From Alphaproteobacteria bacterium (lineage in GTDB: Bacteria; Pseudomonadota; Alphaproteobacteria; RF32; CAG-239): a stretch of 64,000 bases of DNA. The position numbers and the translations under genes were made by a program. The stretch is taken from assembly GCA_044432975.1 (NCBI GenBank), contig JAWXUC010000003.1, forward strand, positions 1,491 through 65,490. The letters run 5' to 3'. The notes beneath the pieces were generated by a model. That model ran no database searches. It worked only from the letters and a program-made list of their open reading frames with translations, and was not told where the DNA came from. This document shows positions 1-64,000 of the stretch, one piece after another (positions within the stretch are counted from its first letter, which is position 1; every line of letters starts with the position of its first letter).

Positions 1-285
1 ACCTACTAAAAGCTGTGTTGCAAAACTAACAAAAAAAGTTAAAGATAGTAGTAATAACATTAACTCTATAAAAACAATTATTGTTACACTAAAACTTAAA
101 AAACCATGATTATTTACGACCATACTTGATAAAAAACAAAGCAATACACCATAAAAACATGACATTAAAGCTTTGTTTACAATACCATCTTTTATCGCAT
201 GTTTTGATGACAAATAAAACATTAAAAAAGTTGCTAATGTAACAAAAAAACTTGTAGGGGTTGCAAATACTAATGCAGAATTCAT
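1..285 (-). CDS. Partial hydrophobic membrane protein (runs off the window edge)
   Basis: ATG at 285 with upstream AAGGAAG; open hydrophobic frame MNSALVFATPTSFFVTLATFLMFY... to position 1; read by eye, not in the ORF track. Confidence 0.55.
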   Translation of the reverse strand, partial: MNSALVFATPTSFFVTLATFLMFYLSSKHAIKDGIVNKALMSCFYGVLLCFLSSMVVNNHGFLSFSVTIIVFIELMLLLLSLTFFVSFATQLLVG

Positions 286-352
286 TTTTTCTCTTCCTTT
301 TTTTAAACTTTACTGTACTATAAATTAAAATTTTTAAAAAGGAAGAAAAAAA

Positions 353-943
353 ATGGCAAAAATTGCATGGAAACCATCTATCATGTTAGCTCCTGTACCT
401 CCTGTATTGGTGTCTTGTGGAGATATGAACAAACCTAATTTATTAACGATTGCTTGGAGCGGTGTTGTCGCATCTGACCCTGCTATGACTTATATATCTG
501 TTAGAAAAGAAAGATATTCTCACTCAATAATATCTGAAACAAAAGAATTTGTGATAAATTTAACAACTCTCAATTTTGTGGATAAAACAGATTTTTGTGG
601 TGTAAAATCTGGCAAAGATGTGGATAAATTTAAAGAAACTGGATTAACCGCAACAAAATCTACAAATGTTAAATGCCCTCAAGTTTTAGAATCGCCTGTA
701 TCAATTGAATGTAAAGTAAAGCAAGTTATTGAATGTGGTTCTCATGATATGTTTTTATCTGAAATTGTTGCAGTCAATGTTGATGATAAATATATTGATG
801 AAAACAATAAATTTTGTATGGAAAAAACAGGTATTGTTGCTTATGCGCACGGGAACTATTATACACTAGGAAGAGAACTTGGAAAATATGGCTTTAGTGT
901 TGAAAAGAAAAAGAAAAAATATGGCAAATTAAAACAAAAATAA
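353..943 (+). CDS. Flavin reductase-like FMN-binding protein
   Basis: PVPPVLVSC, NLLTIAW, ECKV and GSHDMF motifs. Confidence 0.85.
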   Translation: MAKIAWKPSIMLAPVPPVLVSCGDMNKPNLLTIAWSGVVASDPAMTYISVRKERYSHSIISETKEFVINLTTLNFVDKTDFCGVKSGKDVDKFKETGLTATKSTNVKCPQVLESPVSIECKVKQVIECGSHDMFLSEIVAVNVDDKYIDENNKFCMEKTGIVAYAHGNYYTLGRELGKYGFSVEKKKKKYGKLKQK

Positions 944-948
944 AAATC

Positions 949-980
949 AAAAAAAAACTCTCCAAAATGGAGAGTTTTTT
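949..980. terminator. Bidirectional intrinsic terminator
   Basis: A-run CTCTCCA-AAA-TGGAGAG T-run between convergent genes. Confidence 0.8.
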
Positions 981-998
981 TGTCTGATAACTATAAAA

Positions 999-1235
999 TT
1001 ATGCTTCGTCAGTTGAAGCCAAACCCAAATTACCGTATTTGTTTTTGAATTTAGACAATTGACCGCCAGTGTCAAGCATTCTGTAAACACCTGTCCAAAC
1101 TGGGTGAGATTTTGGGTCTACTTCTAGACGCATTTTATCGCCTTCTTTACCCCAAGTTGTTTTAATTTTATGTTCTGATCCATCTGTCATGATGTATGTA
1201 ATTTCATGATAGTCTGGGTGAATATCTTTTTTCAT
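999..1235 (-). CDS. rpmE: 50S ribosomal protein L31 (zinc-free type)
   Basis: [10 protein letters not shown]...[10 protein letters not shown]; start moved to ATG at 1235. Confidence 0.95.
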
Positions 1236-1303
1236 TTTTTTCTCCAATTTTTCAAAATTTTGCCCTCTTATACACTGGCAATATTTATTTTGCAAGCGTT
1301 TTT

Positions 1304-2581
1304 TTATTTATTTCCGCCAATTTTTGTTTTTCCGTTCATATATCCTTGCAACTTAGCTGGAATCCTAACGCTTCCGTCTGCTTGTTGGTGGTTTTCTAAG
1401 AATGGAACTAAAATTCTTGGAGTCGCAACACCTGTATTATTTAAGGTATGAGCAAAGTTAACTTTACCGTCTGAGTTTTTGCGGTATCTTAAATTTGTTC
1501 TACGAGCTTGCCACTCTGTAATATTAGAGCAAGAGTGAGTTTCTCTATAAACACCTTGAGTTGGAACCCAAACCTCAATATCATATTGACGATATTTTGG
1601 TGCGCCCATATCACCTGTGCAGATATCTAGTACTTGATATGGCATTTCTAAATCGGCAACAACTTCTTCTGATAAGCTTAATAATTTTTGGTGCCATTTT
1701 TCTGATTCTTCTATATCGTTTTTGCAGATTACAAATTGTTCTGTTTTCATAAATTGGTGAACCCTTGTCAAGCCACGAGTATCTTTACCTGCAGCGCCTG
1801 CTTCACGTCTGAAACATGGAGAAAAACCAGCGTATAGAATCGGCAAATCATTTTCTGATAAAATTTCATCTGCATGAAGTGAGTTTAACACCAATTCTGC
1901 AGTACCAGCCAAATATAATTCATCTGAAGGCATATAATAAATTTCATCTTGAGAGAATGGCAAATAACCCATTCCGTATAATGCTTTTTCTTTTGAAATT
2001 GATGGAACGTTAATAACCTTAAAGCCATTGTCTGCCAATTTATCTAACACAAACAAGTGTAAAGCCATTTCTAATCTTGCGAGTTCTCCTGTGATTGCAT
2101 AGGTTCTTGAACCGCAAACTTTTGAAACTCGATCCATTTCTGACCAGCCATTTTTTTCCATTAATTCAACGTGGTCTAATGGTTCAAAATCAAATTTTGT
2201 TGGTTCGCCAATTTTTCTGATTACAACGTTTTCGTCTTCATCTTTACCTGCTGGAGCATCTGCACTTGGCAAGTTTGGCATTCTTAACATTAATAAATCG
2301 AACTCTTTTTGCAAAACGTCTAATTTTTCTTCTTCTGCTTTTAGCAACTCACCAACTTCTTTTGATTTTGCAATCAAAGCTGGACGCTCTTCAGCGCTTG
2401 CGGATTTTATTGAGTTTGATATTGCGTTTTTATTTGTTGCATGCTCTTGTGAAGATGTTTTTAACTTTGTGATTTCTTGATGCTTTGTTATAATTGCATC
2501 TAAGTCCAACTTAACACCTTTTTTAGCTAAGCCTTCTAAAACTTCAGCTTTATTCTCTATTATAAATTTAATATCTAACAT
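1304..2581 (-). CDS. serS: Seryl-tRNA synthetase
   Basis: N-terminal coiled coil, GTAE, CFRREAG, HQFMKTE, HSCSN, HTLNNT. Confidence 0.97.
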
Positions 2582-2655
2582 TTTTTTAAAATCCTTGTTG
2601 CTTTTTTTAACAACTTAATTTAGATTAATTTAAAATTAAAAACAAGGAAAAAGTT

Positions 2656-3657
2656 ATGAATATTGAAAAAAGAGTGTTAACAGGGATTCAGGCTAGTGGA
2701 GATTTGCATATTGGAAACTATCTTGGAGCAATTAAACCAGCTATAGAATTGGGAAAACAAGCGAAAAATCATAATATGTTTATTGCTGATTATCACGCAC
2801 TTAATTCAACAAAAGATAGAGAAAGACTAGGAATGGCTATAAAAAGAATTGCTAGTACATATTTAGCTGCAGGAATTGACCCTTCTCACTCTATTTTATA
2901 TAGACAATCTGATGTGCCAGAAATTTTTGAAATAACAACCATTTTAGCAAACTTCACTCCAAAAGGTTTTATGAACAAAGCTCATTCTTACAAAGCTAGA
3001 GTTGATAAAAATGTTGAAGCAGGGCTTCCTAATGATGATGGCATAAACATGGGATTGTATGTTTACCCTATTTTAATGGCTGCCGATATATTAGCTTTTG
3101 ATGCAACAGATGTTCCTGTTGGAAAAGATCAAATTCAGCACGTTGAAATAGCACGAGACATAGCAGGAGCTTTTAATGCAATTTATGGTGAAAACACTTT
3201 AATTCAACCAGAATGTATTGTTAAAGAAAGTGTTGGGATTATTCCTGGTGTTGATGGTAGAAAAATGAGCAAATCTTATAACAATGTAATCCCTATCTTA
3301 GGCACAGATGCTGAAATTAAAAAAGCGATTTTTTCTATTAAGACAGATAGTCGCCCTATGGAAGAGCCTAAAGATGCTGAAGAACTTTTAATTTATCAAA
3401 TTTTCAAAACTTTTGCCCCTCTTGATAAAGTGCTAGAAATGAAAGAAGGATTGGCTCAAGGCAAGCTTGGTTATGGACATATTAAAAACATGCTTTTAGA
3501 TGCTGTTTTACTAGAACTTAAAGAGGTTAGAGAAAAATCTGAATATTATATGAACAACTATCATGAAGTTGAAGAAATCTTATGCGAAGGTTCATTTAAG
3601 GCTCGTAAAATTGCGGCAAAAACTTTAGATAGATTGAAAAATAGGATTTTTGCTTAA
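2656..3657 (+). CDS. trpS: Tryptophanyl-tRNA synthetase
   Basis: HIGN, VPVGKDQ, KMSKS. Confidence 0.97.
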   Translation: MNIEKRVLTGIQASGDLHIGNYLGAIKPAIELGKQAKNHNMFIADYHALNSTKDRERLGMAIKRIASTYLAAGIDPSHSILYRQSDVPEIFEITTILANFTPKGFMNKAHSYKARVDKNVEAGLPNDDGINMGLYVYPILMAADILAFDATDVPVGKDQIQHVEIARDIAGAFNAIYGENTLIQPECIVKESVGIIPGVDGRKMSKSYNNVIPILGTDAEIKKAIFSIKTDSRPMEEPKDAEELLIYQIFKTFAPLDKVLEMKEGLAQGKLGYGHIKNMLLDAVLLELKEVREKSEYYMNNYHEVEEILCEGSFKARKIAAKTLDRLKNRIFA

Positions 3658-3660
3658 ATA

Positions 3661-4251
3661 ATGACTAAAATTAACTTCATCACATCTAACAAAGGTAAAA
3701 TAAAGGCTTTAGAAACATCTTTTGCTTTATTTGGAGTAAACGCAGATGTTGTTGCGCAGAATTTAGATATTGTTGAACCTCAGCTTGATAATGTTGCGGA
3801 TGTTTCAAGACATAAGGCTTTAGAAGCTTTTAAGATTTTAGGCGAGCCTGTTTTAGTTGAAGATGGTGGAATGTGCGTTGAAGCTCTTAACGGATTCCCT
3901 GGAGTTTATACAAAGTATGCTCAAACAACTATCGGTGCAGAAGGCATTGTTAAGCTTATGGTTGGCAAAGAAAATAGAAATGCAAAATTTGTTAGTGTTG
4001 CGACATATATAAATGATAAAGGTGAGATTTTTCAATTTGAACGTGAAGGTGGAGAATGGCTGGTGCCTGAAAAAGTTGTTGATGTAACCTCCCCTTTTGC
4101 TTGGTCTGAGTTTTGGAAAATCATCTATTTTAAAGAATACAACAAAACATTAGCTGAATTTTCTAAAGAAGAACTTGACGTCTATTTTAATGAAAGTGGC
4201 AAAAACGGAAGTATTCAAAAATTTGCAAAGTGGTGTATTGCTAATATATAA
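3661..4251 (+). CDS. Ham1/ITPase-family NTP pyrophosphatase (divergent C-terminus)
   Basis: FITSNKGK, VEDGG, ALNGFPGVYTK. Confidence 0.8.
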   Translation: MTKINFITSNKGKIKALETSFALFGVNADVVAQNLDIVEPQLDNVADVSRHKALEAFKILGEPVLVEDGGMCVEALNGFPGVYTKYAQTTIGAEGIVKLMVGKENRNAKFVSVATYINDKGEIFQFEREGGEWLVPEKVVDVTSPFAWSEFWKIIYFKEYNKTLAEFSKEELDVYFNESGKNGSIQKFAKWCIANI

Positions 4252-4311
4252 ATTTTCTTGATTGTTATCTAATTTTATGATATAATTTGTTTAATAACAG
4301 GGAGAAAAGTT

Positions 4312-5181
4312 ATGTCTATAAAAGAAAAACTTAATAAAGCTAAGAAAAAAGCAAAAAGAAAAATTGGAAACATTGCAATTAAAGCAGCCATTTTAACTTC
4401 TGTTTTTACTGGTGTTGGCGTGGCGAATGCAAGTGCGCAAGAAAAATCGCCTGGCGAAACACTTAAAGATTATAAAGAGTTTGTAAAAACAACCGATGAT
4501 GATAATATTAGAAAAACAGCAACATCTAGTCCTGAAAACTTTTTAGAAGGACTTGAAATGTTTGATGAATATATGACTTTTGGTGAAATTAAAAGCGGTA
4601 GCAGAGTTGATGAATTTATAGCCACCCTTCAATCTTTTAAGGAAGAAAATCCAGAATTTTATAATAATGTTACAGAAAGTATGGATAACTTATCTATTGC
4701 TTTTTTAAGCTATCTTGATATGGATAATCAAAAAGATGCAAATACTCAAGGTTATGACATGGGTAATTATGATATGAGTTTTACTATTAACAAAAATGGT
4801 GATATTTCTCATCTTCAATCTAAAAGTGATAATCCAACAAATGAAGCTCATTTAAAACTAATTAATGAAGCTATGTCTAGAGAAAAAGGTCTTGGAGTTG
4901 ATAGGAAGGGATGGCACTTAGATGCGTCAAGCCTTGTAACAGAAATGAAAGTAAAACAAATCATTGAAAAAAAACAAGCAAATGGCGAAATTGTTACCAA
5001 TGGAGATGCTTTCTTAAAGAAATTAGATAAAAAAATAAGCTCTAATGGATTGCAGATTAATGATAATGGTCGATTAGAACCTACAAAAGAAAACTTAAAG
5101 AAACCTCTAAAAACAGAAAATGATTTATTTCAGGAATATAAGGTTAAAGTTGCTAAAGAAAGAGCTGCTTTTATGAAATAA
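4312..5181 (+). CDS. Hypothetical exported protein
   Basis: 289-aa ORF, RBS GGAG, basic-hydrophobic N-terminus ending ASA-Q. Confidence 0.7.
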   Translation: MSIKEKLNKAKKKAKRKIGNIAIKAAILTSVFTGVGVANASAQEKSPGETLKDYKEFVKTTDDDNIRKTATSSPENFLEGLEMFDEYMTFGEIKSGSRVDEFIATLQSFKEENPEFYNNVTESMDNLSIAFLSYLDMDNQKDANTQGYDMGNYDMSFTINKNGDISHLQSKSDNPTNEAHLKLINEAMSREKGLGVDRKGWHLDASSLVTEMKVKQIIEKKQANGEIVTNGDAFLKKLDKKISSNGLQINDNGRLEPTKENLKKPLKTENDLFQEYKVKVAKERAAFMK

Positions 5182-5198
5182 AACATATTATAAACTAG

Positions 5199-5225
5199 AG
5201 CCCGTTTTATAACGGGCTTTTTTTT
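5199..5225 (+). terminator. Intrinsic terminator
   Basis: AGCCCGTT-TTAT-AACGGGCT followed by T-run. Confidence 0.75.
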
Positions 5226-5305
5226 GACAAATTTATTGACACAATGGTTGTTTTGTGATATTATTTATTTCAAATAACTATAAAATATAAATTAAAAACA
5301 CGATT

Positions 5306-5965
5306 ATGAAGAAGACTATCTTTGCCTTTATGGCATTATTGCTAATGACTACGGTTTCATTTGCTCAGAGTACTAACAAAGAAATTTTAAAAGATTATCA
5401 AGATTTTATCGCTTCGGCAGATCAGAATTCTTATTTTGTAAAAACACTAAGAACTGATCCTAAAGCGTATTTATTAGGCTTAGAATTGTTTGCCAGCAAT
5501 GGTAAAACTAAGGAGAGCCAAGTAGATGATTTTTTTAGTTTCTTAAAGTTTATGAGGCAAAGCGATTACAAAGCCTATCAGGTTATGACAAGCAATGTTG
5601 ACAAATACGCTCTAACGTTTTTGCAATTTTCACAAGATGTTAAGGAAGAAACACAAACCCCTTCTAGTAGAAACGCAAAGCTTAAAGGAATTAATGTTCA
5701 GTACACAATCCATAATGGTAAGACTGTAATGAACGGAACAGTTTCAACTGCTGAGTATGACAGAAACAGACTTGTAAATGCGATGCGTTTAGAATTATCA
5801 TCGGTAAGAGTTAGAACTCTAATTATGAACGATGTTATTTCTCAAGACTTGGAGCGAAAATCTAGCCTGTCTTTAGCAGAACAACGTTTTATTGAAGATC
5901 ACTTAAAAACACTTAAGAAGTATAACCTAATGAGAGATCGTTACGGAGTGCTTATTAAGAAATAA
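5306..5965 (+). CDS. Hypothetical secreted protein, distant paralog of 4312..5181
   Basis: Signal peptide ending SFA-Q; LKDYxxF...GLExF motif shared with upstream gene. Confidence 0.7.
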   Translation: MKKTIFAFMALLLMTTVSFAQSTNKEILKDYQDFIASADQNSYFVKTLRTDPKAYLLGLELFASNGKTKESQVDDFFSFLKFMRQSDYKAYQVMTSNVDKYALTFLQFSQDVKEETQTPSSRNAKLKGINVQYTIHNGKTVMNGTVSTAEYDRNRLVNAMRLELSSVRVRTLIMNDVISQDLERKSSLSLAEQRFIEDHLKTLKKYNLMRDRYGVLIKK

Positions 5966-6032
5966 GTATTTATTCAACAAAATGTAGAAAAGAAGAAAAC
6001 TCTTATTATATATCCTATTAAAGGAGAATATA

Positions 6033-7232
6033 ATGAGAGTTTTTTTGTGTCTGTTTTATATATTAACACTAGCTTCTTGCGCTAGTATTGAAAAAGATTT
6101 AACTAATGATTTGATTGATAAATCATCAAAAAAATTACAACGCTGTCAGGTTGATGGCTTTGAATATAATGGAATTAATCAACACTTAATGCAAGAAAAA
6201 CCTTTAAAAATTTTGATGGTGCATGGGGTTGGGACTCATTATCCTGGATATTCTGACTTTATACAAGAGAAACTTGCTAACAACATCGGATTTAACAAGC
6301 GTTCTAGGCTTTCTAAAAACATATCTTTAGTTGACCCTCAATTTCCTCAAAAAGATTTGGGAAACTTGAGAGTTACACATTGGCAAGATACCACAAACAA
6401 TAAAGAAATGTTTTTTTATGAGTTGGCTTGGTCTGAAATAACTATTCCATATAAAAATAAACTCCGATTTGATATTGATGAACAATCTTCTGAATTTAGG
6501 GTTCCTTTTAACAACACTATGAAGAAGTTTTTGGATAATGTGCTGCCTGATCCTATGATTTATTTAGTTGACCCTTACAACTTAATCATCAATTCAAACA
6601 AGCAGGCTGTTTGCTGGATGCTAAAAGATGATTGGAACACCCTACCCTATAAAGCAAAAGAAGTTTGCAACTTATCTGCAGAATTAACATCTCAAAAAAT
6701 GGTTGAAGAAAATGTTATGTTTATTACTCATTCTTTGGGTAGTGAAATTGTAATTGATGCAATAACAAGTATTGCAGAAGATATGGGCAATGTTAAACAA
6801 CTACAAGAAAAAGAATTGACTATATTTATGCTTGCAAACCAATTGCCAATGCTTTTAATTGCAAAACCTGAGCCTAAAGTTCATTCTCAAAAAGAGGAGT
6901 ACTGCGACATTAATGGTTCTAAATACAATCAAAGAATTTTTAAGAACATAAATGTTGTTGCTTTTTCTGATCCGAATGATTTGTTAAGTTATAATATCCC
7001 CCAAAGTTTTGCTGACGAATATATTGATAGCAGGCTATGTGCTGATGTTACAAATGTGTCTGTTAATGTTGCTCCTGAAATAGATGCCTTTGGGGTTGAA
7101 ATTGTTGACCCTGTTTTGGCGCACACATATTATGACAGAAGCAACAAAGTTATTAATCTTATTACAAATGGTACAAATAATTTTAACAATGACAAATATC
7201 TAAAAGATAAGTGTAAGTTTATTAAATTATAA
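6033..7232 (+). CDS. Lipoprotein with alpha/beta-hydrolase-like motifs
   Basis: Lipobox LASC; MVHGVG, THSLGS, DPND, AHTYY. Confidence 0.6.
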   Translation: MRVFLCLFYILTLASCASIEKDLTNDLIDKSSKKLQRCQVDGFEYNGINQHLMQEKPLKILMVHGVGTHYPGYSDFIQEKLANNIGFNKRSRLSKNISLVDPQFPQKDLGNLRVTHWQDTTNNKEMFFYELAWSEITIPYKNKLRFDIDEQSSEFRVPFNNTMKKFLDNVLPDPMIYLVDPYNLIINSNKQAVCWMLKDDWNTLPYKAKEVCNLSAELTSQKMVEENVMFITHSLGSEIVIDAITSIAEDMGNVKQLQEKELTIFMLANQLPMLLIAKPEPKVHSQKEEYCDINGSKYNQRIFKNINVVAFSDPNDLLSYNIPQSFADEYIDSRLCADVTNVSVNVAPEIDAFGVEIVDPVLAHTYYDRSNKVINLITNGTNNFNNDKYLKDKCKFIKL

Positions 7233-7242
7233 TCATAAATAT

Positions 7243-7271
7243 TTGACAAAATGTGTTTTTTTTGATATAAT
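7243..7271 (+). promoter_or_regulatory. Consensus sigma70 promoter
   Basis: TTGACA-17 nt-TATAAT, 27 nt before the ATG at 7299. Confidence 0.75.
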
Positions 7272-7298
7272 TAACAATAAATAACAAAGGGAATAACC

Positions 7299-8138
7299 AT
7301 GACTATGCAGACTACAAAACCTAATCCTAAAGACAATGGTGCCGTTATTATTGACATTGATGGCGTTGTTAATAAAATGTCTAACAGACGGTTTTATGCT
7401 CAATTTATTATCAATACATGTATTGCCTTAAGGCATGTTACACCAAATCGTAAAAGCATTATTGAAAGTATTAAATTGTTTAAAAAAGAAGGCTCAAATG
7501 GTTTGTTTTGTTATATAAGAAAAATGAGCAAAGATGATAAAGCTTATAAAAAGATTTGTGATGAAATTACAGGAAGCCTAAACTATAAGCGTTTGCCTAA
7601 AGAAGAAAAATTAGGAGAATATCTAAGAGAGTTAGCTAAACGCAAAAGAATTATTGTAAGAACAGATGGACTGTCTTCTGTAGGTAAAAAGGTTTGGGAG
7701 CAAGTTGTTGGTGATAGCTATCCTCAAGAAAAAGTTGCTTTCTTTGGAATAAATGAAACTAATTTTGCACTAAAGACATCTGAAAATGGGTGGGACTTTG
7801 CAGCCGAAAATGGCATTAATCTTTCTTCTTCTTATCTCCTTGATGATAGAGCAAAAAACAGAGTTCATGCTGAAAGATTTGGTATAAAGACACTTGCTGT
7901 TTCTGAAGAAAAACCTCTTTCTTATTTCTTAAGAGGAATGAGTGAGGCTGCAAAAAAAGAAACAAATATTGAATATTTTACAGACCTTATGACTGTTTCT
8001 GAAGAAAAAGATTCAACAAAAGACAGGATTGCGCAAATAAAAACTCATGATTTATTTGTGTCATCAAAAAAGAAAGTAAAAAAATTAATTAGGTCATCTA
8101 ATAAAGGACTAGATATCCAATTGCAAAGACAATTCTAA
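7299..8138 (+). CDS. HAD-superfamily-like protein
   Basis: IIDIDGV motif I, LLDD motif IV. Confidence 0.6.
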   Translation: MTMQTTKPNPKDNGAVIIDIDGVVNKMSNRRFYAQFIINTCIALRHVTPNRKSIIESIKLFKKEGSNGLFCYIRKMSKDDKAYKKICDEITGSLNYKRLPKEEKLGEYLRELAKRKRIIVRTDGLSSVGKKVWEQVVGDSYPQEKVAFFGINETNFALKTSENGWDFAAENGINLSSSYLLDDRAKNRVHAERFGIKTLAVSEEKPLSYFLRGMSEAAKKETNIEYFTDLMTVSEEKDSTKDRIAQIKTHDLFVSSKKKVKKLIRSSNKGLDIQLQRQF

Positions 8139-9769
8139 TTATATAATTTTGGCAAGATGTTTTCTTCTGTCTTATTTGATTTTTTATCAGCTATTTTTTT
8201 GAAAGATATCAAAAAGTCTTTTAATTTAAAATTACTGTGCTTTCCATAAAGGCTTTGATATAAATTATCTATTTGGTTTTGAAAATCTTTATCTGCAACT
8301 TTTTTTGCAACATCTTTTATATTGAAAACACTGTCAAATTTGCTTTGTCCCCAGCTTAATAAATTGGTTTCTAACTCTTTGCTGTTTTTTGAAATTAAGA
8401 CTTGTCTTTTTAGGCTTATTCTTTTAGGTCTGGCAAAAAACAAACCAATAACAACCCCAACCCCTAATGCTGAAGCTATTAGTAAATAAAAATGATTATT
8501 GTTATCTTTTGACTGTTGGTTAGAAGGTAAGCTTGGTTCTACAGTTTTTTCTGTACTTTTATCAACTTCTTTTGCAATTTTTTCTTTTGCCTGAGCAACA
8601 ACGTTACCACCCATTATATATACTTTTTCTGCTGGTAATGTTACTGTTTTAATTTGATGGTTATTGACATCAAACCAATCTAGTGAGATTGCGGGCAATT
8701 CTACTTCTCCGCCTATTTGAGGAATGTAGGTGTGTTCAAATGTTTTTTTAGATACTACAAAACCATCAATAACATCATTTGTTGAAACAGGTTTGTTAGG
8801 ATATTGTTTTAAGTCTTCTGATTTTGCAAAATTTAATTCTGGCAACTGAGTATCTAAAACACCTGTTGCGGTTAAGATTATTTGTCTTTTTATAGGTTGA
8901 CCAACTTCATATTTTGAAGTTAAGAATTTATCTGTTAAGCTAACATCACTGGCTGGCAACCACCACCCTGATTGCCAACTTGTTGGAGCTGGTTTTATAT
9001 TAACAACTTCTTCGTTAACTCTTAAAGCTATTGGCTTTTTTTGAGTTGCAAAGTCAAATCCCATATTGGCAAAAATTGTGCCACCAAAAGGATCTCTAAA
9101 GTTTAATTTTTCAACTTGATAGCCGTGCATTTCAAAAGCAGGAATTTTTAACTTTCCGCTTGATTGGGGAAATAAAGCATAATGAAAAGTTATCTTTCTA
9201 AGTTTTTTGCCGTTTTCCATAAAGCTTTCAATATCATAATCACCCAAACTTTTTACAATAAAGTCTTGAGTATCTGAAAAGCGAGGTTCTGAAAGCTCTA
9301 GCCCACCGTCATCTATTAACTCAAGAGAATAATTTAATTGCTCTTGCACATAGGCTGAAGTTTTTTCTAAAATACCACTTAATTTTGCAATTTGTTTTTC
9401 TACAGATTTTATTTCAGAACTAGGAACAACATCTATGGTCAAAGAATTTGTTTTAATATTACCTATAGATATTGGATTAATAACAAAGCTTCCTTCTGTT
9501 TGAGGCATTAAAGTTAAGTTATATTCAATGCTTTGTTTCATAAAGCCATTAACAATTTGAGTGTTAAAAGAGTTGCCAATAGATAAAATTTGAAAATTTT
9601 CTTTTAAAGGATAAAAGTCTGGATCTTCTCCTGTTTGTTTATCTATACTTAAGGTTAAACGAAAGCTTTGACCATAAGCAACAGGATTTTCATCTACACT
9701 TATAGTTGCTGTTTGTGCGTGTGCATTAAAACTCATTAAAAATAAGAATAAATATAAATATTTTTTCAT
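8135..9769 (-). CDS. batD: BatD-family protein
   Basis: Signal peptide, repeated beta-sandwich blocks, WWLPA, C-terminal TM; operon position. Confidence 0.8.
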   Translation of the reverse strand: MKKYLYLFLFLMSFNAHAQTATISVDENPVAYGQSFRLTLSIDKQTGEDPDFYPLKENFQILSIGNSFNTQIVNGFMKQSIEYNLTLMPQTEGSFVINPISIGNIKTNSLTIDVVPSSEIKSVEKQIAKLSGILEKTSAYVQEQLNYSLELIDDGGLELSEPRFSDTQDFIVKSLGDYDIESFMENGKKLRKITFHYALFPQSSGKLKIPAFEMHGYQVEKLNFRDPFGGTIFANMGFDFATQKKPIALRVNEEVVNIKPAPTSWQSGWWLPASDVSLTDKFLTSKYEVGQPIKRQIILTATGVLDTQLPELNFAKSEDLKQYPNKPVSTNDVIDGFVVSKKTFEHTYIPQIGGEVELPAISLDWFDVNNHQIKTVTLPAEKVYIMGGNVVAQAKEKIAKEVDKSTEKTVEPSLPSNQQSKDNNNHFYLLIASALGVGVVIGLFFARPKRISLKRQVLISKNSKELETNLLSWGQSKFDSVFNIKDVAKKVADKDFQNQIDNLYQSLYGKHSNFKLKDFLISFKKIADKKSNKTEENILPKLYN

Positions 9770-11346
9770 TATTGTCCTCTTTGTCTTTTGATATGTTCTT
9801 TATAAATGAAAGCTCTTAAAAGTCCGCCGTTGTCTTCGGGAATTTCTCTAAACTGTTGTTCTCTGGCTTGAGCTTTTTCTGAATACATTTCTTCTTCCTC
9901 GCCCTCTTCTTTATCGCTTTCTTTTCCTGGAGTTACAGGAGCTTCTTGTTGTTGAGCTGATTGTTTTTGCTTGTCTTGAGGGACGTCGGGGGCGTCGTCC
10001 CCTACATTGTTATTTTGTGAATCATCTTGATTATCTTGATTATTTTCAGAATCTTTAGATTGCTCATTATTTTGTTTATTATCATCATCTTGATTATTCT
10101 GATTTTGGTCTTGGTTATTTTGATCATCTTTTTGATTGTCATCTTGTTTTTGCTCTTGTTGTTTGTTTTGTTGTTGATTATCTTGATTTTTATCACTTTG
10201 ATTTTGTTTGTTTTGCTCATCTTGATTTTTATCTTGATTTTCATCTTGATTGTCTTGATTATTTTGGTTTTGTTGTTGCTGATTTTGCTGTTGTTGTTTT
10301 AAGTATTCTAAATTAAACTTTGCATCTTCATGACTTGGATTTTTTGCTAAAACGCTTTCATATTTTTTTATTGCGCCTTCAATATCTCCTGATTTTGCTA
10401 GAGCGTTTCCTTGATTGTATTCATCTGAAAACAAATTAACGGCATTTTTATAATCGCCACTTTTATACATACTTGATGCTTGCCAATCTTTATTTTTAAA
10501 TGTTTGTGTTGCTGTTTGATAATCTCCTACTTCAAAAGATTTTAATCCTTCTTGATTGGCGTTTAAAAACAAACCAGCATTTGCATTAAAACTAAACAAT
10601 AACAAAAAAGCAAACAGACCTCTTCTAAAAAAATATAAACAAATTAAAGCTGGCAAAATTAAAAAATAATATCCACAATCTGCCCATTCTATTGTTTTGT
10701 TTGAGCTTTCTTTTAAATCTGAGGTTTTACTATTCAAGCCATTTATAAACCCCTGAACATCAACATTTTCATTATTACTCAAAACAATAATCTGTCCATT
10801 ATTAAACCCTGCATCAATCAGTTTTTGTTTTGCATATTGCTTTGCCTTATTAATATCGTTGCCATTTGTTGGCATGATAGAATGATTAACCTGTCCTAAT
10901 AAATTGGCAATAACATTTTTATCTTCTGTTATTGGAGAAATTAAAAAAGGCTCATTTGTATAAACCACCAATCCTAAAGATAAGTTTTTGGTTTCTGAAA
11001 TTAAATCTTGAATTGTAAATTTAAATTTATCTAAATCTTCTGGCGTTGTATCGCTTGATAAATCAAGAGCCAACATCACGGCATTTTGTTCTGTATAATT
11101 TGGTATTTCTGTTTTTTTCCAACTTGGACCAGATATGGCAATAATCAACATAAAAACACCAATCAAGTTAACCCACCACTTTAACTGTTTTTTATTACCG
11201 CTTGTTTTTGCAGAAAGAAAAACTAATAGCTCTTTATCTACTATCTTTGACCATGCAGAATCATTTAATCCTGTTTTTTTAATAAATTTTACTAAAAAAG
11301 GAATAATCAATAACAATAATAAATACCAAGGACGAAGAAAAATCAT
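9769..11346 (-). CDS. BatB/BatC-like vWA + TPR protein with Q/N/D-rich linker
   Basis: FLRPWYLL, GPSW, vWA, YNQGNALAKSG TPR, IPEDNGGLLR. Confidence 0.8.
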   Translation of the reverse strand: MIFLRPWYLLLLLIIPFLVKFIKKTGLNDSAWSKIVDKELLVFLSAKTSGNKKQLKWWVNLIGVFMLIIAISGPSWKKTEIPNYTEQNAVMLALDLSSDTTPEDLDKFKFTIQDLISETKNLSLGLVVYTNEPFLISPITEDKNVIANLLGQVNHSIMPTNGNDINKAKQYAKQKLIDAGFNNGQIIVLSNNENVDVQGFINGLNSKTSDLKESSNKTIEWADCGYYFLILPALICLYFFRRGLFAFLLLFSFNANAGLFLNANQEGLKSFEVGDYQTATQTFKNKDWQASSMYKSGDYKNAVNLFSDEYNQGNALAKSGDIEGAIKKYESVLAKNPSHEDAKFNLEYLKQQQQNQQQQNQNNQDNQDENQDKNQDEQNKQNQSDKNQDNQQQNKQQEQKQDDNQKDDQNNQDQNQNNQDDDNKQNNEQSKDSENNQDNQDDSQNNNVGDDAPDVPQDKQKQSAQQQEAPVTPGKESDKEEGEEEEMYSEKAQAREQQFREIPEDNGGLLRAFIYKEHIKRQRGQ

Positions 11347-12311
11347 GAGTTTCTCCTTTGATATAAAACCATAAATAGAACGCTTAACACCAATGCCATT
11401 AAGGCTGGAATATAAAACATTTCTTTGGTTAAAACAAGAATTTTATCTTCATTATCTATTGGCTCTAGTTTATCAATTTCTTGATATGCTCTTGCTAGCT
11501 CATTTGCTGAAGATGCTTTAAAATATCTGCCTTTTGTTAAGTCTGCAATTTGTTTTAAGCTTTTTTCATCAAAGCCTTGAGAACCAAAAATAGAATTCAT
11601 AAAGTTTTCTTGATTACCAACACCGATTGTATATATTTTAACACCTTCTTCTTGAGCCATTTGAGTTGCCTGAGCAACAGAAATAAAGCCATCATTACTT
11701 TCACCATCAGTTAATAAAATCATTACTTTTTTATCTTTATCTGGTTCATCTTTTAAATATTTCAATCCCAAACCCAAAGCATCTCCGATTGCGGTTGATT
11801 CCCCTGCCATACCTGCTTCTGTTTTTGATAATATATCTATAACAGATTTTGTATCATAAGTTATGGGAGACTGCAAATATGCTCGAGTAGCAAACAACAC
11901 CAAACCAACTTTATCTCCTGTTCTGTTTTTGATAAATTGGCTTGCGATGTTTTTAACACCTGTTAATCTGTCTTGACGCCTTGCATTATAAACAAAATCT
12001 CTTTCTTGCATTGATGGAGAAATATCCATAATCATAACAACATTTCTGCTTTCTGAATTAATTTTAATAGGCTCTGACTTTATTACAGGACGCATCAATG
12101 CTAAAACTAAAAAAGCCCAAATAATAAACATATAAAAAAACTTTGAACTACCAGATTTAACACCACCTTGTCCTGAACCTAAACTTTGTAAATCTTTTAA
12201 AAAAGGAATCCGCAAAGAAGCTCCTAAGCTTTCTTTTTTTTGTGGTAAAATATGTTGTATAATTAAGGGCAAAAAAACGAGAACCCATAAATCAAAATAC
12301 AAAAAACTCAT
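11343..12311 (-). CDS. batA: BatA-like vWA-domain protein
   Basis: DISPSM MIDAS, TAIGDA, LLTDGESN. Confidence 0.85.
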   Translation of the reverse strand: MSFLYFDLWVLVFLPLIIQHILPQKKESLGASLRIPFLKDLQSLGSGQGGVKSGSSKFFYMFIIWAFLVLALMRPVIKSEPIKINSESRNVVMIMDISPSMQERDFVYNARRQDRLTGVKNIASQFIKNRTGDKVGLVLFATRAYLQSPITYDTKSVIDILSKTEAGMAGESTAIGDALGLGLKYLKDEPDKDKKVMILLTDGESNDGFISVAQATQMAQEEGVKIYTIGVGNQENFMNSIFGSQGFDEKSLKQIADLTKGRYFKASSANELARAYQEIDKLEPIDNEDKILVLTKEMFYIPALMALVLSVLFMVLYQRRNS

Positions 12312-12760
12312 AGATTTTCTCCTATAAATTTATAGGTAAAATGCTTTATGTTTTCAGCATTAACTTCTGTATATTTTGTATTGTCTTTATTTAAGTATGG
12401 AGCATTTATTAATAAATCCCAAGAATCCTTATCTAAATTAAATGAACATCTTGAATCTAAAAACTCTTGCCACTCTATACCTTTTAAATATAGGGCGTCT
12501 TTGTACTTATAAACACAAATTCTTCTTAAAACTTCTGAGCATGCAACAGCAAATAAGACCGGAGATTTTATATCTGCAGCATCGATAACTCTTTTTGCAT
12601 ATCTGCTTCTTGAATATTTTATGGCTTTTTTAATTACTTTATATATGACAATTAACAAAATTATTGCAGATAAAACAAAATACCACCCTATTGCTGGCGG
12701 AAAAAAAGAAACACCGTCTGGGAGGTGTATATCCCTTAATTCTGGCAAATTATCTTCCAT
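12308..12760 (-). CDS. DUF4381-like membrane protein (Bat operon)
   Basis: LRDIHLP...FPPAIGW motif plus TM; precedes batA. Confidence 0.75.
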   Translation of the reverse strand: MEDNLPELRDIHLPDGVSFFPPAIGWYFVLSAIILLIVIYKVIKKAIKYSRSRYAKRVIDAADIKSPVLFAVACSEVLRRICVYKYKDALYLKGIEWQEFLDSRCSFNLDKDSWDLLINAPYLNKDNTKYTEVNAENIKHFTYKFIGENL

Positions 12761-12804
12761 AAAAAACAATATAGAATATTTATAAAAAATATCAAGACTT
12801 GAGA

Positions 12805-13338
12805 TTAGTTTTGTGCATTATTAAAAATAGTTTTAATATAATCCACAACCTCTGGATTATCCCAATCTGCCTTACCTTTTATTTGGGCTATTAGACCTCC
12901 TGTAGGGCTTATTAAAAACATTCTGGGAGTTGAAAAAATTGCAAAATCTTCACCTATTTCATTGTTTTTATCTAAATAACTTTGCAAGTTATAACCTTTA
13001 TATTTATCTATAAACTCTTGACTTTCACTAGGCTTTTTCCATTCATTTTCTGATGATATCATCAGAAACATTGCACCTGTTGTATTATAAATATCTTCGG
13101 CAAATTTACTTAATTCATCCAGTCCTCTAACACATGGAACACAATTTCTTGACCAATAAAACATAACAATGGGCTTTGATTGAAAGTCTGCGATTTCATA
13201 TTTTTCTTCATTGATATCATAAAAAACAACATCAGAAACACTTGTCTGAATGTCATAAACATGTACATTTTCTTCTTGAGCAAAACAATTAAAAATGCAA
13301 AAATAAAAAACTATTAAAAAAATTGATGTTTTTTTCAT
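12805..13338 (-). CDS. TlpA/ResA-like periplasmic thioredoxin
   Basis: Signal peptide, WSRNCVPC, STP, G..DW. Confidence 0.8.
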   Translation of the reverse strand: MKKTSIFLIVFYFCIFNCFAQEENVHVYDIQTSVSDVVFYDINEEKYEIADFQSKPIVMFYWSRNCVPCVRGLDELSKFAEDIYNTTGAMFLMISSENEWKKPSESQEFIDKYKGYNLQSYLDKNNEIGEDFAIFSTPRMFLISPTGGLIAQIKGKADWDNPEVVDYIKTIFNNAQN

Positions 13339-13404
13339 ATGTTAACCTTTTTTCAAGTTATATAATATTATAATAAGGTTAAATTATAATTAAAGAGAGG
13401 TTTT

Positions 13405-13524
13405 ATGGTAAGATATATTTTGGTTTTGTCTTTAATAATGTTTAGTTTGTCTGGATGCGGAAAAAAATCTGCACCAATGCCTATTGAAGGCTCTGGATAT
13501 CCACACACATACCCTAGGATGTAA
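13405..13524 (+). CDS. Small lipoprotein, 39 aa (LptM/YifL-like)
   Basis: RBS GAGG; MVRYILVLSLIMFSLSGCGKKSAPMPIEGSGYPHTYPRM*; lipobox LSGC; below the ORF track cutoff. Confidence 0.75.
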   Translation: MVRYILVLSLIMFSLSGCGKKSAPMPIEGSGYPHTYPRM

Positions 13525-13527
13525 AAT

Positions 13528-14214
13528 ATGGCTGATACTTTATTTGAAAACGACATGATTCCCTATGTTGAATTTGCTGATAATGCAAATGAACGTACTC
13601 CTTGCGTATTAGTTTTAGACTGCTCTGGTTCTATGAGAGGAGAACCTATTGAGCAACTTAATATTGGTCTAAAAGCACTTGAACATGAGCTTAAAGAAGA
13701 TATTGATGCTTCTTCTAGAGTGCAACTGTTAATCATTAAAGCTTATGGCAAAGACGAATGCGAGATTTCTGCTGATTGGATTGATGCCATGAATTTTGAA
13801 GCACCTAAAATGGAAGCTAATGGTTTAACTCCTCTTGGAAAAGCAGTTGATTTGGCACTAAAGAAAATTGAAACACAAAAAGTTTTGTATGATAATTGCG
13901 GAATAACATCTAAAAGACCTTGGATATTTTTAATTTCTGATGGTGAGCCAACAGATTATGATTGGGAAATAATTGCAAAAAAAGCAATAAAAGCTCAAGA
14001 ACAAAAAAAGGTTGTTATTCACGCTGTTGGCACAAAAGACGCTAACCTTGAAAAGCTTGCAAAATTTTCTATTATGCAACCTAAAAGACTTTCTGGTTTG
14101 CGCTTTACAGAATTTTTCTTGTGGCTGTCTCGTAGTGTGTCTTGTATTTCTAAGGCTTCACCTTCAACATCTGATCAATTAGACGATATAGGCGACTGGT
14201 ATGAAGAAGAATAG
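13528..14214 (+). CDS. terY: TerY-like vWA protein
   Basis: LVLDCSGSM, TPLG, RPWIFLISDGEPTD, FFLWLS. Confidence 0.85.
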   Translation: MADTLFENDMIPYVEFADNANERTPCVLVLDCSGSMRGEPIEQLNIGLKALEHELKEDIDASSRVQLLIIKAYGKDECEISADWIDAMNFEAPKMEANGLTPLGKAVDLALKKIETQKVLYDNCGITSKRPWIFLISDGEPTDYDWEIIAKKAIKAQEQKKVVIHAVGTKDANLEKLAKFSIMQPKRLSGLRFTEFFLWLSRSVSCISKASPSTSDQLDDIGDWYEEE

Positions 14215-14923
14215 TCATCATAATGTTGCAATTTCTGTTAAAGGAAATAAAAATACCAAACAAGATTTGCCTTGTCAGGACTTTTTTGTTTTTCATTGTT
14301 GTGGACACAAGACTTGGGGAATCGTTTCTGACGGTGCCGGCAGTGCAATTCATGCTAAAATTGGGGCTAAAATAATTTGCAACACTATAAATGACCACTT
14401 ACACCATGCTTCAATCACAAATGTTAAAGAAAAAATTATTGAAGCAATTGAAGATGCAAGAAAAAAAATAATCCGCCACAGGCTTAATAAAGAAAAAAAC
14501 TTAAAAGATTTTGCAGCAACTTTAATTGGCTTTTTTTATCATAATAAAGAAGGAATTATGTTTCATATTGGAGACGGTGCTGGAATCGGTTTAGATAAAG
14601 AAAAAAACACAACCATTTCTACTCCTCATAATGGCTATTTTGCTTGTGAGACATTTTTTTATACAATGGATGATTGGAAGTCTCACCTTAGATTTACAAA
14701 AATAAAAAATCTAAAATCCATCTTTTTATTAACCGACGGAATCACCCCTTTTGCGCTTGATGGAAACAAATTAAGAGAAAACTTTTTATTACCTATTGAT
14801 GATTACTTTTGTTCTAACAAAACTAAAGCGCAAAAGATGAGATCTTTAGAAAAAACTTTAGATAATGAAAAAATTAGAAAACTAAACTCTGATGACAAAA
14901 CTCTATTGTGGTGTGAATTATGA
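14201..14923 (+). CDS. PP2C-like Ser/Thr phosphatase
   Basis: PCQD, VSDGAGSA, HIGDG, LTDG, DDKT. Confidence 0.85.
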   Translation: MKKNSHHNVAISVKGNKNTKQDLPCQDFFVFHCCGHKTWGIVSDGAGSAIHAKIGAKIICNTINDHLHHASITNVKEKIIEAIEDARKKIIRHRLNKEKNLKDFAATLIGFFYHNKEGIMFHIGDGAGIGLDKEKNTTISTPHNGYFACETFFYTMDDWKSHLRFTKIKNLKSIFLLTDGITPFALDGNKLRENFLLPIDDYFCSNKTKAQKMRSLEKTLDNEKIRKLNSDDKTLLWCEL

Positions 14924-16362
14924 AATATAACGCATTATATGCAGATTTAACGTGTAAAGAAATTGAACTTGATGTTCAAATTCATCGTGGTGGAGCTTCT
15001 GGTAAAATCTGTCATATTAAAAATATGCCAAATAAAGTTGCAAAAATTTTTCATACAAATAAAAATTCTGCAATAAATAGAGCAAAGCTTGAAGCTATGT
15101 TATTAAACCCGCCTGCAATTGAAGATATAAATAAAGACGGAGAAACTTTTTGCCAAATTGCATGGCCAGAAGCTGTTCTTGAAGATGAAAATGGATTTTG
15201 TGTTGGCTATATTATGCCGTTAATAAACTTAGAAAAAGCGGTATCTCTTGACCATTTAATGCAAAAAGCTGTTAGAAAAAAACTCAACCTTTCAGAAAAA
15301 TATGTATATAGAATGTTTGCAGCATATAACGTCGCCTCTATTGTGGCAGAGCTACACAAGAAAGGACATTTTATAATAGATTTAAAGCCCTCTAATATAT
15401 ATGTTTATAAAGACAATATGTTTGCGTGCCTTTTGGACTGCGATGGATTTTCGATTAAAGGAGAAAAAAACAATCGTTACCCAGCTGAATTTGTTTCTGA
15501 AGAATACATATTGCCCGAAGGCATTAAAATGAGTGTTGATGAAATGAATATAGAGCAAGATAAATTTGCTTTATCTGTTTTAATATTTAAATTATTAAAC
15601 AACGGAATTCATCCTTTTGCAGGTTCTCCTCATAAAAGAGATACAAAACTATTAAGTATTCAAGATAGAATATTTAATTATAATTATCCTTATGCTTTGT
15701 TTCCTGACAAATATCAAGCGCCTCACCCATATTCTATGCACCAATATTTTGACAAACAAACACTTGATATGTTTGATGCTTCTTTTGGTGAAAACACCAA
15801 GCGTCCTAGCGCTTTTGAATGGCAAAAACACTTAAGAGATATTATATCTCAAGTTAAAACTTGTAAAAAAAACAAAAACCACAATTTTTGGACTAATAAA
15901 GGATGTGGCTTATGTGCTGTTGATAACAAGTTCTTTCATAATATGAACGAGAAAAAAGAAGAAAAAGAAAAGCAAAAACTTATTAGAGGTATGGAAGCAA
16001 AAGAGCTGACCACAGAACGTATCGAAGAAAACAAACGATTAGAAAAAAAACAAGAAAAACAAAAAAACTATTTATCTGCTTTTTTATACCTTTTTTATAT
16101 ATTATTGCTGGGAGGTTTTTATAACTTTGTCTCTCCATTTTCAGACAGCATTAAAAGCATCGGCTTAAGCGGACAAATTATGTTTGTGGTTTTAATATTA
16201 ATGATTATAAATATTTTAATTTATAAATTTGAAAAAAACATAACACTGTTAGAAAAGCAAAACATCAAAATCATCATGCAAACTTATGCTTTTGTTTGTT
16301 TTATTATAAGCTTTTTTGTAATTAACAATATTGATTTTAGCTTTTTGAAATTAATCTTATAG
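14920..16362 (+). CDS. Ser/Thr kinase (TerY-P type) with C-terminal TM helices
   Basis: GGASG, VAK, DLKPSN, DCDG, DKFAL, HPF; CGLC motif; three hydrophobic C-terminal segments. Confidence 0.8.
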   Translation: MKYNALYADLTCKEIELDVQIHRGGASGKICHIKNMPNKVAKIFHTNKNSAINRAKLEAMLLNPPAIEDINKDGETFCQIAWPEAVLEDENGFCVGYIMPLINLEKAVSLDHLMQKAVRKKLNLSEKYVYRMFAAYNVASIVAELHKKGHFIIDLKPSNIYVYKDNMFACLLDCDGFSIKGEKNNRYPAEFVSEEYILPEGIKMSVDEMNIEQDKFALSVLIFKLLNNGIHPFAGSPHKRDTKLLSIQDRIFNYNYPYALFPDKYQAPHPYSMHQYFDKQTLDMFDASFGENTKRPSAFEWQKHLRDIISQVKTCKKNKNHNFWTNKGCGLCAVDNKFFHNMNEKKEEKEKQKLIRGMEAKELTTERIEENKRLEKKQEKQKNYLSAFLYLFYILLLGGFYNFVSPFSDSIKSIGLSGQIMFVVLILMIINILIYKFEKNITLLEKQNIKIIMQTYAFVCFIISFFVINNIDFSFLKLIL

Positions 16363-16465
16363 CATTTACTTTTAATTAATTTTTTATGTATAAACTACTA
16401 TTGTTCAACAAGTTAATCTATTAAAACACAATACTTTAACTATATAAAATAAAAAGGGGAAAAAA

Positions 16466-16747
16466 ATGAAAAAAATTACTTTATTGTCAGTATTAACAAT
16501 TCTTTTATTAGCTTCTTATAACGCTAATGCACAAACAACTACAGATATTGATGCTACATCTACTTACAGCACTAGAGCACAATCAGATGAAGCTAATGCA
16601 GGTGCTACAAAAGATTCTACAACTATAACCGCAAATGAAAATGGTGAAAAAGTAAAAATAAAAAGAACTTATAACCCTGACGGAACAGTAACTATAACTG
16701 AAGAAATAATAACAGAAGATAACTTAGACCCTTCTATTGCTAGATAA
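16466..16747 (+). CDS. Small secreted Thr-rich protein
   Basis: Signal peptide ending ANA-Q; followed by hairpin terminator. Confidence 0.65.
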   Translation: MKKITLLSVLTILLLASYNANAQTTTDIDATSTYSTRAQSDEANAGATKDSTTITANENGEKVKIKRTYNPDGTVTITEEIITEDNLDPSIAR

Positions 16748-16854
16748 GAAATATATTAGAGCATTTCACAAAAACCTATTTTATTTGATAAAATAGGTTT
16801 TTTTAAAACTTTTTAAACGAGCCGTCGTTATACTATATGTAAGGAGTTATAAAA

Positions 16855-17106
16855 ATGACAAATAATATTTCAGACTTATTAGCAGAGGCTAAACCATATT
16901 ACTTTAAGAAGAAAAGGCAAAAGAAAATTATTGCTTCGGTTGCTTCTACTTTAAGTGTATTGACTATTGTCTTTTGCCTGTCTTTTAATCAGACTAATTA
17001 CGATTATCTTTATTATACTGATGCGCAGTTAGATGAAATTGCGTTTGGCTCTAATATTGAAAGTTATGGCTTTGATGTTGATGAATACGGATTTTTAGAG
17101 GTGTAA
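16855..17106 (+). CDS. Small single-TM protein, possible anti-sigma factor
   Basis: One TM helix; 4 nt upstream of the ECF sigma gene. Confidence 0.5.
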   Translation: MTNNISDLLAEAKPYYFKKKRQKKIIASVASTLSVLTIVFCLSFNQTNYDYLYYTDAQLDEIAFGSNIESYGFDVDEYGFLEV

Positions 17107-17110
17107 AAAA

Positions 17111-17596
17111 TTGCAAAATCTTATAAAAACTCATTCTAAATATATAAAATCAATCATCAGAAATATTACGGGGCAAAGCAACGAAGATATTGAACAAGAA
17201 GTTTATATCAAAGCGTGGCAACATCAAGAAGACTATAAAGATGAAGGCAAGTTAAAAAACTGGTTATCAGTTATTACAAAACACACTTGTTTTGACTACA
17301 TAAAGTCAAGTAAACAAAAAGTTTTTTCAAACTCTTGTGAACTTGATGAAGAAAGACTAACAAATAAATCTAACGCTTTTGAAGAATATTCTCAAAAGCA
17401 AAGGCAAAAAATTATCTTAAAAGAAATTTATAAACTACCAAAAGATTTATCAAAAATTATTATATTATATGAATTTGAAGGGTATAAATATGATGAAATT
17501 GCAAACAAACTCAAAACATCTGTACCTCAAATAAAAAACAAATTACACAAAGCCAGAAAAATTTTGGCCGAAAACTTAAAATTTTTGAAAGGATAA
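17111..17596 (+). CDS. ECF RNA polymerase sigma factor
   Basis: EDIEQEVYIKAW, WLSVI..H.C.D, region 4 YDEIA..L. Confidence 0.88.
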   Translation: MQNLIKTHSKYIKSIIRNITGQSNEDIEQEVYIKAWQHQEDYKDEGKLKNWLSVITKHTCFDYIKSSKQKVFSNSCELDEERLTNKSNAFEEYSQKQRQKIILKEIYKLPKDLSKIIILYEFEGYKYDEIANKLKTSVPQIKNKLHKARKILAENLKFLKG

Positions 17597-17601
17597 AAAT
17601 A

Positions 17602-18126
17602 ATGAAAAAAACAATTTTAGTATCTATCTTAACATCTGCTATAACCAGTGGTATTTTAGTTGGAGCTTACACAATAACAACTCCTAAAGGACCTCACCAC
17701 AAACCTGCCCACAAAGAAATGAGAGCTGATAATCATAGAAAAGATTTTAAATGTGATAAAAACAAAAAACATGCAAAATTTGAAGACAAAAGAGCTCATG
17801 AAGAAAGGTTAGCAAAAAAGCTTAAACTAACTTCAGAACAAAAAGATAAACTAAACAAAGCTAAAAAAGAATCTATGGAAGAAATGAAAGTATTAATGGA
17901 TGAAATGAGAGATTTGAGAGAAAAAATGGACGACTTAAGAAAAAAAGATAGAATTGCTTTTGAAAAAGTTTTAACTCCTGAACAAAAAGCTGAATTTGAA
18001 AAAATTAAAGCCGAAAAAAAAGGTAAAAAAGAATATAAAGGTGAAAAAGTTAAGGGCGAAAGAAAAGCTCCAAAACCTGAAACTCGTAGAGGTGAGCCAA
18101 GACCTAAAGGTGAGCCAAGAAGATAA
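17602..18126 (+). CDS. Spy/CpxP-family periplasmic chaperone
   Basis: LKLTSEQK and VLTPEQK LTxxQ motifs. Confidence 0.8.
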   Translation: MKKTILVSILTSAITSGILVGAYTITTPKGPHHKPAHKEMRADNHRKDFKCDKNKKHAKFEDKRAHEERLAKKLKLTSEQKDKLNKAKKESMEEMKVLMDEMRDLREKMDDLRKKDRIAFEKVLTPEQKAEFEKIKAEKKGKKEYKGEKVKGERKAPKPETRRGEPRPKGEPRR

Positions 18127-18233
18127 TCCAAAACTAAAGATTAGCAATCTGCCTCTCAAATGGCATATTGTTTTTAAATCTTTTTTAACTTTAACTATTT
18201 AATATTAAGCTAATTTTAATGAAGGAGAAATCA

Positions 18234-18569
18234 ATGAAAAAAACAATTTTACTATCTCTTTTAACTATTGGATTCTTAAATACTTATAATGTAAATGCTC
18301 AAACAACAAATTCAACAACAGAGCAAAGACAAAATGATGAAAATAGGCCTCCTAGACCTCCTAGAGGTGAAAATGGACAAGACGGACAACAAAGACCTCC
18401 AAGAGGAGAAGCTTCTAAAAACGAAGAACAAAGACCTACTAGACCTCCTAGAGGTGAAAATGGACAAGACGGAGAAAACAGACCTCCTAGACCTCCTAGA
18501 GGAGAAAACGGACAAGACGGAGAAAATAGACCTCCTAGGGGTGAAGAAACATCTTACAGGCAAAACTAA
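18234..18569 (+). CDS. Secreted low-complexity repeat protein
   Basis: Signal peptide; repeated RPPRPPRGENGQDG units. Confidence 0.65.
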   Translation: MKKTILLSLLTIGFLNTYNVNAQTTNSTTEQRQNDENRPPRPPRGENGQDGQQRPPRGEASKNEEQRPTRPPRGENGQDGENRPPRPPRGENGQDGENRPPRGEETSYRQN

Positions 18570-18621
18570 TTAGATTTACAAAGCTACAACTTCATGATAC
18601 AAAGTTGAAAAAGGAGAAAAA

Positions 18622-19233
18622 ATGCCTGAAATAAAATTTTGCATTTGGGATGTAGGGCAAGTTATGTATAAATATAGCTTAAACCCTCTATATGAATACT
18701 GTGAAAAACGCACTACCAATTTAGATGAATTTAATAACAAAAAAGGTAAATTCTCCTACGACGAATATATGAAAGGCAATACAGAATGGAATGACTTCTG
18801 CCAACAACTTTGCGACTTTTACTATATTCCTTTTTCAAAAGATACTCAAGAAAACTTTAAAAATGCATTTATTTCAGGAATTGGAGAATATTTTTCCGAA
18901 ACAATCGATGTTATAAAACACTTAAACTCTATTAATATTGAAAACGGGATGCTATCAAATGCTTTACCCATATTAACAAACACAAATAAAAACAGATTTT
19001 TAATGAAATCTGAATATATTTTTAGATCTGGAGAGATAGGACTATTGAAACCAGACGAGAAAATTTATAAATTCTTAATTGAAAAATTAAATTGTAAACC
19101 TGAGGAAATCATCTTTGTTGATAATGAAGAGAAAAACGTTATTGCAGCTCAAAAACTTAAAATAAATGGAGTTGTATTCAATCACGAAACAATAAAAAAT
19201 GATATTCAAAAAATTATCAATAACAAACCATAA
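18622..19233 (+). CDS. HAD-family phosphatase
   Basis: WDVGQV, LSN, KPD, IFVDN. Confidence 0.8.
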   Translation: MPEIKFCIWDVGQVMYKYSLNPLYEYCEKRTTNLDEFNNKKGKFSYDEYMKGNTEWNDFCQQLCDFYYIPFSKDTQENFKNAFISGIGEYFSETIDVIKHLNSINIENGMLSNALPILTNTNKNRFLMKSEYIFRSGEIGLLKPDEKIYKFLIEKLNCKPEEIIFVDNEEKNVIAAQKLKINGVVFNHETIKNDIQKIINNKP

Positions 19234-19245
19234 TATAAAGTTATA

Positions 19246-19512
19246 TTATATTTTATTAAAATCTTCTTTTGCCTGAACAATTGCCTTATCATTTATAAAA
19301 AGCAAAAATTTTGGACCTGCTTTTTTAGTAAAAATAATTTTACACTCTTCCAATTTCTTAATATGAAAATTAATTGTCATTGTAGGTATTTTTAATTGGT
19401 CTACAATATCATTATAACACAAATTGCCATCATTAGATTTTATAAGTTTAATAATATCCAGCCTTGTTTTATGCGACAACATTTTCAAAACTTTAAATGA
19501 ATCATTATGCAT
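19246..19512 (-). CDS. ArsR/SmtB-family HTH regulator
   Basis: LSHKTRLDII...INFHIKKL. Confidence 0.75.
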   Translation of the reverse strand: MHNDSFKVLKMLSHKTRLDIIKLIKSNDGNLCYNDIVDQLKIPTMTINFHIKKLEECKIIFTKKAGPKFLLFINDKAIVQAKEDFNKI

Positions 19513-19555
19513 CTCAACCTCCTTTATCTTTTATGTTATTAATTTTATAATACTG

Positions 19556-19635
19556 GGTTACTAGGTTACTAGGTTACTAGGTTACTAGGTTACTAGGTTA
19601 CTAGGTTACTAGGTTACTAGGTTACTAGGTTACTA
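19556..19635. repeat. Perfect tandem repeat (GGTTACTA)x10
   Basis: Direct reading. Confidence 0.95.
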
Positions 19636-19710
19636 GTAATATAGTATAATAAAAATAAATGTCAACAAGAATAATTTAACGGTAGAAAGAATTTAGTAGT
19701 AGAAACAATA

Positions 19711-19769
19711 TAATGGTAGGAATAATGTAATGGTAGGAATAATGTAATGGTAGGAATAATGTAATGGTA
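19711..19769. repeat. 17-bp tandem repeat (TAATGGTAGGAATAATG)x3.5
   Basis: Direct reading. Confidence 0.9.
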
Positions 19770-19935
19770 AAAAGAATTTAGTAGTTAAAATAATTGGGGT
19801 TCTGTATGAGATTGAAAGGTGTTAAAAATAAAGTTTAATTAATACTATATAAAAAAATTAAGGCTTTTGTTTTTTTGTTGACTTTTGAACATAAAATAAT
19901 ATTATCCACTCAAATATATTTATAAAGGAATAATC

Positions 19936-21570
19936 ATGAGTTATATTGATAAAATTTTTAATAAACCATTACCTAGTGTTACAGAATTAGAAGCAAAATA
20001 TCCCAAGCGTAATCTTCCTGATGGTGCTAAGATAACTCGTTTTGCTCCATCTCCTACAGGGTTTATTCATATCGGCAGTTTTTACCCTGCTTTAATCAAC
20101 ATGTTTTTAGCTCGTCAAAGTAAAGGTGTTTTTATTTTGCGTATTGAAGATACAGACACAAAACGTGAAGTTGAAGGAGCTACAGAGTTACTTTGCAAAT
20201 CTTTAGCAGATTTTAACATCGTTGCAGATGAAGGATTTGACGGTAAAGGCAATGAAATGGGAAGTTATGGACCATACAAACAATCTCAACGTAAAGAAAT
20301 TTATCATACCTATATTAAACAAATGCTTATTGATGGCAAAGCTTATGTTTGTTTTGCTACTCCTGAAGAATTAGACTTAATTAGAAAAGAACAAGAAATT
20401 AAAGGTGTTCGTCCTGGTTATTATGGGCAATATGCAAAATATCGCAACTATCCTATTGAAGAAGTTGAAAGAAGACTTGATGCTGGAGACCCTTATGTAA
20501 TCAGATTTAAAAGCAATGGTGATTATTCTAAAAAAATATTAGCAGATGATGGATTAAAAGGTAAAATTCATTTCCCTGAAAATGATTTAGATATTGTTAT
20601 CATGAAAGCTGATGAACTTCCGACTTATCACTTTGCTCATGCTATTGATGATCATTTAATGGGAACAACAGATGTTATTCGTGGTGATGAATGGTTGGCC
20701 TCTCTTCCTTTGCATTTGCAACTTTTTGCAGAGCTTGGATTTAAAGCGCCCAAATATACTCACCATGCAACTATTCAAAAAATGGAAGATGGAGCAAAAA
20801 GAAAACTTTCTAAAAGAAAAGACCCTGAAGCTGATGTGAGATTTTATGACAAAGCAGGTTATCCTAGAGCTTCTGTTGTGGAATATTTATTAAACTTAAT
20901 AAATTCTTCTTTTGAAGATTGGAGAAGAGCAAATTGGGATAAGCCTTATCAAGACTTTGAAGTTAGTCTTAAAAAGCTTTCTCCTTCTGGTGCTTTGTTT
21001 GACTTTGTTAAACTAGACAGCGTTTCTAAAGAAGTTGTTGCCAGAATGAGCACAGATGAAATTTTTGAATTATCTTACAACTGGGCAAAAGCTTATGATG
21101 AAGAATTGTTTGCGTTAATGGATAATAACAAAGAATATGTAAAAGACATTTTATCTATTGAAAGAACAGGACTTAAGAACTCTAGAAAAGATATTGCTAA
21201 ATATGTTGATGTGTTAAAAGAAATTTCTTACTTCTTTGACGAAAAGTTTGAATTAACCAAAGAAGCTAGAGAAGAAATAAGCAATATCAAACACTCTGCT
21301 GAAATAGTTAAAGCTTATGTTGAAGATTTTAACATCAACGAAACTAAAGATGAATGGTTTGCAAAAATGCAAGCAATTGCTGAAAAATTTAATTTTGCTA
21401 AAAATGGTAAAGAATATAAAGCAAATCCTGAAGCTTTTAATGGCGATATTTCTCAAGTTGTAAAAGTATTTAGAATTTTAATAACTGGTAGATCACAAAG
21501 TCCTGATCTTAATGCTATAACTCACGTTATGGGCGAGGAAAGAATTTTGAAAAGACTAAAAGCTATATAA
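19936..21570 (+). CDS. gltX: Glutamyl-tRNA synthetase
   Basis: RFAPSPTG.HIG, RIEDTD, PTYHFA, KLSKR. Confidence 0.95.
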   Translation: MSYIDKIFNKPLPSVTELEAKYPKRNLPDGAKITRFAPSPTGFIHIGSFYPALINMFLARQSKGVFILRIEDTDTKREVEGATELLCKSLADFNIVADEGFDGKGNEMGSYGPYKQSQRKEIYHTYIKQMLIDGKAYVCFATPEELDLIRKEQEIKGVRPGYYGQYAKYRNYPIEEVERRLDAGDPYVIRFKSNGDYSKKILADDGLKGKIHFPENDLDIVIMKADELPTYHFAHAIDDHLMGTTDVIRGDEWLASLPLHLQLFAELGFKAPKYTHHATIQKMEDGAKRKLSKRKDPEADVRFYDKAGYPRASVVEYLLNLINSSFEDWRRANWDKPYQDFEVSLKKLSPSGALFDFVKLDSVSKEVVARMSTDEIFELSYNWAKAYDEELFALMDNNKEYVKDILSIERTGLKNSRKDIAKYVDVLKEISYFFDEKFELTKEAREEISNIKHSAEIVKAYVEDFNINETKDEWFAKMQAIAEKFNFAKNGKEYKANPEAFNGDISQVVKVFRILITGRSQSPDLNAITHVMGEERILKRLKAI

Positions 21571-21583
21571 TTAATATGTATTG

Positions 21584-21610
21584 AAAGCGTCGCAAAAGCG
21601 GCGCTTTTTT
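21584..21610 (+). terminator. Intrinsic terminator of gltX
   Basis: AAAGCGTCGC-AAAA-GCGGCGCTTTTTT. Confidence 0.8.
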
Positions 21611-21671
21611 GTTATAAAAAACAATTGCAAAATAAAAATATCAATTTATAGTAGTATTACTTCTTGAAGGC

Positions 21672-21810
21672 AAGAAGTGGTGTTTACAAAGCATCTCAAA
21701 CACAAGATCTCCACAAAGGTGGAGTATTCTGATGAGTTTTACTCAAAAGAATAGCTGTGTGTTTGCAGTTTTTGTAGCTCCACCACTTGAGAAATCAAGT
21801 GGTTATTTTT
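21672..21810 (+). ncRNA. Candidate structured leader RNA / attenuator
   Basis: Nested complementary blocks AAGTGGTG/CACCACTT, TACAAA/TTTGTA, CAAACACA/TGTGTTTG, CTCCAC/GTGGAG; competing terminator hairpin. Confidence 0.5.
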
Positions 21811-21828
21811 TATTATAAAGGAGTTGAT

Positions 21829-22242
21829 ATGGTTAAAGATAAAAAACTTGCTAGAGGCAGAAAACCAGATGGTAGCCCTAATGATATTGATATATATGTA
21901 GGCAATAAGTTAAAGCTAAGAAGAGGAATTTCAAGTACAAGTCAAGAAGATTTAACAACTAAACTAGGTATATCTTTTCAGCAAATTCAAAAATATGAAC
22001 GTGGCGCAAATAGAATATCTGCTAGTAGACTTTACAATATTGCGAAAAACCTTGGGGTTGAAATTCAAAACTTTTTTCCACCCATCAATTCAGATTATCA
22101 AGACCCAATGCAGGATGAAAAAGTTTTAGAACTAATTTATTATTTTAAGAAAATCCCAAACAAAACAGTGGCACAAACCTTTATTGAATTATTAAAAGTT
22201 ATGCATACAGAACAAATTTCTATGAACAGAAAAGAGTATTAG
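21829..22242 (+). CDS. XRE-family HTH regulator
   Basis: FQQIQKYERGANRISASRL; start moved to ATG 21829 after AAGGAG. Confidence 0.85.
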   Translation: MVKDKKLARGRKPDGSPNDIDIYVGNKLKLRRGISSTSQEDLTTKLGISFQQIQKYERGANRISASRLYNIAKNLGVEIQNFFPPINSDYQDPMQDEKVLELIYYFKKIPNKTVAQTFIELLKVMHTEQISMNRKEY

Positions 22243-22766
22243 CAAGATTCTAAAACTTTTAGGCCTGCGATGTAAGTGTTTAATAGGACTTTGATGTCTT
22301 GTGGGTTGTCTATTAACAAGTTTGAAACAGAAAACATGGAAACAACCAATAATCTTGTTGAAATTTTTCTTTGTTTAACACTCATATTTTTTAATAAAAG
22401 ACTAAATTCTTTATCAATATAGCTAATTACTTTTGTTATTGATTTTGAACTTTGCCATGATAAAGATTTGCTTAGCAAAGACCAAACAACCTCATTATTT
22501 TTAGCATATAGTACAAAAACATCGGCCATGCGATTAATATTAACATACGCATCATCTGTTTTTTTTACATTTTTAAGCTCTTGCAATAACTCTTCTAGAG
22601 TAACATCATTTTGAGCATTTACAAACTTATCCATAGTAGGAAAACGACCATAAAAATAACCAACAGATATGTCTAAGTGAGCAGATAGCTTTCTAACAGA
22701 AAGATAATCTAAACCTTTTTTTACAATTAACTCACGTCCTAAATTTATTATATTGTCTTTTTTCAT
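22239..22766 (-). CDS. TetR-like regulator
   Basis: N-terminal GLDYLSVRKLS...FYGRF HTH. Confidence 0.65.
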   Translation of the reverse strand: MKKDNIINLGRELIVKKGLDYLSVRKLSAHLDISVGYFYGRFPTMDKFVNAQNDVTLEELLQELKNVKKTDDAYVNINRMADVFVLYAKNNEVVWSLLSKSLSWQSSKSITKVISYIDKEFSLLLKNMSVKQRKISTRLLVVSMFSVSNLLIDNPQDIKVLLNTYIAGLKVLESC

Positions 22767-22811
22767 ATTTGCATTATAATAAAATTAAAATTAAAGTAAA
22801 GGAGTGTTTTT

Positions 22812-23657
22812 ATGAAAATTCTATTATTGTTAATAATTTGTTTTATTTCAACAAATTCTTATGCTCAGTTTTCTGCTGACTTTTTAATTACAGATGAAAT
22901 TAGACAACAAGAGGAAAATGAAATAAAAAAAGAAGAGCAAAAACAAAAAATGAATAAAGCAATTGAAGATGCTAGAGCACTCTCTGAAACAAAATTAAAA
23001 AAAATAAAAATAGATTCAGATGCTTTTTATAAAGACAAACCAAAACCTAAACCCAAACCTAAAAAGAAAAAAATTCTTACAATAGAACCATCCCCCGCTC
23101 CTTTCGGATTGCTTTGGGGAGCTAGCGCTGAAGAGATTGAAGCTGACATGGGTGTTAACTTAAAAAGATATAACTTACCTGAAAATGACAATGCTTTTGA
23201 AGCCTCTCTATTACCAAAACCATTAAAAGATTTTGGAAAAGTTGTTATTGTGTTTGGAGATACTGATAATTTATGGAGAACAATTGCTTATCAAGACACT
23301 TTTTTAGATGAAGCAGATGCCCCTAAACTATTAAAAGAATATAAAAACTATTATACTTTATTAAAAAGAAAATATGGTAGTGATAAAGAAACTTATATTC
23401 CTGCAAAAAAAATTGTTATAACAAAAGTTAAAAAAGAAGAAATAAAGACAGAGGTAGAAGAAGAAATCGGAAACCCAGAATTCTTAAAACAATTAAAATC
23501 TGGTGAAGCTGTTTTATATGCAACCTTTGAAAATGATGAAATAGCTGTAGTATTAAGCGCTAATGTAAATGACAACAACGAAGCTTATTTAGTTATTGAT
23601 TACAAAAATATAAAAGTTATTGAAGAAAAAGAAAAACTAATATTAAATACTTTATAA
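22812..23657 (+). CDS. Hypothetical secreted protein
   Basis: Signal peptide; APFGLLWG motif. Confidence 0.6.
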   Translation: MKILLLLIICFISTNSYAQFSADFLITDEIRQQEENEIKKEEQKQKMNKAIEDARALSETKLKKIKIDSDAFYKDKPKPKPKPKKKKILTIEPSPAPFGLLWGASAEEIEADMGVNLKRYNLPENDNAFEASLLPKPLKDFGKVVIVFGDTDNLWRTIAYQDTFLDEADAPKLLKEYKNYYTLLKRKYGSDKETYIPAKKIVITKVKKEEIKTEVEEEIGNPEFLKQLKSGEAVLYATFENDEIAVVLSANVNDNNEAYLVIDYKNIKVIEEKEKLILNTL

Positions 23658-23709
23658 TTTTATTAAAACAAATATTGCAAATAAAAAATAAAGTATCTAT
23701 ATTAAATTT

Positions 23710-24618
23710 ATGAAAAATTTATATAATATATTAGGAGTTTCTAAAAGTGCTACTGATGCAGAACTTAAATCTGCATACAGAAAGCTTGCTCGCAAATATC
23801 ACCCTGATGTTAATCAAGATAATAAAGATGCTGCAGATAAATTCAAAGAAGTGTCTGGCGCTTATGATGTATTAGGCGATAAAGAAAAACGCAAAAAATA
23901 TGACAATAATGAAATTGACGCCGATGGCAAACCAACAGGTTTTGGTGCTGGTGGATTTGGTAGCGGTTTTGGTGGTGAACAGCAATATTCTGGCAATCCT
24001 TTTGGCGGTGGTTTTGGCGGACAAAGCGCAGAATTTGATTTAAATGACATATTCTCCTCTGTTTTTGGAGGTGGATTTGGTGGGCAAACAAACCCCCAAC
24101 AAAGAAGAAGAACACCACAAAAAGGACAAGATATAAACTATACTTTAACTATCGACTTTTTATCAGCAATTAAAGGAGATGAGAAAGCAATCATTATTAA
24201 TGGTAAAAAAGTTAATGTAAAAATACCTAAAGAATCAATTAATGGGCAAACTCTTCGACTTAAAGAACTTGGAGAACCTAGTTTTTCTGGTGGGAAAAAC
24301 GGAGATGTTTTAATTACTCTAGATGTTTTGAAAGATAAATATTTTTCTTTAGATGGTAGCAACATCATATTAGACTTGCCAATATCTATCAAAGAAGCTT
24401 TGCTGGGTGCAAAAGTAACAGCTCCGATTGTTAATGGAAAAGTTAATCTTAACATCCCTCCTCTATCTTCTAGTGGTGATAAATTAAGACTTAAGGGCAA
24501 AGGGATTAAAGGTGGTGATCAAATTGTTATCCTAAAAATTATAAGCCCTAAAACAAAAAACAAACAACTAGAAAATGCTTTAGACAATATAGATAACTAT
24601 GTGGTGAGAGACTTTTAA
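23710..24618 (+). CDS. DnaJ class II / CbpA co-chaperone
   Basis: J domain with HPD, G/F region, no zinc finger. Confidence 0.9.
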   Translation: MKNLYNILGVSKSATDAELKSAYRKLARKYHPDVNQDNKDAADKFKEVSGAYDVLGDKEKRKKYDNNEIDADGKPTGFGAGGFGSGFGGEQQYSGNPFGGGFGGQSAEFDLNDIFSSVFGGGFGGQTNPQQRRRTPQKGQDINYTLTIDFLSAIKGDEKAIIINGKKVNVKIPKESINGQTLRLKELGEPSFSGGKNGDVLITLDVLKDKYFSLDGSNIILDLPISIKEALLGAKVTAPIVNGKVNLNIPPLSSSGDKLRLKGKGIKGGDQIVILKIISPKTKNKQLENALDNIDNYVVRDF

Positions 24619-25181
24619 TGCTTTTGGATTATCTTAAAGATTTTGAATGGGAAAATGAACCTTATGACATATCTTTTAATGAAAACGGGATGTTTGTTAA
24701 TGCAGAAGAAAATACTGACTTTTGGTTAAACAAATCTCAAAAAATTTGCAAAAACAACGCTCACTTTTTTTATACAAAAAAAATTACTGATTTTGAATGC
24801 AAAGCATCTTTTGAAATTAATGATTTTTCTGATTTTTCTCAATGCGGGATTATGATTAAAATAAATGAAAACAACGTTTTTAAAACATCTTTGATGAGCC
24901 AATCAAAAAACAATCCTAAAATAGGTTCTTCTTTAACTATTGCAGGTTTTTCTGATTGGGCTATATATCCACTCAATAAAATTGAAAATAAAATTTATTA
25001 TAAAATAAAAAAAGTAGATAATATTTTCTTTATATTCTACTCTACCGATAACATAAATTTTCATCAAATTAGACAATTCTCTTTTACAGAACCTTTAATT
25101 GATGTAAAAATAGGTGCTTATTTTGCAAGTCCAAGCAAAAAAACATATAAATCAGTGTTAAAATCTATTGAAATAAAATAA
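24618..25181 (+). CDS. DUF1349-like beta-sandwich protein
   Basis: TDFW, NAHF, QCGI, SDWA, G.Y.ASP. Confidence 0.7.
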   Translation: MLLDYLKDFEWENEPYDISFNENGMFVNAEENTDFWLNKSQKICKNNAHFFYTKKITDFECKASFEINDFSDFSQCGIMIKINENNVFKTSLMSQSKNNPKIGSSLTIAGFSDWAIYPLNKIENKIYYKIKKVDNIFFIFYSTDNINFHQIRQFSFTEPLIDVKIGAYFASPSKKTYKSVLKSIEIK

Positions 25182-25235
25182 TCTTAAATAATATTTAATA
25201 AATAACATATAAACTTTTTAGCAAAGGAGTTTATT

Positions 25236-26195
25236 ATGCCTAATGTTAATGATGTAAATTTTTCTGATATTTATGTGATATCTGAAAATGAAGTATATAT
25301 TCCAGACCCAAGATCTGCAACAGCTTTAATGGAGTTTCAGGCTCCTGATATGCATGAATTTTATCAAGCATTAAAAGATGGATATAAAAATTATTCTAGT
25401 TATTCTGTGAATTTTAAGGGAACAGTATATAGAATTGAAAGAGTTATGAATATTTATGGGGAGCAGTTTTGTGGCAGAAAAATGCCTAATTCAATTCCTC
25501 CTTTTGCAACTTTAGGATTCCCTATTCCTTTAACAACAAATTTATTATCTTTAAGTAACAAGACTGGGCTTATCTTACTTGCAGGACCTACAGGTGGTGG
25601 AAAAACAACAACTTGCTCTTCTTTATTAAAGGAATACCTGAACCGTGAAGGCGGATTCGCATATACAATTGAAGATCCTGCAGAAATGCCTTTGGATGGA
25701 AAATGTGTTTCTGTAAAGGGTGGTATTGGAGTTTGTAAACAGACAGAACCTGTTGCTGAAGATTGGGGTGGATCATTAAAATCTGCTTTACGTTCAAAAC
25801 CTAGATTCATTTTTGTAGGAGAGATTAGAACACCTGAAACAGCTTCTGAAGTTTTGCGTGCTGCAACATCAGGGCACCTTGTTCTTTCTACAATTCACGC
25901 AAACAACATTCAAGATGCTATTAATTCTGTTGTAAAATATGCCTCTGCAACAGAACTTAGTGAAGATTTGGCTTATGACTTGTTTTCTAGAGGAATGCAA
26001 TGTGTAATACATCAAACTCTTCATGGAATTGGAGTTAAAAGACCTGATGTTAGTTTCTTGTTTGCAAATTCTGACAATTCTCAAGGGTGCGCAATTAGAG
26101 GAAACATAAAAACTGGTAAATTAAACCTTGCAACAGCAATTGAAACACAAGCAGTTAGGCTTGCTAGAGGTATTCCGCTATTTCAGGAATTTTAA
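25236..26195 (+). CDS. PilT/DotB-like secretion ATPase
   Basis: GPTGGGKTT, TIEDPAE, ALR.KP, VGEIR, GHLVLSTIH. Confidence 0.85.
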   Translation: MPNVNDVNFSDIYVISENEVYIPDPRSATALMEFQAPDMHEFYQALKDGYKNYSSYSVNFKGTVYRIERVMNIYGEQFCGRKMPNSIPPFATLGFPIPLTTNLLSLSNKTGLILLAGPTGGGKTTTCSSLLKEYLNREGGFAYTIEDPAEMPLDGKCVSVKGGIGVCKQTEPVAEDWGGSLKSALRSKPRFIFVGEIRTPETASEVLRAATSGHLVLSTIHANNIQDAINSVVKYASATELSEDLAYDLFSRGMQCVIHQTLHGIGVKRPDVSFLFANSDNSQGCAIRGNIKTGKLNLATAIETQAVRLARGIPLFQEF

Positions 26196-26274
26196 ATTTA
26201 TCTATATATAGCTAAAAACATCTAAAGCTTAAAAATAAAAAAAGGAACGGTTTTGACCGTTCCATATATTATTT

Positions 26275-26454
26275 TAACGCGAGGTTCGTATTTGCGCTGA
26301 TTATTTATTAAAAACAATGGATTTATTCAGAATTTGGTTTTGTATGACGGGGTCTTGCTCCCGCCTTTTGGCACTGCGTAACGGCGGGAACAAGACCCGC
26401 CCTACAGTAAATAGTGTAAAAAAGCACTTATTTTTTTATACGAATCTCGTGTTA
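26275..26454. mobile_element. MITE copy A (about 180 bp)
   Basis: Terminal inverted repeats TAACGCGAGGTTCGTA / TACGAATCTCGTGTTA; central GC hairpin. Confidence 0.75.
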
Positions 26455-26880
26455 TTTTAATGTTTTGTTTGTGTATTGCGTTAAACCATTATACAAGCTA
26501 GATTGGTAGTTATTATACATTTGGTTATATTTTGTATCATATTCATAACTTGTATCATATATATCTTGATATGCATCATTAATCATTCCTGTTTGGCCTG
26601 CGGCTGCTGAACCATCTTGAGATATTCCTAACGCGCTTAAGCTTGCTTTTTTTGATGCTAATTGTTGTTCTAACAAATTTCTTCTATTATTAACAGCGCT
26701 TTCTTGTTGCTGTTTTAATAGTTTCATTTGAGCTTTTTGTGAATTTGTATTATTTAATAAGCTTGCGATACCTGTTCCTATTGTAATAGCTGTACCTACG
26801 CCGCTTAACGCACTTGCTCCTGCTCCTGCGCTTGCTCCGCCGCCTGTTGCCGCTGATGCAGAACTTGTTGTTCCTCCCAT
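26452..26880 (-). CDS. Putative internal virion protein
   Basis: G/A/S-rich N-terminus and coiled coil; follows tail tubular genes. Confidence 0.5.
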   Translation of the reverse strand: MGGTTSSASAATGGGASAGAGASALSGVGTAITIGTGIASLLNNTNSQKAQMKLLKQQQESAVNNRRNLLEQQLASKKASLSALGISQDGSAAAGQTGMINDAYQDIYDTSYEYDTKYNQMYNNYQSSLYNGLTQYTNKTLK

Positions 26881-26881
26881 A

Positions 26882-28786
26882 TTATCCTCCTTTTGTTGCT
26901 GTTTTTATGTTATTTACTACTGACAATAATGTAAAAGCATAAGGCTCGACACCATGAATGCTCCACATTGGTTTTTCAAGACTACGAATCCACCCCAAAC
27001 CTTTGACTTCAACATCTCCGTTATAGGTTGTTGGAACACTATCCATTAAATTGTCTTTATTTAATTTACTTAACGGAACTTCTACATATTTATCATTATA
27101 CATTAATCTTAATGACTGAGAATTTATTATTCTAAATTGACTATCTATTAATCTATATGATTTTGGGGAATAATAATTACTCCCTTCAACAGTCAATGGT
27201 AAAGGTTCTATAATATGCTCATATTCATATCCATATTTTACATTTGTTGCGCCATAAATTAAATCTATTTTACCATTAATGACTTCATATATTCCGACAT
27301 CAAAGTCATCTGCTAAGACTCTTACTTCTTGTCCTTCAAAAATATCATTAATTTCAATTTCTGTTTGTTTTTCATCAAAGTTTATTTCAAACGAACAATC
27401 TGTATAAAAATCTGAGCTTTGTTTTTCAAGATAATAATTATTATTTCTATTTATAACAAAATATACATCTTCACCAACAATTGCTACAGATTCATATTTG
27501 CCTTTTGTGTGTAATTTTGACCAGCCTGATACCTCTTCTGTTCTGTATGAGGTATAAGAAGAGACGCTTCCATCTGCAAGCACAATGTATAAAACACACG
27601 TATTTTTATCAAAAGCGAATGTGATTGGGTTTGACATTATATCTGGTGCCATTAAGCATAAATCTTTGCCTTGATATGCTTGTTCTACATCTGAAAACAA
27701 AAACTCTCTTAACTGTTTTCCGTTTGATGAAACAAAGATATTAGCACCATCAATGTTTTGAGGCTGCATGGTTGTTGTTCTGTATGAACCAACTGCTGTT
27801 TGCTCACTTAAATAAATTGAGGTTGGGGTTAATGGTTCTCCTGTTACCATCCATTCACTTCCTGTTGTGAAAACTAACAAATGTCTTGTAGAAATAACAT
27901 TTTCAATTGCATTTACCTGATCAGAAAGAATTGCAAACTCTATTGATTCATCATCTAATCCTGTTCCTAAATCAAAATTAAATAAGTCTGATGAACAAGA
28001 AAGCCACAATCTATTTGGCAAACTTTTAGAGCCTCCAATAACCGTTCTGCCTTGATGGAATGTTACTGAACGAGGATATCCCCTCATTGGTGAAAATGAG
28101 CTTTCTTCCCAGTCTGATGTTTTACTAACACTTGATAAACTTGCGCTTACAATACCTTTTATGCTTGTGGCGCTCACATATTCTGTAACCTCTAACTGAC
28201 CGTCATTAATTTTAATTCTAACACCTACATAATCTTCTGTAAAAATTTCTGATGCGGCAGTTAAAGTTATTGTGCCTGTTTTAGCAGACGGTGTTACATC
28301 GACATCATAACTGTGAAAGTTATAATATGGGCAATAAACAAAACCATCATCATCTTCATAATATGTCCAGGGGTTAATTTCCCAGACTTCATCATTGCCT
28401 CGAGTTATTTTTTGAGGTTCAACGTCTTCATGAACAACAAGCAAAGTATCTGCACTTTGCGTAAAGTTTAATTTATCTAATTGGCTTGTGCTATATGGTG
28501 TTGTTAAAGTTGCAATTAACTCATCATTTTTAAAAACTTTTAATTGATAATGAGAAAATGACAATAAATATGTTTGGGTTTCATTAAATTCAAAAGAAAT
28601 TAATTTGGTTGTTGCTTCTAAATCGGCAATAAATTTTGTACCCGTTCTTCTTGAGACACCACCTGTTGGAGCAATTGTTACATTAGTCAATGTTCTTGCG
28701 CCATTTTCATAAAGTGTTAATTCTCCCCTACCATATAATTCTTTTGAAATTTGCCCTGAAGTAAAATTTGTTTTTATATGTAACAT
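26882..28786 (-). CDS. Tail tubular protein B / nozzle-like
   Basis: TNFTSGQIS, GGVSRRTG, QSADTL, YPRSVTFHQGR. Confidence 0.75.
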   Translation of the reverse strand: MLHIKTNFTSGQISKELYGRGELTLYENGARTLTNVTIAPTGGVSRRTGTKFIADLEATTKLISFEFNETQTYLLSFSHYQLKVFKNDELIATLTTPYSTSQLDKLNFTQSADTLLVVHEDVEPQKITRGNDEVWEINPWTYYEDDDGFVYCPYYNFHSYDVDVTPSAKTGTITLTAASEIFTEDYVGVRIKINDGQLEVTEYVSATSIKGIVSASLSSVSKTSDWEESSFSPMRGYPRSVTFHQGRTVIGGSKSLPNRLWLSCSSDLFNFDLGTGLDDESIEFAILSDQVNAIENVISTRHLLVFTTGSEWMVTGEPLTPTSIYLSEQTAVGSYRTTTMQPQNIDGANIFVSSNGKQLREFLFSDVEQAYQGKDLCLMAPDIMSNPITFAFDKNTCVLYIVLADGSVSSYTSYRTEEVSGWSKLHTKGKYESVAIVGEDVYFVINRNNNYYLEKQSSDFYTDCSFEINFDEKQTEIEINDIFEGQEVRVLADDFDVGIYEVINGKIDLIYGATNVKYGYEYEHIIEPLPLTVEGSNYYSPKSYRLIDSQFRIINSQSLRLMYNDKYVEVPLSKLNKDNLMDSVPTTYNGDVEVKGLGWIRSLEKPMWSIHGVEPYAFTLLSVVNNIKTATKGG

Positions 28787-29355
28787 TAGCCCCTCACGTC
28801 TATTAATGAAAAATCTTCAAAAGTTTTTGTTGTTGATTGTTGAGCATCTATTAATTTTGCTCGTTTGAAATCATCCTCAAAACGTTTTAACAAAAACTCT
28901 GCTCTTGATGTGCTTTCTGTTAATGATAAACAAAAATCTGAGGCTAATTTGCCAATTAACATTTCTACAAAAAAGCTTGGCATAGATTCTTCTTCTACAC
29001 TTGCAACATATTGAATCACAATATCATTTACATTTGAATATAATTTGTTTTCACTTATTACATAACTAAGTCCTCTAGTTCTGTTGTCATATCCTGCTGA
29101 AATTACTCTTAAGCAATCTGTTGGTAAAAAATAGGCATATTGAAAATCTGCTATAGGTGCTTCTTCTAACTTGTTTAGTTTTTGTTGTCTTAAAGCAAAA
29201 TTCCACGGATATGATGAGATTAAAGAATTTTTAATAATGCTATATAAATTTTTTGCAACCTCTGCTTCTGCGGTAGATTCTTCAAAAGATGATATTGAAC
29301 TTCCGCCAATTCTGATTAATGCATTTGAACATATATCTATATCTGTATATGCCAT
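28786..29355 (-). CDS. Tail tubular protein A / adaptor-like
   Basis: DICSNAL..IG, YPWNFA, LPTDCLRV. Confidence 0.75.
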   Translation of the reverse strand: MAYTDIDICSNALIRIGGSSISSFEESTAEAEVAKNLYSIIKNSLISSYPWNFALRQQKLNKLEEAPIADFQYAYFLPTDCLRVISAGYDNRTRGLSYVISENKLYSNVNDIVIQYVASVEEESMPSFFVEMLIGKLASDFCLSLTESTSRAEFLLKRFEDDFKRAKLIDAQQSTTKTFEDFSLIDVRG

Positions 29356-29415
29356 TTTTTTCTCCCTTAAAATAAATAAAAAGGCGAGAGCAAACCCCCG
29401 CCTTACAAGTTTTCA

Positions 29416-29664
29416 TTATGCTTCTTCGCTAACTTCTGGAATTATACTTAAAACAGTTACTACTCCGTCTGTTGAACTAGACACACTCAAGATATCTGCA
29501 GTACCATTTACGTTTGCTAAAATCATATCACCTGTTTTAATATATGATGATGCATCGTTAAAATATCCTGTTGAAGTTATTGAACTATCTGTTGTTGTAT
29601 AGTTAAACAAGCTAAAGCCGTTTGCATAAGCTAAAACGCTTAAATTTGTGTTGTTAAATGCCAT
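29416..29664 (-). CDS. Small phage structural protein
   Basis: LSVLAYANGF, GYFNDA, GDMI; directly after capsid gene. Confidence 0.6.
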   Translation of the reverse strand: MAFNNTNLSVLAYANGFSLFNYTTTDSSITSTGYFNDASSYIKTGDMILANVNGTADILSVSSSTDGVVTVLSIIPEVSEEA

Positions 29665-29668
29665 GGTA

Positions 29669-30484
29669 TTAAGCCTCCTTACATTTGATTTTGATTACGC
29701 CGTCTTCGTCAATCAAGCATGAACCTTGTGATAACATATTGTTTACAAAGTTTGATGCATGATCACCATGCCAGCTGATATCTGTTTTTACATCGCAGCC
29801 AGATGCATGACCTACTGCTGATTGGTGAAAGATAAAGCAATCTCTTTCTGTGCCGTCTAATGGTAAACCTGTATGCATAATCCAATTAATGCCTAACCAT
29901 TTTCTTGCCTCTGTGCCTTTTAAGAATGGTAAGTTGTCGCCTGCATAATCAGAGCTTGAAAACTCATCAATGTTTAATAATGCATTCCATTGCAATGGAC
30001 CAACAATACCATAACGATTACCATCATCTGGAACATCTTTGTTGTTAAGTGCTGCAAATGCTGTTAAAAGAACATCTTTTGTTAATGCTGCTGTATATAC
30101 ACCTACAGCGTTTGTTGCACCAGATAATGCTTCAATAATAAGATCATCTGTTTTTCTACCCAATGCGTATGCACCTGCAGAAGCTACAACACGTCTTTCA
30201 TCGTGATTGATTTTCAACTCATCAAGAGCATCTACCCAATCGCCTGCATAAAAATCTTGTAATGAGCACTCAATTGGAGTGTGATCTAAATTCATCACAG
30301 GTACTAAACCATGACGAGATTTTACAGTAGCAACACCTTTACCAACTTTTTGGAATGTTGTTGAAGCACCTTGAATGTTGTTTTTGAAACGTACTGTATT
30401 TTTTAATTTTGAACCAATTTGTTGATATGCTAAATGAACATCTTTTTCAAATTGTTTTACAAAAGATTGTGAAATATCACTCAT
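29669..30484 (-). CDS. Major capsid protein
   Basis: FVKQF...GSKL..TVR, ALGRKTDDLII, WLGINWI; position after scaffold. Confidence 0.8.
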   Translation of the reverse strand: MSDISQSFVKQFEKDVHLAYQQIGSKLKNTVRFKNNIQGASTTFQKVGKGVATVKSRHGLVPVMNLDHTPIECSLQDFYAGDWVDALDELKINHDERRVVASAGAYALGRKTDDLIIEALSGATNAVGVYTAALTKDVLLTAFAALNNKDVPDDGNRYGIVGPLQWNALLNIDEFSSSDYAGDNLPFLKGTEARKWLGINWIMHTGLPLDGTERDCFIFHQSAVGHASGCDVKTDISWHGDHASNFVNNMLSQGSCLIDEDGVIKIKCKEA

Positions 30485-30504
30485 ATTTTATTTTCCTTTT
30501 TTTA

Positions 30505-31086
30505 TTATTTATTGCCGTATAGTTTTTCAAAACCGTTAGTGATTTTGGCTATATAGTCTTTGTCTTTTGTTTGCCAATATCTTGGGTCTTGCATCATTTT
30601 AGTTAAACTTTCATCAGTTACAGGCTCATTAAAACTAGCTTCTGAATTAATAGCAGGCTCATTTGAGCCCATCATTTTATAAAGAGCAATTACACCTTCT
30701 GAAGTTGAACCAAGAGCGTTATACACCTCTTGTTCAAATTGTTGTTTTGCCCATGCTGATACTTGTCTTGAAACTTCATTGAATTTTTCTTGACTACCAA
30801 AGTATTGAACTAATTTTTCTAGTTGTTTTTGGGCTTCAAACTCTGATGCCATTTCTTGAATATATGGCAAAATTCTTTCGTTTGCTAAATCATATACCAA
30901 CTGAGCTTGAGAGTTGTTAAATCCTGCATTATAAAATCTTTCTAATACATCATCATCTGTTGCAAAAAGAGGACTTTTATAATCAATGGTATAATCCTTA
31001 AAACTATTTGGCATGGCACTTTGAGCACCTGCGTTCAACAAGTTTTGTGGAATTTCTTGTTGTGATTTTTGTTGTTTGTTAAACAT
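30505..31086 (-). CDS. Capsid assembly / scaffolding protein
   Basis: MMQDPRYW...GFEKLY C-terminus; lies between portal and capsid. Confidence 0.65.
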   Translation of the reverse strand: MFNKQQKSQQEIPQNLLNAGAQSAMPNSFKDYTIDYKSPLFATDDDVLERFYNAGFNNSQAQLVYDLANERILPYIQEMASEFEAQKQLEKLVQYFGSQEKFNEVSRQVSAWAKQQFEQEVYNALGSTSEGVIALYKMMGSNEPAINSEASFNEPVTDESLTKMMQDPRYWQTKDKDYIAKITNGFEKLYGNK

Positions 31087-31210
31087 ATTTTATCCTTTAT
31101 TATTAAACAATTAGCACACAATTTGCTTTTCCTAATTTCCTAGGAAAATAAGAATAAGAAAATGCAAATTTAAGTGCGTTAAATTATAAGGTTTTGTTTT
31201 AGATAAAAGC

Positions 31211-32665
31211 CTAGACTTCTAGACTTTCGTTGATTAAAGAGGCTGGCACATTTAAGGTTTTGCCGAGCCATTTTGCGGTCTCGTAATAATTTACGGCTAT
31301 TTGAGAGTTTTCTCCCCAGCCAGAGACCAAGTTTACCCATTCTGCAATGTTTGAAACATCTTTTCTGCTTTGAACTAATGCTAATGGGGATTTGTATTGA
31401 ATATCTACAATTTTGCCATCTATCTCAAAATTTAAGATTTCTCCGCGGCGACGAAGAATATTAAAAGCTCTTTTTAATAATGGGGTTAAGAGTTCTGACT
31501 GCAAGCGTCCAAAGCTTGCGCCCAAAATTCTTGCCATTTGAGATGAGCGTTCTAAAACTTCTGTTGCGGTCATATTAGGGCTATCAACTTGTGATAGGCT
31601 ATCTGCTAAAAGAGCATGATTTATTCTACTTCTTAAATCTGTTAACACAAGTTGAGATACATCAAATTTGCCAGGGGCTTCTAATGGAGTTAATCCTTTT
31701 GAATCAACCGCTTTAGGAATAATTGCCCCTGGGACTAATTTTATATTGGCAGGATTAATAACTCCGTCATCGTCTGCTTGCCAAATTCCTGTTACTGCTA
31801 TTGATGCGTTTTTTAGCACCAATTCCACAACTTTATTGGCGGTTTTTATATCTGGTAATGCTTTCATTACAGGAGAACGTCCATAGACTTCTCCTGGGGC
31901 TTTTTGCCATCTAAAATTAATAAAAGGAGATGTATCAAAAACGCCTTCTTTTATTAAAACATAATCACCGCCATCTTGAACAAACACAATATATTCATAT
32001 CCGCAAGAACCATGTTCTAAGCATCTGGGAACAACTGTTTCGATGACTTTTAAAGTAAAGTCTCTATCTTCTTTTTTATCTAATAAATGCTCTGGCAAAA
32101 TTGCTCCATTAAAACGAGCTAAAATGCTTTCTACATTCATATCAGAAGATCTAAAAGTTGTATCCAATTTGCCACTAGCACTCTCTTCTATTGAAATTTC
32201 AGAAAGCGGAATAGCTGAAAATTTAAACGCTGATGTTTCACCTATTGGCGCTTCTTCAAACAATAAACAAGCTGTTCCTGCAGTTACTAAATCTAAATAA
32301 CACTGATGGAGTTCTATTGAAAAATTTGAATGCTCAAAATTTTGCAAAACAATATCTGTTGTCTCTTCTAGTGTTTTTGAAACTTGTTGTTTTTCTATTT
32401 CTGAAAGTTCTTTTCCACCTTTTAAGCCAAACCATTTTGCCCAAGGTGGAGTCAGCTCTGCAAGTAATGATGATGCAAGCTGATCAACCGCATCTATAGC
32501 GGTTCCGTCATAAATATGAACACCACTATCGCCACCATCAAAAACCGCATTCTCTCTTTGTGGAAAGGCATAAGCATAGCACTCTTGCCAATCAGCTTCC
32601 CACATTGATTTTTTTTCTTGAGCTTTTGTAAATCTCTTATGCAAATGCTCTAATTTTTCATTCAT
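31211..32665 (-). CDS. Portal (head-tail connector, T7/BPP-1-like)
   Basis: YDGTA, LTPPW..WF, RW...PGEVYGRSP, MTATEV. Confidence 0.9.
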   Translation of the reverse strand: MNEKLEHLHKRFTKAQEKKSMWEADWQECYAYAFPQRENAVFDGGDSGVHIYDGTAIDAVDQLASSLLAELTPPWAKWFGLKGGKELSEIEKQQVSKTLEETTDIVLQNFEHSNFSIELHQCYLDLVTAGTACLLFEEAPIGETSAFKFSAIPLSEISIEESASGKLDTTFRSSDMNVESILARFNGAILPEHLLDKKEDRDFTLKVIETVVPRCLEHGSCGYEYIVFVQDGGDYVLIKEGVFDTSPFINFRWQKAPGEVYGRSPVMKALPDIKTANKVVELVLKNASIAVTGIWQADDDGVINPANIKLVPGAIIPKAVDSKGLTPLEAPGKFDVSQLVLTDLRSRINHALLADSLSQVDSPNMTATEVLERSSQMARILGASFGRLQSELLTPLLKRAFNILRRRGEILNFEIDGKIVDIQYKSPLALVQSRKDVSNIAEWVNLVSGWGENSQIAVNYYETAKWLGKTLNVPASLINESLEV

Positions 32666-32667
32666 TT

Positions 32668-32880
32668 TTATTCTCCTAATAATGATTTTCTAGTCAAACC
32701 ATCTGAGGTATCATTTGTCTTTTCTGTTAAAATTCCTTGGTATGATGTGTTGACGGTACTTGCCATGCCTCTTCTTTGACTTTCAATTATTGAAGCCCTT
32801 TCTTCTGCGGCAGCTTCTTCTGCAATTGCTGCTGTGTCTACAGGCTCTGGGACATCTGGTGATGAAAAAATTCCACCCAT
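32668..32880 (-). CDS. Small phage protein preceding the portal
   Basis: MGGIFSSP...RRG..ST...KSLLGE. Confidence 0.6.
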   Translation of the reverse strand: MGGIFSSPDVPEPVDTAAIAEEAAAEERASIIESQRRGMASTVNTSYQGILTEKTNDTSDGLTRKSLLGE

Positions 32881-32882
32881 TT

Positions 32883-33278
32883 TTATTCTCCTTTATTTTT
32901 GCTTTTGTCTGTGTTAAATATATTAAATAGTCTTTTATCAGAACTTCGTTTTACAACAGAAATTCCTAATACGCCTAGCGCCATTGACCACAACGAAGTT
33001 GTTTCTGCCATGGCTAAAATTAAATCTATTGAATTGGGCTTATTTGATAAAACAATATAGCAAATTATTGCCATATAAGCCACCCAAGCAACAGAAACGC
33101 AATATCCAAAAAACGGGCGCCAACATTTTACAAACATTGATTCAGTTTTTAATTCTGCCTGAATTGTTTGGTTTATAATTTCAACATTTTTATCTTCGCC
33201 AATTTCTGTTATTTGGTCTTTGGCAAAACCAAAAAAAGTTTTGACAATTGGAATAGAACTTAAAATCTTAAACATCAC
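32883..33278 (-). CDS. Holin resembling the GTA 3TM holin family
   Basis: WRPFFGY followed by TM segments and LG.LG...RS.DK; next to the endolysin. Confidence 0.65.
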   Translation of the reverse strand: MMFKILSSIPIVKTFFGFAKDQITEIGEDKNVEIINQTIQAELKTESMFVKCWRPFFGYCVSVAWVAYMAIICYIVLSNKPNSIDLILAMAETTSLWSMALGVLGISVVKRSSDKRLFNIFNTDKSKNKGE

Positions 33279-33279
33279 C

Positions 33280-33699
33280 CTACTCCTCTATATTATTATA
33301 AAACAAGTGCGAACCAATCTCTATACAGGGTAATTTTTTTCTGGACCATTTGGGAAAAACTAACTTTGTGTGATAATGAGTTGCTCCACAAGTGTTGTCT
33401 TCTAAAACACCATGAACAGCTCTTGTTGCAATGCGCTGAGCTATGCAAAAATTAACATCATCTTCTGTTATTTTTTGTATAAGTTTGCAATTGGGGTCGT
33501 TAACATTCCAGCAAGAAAACTGAAATGGCGCTTGGCAAATTGAAATGATGTCATTGCCCCACCAATATCTTTTCTTTTTTTGAGAAAATGATAAGCGGTT
33601 TAATACAACATTGGCAATTGCTTCTTGTCCTGAAATACTTTCTCCTCTGGCCTCTCCATAAATAGTTCTGGCCAAAATATCTATAACTTTATGGCTCAT
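33280..33699 (-). CDS. Cell wall hydrolase (SleB/Hydrolase_2) endolysin
   Basis: LARTIYGEARGE, QFSCWN, GATHYH, IGSHLFY. Confidence 0.9.
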   Translation of the reverse strand: MSHKVIDILARTIYGEARGESISGQEAIANVVLNRLSFSQKKKRYWWGNDIISICQAPFQFSCWNVNDPNCKLIQKITEDDVNFCIAQRIATRAVHGVLEDNTCGATHYHTKLVFPKWSRKKLPCIEIGSHLFYNNIEE

Positions 33700-33714
33700 A
33701 TTTTTGTTCCTTAT

Positions 33715-33960
33715 TTACATTTTTTGTTTTGTGGCATCGTCTAGTTTTTGTTCTATACGAAGTAGATGGTTGGTTAAGCGATTTTCTATGTCTTTTAAGT
33801 AAGTGGTAGAAACATAATTGCGGGCGACATGAAGTTTGAATTCTGCCAGCGCGTCTTTTATGTTTTGCCTTTCTGACTTTTCTGTTATTAACATTTTGAA
33901 AATCGCAATAAAAATGGGCAACTCTATTAGAGTTACCCATTCAAAAATGCTTATTGTCAT
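33715..33960 (-). CDS. Small membrane/coiled-coil phage protein
   Basis: N-terminal TM; LAEFKLHVA.NYVS, RL..HLLRIE.KLD. Confidence 0.6.
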   Translation of the reverse strand: MTISIFEWVTLIELPIFIAIFKMLITEKSERQNIKDALAEFKLHVARNYVSTTYLKDIENRLTNHLLRIEQKLDDATKQKM

Positions 33961-33995
33961 GGTTGTTTTTTCCTTTTTTATGGAACTATAGTTTG

Positions 33996-34072
33996 ACTGG
34001 ATTGCGGATCAAGTCAGCAATGACGTGGCGTACAGTCTCTTCGTCATTGCGGGCTACGACCCGCAATCTAGT
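33996..34072. repeat. Inverted pair of GTCATTGCGG...CCGCAATC palindromic repeats
   Basis: Same unit recurs near 52529 and at 60648-60730. Confidence 0.75.
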
Positions 34073-34086
34073 TGAAAAGACTTTCC

Positions 34087-35568
34087 TTATATATCAAATT
34101 TTACTTTAGCTGAAAACTGAGTGTTTCCGCCTTGCCAGTTTTTGTAGGTTCCGTCGTTGGCTAAGGTTTGTAGTCTTACTGGTTGTGATAATATGCTTGA
34201 GGCTACGGCGTCTAATCCGTCGTCATGGGCATTATTATTTGGTTGCCAATCTCTCATTTCTGCGATGAATTTTGTTTGCCAAATTTTATGATGTGCTAGC
34301 AATAATCCTTCTGATAAAATGAGCTCAAATGCTTTTAAGATTTTCTCCTCTTTGTTTTGATGCGTCGTCTCTTCTATCACTGCAACCTTTAGTCCTCTTC
34401 TAGCTAAAACTTGCTTTAATATTGAAGGTAGAAATTTGCCTATGCCGTTAGTTTCTACTTTTATTGATGGCTGAAAATTTTTCTCTAAAAAATCTGCTAC
34501 CATTTCACACTGTGCTGATGCTATATTTGATTCTTGTTTTTCATCTACTTTGATATATAAAATATCATGCAGATAAATTTTGCCCTCTTCATCAACAAAA
34601 ATACAAGCAACAACACTAGCGTCATTTTTATCACTCACGCCAAAGGCTGGGTCCCAACAACATGAAGCAGAAACCATTTTCTTATCGCCAATTTTTAATA
34701 TTTGTTTATTGTTAGCATAAGAAACTTCTATTTCATCTTTATAACTTATCAACTTTGCAGGCTCTAACGTTGCGGTAGTAAAGTTGATTGCTTGCAACAT
34801 CATTTGAGATAAAAACTTGTTTTCTCCTGATTGACGTCTAATTGTAGAAATTCTCTCATTTGAAAAACGCTCTGGCCAAACTGAATTATTGTTTTTATCT
34901 AAGATTGGTAATTCTAATTTTGCAAAACCTTGCAAAAAAGGACTTATCTCTTTTTTATTTTCATCAAAATCGGTTTGATAAATTGTATAAAAACTATGAG
35001 GGGTACCAATATATAAAAGCATTCCCCCTGGAGTGATTATATAATCTAGTTCAGATAATTTTTCTCTCATATCATCGCGCTTTAACGGACTGTCGCAATT
35101 TTTTGGAACTTCAACGTCATCGCAAATAATAACATCCGCCCGCAATCCTGTTAAGTTTGACATCAATCCTTTGGCGAGCATTGATGGATCTCGCAACTCT
35201 GATTGGCGATTGACTGTGAAATATTCTGATGCCCATTCTTGCGCTTTTTGCGGTTTTAAATGCATGGTCAATGGGTGTTTTTCAATAATGTTTTTAACAT
35301 TTTTCACCATCTTTTTTGCCAATGCCTGATCTGCTGCCAAAACCAAAATTCTAAGAGATGGATTTTGATATAATAGCCAAACACAAAACAACCCAACAAC
35401 TGTAGATTTGCCAGAGTTTCTAAATGCCATTAAAAGCGCTTGCTTATTATCTATAGATTTCCAAACTTTAGACAGCCATAATGCAATTTTTTTCTGATGC
35501 TTAGGCAATTTTAAATTCTGCAGTTTTAACCAGATATATATAAACTGATAAAACTCAATTTTTTTCAT
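34087..35568 (-). CDS. Terminase large subunit
   Basis: AFRNSGKST Walker A, IICDDVE Walker B, WDPA and HDDGLDA nuclease motifs. Confidence 0.9.
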   Translation of the reverse strand: MKKIEFYQFIYIWLKLQNLKLPKHQKKIALWLSKVWKSIDNKQALLMAFRNSGKSTVVGLFCVWLLYQNPSLRILVLAADQALAKKMVKNVKNIIEKHPLTMHLKPQKAQEWASEYFTVNRQSELRDPSMLAKGLMSNLTGLRADVIICDDVEVPKNCDSPLKRDDMREKLSELDYIITPGGMLLYIGTPHSFYTIYQTDFDENKKEISPFLQGFAKLELPILDKNNNSVWPERFSNERISTIRRQSGENKFLSQMMLQAINFTTATLEPAKLISYKDEIEVSYANNKQILKIGDKKMVSASCCWDPAFGVSDKNDASVVACIFVDEEGKIYLHDILYIKVDEKQESNIASAQCEMVADFLEKNFQPSIKVETNGIGKFLPSILKQVLARRGLKVAVIEETTHQNKEEKILKAFELILSEGLLLAHHKIWQTKFIAEMRDWQPNNNAHDDGLDAVASSILSQPVRLQTLANDGTYKNWQGGNTQFSAKVKFDI

Positions 35569-35680
35569 TTTTCCGCCTTTTACACTATCATACAAATATT
35601 TGTTTTAACTTAATTATATTTATTTTTGAGATTTCTAGAATTCTAGAAATCTAGAATAGTAAAATAATTCTAAATTATGG

Positions 35681-35869
35681 TTATTTTTTAGGATATTTTT
35701 CTTTTATATCTTGCCATCTTTCTATAACGTCAATTAGTTCATAAGGAAGCTCTGCACCGTCTTGCAAGACCATATCAAAGGCTTTTAAAATTGCATCTAA
35801 TTGCTCTCCTATTGGCAACTCTTTCTCATAGGCTTGTTGGCGTTTTTGTTGGTATGATTTTTTTCTCAT
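35681..35869 (-). CDS. Small phage protein
   Basis: PIGEQLD...IKEKYPK resembles phage tail-associated motifs. Confidence 0.5.
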   Translation of the reverse strand: MRKKSYQQKRQQAYEKELPIGEQLDAILKAFDMVLQDGAELPYELIDVIERWQDIKEKYPKK

Positions 35870-36163
35870 TTATTCTTCCTCTTCAAAATTATCATTTGCT
35901 TCTTTTAAGATTGCTTCAATATCAAAAGCTGGAATTGGTGTTGCAGCTTCTTGCGCTTCTGTTGTTTCTGCTAACTTTAACAAAGAATGAATATGTGTTA
36001 TGGCCGTTTTGCAAGCACTATGATGTGCATGAAAACTTTTGGCATCTGATAAGATATCTTGATTTGAAAAATCATCATATTTATCTAAAACATTATCTAT
36101 TTTTTGTGGCAGAAATTTAGAAAGTTTTTTCTTAACTTTTTTTAGCTTCATAATTTTCTCCAT
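35870..36163 (-). CDS. Hypothetical protein (small-terminase position)
   Basis: 97-aa ORF upstream of terL. Confidence 0.5.
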   Translation of the reverse strand: MEKIMKLKKVKKKLSKFLPQKIDNVLDKYDDFSNQDILSDAKSFHAHHSACKTAITHIHSLLKLAETTEAQEAATPIPAFDIEAILKEANDNFEEEE

Positions 36164-36213
36164 AAAAAAACCACCGTTGAATTCTCAACAGTGGTTAAAA
36201 CAATCTGGACGCA

Positions 36214-36630
36214 CTAATGGCGTTGACTAATTGTAGATGTAAAATATTTTTTTTGAAAAGTCAAGGAATTTTTTCCTATTTTTTGCAAATATGTGTATAA
36301 CTGATGTGGAGTTATTAAAAATCTTTTATTGATTCCTACGATTCTTTTCAACACTTCAACACAACTAAAAACTCCAATAGGTAAGGCTTTTAAGGGAATA
36401 TATGTACAATCAACTACAATAAAGCTCTTGTTTTTTAAATATGATTTTAATCCTAATTTATGAAAGTTATTAATTAAAATTTTATTACTCATAGGATTTA
36501 TCTCTGTGCAGATATGGCTTTTATCTGAGAATAAGACAACATAACAATGTCTAAAATTTTCTTTTAATAATCTTAAATACCACAATGTTGTGTTATCTTC
36601 AAAAATAATTATTGCTTTATTAAAATGCAT
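36214..36630 (-). CDS. Hypothetical protein of the phage-like cluster
   Basis: LRLLK..FRHC, SCVE..KR.VG, TP.QLY. Confidence 0.6.
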   Translation of the reverse strand: MHFNKAIIIFEDNTTLWYLRLLKENFRHCYVVLFSDKSHICTEINPMSNKILINNFHKLGLKSYLKNKSFIVVDCTYIPLKALPIGVFSCVEVLKRIVGINKRFLITPHQLYTYLQKIGKNSLTFQKKYFTSTISQRH

Positions 36631-36952
36631 TTAACACCCCCTTTTCTATTAATCTTTTTTCTAGTTTATACATTGCATCTTTCCATATTTGTTTATCTGA
36701 ATGCTTTGCTCTTTTATCATATAATGGAGAGATGAAGCTTTGACCATAAAAGCTAATAACTCTAAGGTGTTTATTGGTTAAAGCACCTTCATTTTTTAAT
36801 CCTTTTAATATTTTATAAAAACTATGTTTGTCGCATATTCTAGGTAGTTCTACTGCATCTGTTTGAGGACGGAAACCCGATTGCTCTGCCGTCATTGTCG
36901 CACAAAACCAAAACCAAGCATCTTCCACACCATTAAACTCTCTGTAATCCAT
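36620..36952 (-). CDS. Hypothetical protein, possible cluster regulator
   Basis: Start moved to ATG 36952 after AGGGAAG; EDAWFWF motif; first gene of the cluster. Confidence 0.55.
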   Translation of the reverse strand: MDYREFNGVEDAWFWFCATMTAEQSGFRPQTDAVELPRICDKHSFYKILKGLKNEGALTNKHLRVISFYGQSFISPLYDKRAKHSDKQIWKDAMYKLEKRLIEKGVLNAF

Positions 36953-37104
36953 TTTTTTATCTTCCCTTATAAAAATTAACGGTTTATTAATATTTAACAT
37001 ATATACTAATAGTTGTAGTATAATCAACCTAAAAAAGATTTATTTCCTATTTTTGTGGATTATAATAGCCTAATGCTGTTTTTTTATAAGAAAAAGGAGA
37101 GGTT

Positions 37105-37716
37105 ATGAAACACGATGTTGTTTGGAGTGCTGTTGATAATTTAGCAAAAAAAAATAATATTTCGCCATCAAAAATGGCAAAACTTGTTGGACTAGATGCC
37201 ACAACGTTTAATAAATCTAAAAGATTTAGAATCGATGGAAAGAAAAGATGGCCATCGTTGAATAGCATTAATAAATTGCTATCTTTCTTTAATATTTCTT
37301 TTGATGAATTTTATGGGGTTTCAATGTTTAACAACTTTTCTACATTACCTATAATAAATTATTCTGAAGTTAATTGTTCAATTGATGTAAAAAAAGAAGA
37401 TATGATTTTTAACAATACAGATGAGATGGGTGAAGAAACGTTGCAAAACCTTGATTTTGCTATTGTGTTAGATACAAAAAAGTTTGACCCTATATATAAA
37501 TATAACTCAACTATAATCATTTCTAAAAGCCCTGAAATAAGACGTGGAGATAGGGTTTTAATTGTAAAAAAAGATAAAAAAATATATGTTTATGAGTTTA
37601 TATCTTGCAATAATAATTCTTATGAATTTATAAGTTTAGAAAAATATAATCAAAAAGAAGAAATAAACTCTAATGAGATTTTATCTATTAAAAGAATTGT
37701 CTGGGCTTCTCAATAA
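37105..37716 (+). CDS. XRE/CI-like repressor with degenerate S24-type C-domain
   Basis: GLDATTFNKSKR..DG..RWPS; IRRGDRV; RIVWASQ. Confidence 0.75.
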   Translation: MKHDVVWSAVDNLAKKNNISPSKMAKLVGLDATTFNKSKRFRIDGKKRWPSLNSINKLLSFFNISFDEFYGVSMFNNFSTLPIINYSEVNCSIDVKKEDMIFNNTDEMGEETLQNLDFAIVLDTKKFDPIYKYNSTIIISKSPEIRRGDRVLIVKKDKKIYVYEFISCNNNSYEFISLEKYNQKEEINSNEILSIKRIVWASQ

Positions 37717-37718
37717 TA

Positions 37719-37904
37719 TAACGTGAGGTTTGTATTTACACTGATTATTTATTAATAACAATATACTACAATTAAAATTTGGTTTTTGTAGAGCGGGGAC
37801 TTGCTCCCGCCGTTACGCAGTGCCAAAAGGCGGGAGCAAGCCCCCGCCCTACGGTAAATAGTACAAAAAAACACCTATTTATTTCTTATACGAATCTCGC
37901 ATTA
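37719..37904. mobile_element. MITE copy B (direct repeat of copy A)
   Basis: TAACGTGAGGTTTGTA...TACGAATCTCGCATTA with the same internal hairpin. Confidence 0.75.
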
Positions 37905-37983
37905 ATATAAGAAACTTGACAAAAAACATTGTTATGATAATTATTAAATGCAAAAATACGTTTAACTTAATAATTATAAAACA

Positions 37984-39084
37984 ATGGAAAACAAAACAAA
38001 TCAGGCTCAGCCAACAATTTTTCAATTTGTGATTACTGGAGGCCCTTGCGCTGGTAAAACAACTTGCTTATCTGTTCTGGAAAAATCTTTAACAGACAAA
38101 GGTTATAAAGTTGTAATTGTACCAGAAACAGCAACTGAAGTTATTTCTTCTGGTATTGGAGTGGGAGATCTTCCTGTTCAGGACTTTCAGGAAATCATTT
38201 TTGATAGATCCTTAAACAAAGAAGCCACAACTCGTGAAGCTTTAAGAAAAATGCATAAAGATGCAGTTATCCTTTACGACAGAGGCATTATAGACAATAA
38301 AGCCTATATGTCTAAAGAAGTCTTTCAAGACATTCTTTTCAAAAGAGGTTTAACTGAAGTTGATGTTAGAGATCAATACGATGCAGTTTTTCACTTGGTT
38401 ACCGCAGCTGATGGTGCCGAACAGTTTTACACTTTAGCAAATAACAAAGCACGTTCAGAATCGCCTGAACTAGCAAGAGAATTAGATGCTAAAACGAAAA
38501 ACGCGTGGGTTGGTCATCCTCACCTCAGAGTAATTGACAACAGAGGATCTTTCGAAGAGAAAATTGCTCATCTTGAAAAAGAAGTTCTTTCTGTAATTGG
38601 TCTTCCAACACCGATTGAAATTGAAAGGAAGTTTCTTATTGAAAAGCCTTGTCTTGATGTTTTGATGGAGAAAGAGGCTATCAAGCAAGAAATTTTGCAA
38701 GTTTATCTTTCTTCTGAAGACAAAAACGTTGAAAGACGTGTTAGACAACGTGGCCTCAATGGTATTTTTTCTTATTATTACACTGAGAAAACAACCGCAG
38801 AGGGAATCGGCAGGGTTGAGAAAGAACGAAAGATTTCTAAATCAGAATACCTAGAGCTTTTGCTTGAGGGTGTAAAAATGATTAGAAAGACACGCTATTG
38901 TTTTCTTTACAAAAACCAATATATGGAGCTTGACATTTACCCTAACTGGGTATGCAACGCAATCCTTGAGGTTGAATTAACAGAAGAAACACAAGAGATT
39001 CTTTTACCTGACTGGATTTCTGCAATCAAAGAAGTTACTGAAGACAAAGCCTATAAAAACGCATCTCTTGCTTCTACAATGTAA
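37984..39084 (+). CDS. NadR/Ttd14-like AAA kinase fused to a CYTH domain
   Basis: TGGPCAGKTT, DRG, EIERKFL, RKTRY, LEVEL. Confidence 0.85.
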   Translation: MENKTNQAQPTIFQFVITGGPCAGKTTCLSVLEKSLTDKGYKVVIVPETATEVISSGIGVGDLPVQDFQEIIFDRSLNKEATTREALRKMHKDAVILYDRGIIDNKAYMSKEVFQDILFKRGLTEVDVRDQYDAVFHLVTAADGAEQFYTLANNKARSESPELARELDAKTKNAWVGHPHLRVIDNRGSFEEKIAHLEKEVLSVIGLPTPIEIERKFLIEKPCLDVLMEKEAIKQEILQVYLSSEDKNVERRVRQRGLNGIFSYYYTEKTTAEGIGRVEKERKISKSEYLELLLEGVKMIRKTRYCFLYKNQYMELDIYPNWVCNAILEVELTEETQEILLPDWISAIKEVTEDKAYKNASLASTM

Positions 39085-39121
39085 AAGAAATCTATTAATC
39101 TAACAAAAAAAACTCGCATGT

Positions 39122-39215
39122 TAATGCGAGTTTTTTTAGGGCGGGGGTTTGCTCCCGCCCTATATTAAAAAGTGCAAAAAAGCACCTGCTTCTTTCTTAT
39201 ACAAATCTCGCGTTA
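39122..39215. mobile_element. Internally deleted MITE copy C
   Basis: TAATGCGAG...GCTCCCGCCCTA...TACAAATCTCGCGTTA. Confidence 0.6.
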
Positions 39216-39329
39216 TAGCTAAGGCAAAAACAAATGATTATGTTTTATAATAAAATTGTAGGGACAGTCAAAACTGTTCCCTACAAGAAATATGCAATCA
39301 AATAATTTTGCATTTGCTATAGATTATAG

Positions 39330-40085
39330 TTATTCTCCTAATCCACCTCGTTTCATAGACAATACAGGAGTGTTGCTACCTAAAGAAATTATACCCAAAT
39401 TTTTGGCATCAGATGCAATTTGTGATGGCTCTCTTTTTAATACTGGTGATTGAGAATTTTGTTTAAATTTATTTAACATTGATTCCGCTACTGTTGTGCT
39501 TAATCCAGCTTCTTCCATTTTTTGAATAGCTACAGATAATTCTTCTGGAGTTGTTAAAAAGACATGCCCACCTTTTCCATCTTCTCCATTCCAATATTTT
39601 TCAGCTTTTTCATTAACTTCTTTAGGAAGATGTTCTCCAGGAAAAGGTTCTCCTGGGTCTCCAAAAATCATAGTATAAATTCCTGCTTTGCCAGTAGGTC
39701 CATAATTTCCATAAATAGCATGTGCAACACTTGTTCTTGGCATATCTTTTTTATTTATGATAGCAACCTTAACTTTTGCTTCTCCTCTAGTTCCTGGCTC
39801 TCTAACAATATTAAATATTGAATCAGCCATTAAATTTTCTGCAGAAATTACAGCATCTGTTCCTATTGGTTTATCTGCTTTAAAACCATATACAATACGA
39901 CCAGGAGTACCTTCGGCTTCAATAGCGCTTTGATATGTTTGATCAGTAACATTTAACATTTTAGCAATATCATCTTTGCTAGTACCATCTAAAGCTTTTG
40001 AGCCAACTGTTAAAGATGTTGAGGCAGAGTGTCTTTCTAAATGTTCCTCATTATTTGCACTTGATACAAATTCTACTTTTTCCAT
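39330..40085 (-). CDS. Hypothetical protein
   Basis: 251-aa ORF with RBS. Confidence 0.6.
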   Translation of the reverse strand: MEKVEFVSSANNEEHLERHSASTSLTVGSKALDGTSKDDIAKMLNVTDQTYQSAIEAEGTPGRIVYGFKADKPIGTDAVISAENLMADSIFNIVREPGTRGEAKVKVAIINKKDMPRTSVAHAIYGNYGPTGKAGIYTMIFGDPGEPFPGEHLPKEVNEKAEKYWNGEDGKGGHVFLTTPEELSVAIQKMEEAGLSTTVAESMLNKFKQNSQSPVLKREPSQIASDAKNLGIISLGSNTPVLSMKRGGLGE

Positions 40086-40349
40086 ATTTTCTGTTTCCTT
40101 TTGTTGTTAAAAATTCTTTATATTGAGAGTTGTACGATTATTTTTCCATACTATAGCTAATTAACTATATTATGGTTGCCATTTTTATTTTAGCATTTTT
40201 AATAAATTCCTACAATATCATTATAATATCATAAAATTAATGCAAAGTAAAGATACTTTCTTGACTACTTGAGAATGTATTTTTTATTAAAATCAAAACA
40301 CTAAGCCTGCTTAAACAAAAAACACCCTCAAAGGGGTGTTTGTGTTTTT

Positions 40350-40425
40350 TGGTGGAGGTAAGGGGAATCGAACCCCTGACCTTTTGACTGCCAGTCAAAC
40401 GCGCTACCAACTGCGCTATACCCCC
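40350..40425 (-). tRNA. tRNA-Ala (GGC)
   Basis: GGGGGTATAGCGCAGTTGGTAGCGCG...TGGCA...GGTTCGATTCCCCTTACCTCCACCA; G3:U70; encoded CCA. Confidence 0.95.
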
Positions 40426-40468
40426 TTTAATGTTATTATAGCTATATAAATTATTTTTTGATAAAAAG

Positions 40469-41095
40469 TCAAGTCCATTTATCAATTAAGCACTCTATTA
40501 ATTCATCCATAAATACTAAAGTTTTATTTTGAAAAATTTCTGAAGTGTTATAAAAATCTCTTAAATCTTTTCTTAATTCTATTTGCAACGCGCTGGCTTT
40601 TGATGTTTGTTGTTGAAGTTTATAAGTTAAACCTTTTACCCCTCTATAATCAGGATGATTTAACACCGTTGTTAAATTTAGTTTTGCGCTTAAATCATTT
40701 ATTTTATCTACCACATCACGATAAGCACAAGCATCTATTCCGCCTGTGCCTATTGCTATTTCAAAATCACGATTTCTAGCGATGCCATGAATATCTAAAA
40801 AGAACTTATTCTCTAATTTATTATCTAAAACAAACTGAAAAATATCATCTTCAAAAGAGCCTATATTGTTTCTGACAACTGTTGAAAGATTATGCTTTTT
40901 TCCTAAAAACAAACAAATTGCCCCTGTGTAAGCATCTGCTTGCTTAACCTCTTTTTCTCTGTATGATTTTGTTGAATGTGGAGCGCTTAAAATTAAATTT
41001 GAACCTCTATCAACAAAACTAAAAACTTCTTTTGTTTTGTCTCCAAAAGAATCATTTTCCATAAAAGATTTTGCTAAAGAGATGATTTCTTTCAT
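40469..41095 (-). CDS. N-formylglutamate amidohydrolase-like protein
   Basis: SAPH, LDIHG, ALQIEL motifs. Confidence 0.5.
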   Translation of the reverse strand: MKEIISLAKSFMENDSFGDKTKEVFSFVDRGSNLILSAPHSTKSYREKEVKQADAYTGAICLFLGKKHNLSTVVRNNIGSFEDDIFQFVLDNKLENKFFLDIHGIARNRDFEIAIGTGGIDACAYRDVVDKINDLSAKLNLTTVLNHPDYRGVKGLTYKLQQQTSKASALQIELRKDLRDFYNTSEIFQNKTLVFMDELIECLIDKWT

Positions 41096-41166
41096 ATTAG
41101 AGTGTTTCCTATAAATCCATAAAAAAAGAGCCTTAGACATTTTTATATCTAAGGCTCTTAATTAAT

Positions 41167-42054
41167 TTATTTTTTTGTAGTTTTCTTAGGCGCTACTTTT
41201 TTAGCTGGAGCTTTCTTTGCTGGAGCTTTCTTTGCAGGTGTTTTTTTTGCAACTGCTTTTTCTTCAGCTTTAACAACTTTTGCAACTTCTGCAGTTTTTT
41301 CTTTTTTTATAACTGTAACAAAGTTTTTATAAACTTGAGAGTAATAACTACCTTTTACAGCACTATCAAAAAATGATAAGAATGCCAAGAATATAGTAAA
41401 TAATACTTTAACCACAAAGTTGTCTGAACCAATGCTTGAGAAAACAAACAATAAAAGAGCATATAAAATAATTACAGGAAACATAATGATTATTTGACCT
41501 AAGAACAATTTTCCTGCATGACCTTTTGTTAAAGCAAAAGACTGCTTTATTGTTGTTTCTTTATCTCCAATTGCAATTGCTGCAAATTTAACATATACTC
41601 TTGATAAAACAACACCAAAATAAAGTGGCACTATAATAAATAAGAATGTTGTTAATTGTAATGAACCTGCGTTTAATAATGTAAAAATAAAATCTATTAT
41701 TAAAACACAAACAACTGATAAAACAACAATCGTTAAAAGGTATAAAAGTGAAAAACCAATAAATTTCAATTCTTTTTTACCAAATGCAACCTGACCACAT
41801 TTAACTGGAGTTTTAAACATATCAAATCTAATATATGAACAAACAATTATAACACCTGAAAGGCTAAATAAAAAACTTGATAACCAACCGTTGTTTTCTG
41901 CTCCACAAGTTGAATTAACAACACAATATGAGTTAAACCCTGTTAGTGCATCAATAACAACAATAAAAAACCAAACAGAACTTATTTTTAAAACTGTTTG
42001 ATAGTTTGCAACAACACTTTTAAATGTGTTTTTTAGTATTTCTAAAAGTTTCAT
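41167..42054 (-). CDS. Membrane protein with PAKK-repeat tail
   Basis: About six TM segments; C-terminal PAKKAPAKK. Confidence 0.65.
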   Translation of the reverse strand: MKLLEILKNTFKSVVANYQTVLKISSVWFFIVVIDALTGFNSYCVVNSTCGAENNGWLSSFLFSLSGVIIVCSYIRFDMFKTPVKCGQVAFGKKELKFIGFSLLYLLTIVVLSVVCVLIIDFIFTLLNAGSLQLTTFLFIIVPLYFGVVLSRVYVKFAAIAIGDKETTIKQSFALTKGHAGKLFLGQIIIMFPVIILYALLLFVFSSIGSDNFVVKVLFTIFLAFLSFFDSAVKGSYYSQVYKNFVTVIKKEKTAEVAKVVKAEEKAVAKKTPAKKAPAKKAPAKKVAPKKTTKK

Positions 42055-42824
42055 TTTTCAATATCTCCTTCAATAAAATATGTTAGTATAATACAATGAT
42101 TTATAAAAATAGCAAGTACTAATAACAATGTTATGTTATAAATAAAGTCAACTAAAAGAACGTTAAAGATGTTTAGACTTTCTTTAATGTTTAAAAAACT
42201 TTGATTAAAACTGTTTAATAAAAAGACAAATAACAGTATTAAAATAAAAGCAAAAAGAACAAGCTTAAAATGATTTCCCTTTATTTTATTCCAAATTTCT
42301 TTAAATGGTGGAAGTTTTTTATCTAAAGATAGAAAACCAAATATTGGTAAAAATCTTAATGATAAAAATGGAATTACAAAACCAATTGATACAAAAGAAA
42401 AATACAAAAGTTCTATTGTCCAATCTGGATTAGGAACTCTAATATATAAAAAATAAATAGAGACAAAAGGTAAAAAACAAATTAAAGAAAATGCGATAAT
42501 TAAAGCAAATATTTTTAAATCTTGTTTTTGAGGTTTGAAATCTAACCCTGTTTTTTCAAAGGCTAAATTCACCCAATTTTTTATAAAAACAGCAAAAAGA
42601 AAAAACTTTATAATTTGATACAAGAAAAACCCATATCCCATTGGTGAACAATAATAAAACGACGAAGCTTCTTCTGTATAGAAACAAGCATAAGTTGCTC
42701 CTAAACAATATCCTACAACTGTTAACACACTTGCAAAAATAAGACTAACTTTAAAAAAATCTTTTAAATTATCACCTATTGTACCAAATGGATTTATTAT
42801 TGCCTTAAAAAAAGATATTTTCAT
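42051..42824 (-). CDS. Membrane protein
   Basis: Multiple TM segments; architecture similar to downstream gene. Confidence 0.6.
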   Translation of the reverse strand: MKISFFKAIINPFGTIGDNLKDFFKVSLIFASVLTVVGYCLGATYACFYTEEASSFYYCSPMGYGFFLYQIIKFFLFAVFIKNWVNLAFEKTGLDFKPQKQDLKIFALIIAFSLICFLPFVSIYFLYIRVPNPDWTIELLYFSFVSIGFVIPFLSLRFLPIFGFLSLDKKLPPFKEIWNKIKGNHFKLVLFAFILILLFVFLLNSFNQSFLNIKESLNIFNVLLVDFIYNITLLLVLAIFINHCIILTYFIEGDIEK

Positions 42825-45800
42825 ATTTCCTCCACAAAACTAACACCTGCAGTACTCTTTAACTTTGAAATTACACTGCCATTAATTTCAAGCCCTTCTT
42901 TTAATTCTATTCTTAAATCAAAGTCTTTGTTGTCTACTTTAATATATATTTTATTTCTGCTTTTTCTATTCTCGTTATAAATTTCTTTTATTTTTTTAAC
43001 TGCTTCAATATTTGTAACACCAATAATTAAAGAATTTGCACGCTCTGAAATTGCGCCATCTATGGTTTTTATGTTATTAAATAAAATTCTTGGACTAGAA
43101 GCTTCATCTGCTTTTTCTACAGTTGCTTGAGCAAATAATGGGTATCCTGAATTTATGGCGCTTTGGCATTTATCTAATGTATCTGAAAAAACAATACCTT
43201 CAAAAGAAGTGTTTTCATCTGACAAAGATAAAAATCCATACTTATTACCTTTTTGTGAAGTTCTAATTTGCAAGCTATTTAGACACCCTGCTAAGTTTGC
43301 TTTAATTTTATCTCCTGCCTGAATGCTTTGAGCAATATCTGAGAACTTTTTCACGCCTAACTTTTCCATAGCTTTTTTATAATTATCTAATGGATGTGCT
43401 GATAAATAAAAACCAACAGCTTCTGCTTCTAGTTTTAGTTTTTCTAGATTTGCAAAATCTGGTTTATCGGCAAGTTTAACTTCTTGGCTTATTGTTTCGG
43501 CACCAAACATAGACATTTGTGCGGAATTTTTTTCTTCTGTTGCGGCTGCAATATTTTGAATAATTGTATCTAAATTTGCAAAAAGTTTTCCTCTTGAATT
43601 ATCTAAGCAATCAAAAGCGCCTGCTTTAATAAAGTTTTCTATTAATTTTCTGTTTATTGATTTGTAATCTGAACGTTTGATAAAGTCTGAAATACTTTTA
43701 TAATTTCCGTTTTGTTTTCTTTCATTTTCAATAGAACTAGCACCTCCGTCCCCTGCTCCTTTGATAGCGCTTAAGGCATATGCAATTTTACCATCTACAA
43801 CCGTAAAATCAGAACCAGAAACATTGACATCTGGTTGCAAGACATCTATTCCCATTTTTACGCATTCGTCTTTGAAAAATGCCAACTTATCTGTATTACC
43901 TTTATCTAAATCCATAGTTGCGCACATAAATTCTGTTGGATAATGAGCTTTTAAGTATGCTGTTTGATAAGAAATTAAAGAATATGCGGCAGCGTGAGAC
44001 TTGTTAAAACCATAAGATGCAAATTTTTCCATCTGATCAAAAATTGCGCCTGCGACTTCTTCTGTAATTTCATTTTCAAGCGCACCTTCAATAAACATTT
44101 TTCTTTGTTTGGGTATTTCATCTATCATTTTTTTACCCATAACTTTTCTAAGTTTATCAGCACCACCTAATGTATAGCCACCTAAAACCTGAGCAATTTT
44201 CATCACTTGCTCTTGATAAATCATAATACCATAAGTTTCTTTTAAGATTGGCTCTAGTGCGGGGTGAAGATATACAACTTCTTCTTCTCCGTGTTTTCTT
44301 TTAATATAACTTGGAATGTTATCCATTGGCCCTGGACGATAAAGTGATACAATCGCAATCAAGTCTTCAAACCTATCTGGTTTGATTTGTTGATGTACAT
44401 CTTTCATGCCAGCAGACTCAAACTGGAAGACACCTGCGGTATCGCCTCTGGTTAAAAGTTCATAAGCTTCTTTATCATCTAATGGTAGAGTTTCTAGATC
44501 TATATCAACGTTATGATTTTTCTTAATCCAATCTACGGCTCTTTTAATAACAGTTAAAGTTTTTAAGCCCAAAAAGTCAAATTTTATTAAGCCTGTTTCT
44601 TCAATAAACTTCATGTCATATTGAGTAACAGGCATATCTGCTCTTGGGTCTTTATATAAAGGCACAAGCTTTTCTAGCACTCTATCACCAATAACCACAC
44701 CAGCAGCGTGGACACCTGAGTGTCTGTATAATCCTTCTAGTTTTATGGCAATATCAAAAAGTTTATTAACTTGAGGATCAGAAACACGCATTTCTTCTAA
44801 TTCTGGCACTTGCTCTAACGCCTCTGGTAAGGTTGGGTTTCTGCCTTGAGCGCCAGCTGGAATCATTTTAGAAATTCTGTCTGCCTGAGAATAAGGCATT
44901 TGCAAAACTCTGGCGACGTCTCTGATAACAGCTTTTGATTGCAGTTTTCCATAAGTAATAATTTGTGCAACTTTATCAAAGCCGTATTTATTTTGCACAT
45001 AGGCAATGGTTTCTCCGCGTCTGTCTTGGCAAAAGTCAACGTCGAAGTCGGGCATTGATATACGTTCAGGGTTTAAGAATCTCTCAAAGAGTAAACCCCA
45101 TTGAATTGGGTCTAAATCTGTAATTTTTAACGACCATGCCACAATAGAACCAGCACCAGAACCACGACCAGGACCAACAGGAATGCCGTTTTGTTTTGAC
45201 CAGGTAATAAAGTCTGCCACAATTAAGAAGTAACCAGCGAATCCCATTTTATTGATAACGCCGAGTTCATAATCTAAGCGCTTAAAATATTCTTCTTTGA
45301 TTTCTTCATAATTTGGATAATGAGAAATGCGAGCAATTAAACCTTCTTTTGCGGCGGTTTGAATAAACTCTGCCTCTGGCACACCATTGCAATCAAAAGG
45401 TGGCAATAAAGGAGCAACAAATTCTGAATAAAAAGAACAACGTTTTGCAATTAATACTGTGTTATTTAATGCTTCTGGCAAATCTTTAAAAAGTTCTGCC
45501 ATTTCTTCTTCTGATTTTAAGTAGCATTCTGGAGAATATTTTTTTCTGTCTTCGTTAGACACATATTCACCTGCAGCAATACAAGCTAAAGCATCGTGTG
45601 CCTCGTGCATTGACTTATCAAAGAAAAACACTGGGTTTGTGGCAACTAATGGAATATTATATTTATAAGCTAGCTCTATAACCTTGTCTTCTGTTTTTTC
45701 TTCTGCTTCTAGACCTAATCTAGAAACCTCTAAATAAAATCTATCGCCAAAAATGTCTTTTAATTTCACTAAGTTTTTTTCAGCCTCTGCTTGTCTGTTA

Positions 45801-46252
45801 TCTAACAGTAAATGTCCGATAACACCATCAACGCCACCACTTAAGCAAATTATATCTTCATTATAAGTTTCTAAATCTGATAATAATAGCTCTGCATTAT
45901 TATCTAGATAAAAATGCTTCATGATATGCATTAAATTTTGATAACCAAGCTCTGATTTTGCAAGCAAAACAATTTTATGGGCTTCAAACTTGTGAATGCC
46001 TTTTGTTTTCATCTCATCATCATTATCATTATTATGTAAATCTAAAGTAACACCTAGAATCGGCTTTACTCCTGCCTTTGAGGCAAAAGATGAAAAAGCT
46101 TTTTGACCAAACATATTGTTTGTATCTGTAACGGCAATTGCTGGAGTATTAGCATCTTTTAATTTGCTTGCCAAAGTTTTAATCTGCATAGCACCTTGAG
46201 AAAGCGAATACGCACTATGAACTCTAAGATGTATAAACTTTGGCTCGCTCAT
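42821..46252 (-). CDS. dnaE: DNA polymerase III alpha subunit
   Basis: HLRVHSAYS, GRGSGAGS, PDFDVDF, FNKSH. Confidence 0.98.
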   Translation of the reverse strand: MSEPKFIHLRVHSAYSLSQGAMQIKTLASKLKDANTPAIAVTDTNNMFGQKAFSSFASKAGVKPILGVTLDLHNNDNDDEMKTKGIHKFEAHKIVLLAKSELGYQNLMHIMKHFYLDNNAELLLSDLETYNEDIICLSGGVDGVIGHLLLDNRQAEAEKNLVKLKDIFGDRFYLEVSRLGLEAEEKTEDKVIELAYKYNIPLVATNPVFFFDKSMHEAHDALACIAAGEYVSNEDRKKYSPECYLKSEEEMAELFKDLPEALNNTVLIAKRCSFYSEFVAPLLPPFDCNGVPEAEFIQTAAKEGLIARISHYPNYEEIKEEYFKRLDYELGVINKMGFAGYFLIVADFITWSKQNGIPVGPGRGSGAGSIVAWSLKITDLDPIQWGLLFERFLNPERISMPDFDVDFCQDRRGETIAYVQNKYGFDKVAQIITYGKLQSKAVIRDVARVLQMPYSQADRISKMIPAGAQGRNPTLPEALEQVPELEEMRVSDPQVNKLFDIAIKLEGLYRHSGVHAAGVVIGDRVLEKLVPLYKDPRADMPVTQYDMKFIEETGLIKFDFLGLKTLTVIKRAVDWIKKNHNVDIDLETLPLDDKEAYELLTRGDTAGVFQFESAGMKDVHQQIKPDRFEDLIAIVSLYRPGPMDNIPSYIKRKHGEEEVVYLHPALEPILKETYGIMIYQEQVMKIAQVLGGYTLGGADKLRKVMGKKMIDEIPKQRKMFIEGALENEITEEVAGAIFDQMEKFASYGFNKSHAAAYSLISYQTAYLKAHYPTEFMCATMDLDKGNTDKLAFFKDECVKMGIDVLQPDVNVSGSDFTVVDGKIAYALSAIKGAGDGGASSIENERKQNGNYKSISDFIKRSDYKSINRKLIENFIKAGAFDCLDNSRGKLFANLDTIIQNIAAATEEKNSAQMSMFGAETISQEVKLADKPDFANLEKLKLEAEAVGFYLSAHPLDNYKKAMEKLGVKKFSDIAQSIQAGDKIKANLAGCLNSLQIRTSQKGNKYGFLSLSDENTSFEGIVFSDTLDKCQSAINSGYPLFAQATVEKADEASSPRILFNNIKTIDGAISERANSLIIGVTNIEAVKKIKEIYNENRKSRNKIYIKVDNKDFDLRIELKEGLEINGSVISKLKSTAGVSFVEEI

Positions 46253-48147
46253 TAATATTTTGGCCCTGTCTCAACCTCTAAACCAAGATTGTCTCTATGA
46301 ATATAATTATCTAAACATTGAGAACCAACACAACGTTTTAATATCTCTACTTTTCTACCTTTAGTCAAGCCATTTACATCCATTGACGGAATATAAACAT
46401 TATTAATTAAGATATTAAATTCAACATAACCTACGTTGCCTTCTTTATCTGCAATATAAATCTTGATGTCATAGCTTCCGCCATCTGATGGTTTTGCAAC
46501 TCCGCTCAATGTGTGAGTTTCTTCATTCCAGTATAACCATTTTGGAAGAGGTCTATCACCTTTAAGTCCTGCTTTACTAATAACGTTTGCCACATTTACA
46601 CCCATTTTATTGAAAACAGCTTGAGGAATTGTGATGTTTATTCTTTCTCCTGTTTCTACATCAACATCTGGCATTAATGATGAGCTTAAATTAATTGGAG
46701 GACGTTTTACAGGAACATCTAACAAGTATGGACGATTGTCAGGTAAAAACTCGCCATTACGCCATTTTGTAAACTCTTTGCGCAAATAAACAGCTATTCT
46801 TGATATTTTTTCATCTAACATGTAATAAGGTAGTGCATCTAAACCTAATGTTACATATAAATTGCCTAATGAGTCTTGCAATTCTACATAAGCTTTCATC
46901 GCTTTAACTTCATCTTCTATAGCGGTTGCAGATTCTAAAGCACTTTTTGATGCGCTAACTCCGTCTGTTATTGTAACATCTTCTGCAATATCTTCTGATG
47001 TTAAAGCAATTTCTTGAGAGATTTGATAATCTTCTAAGCTAGAAACATATCTTGCCCATGCAACATAAACTTGATTTAATACAATACTTGTTAAACGTTG
47101 ACGACGTAAAGTTTCTAACTGAGATTCTGATGGAGATTGAATTTCTTCAAAGACTTGCAAACTAACATCTTTGGCTTCTTTTGACCATTTGCGATTGTAA
47201 TATTGAGGATCTTTTAAGTATTTTACATCTGAAACATTTTGTTCTTTTTTTACATATACTTTAACATCTTCTATATTTGTAACAAAATCTCTTAATCTTA
47301 GCTCTGGGCGGTTTGTTAATGCAACCCACTCTAACTGAGATAGATTGTTTTTAATAATTGGCAAATCAAAGTTTCCGTATTCTTTACCTACTAGGCTATA
47401 TGTTGTATTGGGATGAAAGCCCATTAATGAAGATAATTTTACTTCTGATGCTTCAAAACTACGTTTAAGGTCAGATAAATCTTTAACCGCATTCATGTAT
47501 GATCTTTTTAATTGCATTTGCTCTTGTGTTGGTAATTTGCCAACTGCTTGTTCTTCTAAAGCAACAGCGTTCATTTCATCTATTTCTAAAATTAAAAATT
47601 CTATCATATTATCTACTGTTGGGAGCAATTTTTGAGCTGTTAAGGTCTTCCAATATAATGAACGAGTTTCTTGCAACAAATTGTGTACAACTTTACGTCC
47701 TTCTTCTGTGGCAACTTTAGATTTTAACTCAACATCTTTTGACTGAAAATAAACAGATGATACGTCTAATGTGTTCCACGCAACTTTTAGCTCTGAGTTA
47801 ACGTCTTGATAGTCATTGATGTTTGTGTATCCTGCTTGAGAAATAATCTCTGGCAATTTATTAGCTGGGCTTTTGCCTGCATTTATAAGAGCTTGTTGAT
47901 AATCCATTAAGCGTTTTGAATAATTATATTTTAACGAAAGCGCCATTGCCATATACATATCTATTGGCTTGGTTATTTTGCGAGGAGTTGCAACAAACAT
48001 ATTTTGCAAATCAACGTCCGCCCTAATCGCCCTATCCCAATCAGAATACAATGCAGGCTGAATTGTAGGTTCTACTACTGCTTCTTGCTGTGGTGCTTGG
48101 CAAGCAAATAAAACCGCAACGACAATAAATGTCAAAAAATTTTTCAT
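46252..48147 (-). CDS. TolC-like outer-membrane lipoprotein with C-terminal Ig/cadherin-like domain
   Basis: Lipobox LFAC, helical efflux-type body (AL.NRPELR), LPKWLYW..ETHTLSG motif. Confidence 0.6.
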   Translation of the reverse strand: MKNFLTFIVVAVLFACQAPQQEAVVEPTIQPALYSDWDRAIRADVDLQNMFVATPRKITKPIDMYMAMALSLKYNYSKRLMDYQQALINAGKSPANKLPEIISQAGYTNINDYQDVNSELKVAWNTLDVSSVYFQSKDVELKSKVATEEGRKVVHNLLQETRSLYWKTLTAQKLLPTVDNMIEFLILEIDEMNAVALEEQAVGKLPTQEQMQLKRSYMNAVKDLSDLKRSFEASEVKLSSLMGFHPNTTYSLVGKEYGNFDLPIIKNNLSQLEWVALTNRPELRLRDFVTNIEDVKVYVKKEQNVSDVKYLKDPQYYNRKWSKEAKDVSLQVFEEIQSPSESQLETLRRQRLTSIVLNQVYVAWARYVSSLEDYQISQEIALTSEDIAEDVTITDGVSASKSALESATAIEDEVKAMKAYVELQDSLGNLYVTLGLDALPYYMLDEKISRIAVYLRKEFTKWRNGEFLPDNRPYLLDVPVKRPPINLSSSLMPDVDVETGERINITIPQAVFNKMGVNVANVISKAGLKGDRPLPKWLYWNEETHTLSGVAKPSDGGSYDIKIYIADKEGNVGYVEFNILINNVYIPSMDVNGLTKGRKVEILKRCVGSQCLDNYIHRDNLGLEVETGPKY

Positions 48148-48340
48148 AACAAAACCTCTTTAAAGATATATATATTTTTTGTCAGGATATATTAATAGTT
48201 GAAAACTTACAAGTCAAAAAACAAAACAGTTAACAAGTTTAAGATTTTCAAAATTTTGTCAAAAAACATATTGACGAATCGCAAAATTTGTGGTATATCA
48301 TATTTACAAATTTTATAAACAATTATAATTATTAAAAAAA

Positions 48341-48670
48341 ATGGCAAATCTATTAGATCAAAGAAGAACAGAGTACTTGAGAGTATCGCTGCATTTAGAG
48401 AAAGGACGAACTTATTTTGCACTTGCAACCTATGATCGTCGTTGGATGCACATGTATGATGTAGACCTCGCGGCACAGCGACACAGTTTTACTTCTGAAG
48501 AGAAGTTTATAGAAGCTTGTTGGCAAGAAGGTTTCACAAAGTGTGAGCACATAAAGTTCGCCTATGACAACCACAAGCCAAAGGAATTCTATGCTGTACC
48601 TGTTGGGCAAGTGCCTGTTGCAGAGGTTGATGGAACAGTATACACAACTTCTGTTAAAAACGTAATCTAA
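48341..48670 (+). CDS. Hypothetical protein
   Basis: 109-aa ORF preceded by TTGACG-17-TATATC. Confidence 0.5.
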   Translation: MANLLDQRRTEYLRVSLHLEKGRTYFALATYDRRWMHMYDVDLAAQRHSFTSEEKFIEACWQEGFTKCEHIKFAYDNHKPKEFYAVPVGQVPVAEVDGTVYTTSVKNVI

Positions 48671-48806
48671 TTAAAAAAACAATTATGCAGAAAAACTTAG
48701 TTGTAAAAAATTAAGCCTGCAAGAAATTGTTAAGCAAAAACCTAGAAGACATTTATTGTCATCTAGGTTTTTCTGTTTTTAAGGATGTTGTGGATTGGCT
48801 TCACTT

Positions 48807-48829
48807 CTCTGGGCTTTAAATGCCCAGAG
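48807..48829 (-). promoter_or_regulatory. DGR homing hairpin downstream of VR1
   Basis: CTCTGGGC-7 nt-GCCCAGAG, identical to the hairpin after VR2. Confidence 0.8.
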
Positions 48830-48849
48830 CTAATAGTTAAATTGATTAA

Positions 48850-49428
48850 TTAAAAAGCCAAGACACACCGACCACTATAGTTTGTACCAGGAGCGTAGTA
48901 GTTGTAGAGGCTGCCATCTGACAGCCTCGCAACATTACGGTTAGTAGTGATGCGATAATCGCGCGAAGACGACCAATAATATTCAGATGAGATTAAATCT
49001 GTTGATAATTTAGCATTTAATGTTGCAAATTTACCATTACTAACACAATCATTATCTGAAGTACCATAACAAGGATATTGCAAACCCATTGGAATTAATT
49101 CTGCTATTGTTGGCAAATGCCAGTCTCCGGCAGAGGTGCCTGTGGTTGTATAACTAGCGCAATTAGTCATTGCCTCATCCCAACTTGCAGTATTTTCCCA
49201 TTGATCTAAACTCATTACGTTAAATACTTTGGGGTTGCCGTTTAATACCCAATATATTAAACCTATTGTAGTTGATGTTTCTTCTGTTGAGCATGTGCCA
49301 TCAGCATTAAACCACATTCCAACCGCAGCGTTTGTACACTGGCTGTTTATGGCATTGGCATTGGTTGTTACTAAGAGGCTTAAGCCAAAGAATGAGGTTA
49401 ATAATATTTGTTTTATTGAGCTTTTCAT
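48850..49428 (-). CDS. DGR target protein 1 (secreted, CLec/DUF1566-like)
   Basis: Signal peptide, WHLPTIAEL, YWSSS, terminal RCVLAF; contains VR1. Confidence 0.9.
   Translation of the reverse strand: MKSSIKQILLTSFFGLSLLVTTNANAINSQCTNAAVGMWFNADGTCSTEETSTTIGLIYWVLNGNPKVFNVMSLDQWENTASWDEAMTNCASYTTTGTSAGDWHLPTIAELIPMGLQYPCYGTSDNDCVSNGKFATLNAKLSTDLISSEYYWSSSRDYRITTNRNVARLSDGSLYNYYAPGTNYSGRCVLAF
48853..48981 (-). repeat. DGR variable repeat VR1
   Basis: 129 nt; 13 mismatches to TR, all at TR adenines. Confidence 0.95.
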
Positions 49429-49458
49429 TTACTTTCTCCTTTTTTGTTTTTTAGTTGC

Positions 49459-49722
49459 GGAACGTCGAGGACGCCGTTCCCTACAGTTTTTGTTATGCGT
49501 GGGACATCGAGGACACCGTTCCCTACAATTTTTGTTATGCGTGGGACGTCGAGGACGCCGTTCCCTATAATTATTATTGTCATCGCGTCACAAAATTTAT
49601 TTTGGGGCTTAGCGATCTTCAAATTTTTATAATAATTTATTTTTTATTAGCTGCGGAACGTCGAGGACGCCGTTCCCTACAGTTTTTGTTATGTGCGGAA
49701 CGTCGAAGACGCCGTTCCCTAC
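49459..49722 (-). repeat. Array of five GTAG-type REP palindromes (42-bp period)
   Basis: GTAGGGAACGGCGTCCTCGACGTTCC-like units at 49459, 49501, 49543, 49655, 49697. Confidence 0.85.
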
Positions 49723-49741
49723 AGTTTTAAAATACCACCCT

Positions 49742-50995
49742 TCAGCTCGGCATTCTACTGAACTTATAAGGTTTCTTCCGATTACAATCACCACCCAACA
49801 AGAATTGATCATAATAATCCCTGCTTCCTTTTAAGGATATTTTTTTACAAGATGTAGTATATTTAAAATTTTTCATAATAGGCAAAGACAACATATTAAT
49901 TGCTTTTCTTCTAATATTAAAAGAATTATAATGCCTCATAAGACCCAAATAAGAATTAACGCAATTTCTAACATCTTTTAATAAATTATCATCTATTGGT
50001 TGGTTATTTAAATACATAATTTTGTTATAAAAATTTGTTTTGGTTCTATTACCTACATACACTCTGTTTTGTTTTAAATATCCACCAATATATAAAAGAC
50101 CTTTTGAATAGTGTTGAATATATATTTTTTTAGGATGCAAAATTAAACCTAAATCTTTATACAAAAACTCTTTAATTAAATTTATTTGTAACAATAAAAA
50201 TTGCTTGTCTTTGTCAATTAAAACAAAATCATCTACATAACGACCATAATATTTTATTTTAAGCTTATGTTTTATAAAATAATCTAACTGTGTTAAATAT
50301 ATGTTTGCTAAAATTTGAGAAGTTAAGTTACCAATTGCCAAACCTTTATTTTTTTTAGAAAAAAACATACTTTTATCTTTTGGCAAAGTATTCCAATCTT
50401 TTATATTAGAACAAATATTTGCATTTAATGTTGGATTGTTAAAAATAACTTTTTCATATAAATACAAAATTATTTTTAAATCTGGCTTTTTATAATATTC
50501 TATTAATATTTTTTTTACCATTTTATAAAGAAGCACTTTATCTATATTCATAAAAAAAGCTTTTATATCTAATTTTAAAACATAACAATCTGTTGTATAA
50601 TTATTAGAGCATTCACTAATTTTTTTATATATTTCTTTTTGACCATACAATGTGCCTTTTCCATACCGACAAGAATAACTATCTTTAATAAAATATTTTT
50701 CAAAAATATCTATTGTTTTATTAATTAACAAATGATGCACTACTCTATCTTTAAATTCTGCTGCAAAAATTTCTCTTTTTACGGGTTTATTAACTATAAA
50801 ACATGAAGATTGTTGAGGAAAATATTTATAATCATTAATATCTTTCCACAAGCTTATTAAATTATCTTCATAATCTTGCTCAAACATTAATGCTGTTTTT
50901 TTTGTTCGTTTGTTTTTTCTACAATCATAATAAGCCTGAAATAAATCTTCTAAGCTTATTGTTTTATCTTCATTAATATCAAACAAATATTCCAT
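49742..50995 (-). CDS. DGR reverse transcriptase
   Basis: KREI, DRVVHH, LDIKAFF, GLAIGNLTSQ, RYVDDF. Confidence 0.95.
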   Translation of the reverse strand: MEYLFDINEDKTISLEDLFQAYYDCRKNKRTKKTALMFEQDYEDNLISLWKDINDYKYFPQQSSCFIVNKPVKREIFAAEFKDRVVHHLLINKTIDIFEKYFIKDSYSCRYGKGTLYGQKEIYKKISECSNNYTTDCYVLKLDIKAFFMNIDKVLLYKMVKKILIEYYKKPDLKIILYLYEKVIFNNPTLNANICSNIKDWNTLPKDKSMFFSKKNKGLAIGNLTSQILANIYLTQLDYFIKHKLKIKYYGRYVDDFVLIDKDKQFLLLQINLIKEFLYKDLGLILHPKKIYIQHYSKGLLYIGGYLKQNRVYVGNRTKTNFYNKIMYLNNQPIDDNLLKDVRNCVNSYLGLMRHYNSFNIRRKAINMLSLPIMKNFKYTTSCKKISLKGSRDYYDQFLLGGDCNRKKPYKFSRMPS

Positions 50996-51045
50996 AATAC
51001 ATCTCTCTTAACTAATTATATAGCAAAATATCTAATTAAAATTAT

Positions 51046-51174
51046 AAAAGCCAAGACACACCGACCACTATTGTTTGTATTAGTAGCGTTGTTGTTGTTG
51101 ATGTTGCCATCTGACAGCCTCGCAACATTACGGTTAGTAGTGTTGTTATAATTGCGCGAAGACGACCAATAATA
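51046..51174 (-). ncRNA. DGR template repeat (TR)
   Basis: Non-coding, between avd and RT; 39 adenines, 13 AAY triplets in the VR frame; matches both VRs. Confidence 0.95.
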
Positions 51175-51293
51175 ACTATTATATTAGCTTTACAGTAAAA
51201 AATTACTGTTAATAGTCCTTTTTTAATTTTAATAACGCTCTCTCTTGATGTTTAATTAATATTAATACAACAAGACTCTGGCAAAATATTTTG

Positions 51294-51647
51294 CTATATA
51301 ATTACTTTTTTAATACTGCTTTTCCAAGCTGTTGCTTGCTTTCCAATTGATTCTAATAAAACTGATATAACTACTAATGATTTTATAGACATTATATTCA
51401 TATCTTTACACAACCTTATTCTTAATTTTATTTCATAATAATTTTCTAAAAACTTTTCTAAATCTGCTGTTTTTTCTTCAGAAACATTTGCTTTATAAAT
51501 ATATAAAAAAAGGTTAAATGTTTTTTCTCTAATCTCTTGTCCTAAACCATATTTATGCTCCTTTGTAAATTTATTAGTTATTCTATAAACCTCAATTAAG
51601 AGTTTATAACATTCCTTATATATTCTTAAATTTTCTGCTAATGCCAT
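51294..51647 (-). CDS. avd: DGR accessory variability determinant (Avd-like four-helix bundle)
   Basis: 117 aa, basic; IYK..Y.L, KF.KEHKY.LG..I, IGKQ..AW; directly upstream of TR. Confidence 0.85.
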   Translation of the reverse strand: MALAENLRIYKECYKLLIEVYRITNKFTKEHKYGLGQEIREKTFNLFLYIYKANVSEEKTADLEKFLENYYEIKLRIRLCKDMNIMSIKSLVVISVLLESIGKQATAWKSSIKKVII

Positions 51648-51666
51648 TTATACTCCTTTCATTCAT

Positions 51667-51691
51667 GCTCTGGGCTTTAAATGCCCAGAGC
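51667..51691 (-). promoter_or_regulatory. DGR homing hairpin downstream of VR2
   Basis: GCTCTGGGC-7 nt-GCCCAGAGC. Confidence 0.8.
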
Positions 51692-51710
51692 TAATAGTTA
51701 AATTGATTAA

Positions 51711-52385
51711 TTAAAAAGCCAAGACACACCGACCACTACCGCTTGTACTAGTAGCGTAGTAGTTGTTGACGTTGCCATCGGACAGCCTCGCAACATAACG
51801 GTAAGTAGTGTAGTCATAATAACGCGAAGACGCCCAATAATATTCAGATGTTATTAAATCTGTTGATAATTTAGCATTTAATGTTGTGAATTGACCATCG
51901 ACACTGCTTACGCATGATGCTTCATCACCACTAACACTACATGGATATTGATTGCCCATTAATATTACTTCACTTATTTCTGGCAAGCGCCATACGCCTG
52001 TGCAAGCACTATAAGCTGTGGCAAAGTTAACATTCTCACTTTGCGTTAAGCTCATTACCAAACCACCTTTAGCACTTGGGCTAACCCAATAAACTAAGCC
52101 GATTGCGTTTGAGGTATCACTAGAAGAGCAAGTGCCATCTGCATTATACCAAACACCAACTGTTGCACATGACACAACATCAGGGCCTGTATAAGTAGAA
52201 CCGCAATACATTTTGCTGGTATCAAAGGGGCATTTTATGGAATTACCTTCACAACTGGTTTCTGTATAACCCAATTCTGCACAGTTTGATGCAACAGTGC
52301 AGGTGTCTGTTGCAGAGCTCATACCTGAGTTTAGGAGGAAAGTTAGACCTATTGTGCCTCCTGTTATTATTTTTATTTTATTCAT
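51711..52385 (-). CDS. DGR target protein 2 (secreted, Cys-rich, CLec/DUF1566-like)
   Basis: Signal peptide, CAELGY..SC...KCPFD module, WRLPEISEV, terminal RCVLAF; contains VR2. Confidence 0.9.
   Translation of the reverse strand: MNKIKIITGGTIGLTFLLNSGMSSATDTCTVASNCAELGYTETSCEGNSIKCPFDTSKMYCGSTYTGPDVVSCATVGVWYNADGTCSSSDTSNAIGLVYWVSPSAKGGLVMSLTQSENVNFATAYSACTGVWRLPEISEVILMGNQYPCSVSGDEASCVSSVDGQFTTLNAKLSTDLITSEYYWASSRYYDYTTYRYVARLSDGNVNNYYATSTSGSGRCVLAF
51714..51842 (-). repeat. DGR variable repeat VR2
   Basis: 129 nt; 15 mismatches to TR, 13 at TR adenines. Confidence 0.95.
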
Positions 52386-52409
52386 TTTTATTTCCTCCTT
52401 TTTTTAGCT

Positions 52410-53395
52410 GAGGAACGTCGAGACGCCGTTCCAGATATTTTTTTGTGGACACCCACAAGGGGCGTCCCTACAGTTTTTTATTATGGGTGGGACGCCGAGG
52501 GCGTCGTCCCCTACAATTTAATCACACCGTCATTGCGGACTTGATCCGCAATCCAGTTGATAACCATTACTTTTCATCTTCCCCACCGAGCTAAGGGAAG
52601 TGCCCGTTAGGGCAATGAGGGGAGTATAATAATTATTTTTCCTTTTTTATGGAGGACGGTCAATGACCGCCCCTACACTTTTTGGTTGCGGAACGTCGAG
52701 ACGCCGTTCCCTACAATTTAGCCCTCAACTGTCATTGCGAGCGAAGCGCGGCAATCCAATCGAAACAACAATCATTTTCAGGTACGGTCAAGACCGTACC
52801 CTACAGGGCTCCGCCCCAAACCGTCATCCTGAACTTGTTTCAGGATCCCATTTTAGATGCTGAAACAAATTCAGCATGACGGGACAATTAATCCTTTTTG
52901 CGGGACGGATATAAAATCCACCCCATAACTACCCCGTCGCCTTCGGCGCCACCCTTCACTTGTGAAGGGGAATTTTTAATGGGCTTTTTTGCAAAAAAGT
53001 GCAAAAATTGCGTTTTTTGGTGGATATGGGCAGAAAATAAATACTTTGGGAGGATTATTGACTGCCCATAAGCCCATATATTCTGGTATTTTGACACCTG
53101 CCTTAAAAAGAAAGTGTCTATTTTAAACCACCGTCTAGAATAGACACTTTTAATGTTACAGTTTTGTGAAATTATGTTATTGATTTTACTTATTTCTTGA
53201 TTTTTTTTAAAGTTTGTGATAGTGTCTATTTTAAACGGTCGTTTAAAATAGACACTGCAAAAACAACCCCTAGCCCTTGTGGGCTGGGGGTTTGAAGTAT
53301 GTTCAAAAAGTGTGTTTTTTAGTGGGACGCATACAATGCGTCCCTTACATAAAATTGTTAAATTTAAAGGTACGGTCAAGACCGCACCCTACAGG
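52410..53395. repeat. Dense cluster of REP/MITE-like palindromes of several families
   Basis: Seven or more GG...CC(CTAC) hairpins, GTCATTGCG and GTCATCCTG units, twin AGTGTCTATT...AATAGACACT palindromes. Confidence 0.75.
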
Positions 53396-53407
53396 GTGAG
53401 GTTTAAC

Positions 53408-55237
53408 TTATTCTACAGTTACAGATTTGGCGAGGTTTCTGGGTTGGTCTACGTCTCGTCCTAAATAATCTGCTATATAATATGCTAACAACTGCAAAGA
53501 TACATTTGCCAACATTGGGAATAATTTTTCATGAATTGATGGAATCTTAATTACATAATCAAATAAACCATCATCATATTCTATATTTTCTGGAATAACA
53601 CCGATTATTGATGCACCTCTTGCTTTTGATTCTTGAATATTAGAAACAACTTTTGCAAATGTTATATCTGGGCCTAAAACAGCAACTACGGGCATATTTT
53701 CATCCAACAATGCTATTGGGCCATGTTTTAGCTCTCCTGCTTGATAAGCATTAGCATTTATATAACTGATTTCTTTTAACTTCAAAGCACCTTCTAAAGC
53801 GGTTGAAACATTCATATTTCTGGCAATATAAATGCAAGCCTTAAAGTCTTTTAAAAAATTTGCTATGTTTTGAACATTTGCATGACAACTTAATAAGTGT
53901 TCCATTTTTGCAGGAACAGAAAAAGACTGTCTTTTAACTTCATTCAAATATTGAGATGACAAATATTTCTTTTCTTCTGCCAAATGAAGACCTAAACAAA
54001 ACAAAGAAAACAACTGCGCGCTATATGATTTTGTTGCAGCAACAGAAACCTCTACCCCTGCATTAATCAACATTACACCATCTGCATATCTTACAATATT
54101 TGAATTTCCTCTGTTGGTTAAAATCAAGACTTGAGCGTCTTCTTCTCTACCTATTTTAACAGCGCTGATTGTATCTGCGGTTTCTCCTGATTGAGAAATA
54201 CCAATCATTAAAGTGTTTTCATTTATAATATTATGCTTATAAATATATTCACTTGCGCTTTCTACAGCCACAGGAATGTTTAACCACTCTTCCCACAATG
54301 TTTTTGTGTACATTGCAGCGTGTAAAGATGTGCCGCAAGCAACAATTGTAATATTGTTAACTTTGCTAAAATCTATGTTGCAATCTGTTAATTTTACAGG
54401 TTGGTTAACATCTTGAATATATTGCTCTAGCTGTTGTCTGATAATTGCTGGTTGTTCATAAATTTCTTTTAGCATAAAATGCTTATGTCCGCATTTTGAA
54501 ATATCTTCTTCTGAGAAATTAATTTCTTCAACTTCTTTTTCAACAACTTCTCCGTCTTTATTTTTAACAGTAACTTGACCTTGTTCTACAAGAGCGATTT
54601 CTTCATCTTCTAGGTTAATATATTTTGTTACCTTACCAATAAGAGCTGTAATATCGCTGGCGATAAAGTTTTCATTTTCGCCTAAACCAACAATCAATGG
54701 AGCGTTTTTTCTAACGGCTATAATTTTTTGAGAACAATTTTCATGCATGATGCAAAACGCAAAAGTTCCTTCTATTTGGGCAATTGCATTTGCAACAGCT
54801 TTTTCTAATGATTTTGTTTTTTTATATTCAAAATCAATTAAATGAACAGCGGTTTCTGTATCTGTTTGAGAATGAAAAACATAGCCGTTTTTTTCTAACA
54901 TTTTTTTCAATTCTTTATAGTTTTCTATAATTCCGTTATGAACTAAAGCTATTTTTTCATCATTTGAAAAATGTGGATGCGCGTTTTCTACACTAGGAAC
55001 ACCATGAGTTGCCCATCTAATGTGACCAATGCCCATTATTGGACTTTTACCCTTAAATCCTGAAGTTATTTCAACAAGATTATTTAATTTTCCCTGAGCT
55101 TTTAATATTGAAATTTTGCTATTGTCATTAATAGCAATTCCAGCAGAATCGTAGCCTCTATACTCAAGATTTTTTAATCCTGTTAATAAGTTTTCTACAA
55201 CACTATTATTGCCAATGTATCCTATTAATCCACACAT
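53408..55237 (-). CDS. glmS: Glutamine-fructose-6-phosphate aminotransferase
   Basis: MCGLIG, EYRGYDSAG, GHIRWATHG, PRNLAKSVTVE. Confidence 0.97.
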   Translation of the reverse strand: MCGLIGYIGNNSVVENLLTGLKNLEYRGYDSAGIAINDNSKISILKAQGKLNNLVEITSGFKGKSPIMGIGHIRWATHGVPSVENAHPHFSNDEKIALVHNGIIENYKELKKMLEKNGYVFHSQTDTETAVHLIDFEYKKTKSLEKAVANAIAQIEGTFAFCIMHENCSQKIIAVRKNAPLIVGLGENENFIASDITALIGKVTKYINLEDEEIALVEQGQVTVKNKDGEVVEKEVEEINFSEEDISKCGHKHFMLKEIYEQPAIIRQQLEQYIQDVNQPVKLTDCNIDFSKVNNITIVACGTSLHAAMYTKTLWEEWLNIPVAVESASEYIYKHNIINENTLMIGISQSGETADTISAVKIGREEDAQVLILTNRGNSNIVRYADGVMLINAGVEVSVAATKSYSAQLFSLFCLGLHLAEEKKYLSSQYLNEVKRQSFSVPAKMEHLLSCHANVQNIANFLKDFKACIYIARNMNVSTALEGALKLKEISYINANAYQAGELKHGPIALLDENMPVVAVLGPDITFAKVVSNIQESKARGASIIGVIPENIEYDDGLFDYVIKIPSIHEKLFPMLANVSLQLLAYYIADYLGRDVDQPRNLAKSVTVE

Positions 55238-55238
55238 C

Positions 55239-55769
55239 TTAAATTTTTCCTTCAAAATAGTTTATTTTTTCTAATGTTTTCATAACATTTTCTTTATTGC
55301 GTTTTTTTATGGGTTTTATTGGGTTTCCTGAATAAACAGTCCATGGCTCAAAAGTATATCTTGGTGGAACATAACTTAAAGCTCCAATAACAGTGCCTTC
55401 TGGAATATGGTTATCTGGCATTACAACACTATTTGCACCAACCCCTGTAAATCTTTCAAAAACAACGTTGCCTTCAATCTCTTTTACTTCTGGGATTGAA
55501 TGAGCTACAAGCTCATTAACATAATCATTAGCGCTTAACCAAATGGTTGCGCCAGATGCAACACTAGAACAATCTCCCATTTCAAACTTATATTTACCAA
55601 AGCCACCTGAAATAAAAGCACCTGCAGCAATTTCTACATCATCGCCCAATTTGCAAGCACAAGATATTCTGCAGAAATCTGCTATTCTAACATTATCACC
55701 AACTTCTAACTCATCGGGCTTTTTTAATATTACATATTCGCCTAATGTAAAATTTTTACCATGTTTCAT
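55239..55769 (-). CDS. Hexapeptide-repeat acyltransferase
   Basis: Left-handed beta-helix repeats; VGANSVV, SGNP. Confidence 0.8.
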   Translation of the reverse strand: MKHGKNFTLGEYVILKKPDELEVGDNVRIADFCRISCACKLGDDVEIAAGAFISGGFGKYKFEMGDCSSVASGATIWLSANDYVNELVAHSIPEVKEIEGNVVFERFTGVGANSVVMPDNHIPEGTVIGALSYVPPRYTFEPWTVYSGNPIKPIKKRNKENVMKTLEKINYFEGKI

Positions 55770-55941
55770 CTTTTTCTCCTAATCTGTTTAGTATGTATAA
55801 ATATTTTTCAAAAACAAACAACTTTTCATTGCAGTTTATTACACTTAAAAAAATCTTCAAAAAATAAAAAAAGGGTATTGTATTTTATTTTTAATTGTAT
55901 ATTGTGAGTTGAAATGTAATATATAAAAAAGGAAATATTTA

Positions 55942-56232
55942 ATGAAAACAATTACAAGAGCAGATATTGCAGATAACATCTACAGAGAAGTTGGACTATC
56001 TAGAAAGGACTCTGAAGAAATTTTAGACACTACAATTAATCAAATTATTGATACTTTGAGTGCTGGAAGCGATGTTAAACTTTCTTCTTTTGGAACTTTT
56101 TCTTTGAGAGACAAATCTCAACGTATTGGTAGAAACCCAAAAACTAAAGAAGAGGCTATTATTTCTCCTCGTCGTGTGGTTACATTTAAACCATCTAATA
56201 CCATGAAAGAAATCATTAATAAGAAAAAATAA
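55942..56232 (+). CDS. ihfA: Integration host factor alpha
   Basis: [24 protein letters not shown]. Confidence 0.93.
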
Positions 56233-56234
56233 TC

Positions 56235-56630
56235 ATGGTAATTAACAAGTCTACGTCTGCTTTTAGAACTATTAGAGAGCTTGCATCAGAAATTGGTGTT
56301 GCTACGCATGTGTTGCGCTTTTGGGAAACAAAATTCCCTCAAATTCAACCTATGAAAAGAACTGGTGGACGTAGATTCTATCGCCCAGATGATGTGGAAT
56401 TAATTAAATTAATTCAAGATTTATTGCATAACAAAAGAATGACCATTGAAGGTGTGCAAAAAGTTTTTGGAAATAAAAAAATTAAGGCAATTTTAGGACA
56501 AGAAATCCAAAAAGACTTTTTTAATATTGAAGAAGAAGAAACAGAGGTTACACACAATGATGACAACAAATATAAAGAGCTCTTAATATCAATATTAAAA
56601 GATTTAGAAGACTTAAAAAACAGCATTTGA
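56235..56630 (+). CDS. MerR-family regulator (ihfA-linked)
   Basis: [18 protein letters not shown]. Confidence 0.9.
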
Positions 56631-56648
56631 TTTTCAAGTGCTATTTTT

Positions 56649-57602
56649 TTATTCAAAACTCAGTCTTGGTTTTAGAACTATTTTTTTGGGTTTTAGTTTT
56701 GTTAGAATTCTTTCTTTTATAAGTTCTCGCAAGCCATCGGCATCATCTACAATAGCTCTAAAAACAGCTTTGTCTTCTGCTAGCTTATCAAAATGTCCGT
56801 AGGCTTTGAAATCGGCGTCTACGCAAGCGACTACTGATAAAACATCATACAAGTTGCAAAAATTCTCAAACTTTTCTTTATAACCATTGCAAATAGCCGA
56901 AGATATTAAATGATTTGTCTTTTGAATTTCTTCATAAAAATCTTGATTAACACTAACTTTTTTTGCACATTCTTTATTAACCAATGTTAATGATATTTTA
57001 TTTTCTTGCAAAAATTGATATAACTCTTTTGCGGAACTCATTGAAGAAGCGTTATTATATGATTTTTCGTCAGGCAAAAAGAACCCCTCTTCTGTAGGTT
57101 TTTCTAAAACATCACCCATCACAATTACTTTTTTGATTCTTTTGATGTTTTTTAACGAAATGTTTTTTATAAAGCCTGAAACATCACTCATTTGCGCGTT
57201 TATAACTAAAATTATTTCTTTGTCTTCTGCTGTTTTTAAAATCGTTTGCAACATCAATAAAGATTTTCCATCAACAACAGAACCTTTAATTTCTAATGCT
57301 CTTGCGTGTTCTGTATCTGCATAAAAATTAGCTTTTTCTTCTGCTTCTTCTGCATAATTTGCGCCATAGCTAACTTTTACAAACGGATGTTTCAAATCCA
57401 TAAAAACTCCTTTGGTAAAACGAGCTCTTCTAAACCTTATATCTTGAATTCCGCCTGTTGCAATAACTCCTTTTAAGTTTATCTTTTTTTCATCTGCCAA
57501 ATATGCTGCATAAACAAAACTAAGCAAATCATCAACATAAATATTTGCATCAGAAATCAAAACAACGCTGGGTGTCGGTAAAGCTTTTCTTTTTTTTGCC
57601 AT
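56649..57602 (-). CDS. Nucleoside-hydrolase-fold protein (divergent)
   Basis: ISD....VDD, VIVMG, YNN, LYDVL. Confidence 0.5.
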   Translation of the reverse strand: MAKKRKALPTPSVVLISDANIYVDDLLSFVYAAYLADEKKINLKGVIATGGIQDIRFRRARFTKGVFMDLKHPFVKVSYGANYAEEAEEKANFYADTEHARALEIKGSVVDGKSLLMLQTILKTAEDKEIILVINAQMSDVSGFIKNISLKNIKRIKKVIVMGDVLEKPTEEGFFLPDEKSYNNASSMSSAKELYQFLQENKISLTLVNKECAKKVSVNQDFYEEIQKTNHLISSAICNGYKEKFENFCNLYDVLSVVACVDADFKAYGHFDKLAEDKAVFRAIVDDADGLRELIKERILTKLKPKKIVLKPRLSFE

Positions 57603-57618
57603 TTATATAAAAAACCTC

Positions 57619-57891
57619 TTACAATGGAATAATATTATTAAGGTCCTTTTTATATTTTTCTTGGTTTATGTCAAGCCTAAATTGCATTTGAGCATTGTAA
57701 AAAGAAAGCGGCTTTAAGCCAAATACCTTACAAAGTTTTATATCAGATTCGATTGTAAACAAGCGCCTACTACCAACTATTTCAGAAATACGAGTATCAG
57801 GTATCAACGCCCTTAAAGCGAGCTGACGCTGATTAATATTGTACTTTTTCATTAATTTTTTAAGCTCAATTACAGCGGGATTAATCTTCAC
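57619..57891 (-). CDS. HigA-like antitoxin / XRE protein
   Basis: RISEIV.S.R..T...DIKL...FG....F...Q. Confidence 0.7.
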   Translation of the reverse strand: MKINPAVIELKKLMKKYNINQRQLALRALIPDTRISEIVGSRRLFTIESDIKLCKVFGLKPLSFYNAQMQFRLDINQEKYKKDLNNIIPL

Positions 57892-57960
57892 TTCACCTCC
57901 AATAAAATTAATTTATATCTTATAAATCAACATTATATCAACAACAAAAATTTGTCAACA

Positions 57961-58006
57961 ATATATTACCAAAAACGTCGCACGCGCGACGTTTTTGGTA
58001 ATATAT
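57961..58006. repeat. Perfect 21-bp inverted repeat
   Basis: ATATATTACCAAAAACGTCGC-ACGC-GCGACGTTTTTGGTAATATAT. Confidence 0.85.
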
Positions 58007-58121
58007 ATAAATATAATTGAACACCTATGTATTATCTATTTAAGATGATTGGCAATAAATTTAAGTTAGCTATATTTAAGATACAAAAAAAGCGACCATG
58101 TTATTGACCGCTTTTTAAGTA

Positions 58122-58967
58122 TTACAAGCATTTCTTTTTTTCTTTTGCTTTTAGCAAATCTAAGTCTCTTTCTGTTGCCATTTTATTTAAGATGGTTTTT
58201 GTTACAGTATCAAGGTGTTTTCCGTCTCTATAATCTGCTAGCAATGCAAAATTAACTCGATCTTCTTTTAATAATTTAACTGCTGTTGTATCTCCTTTAT
58301 GTTTATCATAAACAGCAATTGCATATCCGTTTCTTTTTTTGATAGATTTCATTGATGGAACATCTGTCATTCCATCTCCAAAATATATCATTCTTGTATA
58401 TGGAATTCTTCTTTTTTCATCTGGATAAAACTCATTAACCGCCCTATCTTCTAGCGCACCTAATCCCTTATTTATTTTTGAAATATATTGAGTTTTTGTT
58501 GTATGATTAACAACTCTTGCTGGCCATACTGGTCTATCATTTTCATCATAAGCATAAGAACAACCGTAGATGTCTTTAAAATTATGAACAATGCTACAAC
58601 CTTTAATGATAGAGGTAATACCTGCTGAAATAATATAATGCTCTATGTCTAATCCTAAATATTTGCCATATCTATTAATTCTTTCAAACCAATCTTCAAC
58701 CCCTGGAAAAAACTCTATGCTTTTACCCATTTTTCGTAAATGAGATTTTGTTAAGTTTATTCCTTTTGATTCGGCAACTTTTTTTATCCAATACATTGAT
58801 GAAGTAATTTGATCAACACCATTTTTTTCACCCCAAGTATTGGCAATATGCCAAAACTCTTTAGCGCTCATTCCAAATTCTGGAATAAGGGTATATTCTT
58901 GCATATAAGTTGTTGATAAAGTTTCATCAAAATCATAAATTAAAGCTACTTTGTTTTTTTTAGGCAT
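58122..58967 (-). CDS. HAD-family hydrolase
   Basis: YDFDETL, ISAG, GDGMTDVP. Confidence 0.85.
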   Translation of the reverse strand: MPKKNKVALIYDFDETLSTTYMQEYTLIPEFGMSAKEFWHIANTWGEKNGVDQITSSMYWIKKVAESKGINLTKSHLRKMGKSIEFFPGVEDWFERINRYGKYLGLDIEHYIISAGITSIIKGCSIVHNFKDIYGCSYAYDENDRPVWPARVVNHTTKTQYISKINKGLGALEDRAVNEFYPDEKRRIPYTRMIYFGDGMTDVPSMKSIKKRNGYAIAVYDKHKGDTTAVKLLKEDRVNFALLADYRDGKHLDTVTKTILNKMATERDLDLLKAKEKKKCL

Positions 58968-59039
58968 CGGATATATTTCCTTCTTGATTTTTTATTATAA
59001 TGTACTATAAAACAAAATAGTTAAAAAGGAGTTTATAAA

Positions 59040-60401
59040 ATGGCAGTTAAATCGATGGAAGAATTAGTAGCGCTTTGCAAAAGACGCGGATTTGTTTTTC
59101 AAGGATCAGAAATTTATGGCGGACTTAAAGGAACTTATGACTTGGGACCTTTAGGTGTGGAATTAAAAAAGAACATCAGAAACGCATGGTGGAAATCTTT
59201 AGTTTATGAAAGAGATGATATTGAAGGCGTTGAATGCTCTCACCTATCAGCACCTCTAGTTTGGAAGTACTCAGGGCATGAAGATACTTTTTCTGACCCA
59301 TTAGTTGATTGCAAAAAATGCAAAGGCAGGTTCAGAGCTGACCATTTAACAGACAACAAATGCCCTGCTTGCGGTTCTACAGAGTTAACAGAACCTCGTC
59401 CATTTATGTTGATGATGAAAACAAACGTTGGACCTGTTGATGATGGTTCATCTTTTGCATATTTGCGTGCAGAAACTGCTCAAGGTACATATTTGAATTT
59501 TAAGAATGTTTTAGATTCTACAGCTCGCAAGATTCCTTTTGGAATTGCTCAACATGGAAAATCTTTCAGAAATGAAATTACACCTCGTAACTTCTTATTC
59601 CGTCAACGTGAATTTGAACAAGCTGAAATGCAATTTTTTGTAGAGCCTGGTACAGACGAAGCCTGGTTTGAAGAATGGAAAAAAACTCGTCTTGATTGGT
59701 GGGTGAAACTTGGCATTGCTAAAGATAATTTAAGAACTACAAAACATGAAACTTTAGCTCACTATGCTAAAGCTGCTGAAGATATTGAATATAACTTCCC
59801 TTGGGGATTTGATGAAATTGAAGGTATTCACAATCGCCAAGATTTTGACCTTGGTTCTCATACAAAAAATCAAGAAGAGTTTGACATTAAAGCTAAAGTT
59901 ATGAAAAACGTAGATTCTACTACAAAAATGGCTTATACAGATCAAGTTAAAAATGAAACTTATATTCCATTTGTAATTGAAACAGCATCTGGTTTAGACA
60001 GAGCTATGATTGTTTTCTTAAATGAAGCTTATAACGAAGAAACTTTAGCAAATGGTGAAACTCGTGTTGTTTTGAAACTAAACAAAAAGCTTTCTCCAAT
60101 CAAAGTTGCTATTGTTCCATTGAAGAAAAACAATGAAGCTATTATGGAAAAATGCCATGAAATTAAAAACAATTTGTTAAAATTGGGTATTGGTAGAGTT
60201 TCTTTAGAAAATATAGGTAACATTGGTAAAGCTTATCGTCGTCATGATGAAATTGGTACTCCAATTTGTATTACTGTTGACTTTGACACAATAGAACAAA
60301 GCCCTGCTAGTGTTACAATAAGAGACAGAGACACAATGGAACAACACCGTGTTAATATTGATGAATTAGAAACTTATATCAAAGATTATTTTCACGATTA
60401 A
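59040..60401 (+). CDS. glyQS: Glycyl-tRNA synthetase, homodimeric (alpha2) type
   Basis: YLRAETAQG, FRNEITPR, REFEQ.E, IGKAYRRHDEIGTP. Confidence 0.95.
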   Translation: MAVKSMEELVALCKRRGFVFQGSEIYGGLKGTYDLGPLGVELKKNIRNAWWKSLVYERDDIEGVECSHLSAPLVWKYSGHEDTFSDPLVDCKKCKGRFRADHLTDNKCPACGSTELTEPRPFMLMMKTNVGPVDDGSSFAYLRAETAQGTYLNFKNVLDSTARKIPFGIAQHGKSFRNEITPRNFLFRQREFEQAEMQFFVEPGTDEAWFEEWKKTRLDWWVKLGIAKDNLRTTKHETLAHYAKAAEDIEYNFPWGFDEIEGIHNRQDFDLGSHTKNQEEFDIKAKVMKNVDSTTKMAYTDQVKNETYIPFVIETASGLDRAMIVFLNEAYNEETLANGETRVVLKLNKKLSPIKVAIVPLKKNNEAIMEKCHEIKNNLLKLGIGRVSLENIGNIGKAYRRHDEIGTPICITVDFDTIEQSPASVTIRDRDTMEQHRVNIDELETYIKDYFHD

Positions 60402-60419
60402 TTATTAATCGGTCGCCTA

Positions 60420-60448
60420 AAAAGAGTTGCTAAAAATGCAACTCTTTT
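60420..60448 (+). terminator. Intrinsic terminator
   Basis: AAAAGAGTTGC...GCAACTCTTTT. Confidence 0.75.
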
Positions 60449-60602
60449 CTTTTATATTTTACTTTGCAATTGTAAGGCTGAGCTTATACCCTCCTATATG
60501 CACTGTCGTTTTAAAATCAACTAACGAAGTAACTACACTATTGTCCACCACTGTCAGGTAAAAATCTTAAATGTTTTTACAAAAATCAAAAAATACAAAA
60601 TG

Positions 60603-60768
60603 TAACGCGATAAGTGTTTAAAAAACAATGATAGTTATGTATTTATCGTCATTGTGGGCTTGACCCGCAATCTTGTCAAAAAATATAGTTGTATAAAAAC
60701 AACTGGATTGCGGATCAAGCCCGCAATGACATTTTTTGTTGTTTTTGCTTTTGAGTTTCAACGGGTTA
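60603..60768. mobile_element. MITE-like element with inverted GTCATTG.GG repeats
   Basis: TAACGCG...CGGGTTA ends; internal inverted pair at 60648-60730. Confidence 0.5.
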
Positions 60769-60858
60769 TTATTTTTAGAGGTTTGCAAAAGATTTAAAAT
60801 CTTTACAAAAAAAGGTACCTATAAAAATATAGGTACCCGATAAAGACTAAACTAAGAA

Positions 60859-61536
60859 TCACTTCTTGTTAAGATATCCTTGAATATACTCACTTGTATA
60901 TTCGCCGATTGAACAATAGCGCATCTGCCAAAAGTTTGTTGAAGCAACATTTAATTTGCTAGTTAAGCTTGCCACAGCTTTTTCCCATTTAGGAATGTTC
61001 TTGGCAGAACTTGTTTGCAAATGACCTCGATCTGAATCGAAAAGACGAGCAACTAAAGTGCCATCTGGAGAAAGTTTTAGATAAATTCTCAAATGAACTT
61101 TATAAAAACGAGCCACATCTTCAATAATCTCTTGAGCATTTTGAATCCAACTGTCAATGTCGTCTACATTCTCAACTTCAAATCCTGCAACCCTAGTAAG
61201 ATAGCGCTTGTGAAAAGCTTCTCTTTGTGGGAGGGTTGACTTATGCTCTTCAAGAACGTAAATTGTATCAACCGTTTTCATTGAAATGAGACTATGAAGC
61301 ATTTCTACAACAGGGCCATTTTTCCATGTCATGCTGTCAACAATCAAACTTTGTTCAATTCCATTGTCTGAAATTTTCCAACCTTGGCAAAGAATTTGTT
61401 CGCGCCCAAAAAGAATTGCCCGAAGACTTTTTTCCAACTCTGGTGAATAATTCATCAGTGCATAAATCTTAGCTTCCGCTTTTGTGTTTTGTGCCTTTTT
61501 CATAACGAAATGTTTTAAATAATTTTGTAGCATCAA
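60859..61536 (-). CDS. Hypothetical protein
   Basis: About 215-225-aa ORF; start uncertain. Confidence 0.55.
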   Translation of the reverse strand: MMLQNYLKHFVMKKAQNTKAEAKIYALMNYSPELEKSLRAILFGREQILCQGWKISDNGIEQSLIVDSMTWKNGPVVEMLHSLISMKTVDTIYVLEEHKSTLPQREAFHKRYLTRVAGFEVENVDDIDSWIQNAQEIIEDVARFYKVHLRIYLKLSPDGTLVARLFDSDRGHLQTSSAKNIPKWEKAVASLTSKLNVASTNFWQMRYCSIGEYTSEYIQGYLNKK

Positions 61537-61737
61537 ATTTAAGAATTATCATAACGTGCCATTTCATGATAACCTATATATTTTTTACTTAATAATTTCT
61601 ATAAAATTTAAATGTAGGAGGAGATTATAACTTTAAATAATAAAGTCAACCTCTTTTTTTTATTATATGCAAAAAAAACACTGAGGGGTGAACTCAGTGT
61701 TTTTAGAGGGATGCCGAGGGCGTTGTTCCCTACGTTA

Positions 61738-62139
61738 TTATCCGTTCTTTTTTGCTTCTTCACGAGCTTTTGCTGCTGCAGTCAAATCGTCTGCAATACG
61801 AGCAGAACGACCACGCAATGCGCGTAAGAAGTATAATTTTGCACGGCGAACTTTACCAATTCTTGTTACATCAATTTTTGCAACATTTGGAGAATAAAGT
61901 GGGAATACTCTTTCTACACCTTCACCGAAAGAAATTTTTCTAACTGTAAAAGCAGAATTGATACCGTCATTTTTACGAGCGATACAAATACCTTCATAAA
62001 CCTGAATACGTTCACGTTCACCTTCTTTAACTTTTACATGTACTTTTAAGCTATCACCAGCTTTAAAGTTTGGAACAGATTTGCCTTCTGTTAATTTAGC
62101 AATTTGTTCATTTTCTAATGTTTTTAATAAATTTGTCAT
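61738..62139 (-). CDS. rplS: 50S ribosomal protein L19
   Basis: [28 protein letters not shown]. Confidence 0.97.
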
Positions 62140-62152
62140 TGTATTTTCCTTT

Positions 62153-62863
62153 TTATTTGCCGTTTTTATAATCTGTACTTTCTATAAAGTCAAGATATTT
62201 TTTGTACAAATCTGGCCTTTTTTGCTTTGTTATGTTAAGAGATTGTTGGTGCCTAAAATCATTTATGTTTTTGTGGTGTCCGCTAAACAAAATTTCTGGA
62301 ACTTTTTGCCCATCCCATTCAACTGGACGAGTATATTGATGATGCTCTAACAAAAAGTTTTCAAAACTTTCATTTTCAATAGAAGCACTATTACCTAAAA
62401 CACTTGGCAACAATCTTATAACAGCATCACAAACAATTAATGCTGCCTGATCACCACCTGTTAAGACATAATCTCCGATTGATAATTCTTCTACTTCAAA
62501 AGCATCTAAAACTCTTTGATCAACACCCTCAAAACGACCGCAAATAAAAGAAATTTCTTCTTCTTTTGCAAGCTCTTTTGCAACTTCTTGATTAAAAGTT
62601 CTGCCTCTTGGGCTTAAATATACCAACCGTCCCTTTTTGTGATTTGCTTTTATGGCAGAGCCTAAAATATCTGCTCTCATTACCATTCCTGCACCACCAC
62701 CACAAGGGGTGTCATCTACTGATTTATGAACGTCTAAAGCATAATCTCTGATGTTTATTACATCATAATTCCATTTTGCATCTTTTAATGCCTTGCCTGT
62801 TAGAGATGTTCCCAAGAAACCTGGAAACACCTCTGGCAATATGGAATAAAAATTAATCTTCAT
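62153..62863 (-). CDS. trmD: tRNA (guanine-N1)-methyltransferase
   Basis: [28 protein letters not shown]; start moved to 62863. Confidence 0.96.
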
Positions 62864-63362
62864 CGTCTTCAAATTCCAAAAGTTCTGATATAGTAACAAA
62901 ACCTTCTTTAACATTAACTTCAGGCACATAAGCTTTTGTAAATGGATACATTTCTGATTGTCCGTTTATAGAAACATCTAAAACATCTCCGCTTCCAAAA
63001 TTATGAACCCCGAGAACTTTACCAACCTCTTGACCATTAAGTATTACTTTTAAGTCAACTAAATCTGTATAATAAAATTCTTCTTCATCTAACTCTGGTA
63101 AAACATCTCTTGTTGCCCAAAGTTCTGTGCCTATTAAAGTTTCTGCTAATGTTCTGTCATCAACACCTTTGATTTTGGCTCTTAATAATTCTTTAGAATA
63201 ACCAACAATTTTAATATCAAAAGATTTTGTTTCGTCTTTATTTGTAAGCGTACCATAATTGGCAATATCTTTAGGGTTTTGAGTAAAACTTTTAAGCTTT
63301 ACTTCACCTTTAATGCCATGCACGCCTGCTATTGCACCTAAACAAATTCTTTTATCTGTCAT
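62853..63362 (-). CDS. rimM: Ribosome maturation factor RimM
   Basis: HGIKGEV, EFYYTDL, NFGSGDV. Confidence 0.95.
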   Translation of the reverse strand: MTDKRICLGAIAGVHGIKGEVKLKSFTQNPKDIANYGTLTNKDETKSFDIKIVGYSKELLRAKIKGVDDRTLAETLIGTELWATRDVLPELDEEEFYYTDLVDLKVILNGQEVGKVLGVHNFGSGDVLDVSINGQSEMYPFTKAYVPEVNVKEGFVTISELLEFEDDED

Positions 63363-63367
63363 AAGAT

Positions 63368-63805
63368 TTAAGCCTCTGCAGTTTCTTCTGCTGGAGTTTC
63401 TTCTGCAGGAGCTGCAGCAGCTACTTCAGCGTCTGCTTTTGCTTGAGTTTCAGCTTCTAATCTTCTTGCTTCTTTTTCTGCTTGTTCTTTTAATCTTTCT
63501 TGAGCTTTTGCTTTTGGTTGAGATTTTTTAGGAGATTCAACAAAAGCTTTTTTCTCTACTAAGCCAATTTTTGCTAATAAAGATTCTACTCTTTCTGTTG
63601 GCTCTGCACCTGTAGACAACCAATATTTTACTCTTTCAGCTTCTACTACAAATCTTTCTGCGCTATCTTTTGGTAACATTGGGTTGTATGATCCAACTCT
63701 TTCAATATATTTACCATCACGAGGAGCTCTAACGTCTGCTACTACTACTCTATAGAATGGGCGTTTTTTTGATCCACCACGAGAAAGTCTAATTTTTACT
63801 GCCAT
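63368..63805 (-). CDS. rpsP: 30S ribosomal protein S16
   Basis: [18 protein letters not shown]. Confidence 0.97.
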
Positions 63806-63837
63806 TTTTTTATTCCTTTTACATTATTAAATTTAGA

Positions 63838-63997
63838 AGAGCCTTAAACATCAAGTAAGATGAATTTTTCGCTCGTCTTTTGTTTTTTGTTCTTCGACTT
63901 TTTTCTTTATGGAGAGCCTACTCCATTGCATCAAAAAGCCTAATCCAAAAAGCAAAATCCATCACAAAAATGCATCTTACTTAATGTTTAAGGCTCT
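63838..63997. mobile_element. MITE-like element with about 32-bp terminal inverted repeats
   Basis: AGAGCCTTAAACATCAAGTAAGATGAATTTTT / AAAAATGCATCTTACTTAATGTTTAAGGCTCT. Confidence 0.65.
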
Positions 63998-64000
63998 AGC

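Follow-up and report, generated by a model that had tools for sequence, protein, structure and literature searches.

The window, a 64,000-nt stretch of DNA from a gut alphaproteobacterium, carries at 26452–37716 a compact phage-like gene cluster of about 11.3 kb (Table 1). Sixteen co-oriented, uninterrupted minus-strand open reading frames (ORFs; 26452–37027) encode a candidate small terminase (TerS), the large terminase (TerL), an endolysin, a holin, a portal, a scaffold, a capsid, tail tubular proteins A and B and seven small proteins, and a plus-strand ORF for a regulator diverges from them. An earlier note had outlined the cluster within exactly the limits that the ORF listing gives; the terminase, SleB-type endolysin, WRP-motif holin, portal, scaffold, capsid and tubular proteins that it named are borne out by Pfam and PHROGs matches, and, as it also held, none of the 17 products matches an integrase, polymerase or helicase family in these collections, nor a fibre family. 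Elsewhere in the genome tyrosine recombinases are matched seven times, the nearest about 90 kb from the cluster, and the portal is present as a single copy.

Table 1. Features of the cluster and its edges, with window coordinates
Feature	Position	Strand	Evidence
HTH and S24-fold regulator	37105..37716	+	Pfam Peptidase_S24 4.8e-05 (23.5 bits), HTH_26 4.2e-04
o135, first gene of the leftward operon	36620..36952	-	alignment, HMM, predicted model
o138, small protein	36214..36630	-	alignment, HMM, predicted model
Terminator-like hairpin between o138 and o97	36169..36196	-	12-bp stem and T run; consensus-scan pattern match only
o97, candidate small terminase	35870..36163	-	assigned by position only; phrog_31793 2.1e-20
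o62, small conserved gut-family protein	35681..35869	-	tblastn
Large terminase, T7-type	34087..35595	-	phrog_38 2.4e-81, Pfam Terminase_6C
o81, N-terminal membrane helix and coiled coil	33715..33960	-	phrog_29007 1.8e-24
SleB-type endolysin	33280..33699	-	Hydrolase_2 PF07486 2.3e-17, phrog_938
3-TM holin	32883..33278	-	GTA_holin_3TM PF11351 7.6e-08, phrog_3427; WRP motif present
o70, small protein	32668..32880	-	HMM, tblastn
Portal, T7 head-tail connector type	31211..32665	-	PF12236 8.2e-124
Scaffold, T7 type	30505..31086	-	PF05396 3.9e-17
Major capsid protein	29669..30484	-	PF19821 2.2e-76
o82, small virion-like protein 3' of the capsid gene	29416..29664	-	phrog_18004 7.4e-12
Terminator-like hairpin after o82	29381..29404	-	10-bp stem, 6 GC pairs; consensus-scan pattern match only
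Tail tubular protein A (adaptor)	28786..29355	-	phrog_394 2.2e-50
Tail tubular protein B (nozzle)	26882..28786	-	phrog_376 3.1e-129
o142, Gly/Ala/Ser-rich N-terminus and coiled coil	26452..26880	-	position after tubular B
Dispersed repeat of ~190 nt, left edge, outside the element	26270..26457		repeat comparison
Dispersed repeat of ~190 nt, right edge	37714..37904		repeat comparison

TerL carries a Walker A motif, GKST, at position 62 and the motif CDDVE at position 158, which are conserved in 30–31 of 31 orthologues; among its 25 best matches listed are T7-like terminases only, and the closest phage TerL reaches no more than 32% identity. In all arrangements seen, o97 immediately precedes TerL, apart from genus g1, where o62 alone stands between them. 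The o62 product, a protein of the gut family only (tblastn identity 61–85%), is encoded before TerL here and at the far end, after o142, in other genera. The positions of o70 (always immediately upstream of the portal), o81 (between TerL and endolysin in all gut loci) and o142 (after tubular B in all loci) are constant; o81 is possibly a lysis accessory, and o142 may be an internal virion protein, as the gene in its place in one locus (L081) weakly matches phrog_418 of that function (0.0028). The first two genes of the operon encode o135, readable from TTG 37027 with its conserved part beginning at ATG 36952, and o138. The former is a conserved four-helix protein (predicted model, pLDDT 88.6) that found no match in Pfam, or in the PDB by sequence or Foldseek. 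The latter has invariant His28, Cys29, Cys90 and Glu92 in the alignment and a predicted model (pLDDT 84) whose best three VIA-align hits are TseH (Z 7.4, rmsd 4.4, 115 aligned), YiiX (Z 6.1) and the cysteine peptidase 3kw0 (Z 5.7), values below 8 counting as moderate; with an Atlas lead to Peptidase_C92 (0.80), its modelled fold is similar to that of permuted papain-like cysteine hydrolases (NlpC/P60, YiiX).

The divergent gene, described earlier as an XRE/S24 repressor, indeed encodes an HTH/S24 protein that has the two-domain build and conserved HTH of LexA/CI-type S24 repressors. These self-cleave, whereas in the alignment the window's regulator and 13 other gut-family copies (14 of 14) are missing the Ala-Gly site, the serine of GDSMEP and the lysine, so that the protein appears catalytically dead in this family; the AQAG site, GDSMEP motif and lysine are kept in 11 of 11 Rhodospirillales-type copies aligned. 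With both cleavage site and Ser-Lys dyad lost, the gut-family regulator is predicted not to cleave itself, and therefore no RecA-responsive self-cleavage is expected. Its median dN/dS is 0.067.

The 17 genes recur, identical in kind and order, at 12 loci of relatives and at 38 loci of the gut family; of the 31 loci with both ends present, 28 span 11.26–11.77 kb. The cluster occupies one chromosomal site across many genera of the gut family: YhdP-u164 and/or Abhydrolase_2-SBP-MlaC-GltX2 adjoin it in 34 of the 38 loci, on both sides in 18. Trees of cluster and flanks for 34 loci have 23 of 31 splits in common (label shuffles gave a mean of 0.18 and a maximum of 2), 19 of 20 well-supported flank splits also appear in the cluster tree, and pairwise distances correlate (r = 0.93, slope 0.70), with the flank genes that serve as host markers being linked to the cluster. 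Per-gene dN/dS in ten close pairs is 0.01–0.25, against 0.02–0.16 in the flanks, with a pooled core omega of 0.03–0.09 and a capsid median of 0.013. TerL, portal and candidate TerS are constrained as strongly as capsid and tail genes, which argues that DNA packaging itself is under selection. The synteny, vertical-inheritance and dN/dS checks proposed in the earlier note all favour its reading, with gene order and position conserved across genera, cluster co-diverging with flanking host genes and no gene with a dN/dS anywhere near 1. In 10 of 10 pairs the core genes have diverged less than the flanks at synonymous sites, which could reflect exchange among close relatives rather than strict vertical descent. 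Composition is host-like, as had been suggested by eye: GC is 0.328 versus 0.320 genome-wide, which places the cluster at the 69th percentile of 700 genomic segments of 11.3 kb, GC3 is 0.224 versus 0.206, codon frequencies correlate at r = 0.94, and amelioration is complete in hosts of 32% GC as well as in those of 61–67% GC.

Strong cluster matches were found in 11 of 24 other genomes of the family, and about half of the genera sampled yielded none; about half of the family's genera have lost the cluster, which is dispensable (the host tree that includes cluster-less genomes is built on a single protein and by a quick search). The site is empty in three genomes (G016, G020 and G007); two others have degraded copies, G021 and G019, the latter retaining the regulator-to-holin part only. 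Three MAGs of the window's own genus have the cluster at three different positions, its placement in G000 crossing repeats where assemblies break. Patchy presence under relaxed selection had been named beforehand as a refuting pattern; patchiness is found at genus level, with two degraded copies, but genomes that retain the cluster show no relaxation of selection on it.

Tail fibres, of which the earlier note had seen none, are indeed lacking from the cluster, but two genes with the T7 tail-fibre N-domain PF03906 (34.6 and 31.5 bits; cut-off 25.2) lie outside the window amid host genes on contig C2. A fibre homologue (E ≤1e-40) occurs in 10 f1 genomes, the cluster-bearing f1 genomes without one being two incomplete assemblies and G019; it is absent from 10 cluster-less genomes, and two more such genomes gave weak matches only. 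Fibre and cluster lie on different contigs in the eight other genera, and also in G000 and G002, where, however, the cluster is already displaced. No fibre gene lies within 10 kb of the portal in the 38 gut loci, and 17 of 42 Rhodospirillales-type loci have one directly after the tubular B gene. The N-domain is conserved and the C-terminal parts vary.

Looser versions of the cluster occur in Magnetospirillum and other Rhodospirillales (61–67% GC), with host genes upstream of the regulator and amid the structural genes; in these versions the fibre has stayed with the cluster and the repressor is of the cleavable type. Integrase and replication families matched none of 63 upstream ORFs in 11 such loci, and across 42 Rhodospirillales-type loci HMM matches number 38 for o135, 41 for o138, 38 for o70, 10 for o142 and none for o62. 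Among isolated phages the best portal is 35% identical and the best capsid, from Pelagibacter phage Hodr, 44.9%; no closely related autonomous phage was seen among these or the best 80 IMG/VR relatives, which are contigs of 4–26 kb and one of 94 kb.

We consider it moderately likely that the cluster is a T7-like gene transfer agent (GTA) distinct from RcGTA and BaGTA; the domesticated short-tailed GTA suggested earlier finds support in synteny, co-divergence and dN/dS, and would package host DNA. The cluster probably originated as the remnant of a temperate T7-like (HTVC010P/Hodr-type) podovirus, domesticated and kept as a GTA-like element, a reading strengthened by fibre genes at two unlinked loci. 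If it is correct, this is a GTA of a kind not yet described, in a family of gut Alphaproteobacteria. The regulator would keep the leftward operon off and, since it seems unable to cut itself, release would depend on a host signal or an anti-repressor. Expression of o135 and o138 would come first, with the late genes, which lie beyond the terminator-like hairpin, possibly controlled by it. The candidate TerS, TerL, portal, scaffold and capsid would then build heads and fill them with DNA, presumably mostly chromosomal since the locus shows no sign of replication, excision or pac-linked amplification. Tubular A and B, o142 and fibres from the two unlinked cassettes, which co-occur with the cluster, would form a short tail, and the holin, the SleB-type endolysin and perhaps o81 would lyse the producer, to judge from their families. 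Particles would attach to kin cells through the fibres, and uptake might, speculatively, use the ComEC-type machinery of the recipient, as it does in RcGTA, because ejection proteins like gp15/gp16 were not found in cluster or genome. The same absence counts against the GTA reading, as particles might fail to deliver DNA, as with PBSX; so do the patchy genus-level presence, the displaced copies in the window's genus and the faecal virome scaffold MT838907, which holds cluster genes and could mean self-packaging. RcGTA heads are too small for their own genes, whereas the 11.3-kb cluster could be accommodated whole in a head as large as those of its nearest phage relatives (34–35 kb genomes), which also counts against a GTA.

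The element might instead be domesticated without transferring genes, serving for PBSX-like killing, for programmed lysis that sets public goods or DNA free, or for interfering with related podoviruses, its heads perhaps still filling with host DNA that is never delivered. Site, co-divergence, dN/dS, regulator and fibres fit this equally well, the lysis cassette is complete and the missing ejection proteins favour it; moreover, the same question is left open for FpGTA by its authors (PMC12946183). We nevertheless hold it to be rather unlikely, given packaging genes as constrained as those for capsid and tail, fibres with a conserved N-domain and varying C-terminal parts, as expected if cell binding matters, and ComEC in 24 of 24 family genomes, which provides an uptake route.

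Less probable still is that the cluster transmits itself, as a minimal temperate podovirus or as a satellite dependent on a helper, packaging its own 11.3 kb and using host recombinases to integrate. The compact unit of repressor, packaging, head, tail and lysis genes, the virome scaffold and the differing positions within the window's genus speak for it, as do the imperfect direct repeats that bracket the cluster here. The repeats, within which public DNA assemblies break (at 37714–37904 and at 26383–26400), were rejected as att sites because they belong to a dispersed intergenic family on at least 12 contigs and neither is the other's best match. The earlier note had seen no att-tRNA; a tRNA-Ala does lie at 40350–40425, 2.6 kb past the regulator, but the cluster is not flanked by any duplicate of this gene. 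Against self-transmission stand the lack of integrase, excisionase, replication and primase genes, the constant site and co-divergence with flanks, the unlinked fibre genes, DNA depth equal to the flanks (unitigs at 21.9 versus 20.8–24.2, and 44.5 versus 44.4–46.7), portal relatives that occur in 48 of 401 genomes sampled from the class, with one copy in each, and the two IMG/VR contigs checked, which both start in host gene u164. That the cluster is a functionless, decaying prophage, looking intact through recent insertion, would account for the lost integration and replication modules, the absence from about half of the genera and the truncated copies, but is scarcely credible, being already contradicted by selection and co-divergence and also by the ameliorated composition and by 17 ORFs intact across loci with flanking host proteins down to 46–60% identity.

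Among known systems, the closest isolated phages are the HTVC010P/Hodr-type pelagiphages, T7-like SAR11 podoviruses; in Hodr, portal (35%), capsid (45%), scaffold, tubular A and B and endolysin are homologous and stand in the same order. In its 34.2-kb genome the tubular genes are followed by ORFs of 783 and 1247 residues, annotated hypothetical, where T7-like phages encode internal virion proteins, a role they may share; these ORFs, and a ~7 kb plus-strand block of hypothetical genes outside the structural module, have no counterparts in the window cluster. With RcGTA (Rhodogtaviriformidae), as known generally and from PMC9662315, the GTA-like element has in common a set of phage-derived genes for head, tail and packaging that lacks those for replication and integration, chromosomal inheritance under purifying selection with frequent loss, and fibre genes away from the main cluster. 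Holin (PF11351) and endolysin (PF07486) also belong to the same Pfam families. The window's structural module, however, is T7-type (PF12236 portal, PF05396 scaffold, tubular A and B, PF03906 fibre), as the proposed distinctness from the RcGTA type implied, without prohead protease or long-tail genes, and a CI-like regulator adjoins it, whereas RcGTA is under CtrA/GafA control. BaGTA (Bartogtaviriformidae) is a second alphaproteobacterial GTA, independent of RcGTA, whose main cluster measures ~14 kb; it likewise has further genes elsewhere and co-diverges with its host (PMC9662315). It is set apart, by published description and TerL matches, by a run-off replication origin and a TerL that groups with Sulfitobacter phages, the window's TerL matching T7-like terminases. 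FpGTA of Faecalibacterium (Bacillota; PMC12946183) differs in that particles with 8.4–8.9 kb of host DNA have been demonstrated, whereas here they are only predicted, and in that its lysis genes accompany the fibre locus, unlike those of the window, which lie in the main cluster; it too comes from a gut bacterium and is proposed to be podovirus-like, with a compact operon of ~10.5 kb (TerS, TerL, portal, scaffold, capsid and short-tail genes) and its fibre on a second, distant locus.

The cluster carries phage-derived head, tail, DNA-packaging and lysis genes, all of them intact, encoded by sixteen uninterrupted ORFs and a divergent regulator (see table), with o135, o138, o97, o62, o81, o70, o82 and o142 (small ORFs named by their length) falling into no named family in Pfam or PHROGs. 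Among its 17 products the same two collections revealed no integrase, polymerase, helicase or fibre family, and there are no replication, integration or excision genes of its own; the flanks are host genes, and the nearest tyrosine recombinase in the genome lies ~90 kb from the cluster. The host genome measures 1.64 Mb at 32% GC in 25 contigs, with the window forming part of contig C3, and its portal gene is single-copy. The earlier note had described a compact, intact cluster of podovirus type, host-like in composition and devoid of integrase, polymerase and helicase; the ORF limits, the named families, the missing integrase, polymerase, helicase and fibre families and a composition that is indeed host-like therefore confirm that description over exactly 26452 to 37716. 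The equipment of an autonomous T7-like phage (RNA polymerase, DNA replication genes and the internal core proteins gp14-16) is absent from the cluster, and PF00940, the T7 RNA polymerase family, was unmatched in the whole genome, in a search in which control genomes were equally silent. Such a gene set could belong to a gene transfer agent (GTA), the reading that we favor, or to a PBSX-like particle that delivers nothing, which is its main rival and is left open by the finding of no gp15/gp16-like proteins. Under the GTA reading, both the cargo of the particles and its delivery are what we infer.

Features of the cluster, of the unlinked fibre loci and of other loci in the window (window coordinates on contig C3 unless C2, another contig of the same genome, is named)
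Feature	Position	Strand	Evidence or remark
Block of 16 uninterrupted ORFs	26452-37027	minus	ORF listing
Portal, T7-type			PF12236, 8.2e-124 (Pfam)
Scaffold			PF05396 (Pfam)
Capsid			PF19821, 2.2e-76 (Pfam)
Tail tubular A			phrog_394 (PHROGs)
Tail tubular B			phrog_376, 3.1e-129 (PHROGs)
Large terminase (TerL)			phrog_38, 2.4e-81; Walker A GKST at 62, CDDVE at 158
Endolysin, SleB-type			PF07486
Holin, 3-TM			PF11351
HTH/S24 regulator, 17th ORF, divergent	37105-37716	plus	Pfam/PHROGs; S24 fold weakly detected
Flanking repeat, ~190 nt	26270-26457		imperfect direct repeat
Flanking repeat, ~190 nt	37714-37904		imperfect direct repeat
Further copy of the ~190-nt family	39140-39215
Fused AAA_28 NTPase + CYTH protein	37984-39084		beside the cluster
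Repeated unit, ~60 nt	39260-39321		recurs on many contigs
Fibre cassette	C2 62588-63816		two genes: fibre, then ~100-residue gene
Fibre cassette	C2 168282-169561		two genes: fibre, then ~100-residue gene
Diversity-generating retroelement (DGR)	48807-52385
DGR reverse transcriptase	49742-50995	minus	RVT_1
DGR accessory protein bAvd	51294-51647
231-nt repeat, likely template	51000-51230		between RT and Avd genes; 65% to reference
ORF with 231-nt copy at 3' end	48850-49428		Lcl_C/DUF1566-type domain
ORF with 231-nt copy at 3' end	51711-52385
Five tandem or near-tandem 42-45-nt units	49445-49727		GC-rich hairpin each; directly upstream of DGR target gene
Sixth copy of the 42-45-nt unit	52475-52519
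Aerotolerance-type operon	8135-16362		BatD/TPR/VWA/DUF4381; beside VWA, PP2C phosphatase, Ser/Thr kinase trio

All public sequencing runs containing the locus come from one study, of fish-gut metagenomes and metatranscriptomes, and the nearest relatives are metagenome-assembled genomes (MAGs) of gut Alphaproteobacteria labeled 'Candidatus Scatocola', 'Proteobacteria bacterium CAG:495' and uncultured 'Azospirillaceae'. The portal found 11 strong matches (65-83% identity) among the 24 other genomes of this gut family, plus two weak ones from other elements. A tblastn search with all window proteins recovered the whole gene set, its order preserved, from 12 fetched loci as well as 38 gut-family loci of a genome collection; the order reads regulator, then o135, o138, o97, TerL, o81, endolysin, holin, o70, portal, scaffold, capsid, o82, tubular A, tubular B, o142 and o62, with o62 shifted to before TerL in the window's genus only. 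Where both ends are available, 28 of 31 loci span 11.26-11.77 kb, the three exceptions being a contig end, one locus of the window's genus (10.6 kb) and one copy carrying a deletion. The chromosomal site is conserved as well: in 34 of the 38 gut loci the cluster adjoins YhdP and u164 (a 164-residue host gene) next to the regulator, and/or Abhydrolase_2, a solute-binding protein, MlaC and a further GltX copy at the opposite end, with both host sides present in 18; of the four loci without these neighbors, two belong to the window's genus and two are contigs ending within the cluster. The synteny that the earlier note had proposed to examine is thus found in gene order and in location alike.

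Presence of the cluster is interspersed with loss, as seen when the YhdP side was fetched from genomes lacking it. One of these (G016) has an empty site of 158 bp between u164 and Abhydrolase_2, a second (G020) holds an unrelated acetyltransferase gene at the site, and in a third (G007) the solute-binding gene adjoins u164; six others have a rearranged neighborhood and two have contigs that end there. Partial copies occur as well, one genome (G019) keeping only the regulator-to-holin stretch and another (G021) having lost the lysis genes and part of TerL. In a tree of YhdP from 25 genomes, built by a quick search and of modest support, absences are nested among presences with a parsimony of seven changes, and in the deep-branching G006 the cluster occupies the same site. 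We read this as ancestral presence followed by repeated loss in the gut family, with a direction of change that follows from an inferred root.

Descent of the cluster was compared with that of its surroundings in 34 loci, using a tree of seven concatenated cluster proteins and one of six flank proteins; the window, L026 and L027, which do not have these flanks, and L033 and L038, for which there is no flank sequence, were omitted. The trees share 23 of 31 splits, against 0.18 on average and 2 at most over 1000 label shuffles, and the cluster tree reproduces 19 of the 20 flank splits that are well supported, with two strongly supported conflicts only, involving the loci L034, L062 and L063. Pairwise distances correlate closely (r = 0.93 over 498 pairs), the cluster evolving at 0.70 of the flank rate. 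The vertical inheritance raised in the earlier note is therefore upheld as joint descent with the linked chromosome stretch. Selection on the genes is strong: by the Nei-Gojobori method, in ten close pairs picked from the tree, dN/dS ranges from 0.01 to 0.25 per gene across all 17 genes, small ORFs included, compared with 0.02-0.16 for flank genes (pooled: core 0.03-0.09, flanks 0.03-0.08), values that are rough because many dS exceed 1. This purifying selection on structural and packaging genes, like the shared descent, does not fit a decaying prophage, the alternative in which an inactivated phage erodes in place. In 10 of 10 pairs (gut loci L031-L058) the core genes, o97 through tubular A, show a smaller pooled dS than the flanks, frequently by a factor of two to four, and dS at the regulator end and the tubular B end resembles the flanks; either codon selection on burst-expressed genes or exchange between close relatives could produce this.

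Both hallmarks of an integrated temperate prophage, an integrase and an att duplication at the ends, are missing from the cluster. The imperfect direct repeats of ~190 nt that bracket the cluster can be ruled out as att sites: whole-genome BLAST places them in a dispersed intergenic family with GC-rich hairpins on at least 12 contigs of the 32% GC genome, and the two copies are closer to copies elsewhere (87-90% and 86%) than to each other (79%). A tRNA-Ala gene 2.6 kb beyond the regulator was likewise rejected, no part of it being duplicated near the cluster or at its other end. Logan contigs of two DNA runs break exactly at the ~190-nt repeats, so that the assembled position of the cluster in this MAG passes through repeats; in these contigs the cluster is an 11,430-nt unitig with a depth equal to that of its flanks, and hence without sign of amplification. 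Skip-type joints considered as traces of excision were discarded, their sides covering only 20-28 letters and lying at repeats. In two fish-gut metatranscriptome runs 84% and 69% of sampled words were present, and contigs span 30 of 30 bins with cluster and host flanks at similar word depth, a pattern that carried-over DNA could produce and that permits no inference on transcription.

Several other loci share the window. The fused NTPase-CYTH gene beside the cluster belongs to it in no relative, and a ~60-nt unit follows nearby. Farther away is a diversity-generating retroelement with three copies of a 231-nt repeat, of which the two at the 3' ends of ORFs are 90% identical to each other and are likely variable regions, together with short hairpin-bearing units; the window also holds an aerotolerance-type operon.

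The regulator, which diverges from the other genes across a 77-bp region (37028-37104), appears to have changed its mode of control in the gut family. In an alignment of 25 copies, the LexA/CI hallmarks (AQAG site, GDSMEP and lysine) are kept in 11 of 11 copies from Rhodospirillales-type loci, a looser form of the same cluster, and all three are missing in 14 of 14 gut-family copies, which consequently possess neither the Ala-Gly site nor the Ser nucleophile and Lys base of a self-cleaving S24 repressor. The gut-family regulators retain the HTH domain and a C-terminal RI[VL]W.SQ motif at a dN/dS of 0.05-0.14. Judged from these residues, the switch would have been kept and its RecA-stimulated self-cleavage lost, so that gut-family regulators should no longer respond to that stimulus.

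The earlier note had seen no tail fibre, which holds for the cluster and fails for the genome, where two T7-type fibre genes lie elsewhere, on contig C2. In the Rhodospirillales-type loci the gene after tubular B, 734 residues long in Magnetospirillum molischianum, has an N-terminal part with two homologues in the window's genome. These two genes, of 325 and 311 residues, are paralogous (61% identical over the N-terminal 233), both exceed the 25.2-bit cut-off of PF03906, the N-terminal domain of T7 tail fibres, at 34.6 and 31.5 bits, and each precedes a ~100-residue gene of phrog_9114 amid host genes (Na/H exchanger, methylase, glycosyltransferases, YfiH, TolC-like). The fibre N-terminal 150-200 residues are conserved across relatives, and the remainder varies in sequence and length (frames of 311-761 residues). 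In a search of 41 relatives, with an E of 1e-40 or better counted as strong, strong matches within the gut family came from G000 (the window's genome), G002, G006, G008, G010, G012, G014, G017, G018 and G021. The cluster-bearing genomes without one are the incomplete G001 (81%) and G023 (59%) and G019, with its regulator-to-holin remnant; no homologue occurs in ten cluster-less genomes of the family, and the cluster-less G011 and G005 yield weak matches only (27% and 26% identity). A sign test of fibre against cluster is concordant in 4 of 4 independent pairs (p = 0.125), a number of contrasts too small to reach significance. Wherever another genus of the family has a strong match, fibre and cluster are on different contigs, and the fibre is within 10 kb of the portal in none of 38 gut loci; it directly follows tubular B in 17 of 42 Rhodospirillales-type loci. 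Because the fibre cassettes sit on C2 and the cluster on C3, one particle cannot carry all particle genes: a particle carrying the 11.3-kb cluster would not carry its fibre genes, which the particle presumably needs.

Beyond the gut family, the genome-collection scan matched at least 599 stretches, at least 580 of which encode a relative, and among the matches listed the next after gut MAGs are Magnetospirillum, Paramagnetospirillum, Phaeospirillum, Caenispirillum, Telmatospirillum and Terasakiella, at 55-59% identity. The Rhodospirillales-type order runs regulator, then o135, o138, (o70), portal, scaffold, a variable insert, capsid, o82, a second variable insert, tubular A, tubular B, (o142-like), fibre, o97-like, TerL, o81 and endolysin. 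For example, M. molischianum has an ODP-family lactamase and an MCP fragment between scaffold and capsid, with MCP, SecDF and a Na/H exchanger upstream of the regulator, and the Paramagnetospirillum-type group has FabI and GTP cyclohydrolase I upstream. Across 11 further loci, none of the 63 ORFs lying within 8 kb on the upstream side of the regulator matched integrase, recombinase or phage replication families at 1e-8; these ORFs encode LysRS, GroEL, GreA, SecDF and similar proteins. A second compact form, of 10.9 kb and independently compact, occurs in another gut family (L081, L090), in the order regulator, o135, o138, portal, scaffold, capsid, tubular A, tubular B, a 158-residue gene, o97, TerL and endolysin; its regulator is still of the cleavable type, and host glycosyltransferase and Lnt genes bound it. 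In an even sample of the class, a portal at an E of 1e-100 or better was present in 48 of 401 genomes and 42 of 295 genera, one copy each.

A comparison with 50,697 phage records gave Pelagibacter phage Hodr as the best isolate (portal 35%, capsid 45%); its 34.2-kb genome has ORFs of 783, 1247 and 349 residues after the tubular genes and a ~7-kb block of plus-strand genes outside the structural module; as all Hodr products are annotated hypothetical, the roles of these ORFs are tentative. The 783- and 1247-residue proteins have no homologue in the window's genome, and the 349-residue ORF, by position possibly a fibre, has one weak match there (contig C4, E 5.7e-4). A single record is closer than Hodr, a faecal virome scaffold of 5 kb whose genes follow the gut-type order. 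The best 80 IMG/VR relatives are contigs 4-26 kb long, apart from one of 94 kb; in many the portal lies 2-3.4 kb from the contig start, and the two closest start in the host gene u164. Should the GTA reading be true, a warning follows, since prophage callers and IMG/VR list these loci as viruses.

Some of the small proteins offer leads. The o97 protein combines a conserved core with an acidic tail, and its gene immediately precedes TerL in every arrangement save for the o62 insertion in the window's genus, a position that makes it a candidate small terminase. The o138 protein has invariant His28, Cys29, Cys90 and Glu92, and its model (pLDDT 84) aligns best in VIA-align with the permuted papain-like hydrolases TseH (Z 7.4), YiiX (Z 6.1) and 3kw0 (Z 5.7), Atlas giving the same lead weakly; it has no Pfam, PDB-sequence or Foldseek match, and with all Z below 8 a predicted NlpC/P60-YiiX-type permuted papain-like hydrolase is not decisive. 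For o135, a confident four-helix model likewise found no Pfam, PDB-sequence or Foldseek match, with weak Atlas leads only, at about 0.8. One terminator-like hairpin separates o138 from o97 and another follows o82; both are pattern matches only, given 12 sites in the scan against 6.1 expected in shuffles.

Jointly the findings fit a domesticated, GTA-like element: an intact set of genes for packaging, head, tail and lysis without replication or integration genes, one site across genera, co-divergence with flanks, strong constraint, full amelioration in hosts of 32%-67% GC, a repressor without self-cleavage, and a fibre that has moved yet is kept or lost with the cluster. They fit neither a decaying prophage nor a self-mobile phage or satellite. 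A broader reading, on which we find ourselves evenly poised, makes the cluster one member of an old, widespread third alphaproteobacterial GTA lineage, derived from a T7-like podovirus and set apart from BaGTA only by its nearest phage relatives; its looser form would extend across Rhodospirillales and other families (portal in 48 of 401 genomes, single copy), and the gut form would have evolved further through a RecA-deaf repressor, compaction to 11.3 kb and relocation of the fibre. If true, a cluster of T7 descent that is inherited vertically and occurs in about one in eight of the alphaproteobacterial genomes sampled would represent an independent domestication, whose stages can be compared side by side (cleavable or dead repressor, fibre inside or moved, loose or compacted order), and would add a route of gene exchange for the small-genome gut Alphaproteobacteria of fish, birds and humans. 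The question is testable in the cultured carriers Magnetospirillum molischianum DSM 120, Caenispirillum and Paramagnetospirillum. Uptake offers no parallel clue, since ComEC, considered as an uptake gene that might co-evolve with the cluster, occurs in 24 of 24 family genomes with or without the cluster and is therefore uninformative.

To our knowledge, few GTA lineages are known, those of the Alphaproteobacteria being RcGTA and BaGTA, and we propose that the cluster may work as they do. RcGTA (Rhodogtaviriformidae) has a portal, prohead protease, HK97 capsid and long-tail genes, whereas the cluster instead has a T7-type connector, scaffold, tubular A and B and a fibre; because the structural families differ, it is not a member of the RcGTA family, in agreement with the distinctness that the earlier note had suggested for it. 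The literature searched, which mostly did not cover subscription journals, yielded no description of a T7-type GTA in Alphaproteobacteria. Particles of Azospirillum lipoferum are reportedly siphovirus-like in their primary description, and are for this reason not linked to the cluster. According to a genome paper, those particles are mitomycin-induced and contain random 10-kb host DNA (PMC3899980). The Sinorhizobium 'f' lineage, podovirus-like and without integrase (PMC10386132), is a parallel case from another phage lineage. [quoted passage not shown]

Follow-up and report, generated by a model that had tools for sequence, protein, structure and literature searches.

The minus strand of the window (the whole 64,000-nucleotide stretch analyzed here) carries a reverse transcriptase (RT) gene and three related 129-nt repeats within 48807–52385, raising the question of whether this locus is a complete diversity-generating retroelement (DGR) belonging to the cell, and if so, which proteins it varies and whether it has done so recently. 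The results identify the locus as a genuine DGR, well formed yet ordinary among such systems. Taken jointly, they support, at a probability of roughly 90%, a complete, chromosomally encoded element of the avd-TR-RT type with targets upstream of avd and downstream of the RT gene, working in a manner similar to the DGR of phage BPP-1.

The anatomy of the element is directly visible. Read along the minus strand, which carries all of the following features, it starts with the target2 ORF (51711–52385, 224 aa), the last 43 codons of which form VR2 (51714–51842, 129 nt, defined by ungapped alignment with the TR). A hairpin, or cruciform-type inverted repeat, is found by DNA folding 22 nt past the target2 stop codon (51667–51691) and is followed by avd (accessory variability determinant; 51294–51647, 117 aa, identified with Pfam bAvd), by a two-helix RNA leader abutting the 5′ end of the TR (51175–51218, defined by covariation among 16 TR modules), by the TR itself (51046–51174, 129 nt, ungapped alignment with both VRs), and by the gene for a 417-residue DGR RT with IGNLTSQ and YVDD motifs (49742–50995; ORF, profile searches, and tree). 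The interval between the RT gene and the target1 ORF (48850–49428, 192 aa) contains a palindromic dispersed repeat of 26 nt, present five times (49459–49722). Residues 150–192 of target1 constitute VR1 (48853–48981, 129 nt, ungapped alignment with the TR), 3′ of which DNA folding places a second hairpin with an 8-bp stem and a 7-nt loop (48807–48829). The order and coordinates that an earlier note on this DNA had assigned to target2, avd, TR, RT, and target1 were reproduced, with all ORFs intact; its counts for the TR (39 adenines, 13 AAY triplets, and an adenine-free 3′ 23 nt) were recounted identically, and its frame-1 translations of TR, VR1, and VR2 match exactly. The host assembly (1.64 Mb) contains a second DGR. 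A BLAST search of the TR against this whole assembly returned only VR1 and VR2.

Differences between the TR and its VRs are concentrated at template adenines. VR1 differs from the TR at 13 positions, all 13 of them TR adenines (hypergeometric p 3e-8, with 39 A in 129 columns), and VR2 at 15, of which 13 are TR adenines (p 2e-6); both tallies had been given in the earlier note and are borne out by ungapped alignment. The two VR2 mismatches outside adenine columns affect TR positions 10 (T>G) and 21 (C>T) and are thus both near the 5′ end. Pooled over VR1 and VR2, adenine columns hold 26/28 differences. The adenines occupy mainly the first (20) and second (17) codon positions, with 2 in the third, and adenine substitution is unable to create a stop codon anywhere in the TR; the 24 variable codons would permit ~6e21 protein variants. 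The adenine-free final 23 nt, which resemble an IMH, are the same in TR, VR1, and VR2, with divergence immediately after them. VR1 and VR2 differ from one another at 18 positions, 16 on TR-adenine columns, and the suggestion that the element diversifies two proteins independently therefore fits.

The element had also been described as active, a claim that stands at the level of assembled contigs only. Four sequencing runs were used, two of DNA (X1 and X2) and two of RNA libraries (X3 and X4); all are from one study that may include the sample behind the genome assembly, and they are therefore not independent of the genome. X1 and X2 contain two extra contigs over the VR (depths 7 and 5 of 22) with 18–19 differences, such that at least three VR alleles are observed within the sample. 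These alternative contigs are identical to neither VR2 nor the TR, and are not assignable to VR1 or VR2 because the flanks are common to both. Could such alleles belong to an intact but currently silent DGR, with historical VR differences and alternative contigs derived from long-diverged co-resident strains? The contig-level data come from a single study, and the X3/X4 contigs covering target1-RT-TR and avd are not counted as transcription because RNA-library contigs do not show it, both of which leave room for silence. However, every ORF is intact, the flanking contigs of X1 and X2 are free of differences across about 3.5 kb beside the multiple VR alleles, and all nine listed variant positions (9/9; p 1e-5; assembled contigs rather than raw reads, X1 + X2) fall on TR-adenine columns. 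Adenine-confined variation between invariant flanks is the pattern that recent retrohoming produces. We consider a silent element unlikely, and the X1/X2 contigs provide a hint of recent DGR activity in situ.

Other features of the contigs were rejected as signs of activity or variation. We read an RNA contig ending in the TR with four VR1-like letters as the product of an assembly walk via 38 nt common to TR and VR1 rather than as a retrohoming intermediate. A 196-nt “skip” at 49455–49652 coincides with the dispersed repeats and is probably a repeat collapse, and differences at 52199–52359 are not variation but originate from the N-terminal module of a paralog.

Both targets are read as divergent relatives of the Pfam family Lcl_C. 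Target1 scores just under the family cut-off of 34.9 bits (33.6 bits, 5.1e-08) and target2 further below it (23.7 bits, 6.1e-05); the two proteins are 56% identical. A word-index homolog search with target1 recovered only target1 and a paralog (2/84 candidates), and a PDB sequence search with target1 gave only a chance-level match (E 0.29). The homologs of target1 were gathered by a full HMM scan, and Lcl_C matches 36/41 aligned target homologs. The AlphaFold2 (AF2) model of target1 (mean pLDDT 85) has as its best Foldseek match the C-terminal domain of Legionella Lcl (8q4e_A, E 1.8e-05, TM 0.78 by target), which, with the matches among the homologs, underlies the Lcl_C assignment. The other top matches of the model are C-type lectins, with Mtd (1yu2) appearing weakly at rank 30. 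In this predicted structure VR1 is located in the C-type-lectin fold. Target2 combines an N-terminal hydrophobic, signal-like segment and a Cys-rich module, of which there are 18 copies in the genome, with a C-terminal Lcl_C/C-type-lectin-like domain. The targets are apparently two small secreted proteins with a C-type-lectin (Lcl_C-like) fold, drawn from an 18-member paralogous family; signal peptides were assessed by eye only. Given such targets, what the DGR most likely alters is the binding of ligands or surfaces in the gut. As diversified lectin-like paralogs at a locus with a hint of in situ activity, target1 and target2 are good candidates for factors that bind host or prey surfaces.

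The cassette is an island within a conserved glmS/dnaE slot. Its previously reported position between dnaE and glmS is correct with respect to the flanking genes, but neither adjoins it: a 631-aa gene (46252–48147) separates dnaE from the cassette, and a repeat-rich spacer (about 52400–53400) separates target2 from glmS. The entire accessory island, from the 631-aa gene adjoining dnaE to glmS, spans 48148–53407 (no strand). In the same-genus genome G002 the slot is empty, glmS being separated by just 97 nt from the 631-aa gene, which dnaE follows; in a second genome of the genus (G001) the slot is occupied by a 1171-aa autotransporter-like gene. The absence of the island from one same-genus genome might suggest a tropism-switching DGR such as that of BPP-1, borne by a phage or residing in a degraded prophage, as might the nearest named RTs in the phage collection, which are from Bacteroides and uncultured faecal phages (40–43% identity). 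Such an origin appears highly improbable, since Pfam identifies phage families in 0/10 neighboring ORFs, the island is just 5.3 kb and holds DGR parts and repeats, nothing else, and the targets are small signal-bearing proteins of an 18-member chromosomal family rather than tail fibers. In addition, a viral-contig scan with the RT yielded a single relative at 30% identity. The flanking genes, the lack of phage families among the neighboring ORFs, and the empty slot in G002 uphold the earlier description of the element as cellular, with no adjoining phage genes. A metagenome scan with the RT found relatives at 30–31% identity only (five loci), and because the metagenome and viral relatives are this distant, other strains for VR comparison were absent.

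The GNLTSQ and YVDD motifs of the RT are present as claimed. Its best PDB match is 8ub7, a 328-aa reverse transcriptase (1.4e-24, compared with 1.8e-05 for a group II maturase), and it matches PHROG 1423 at 2.7e-82. Placement of the RT in a phylogeny, a check that had been proposed, was made with a maximum likelihood (ML) tree of 17 rows, in which three are group II RTs and another three are retron-like. The RT groups with the annotated BPP-1 Brt and the RT of Bacteroides phage F2 (support 100/98), and the six group II and retron-like RTs fall outside this DGR clade; the split from the retron-like rows has support of 100/100, and the SQ motif is found in 0/6 outgroup RTs. That the RT is instead of retron, group II intron, or defense type, with the three repeats being paralogous segments homogenized by gene conversion, is scarcely credible, as the matches that favor it are sub-threshold for NCBIfam models of group II RTs (TIGR04416, 84 bits, cut-off 300), retrons (NF038233, 49 bits, cut-off 235), and Drt, joined by PADLOC matches to DRT models, whereas the tree places the RT among DGRs, Rfam at gathering thresholds detects no group II intron or retron RNA in the window, and gene conversion would not limit 26/28 differences to the adenines of the lone non-coding copy. 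The Avd assignment is supported by Pfam bAvd (PF22296; 9.4e-16; cut-off of 40 bits exceeded, with a score of 58.7) and by PHROG 3206, “Avd protein of DGR” (2e-21); the NCBIfam model DivGenRetAVD matches at 7.6e-15 and 55 bits, under its cut-off of 80. A relative of the RT with 37% identity occurs in an uncultured Micavibrio MAG, the sole named related locus.

By analogy with BPP-1, we infer that the complete chromosomal DGR would operate as follows. Transcription of the TR would take in the structured leader on its 5′ side and the flank on its 3′ side, and an RT-Avd complex would make cDNA from the TR, misincorporating opposite template adenines. The mutagenized cDNA would then take the place of the 43 C-terminal codons in either target1 or target2. 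Homing would be guided by the adenine-free, IMH-like 23-nt end, together with the hairpin, which is found after each VR and is absent after the TR. These hairpins are GC-rich. That of VR2 has a 9-bp stem and a 7-nt loop (DNA fold −11.4 kcal/mol, z −2.7), and no T-run terminator was found when looked for there; that of VR1 folds with a similar DNA energy (−11.3 kcal/mol, z −3.1), and the 46 nt 3′ of VR1 have nearly the same sequence as the 46 nt 3′ of VR2. DNA folding gives no hairpin 3′ of the TR (z −0.09). The VR of the second DGR in the genome is likewise followed by a hairpin, with a different stem sequence.

Covariation across 16 TR modules from six genomes defines the leader: 13 base pairs, 7 with compensatory changes, are paired in 95% of cells, and 0/500 shuffles reach the observed level. 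The same fold is the minimum free energy (MFE) structure of the window’s own sequence, with a z of only −1.26. In Rfam searches of the window a tRNA was the sole match. A promoter and terminator scan proved uninformative: it detected no terminators, and its 23 promoter-like sites compare with an expectation of 19.9. The 26-nt palindromic repeat matches the window 5 times where 0 matches were expected, and 29 loose matches are spread over 9 contigs; these repeats are genome-wide and lie outside the DGR mechanism.

In sister genera, distinct TRs stand in tandem between avd and one RT, 6 of them in G010 and 7 in G013. The array call rests on L005, which shows an array, and not on L025 (same place), where Tandem Repeats Finder reported none at min_score 200. 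In G013, TR1 pairs with a VR at C7:55882 (10/10 mismatches at adenines) and TR4 with one at C26:14187 (13/13), such that at least two different members of the same array are each matched by a separate adenine-clean VR in another part of the genome. It is an evenly balanced proposition that the DGR in the window is the single-template state of a lineage with a portable template module, comprising the two-helix leader, the TR, and a shared IMH*-like end. Because the 5′ and 3′ ends are common to all TR modules, a single RT could act on many templates, and might swap templates at a given VR; if so, cassette choice would be added on top of adenine mutagenesis. In the searchable part of the literature, the only multi-TR precedent is a two-TR case, that of Stenotrophomonas SKA14. 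If functional, the arrays would widen the sequence space within reach of DGRs. The locus itself is a clean natural instance of a DGR that belongs to a cell, here one with a reduced, gut-associated genome of 1.64 Mb, and at about 3.6 kb it makes a compact test system; its wider value lies in the relatives, with their structured leader abutting the TR and their multi-TR arrays served by one RT.

Comparison with BPP-1 (mtd-avd-TR-brt) reveals the same target-avd-TR-RT order, a TR of similar length (129 nt here, 134 nt in BPP-1), a VR at the C terminus of a C-type-lectin-fold protein, an I-G-x-L-T-S-Q motif in the RT, and a GC-rich hairpin after the VR with none after the TR (BPP-1 was folded by the same procedure). 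In contrast to BPP-1, the element described here is chromosomal rather than phage-borne, includes a further target, downstream of the RT gene, and appears to act on small secreted proteins rather than tail fibers. The TR-RT gap is shorter (50 nt versus 144 nt), the hairpin loop is longer (7 nt versus 4, and here 22 nt beyond the stop codon), and the RT is larger (417 versus 328 aa). Bacteroides phages F1, F2, and F4 encode the nearest named RTs (40–42% identity, shared clade 99/99), with an avd annotated upstream, but unlike the present locus their elements are phage-borne.

The Legionella DGR target is a lipoprotein, and that element is located on a mobile island. The Legionella pneumophila DGR resembles ours in being cellular, of the avd-TR-RT type, and in having an Lcl_C/DUF1566-kind variable domain. 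The DUF1566/CLec2 target class is category “d” in Wu et al., 2018 (PMC5758913). Our cassette differs in having two targets, which are shorter and score under the Pfam Lcl_C cut-off. The Stenotrophomonas SKA14 DGR is described as having two TRs, and its six VRs are located in DUF1566 genes (PMC6642488). Our locus is similar to such multi-target systems, and to the two-target DGRs treated by Wu et al., in pairing one TR with two adjacent DUF1566-like targets. Its targets flank the core, one per side, an arrangement that may already be among the 48 DGR architectures described. Two-target cassettes and DUF1566-type targets have been described before, and the element is hence a system of a known kind.

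The minus strand of the window carries a genuine and complete chromosomal diversity-generating retroelement (DGR) in the order target2 (51711–52385), avd (51294–51647), template repeat (TR, 51046–51174), reverse transcriptase gene (RT, 49742–50995), and target1 (48850–49428), a five-part layout proposed in the earlier note and borne out, coordinates included, by the listed ORFs and the sequence of the minus strand. Ungapped alignment of the 129-nt TR with the equally long variable repeats of target1 (VR1, 48853–48981, minus strand) and target2 (VR2, 51714–51842, minus strand) revealed 13 mismatches for VR1, all 13 at TR adenines, and 15 for VR2, 13 of them at TR adenines (hypergeometric tails 3e-8 and 2e-6, respectively, against a background of 39 adenines among 129 columns), reproducing every number in that note. 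The two remaining VR2 mismatches, T>G and C>T, both lie near the 5′ end. Besides its 39 adenines, which occupy codon positions 1 (20), 2 (17), and 3 (2), the TR has 13 AAY codons and an adenine-free final 23 nt; as computed from its sequence, 24 codons are variable, no stop codon is reachable, and ∼6e21 proteins are possible. A BLAST search with the TR across all 25 contigs of the assembly (1.64 Mb, 32% GC) matched VR1 and VR2 only.

At 21%–24%, the GC content of the RT gene (49742–50995) is below that of the genome (32%) and of both target genes (∼38%). On the minus strand, the 56 nt located 5′ of VR1 (48982–49037) and of VR2 (51843–51898) differ at only two positions. These segments lie beyond the TR homology, in genes whose proteins are just 56% identical, and their near-identity suggests that the 3′ segment was recently duplicated or underwent gene conversion.

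The RT matches Pfam RVT_1 and PHROG 1423 (2.7e-82), and its nearest solved structure is the 328-residue reverse transcriptase of 8ub7 (E 1.4e-24). A group II maturase is the second PDB match (1.8e-05), and every match to the NCBIfam group II, retron, and Drt models was far below the cut-off. In a maximum-likelihood tree of 17 RTs, 11 DGR-type sequences (the window RT, the second RT of its genome, five same-family homologs, a weaker same-family homolog from G022, the RT of a Micavibrio-MAG locus, the annotated BPP-1 Brt, and the Bacteroides phage F2 RT) are separated by a single branch (support 100/98) from three group II and three retron-like RTs; the copy in a further relative, G012, was omitted because a stop codon breaks it. 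A G-x-x-x-S-Q motif is present in all 11 DGR-type RTs and absent from all six outgroup sequences. Tree placement and motif thus set the window RT with BPP-1 Brt and the F2 RT, apart from the group II intron and retron RTs, clustering with which the earlier note had named as grounds for refutation. Avd passes the Pfam bAvd cut-off (58.7 bits versus 40) and matches the PHROG entry “Avd protein of DGR”.

The window DGR is probably active, as had been proposed from the sequence. Four public runs contain the window stretch, all from one study labeled fish gut metagenome (two DNA and two RNA libraries) and possibly including the source sample of the genome; their contigs were compared over window positions 48700–52500. 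The long flanking contigs showed no differences from the window, and each DNA run yielded two extra short contigs over 48848–48989 with 18–19 differences, at depths of ∼7 and 5 of 22. Among the variant positions listed (36 further entries concern the whole stretch), all nine in the VR region fall on TR-adenine columns (p 1e-5). Because at several of the nine their letters differ from both VR2 and the TR, the variant contigs represent new alleles rather than cross-mapped copies; they are not assignable to one gene, since they cover sequence common to VR1 and VR2, and one slightly longer variant contig adds two differences, which would fit an origin in VR2. That contigs break at the TR and the VRs proves nothing, because shared 31-mers predict such breaks. 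These contig-level observations from one study provide good, albeit not decisive, support for recent retrohoming.

The neighboring genes encode DNA polymerase III alpha (1438 bits) and GlmS (743 bits), with the gene for a 631-residue Ig-domain protein between dnaE and the 5.3-kb DGR cassette (48148–53407). In G002, a 75% complete genome of the same genus, glmS, the gene for the 631-residue protein, and dnaE run on without an insert, the gap measuring 97 nt (L049); in G001 (same genus, 81% complete), the slot is filled by a gene for a 1171-residue autotransporter-like protein (L050:1929–5444). Since the slot within this genus is variably empty, occupied by an autotransporter-like gene, or occupied by the DGR, the cassette is an accessory island in a variable surface-protein-gene slot. 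A prophage origin is opposed by this comparison and by the lack of phage families in the ten flanking ORFs, and the description of the element as cellular holds. Seven of 24 further genomes of the family yielded RT homologs (48%–53% identity in six, 31% in one), and the two incomplete same-genus genomes yielded none. By eye, ORFs adjoining the DGR loci of relatives resemble recA or ligA, and with such differing neighbors the element is apparently moved or lost among members of the family. Dispersed repeats of ∼26 nt, palindromic and GC-rich, occur five times in the RT-target1 spacer (49459–49722) and again at ∼52400–53400; genome-wide, with 29 loose matches on nine contigs and 88 matches to a short core, they fill intergenic spacers, among them the ones within and next to the two DGRs of the genome.

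The second DGR has an RT 57% identical to that of the window and sister to it in the tree (100/99). As assembled, its parts lie on separate contigs, with an assembly break inside an avd copy: RT2 and its template TR2 (∼C14:752–928) at a contig start (C14:1–2210, L012), a VR at C7:94085–94261 (within L011, C7:93594–94548), and two near-identical avd genes beside Lcl_C-like targets on C7 and C1 (L010, C1:88375–89731). Of the 25 mismatches in the C7 VR, 22 fall on adenines and the other three lie past the end of the repeat; for the C1 target, the match to TR2 is confined to the final 54 nt of the template.

In sister genera, tandem TR arrays with a period of 264–279 nt lie between avd and a single RT, comprising six modules in G010 (L024:5789–7354), seven in G013 (L026:8646–10560), and, by tandem-repeat analysis, at least five in G008 (L005:6–1462). 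Each module consists of a conserved leader, a distinct AAC-rich TR body, and a common 3′ end. In G013, TR1 and a VR on another contig differ at ten positions, all adenines, and TR4 and the adjacent VR at 13, all adenines; in G010, TR2 pairs with an adjacent VR (18/18 mismatches at adenines) and a remote one (20/23). The other VR-like matches (seven of the ten in G013, two of the four in G010) gave no clean TR fit. The window counterpart of the leader (51175–51218, minus strand) directly adjoins the TR on its 5′ side as a conserved two-helix RNA, to which no Rfam family was assigned in a scan of the window. In an alignment of 16 such modules, drawn from six genomes, seven of its 13 pairs show compensatory changes and 95% of cells are paired, a level attained by none of 500 shuffles and far above that of slid controls, with the caveats that modules in one array are paralogs and that the structure was derived from the same 16 sequences.

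A profile search with target1 across 1.84 billion representatives returned 291 relatives with E ≤ 1e-3, of which 17 reached ≤ 1e-10. Both targets match Pfam Lcl_C below threshold, as compared with an Lcl_C match in 36 of 41 short homologs aligned over the C-terminal domain, picked by eye among the 150 of 291 matches listed. The target1 model predicted from the 41-homolog alignment (mean pLDDT 85) has as its top structural match the Legionella Lcl C-terminal domain (E 1.8e-05, TM 0.78 by target), followed by many C-type lectins, with Mtd weakly at rank 30; in the model, VR1 (residues 150–192) forms the last five strands. The N-terminal module of target2 (52182–52385, minus strand; ∼65 residues, a signal-like segment and a Cys-rich motif), which no Pfam family spans, recurs at 17 other places in the genome and in the targets of relatives. 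The proteins bearing it have 180–280 residues, most with lectin-like C termini and most with an R-C-V/I-R-x-F tail, as in DGR targets. This 18-member family is an expanded pool from which DGR targets are drawn.

The adenine-free 23-nt 3′ end is identical in TR, VR1, and VR2. Past it the TR diverges at once; VR1 and VR2 stay near-identical for 46 more nt, which contain a GC-rich hairpin (8–9-bp stem, 7-nt loop; z −3.1 and −2.7) with no T-run after it, and no fold is seen 3′ of the TR (z −0.09). An identically shaped hairpin with another stem sequence also trails the VR of the second DGR. Folded in the same way, BPP-1 shows a hairpin (8-bp stem, 4-nt loop) past the mtd VR, with nothing of similar significance following its TR; the window DGR thus resembles BPP-1 in the IMH/IMH*/cruciform asymmetry, as summarized for that phage in PMC5758913. 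Among known DGRs, the most frequent core architecture is avd-TR-RT (68%), cassettes with two targets have been described, and DUF1566-type targets, exemplified by Legionella, account for 14% (PMC5758913; Wu et al., 2018); in a Stenotrophomonas DGR, two TRs accompany six VRs located in DUF1566 genes (PMC6642488). We found no description of tandem TR arrays in open-access main texts. The earlier observation and its interpretation stand as a whole, and by these accounts the window element belongs to a known kind of DGR.
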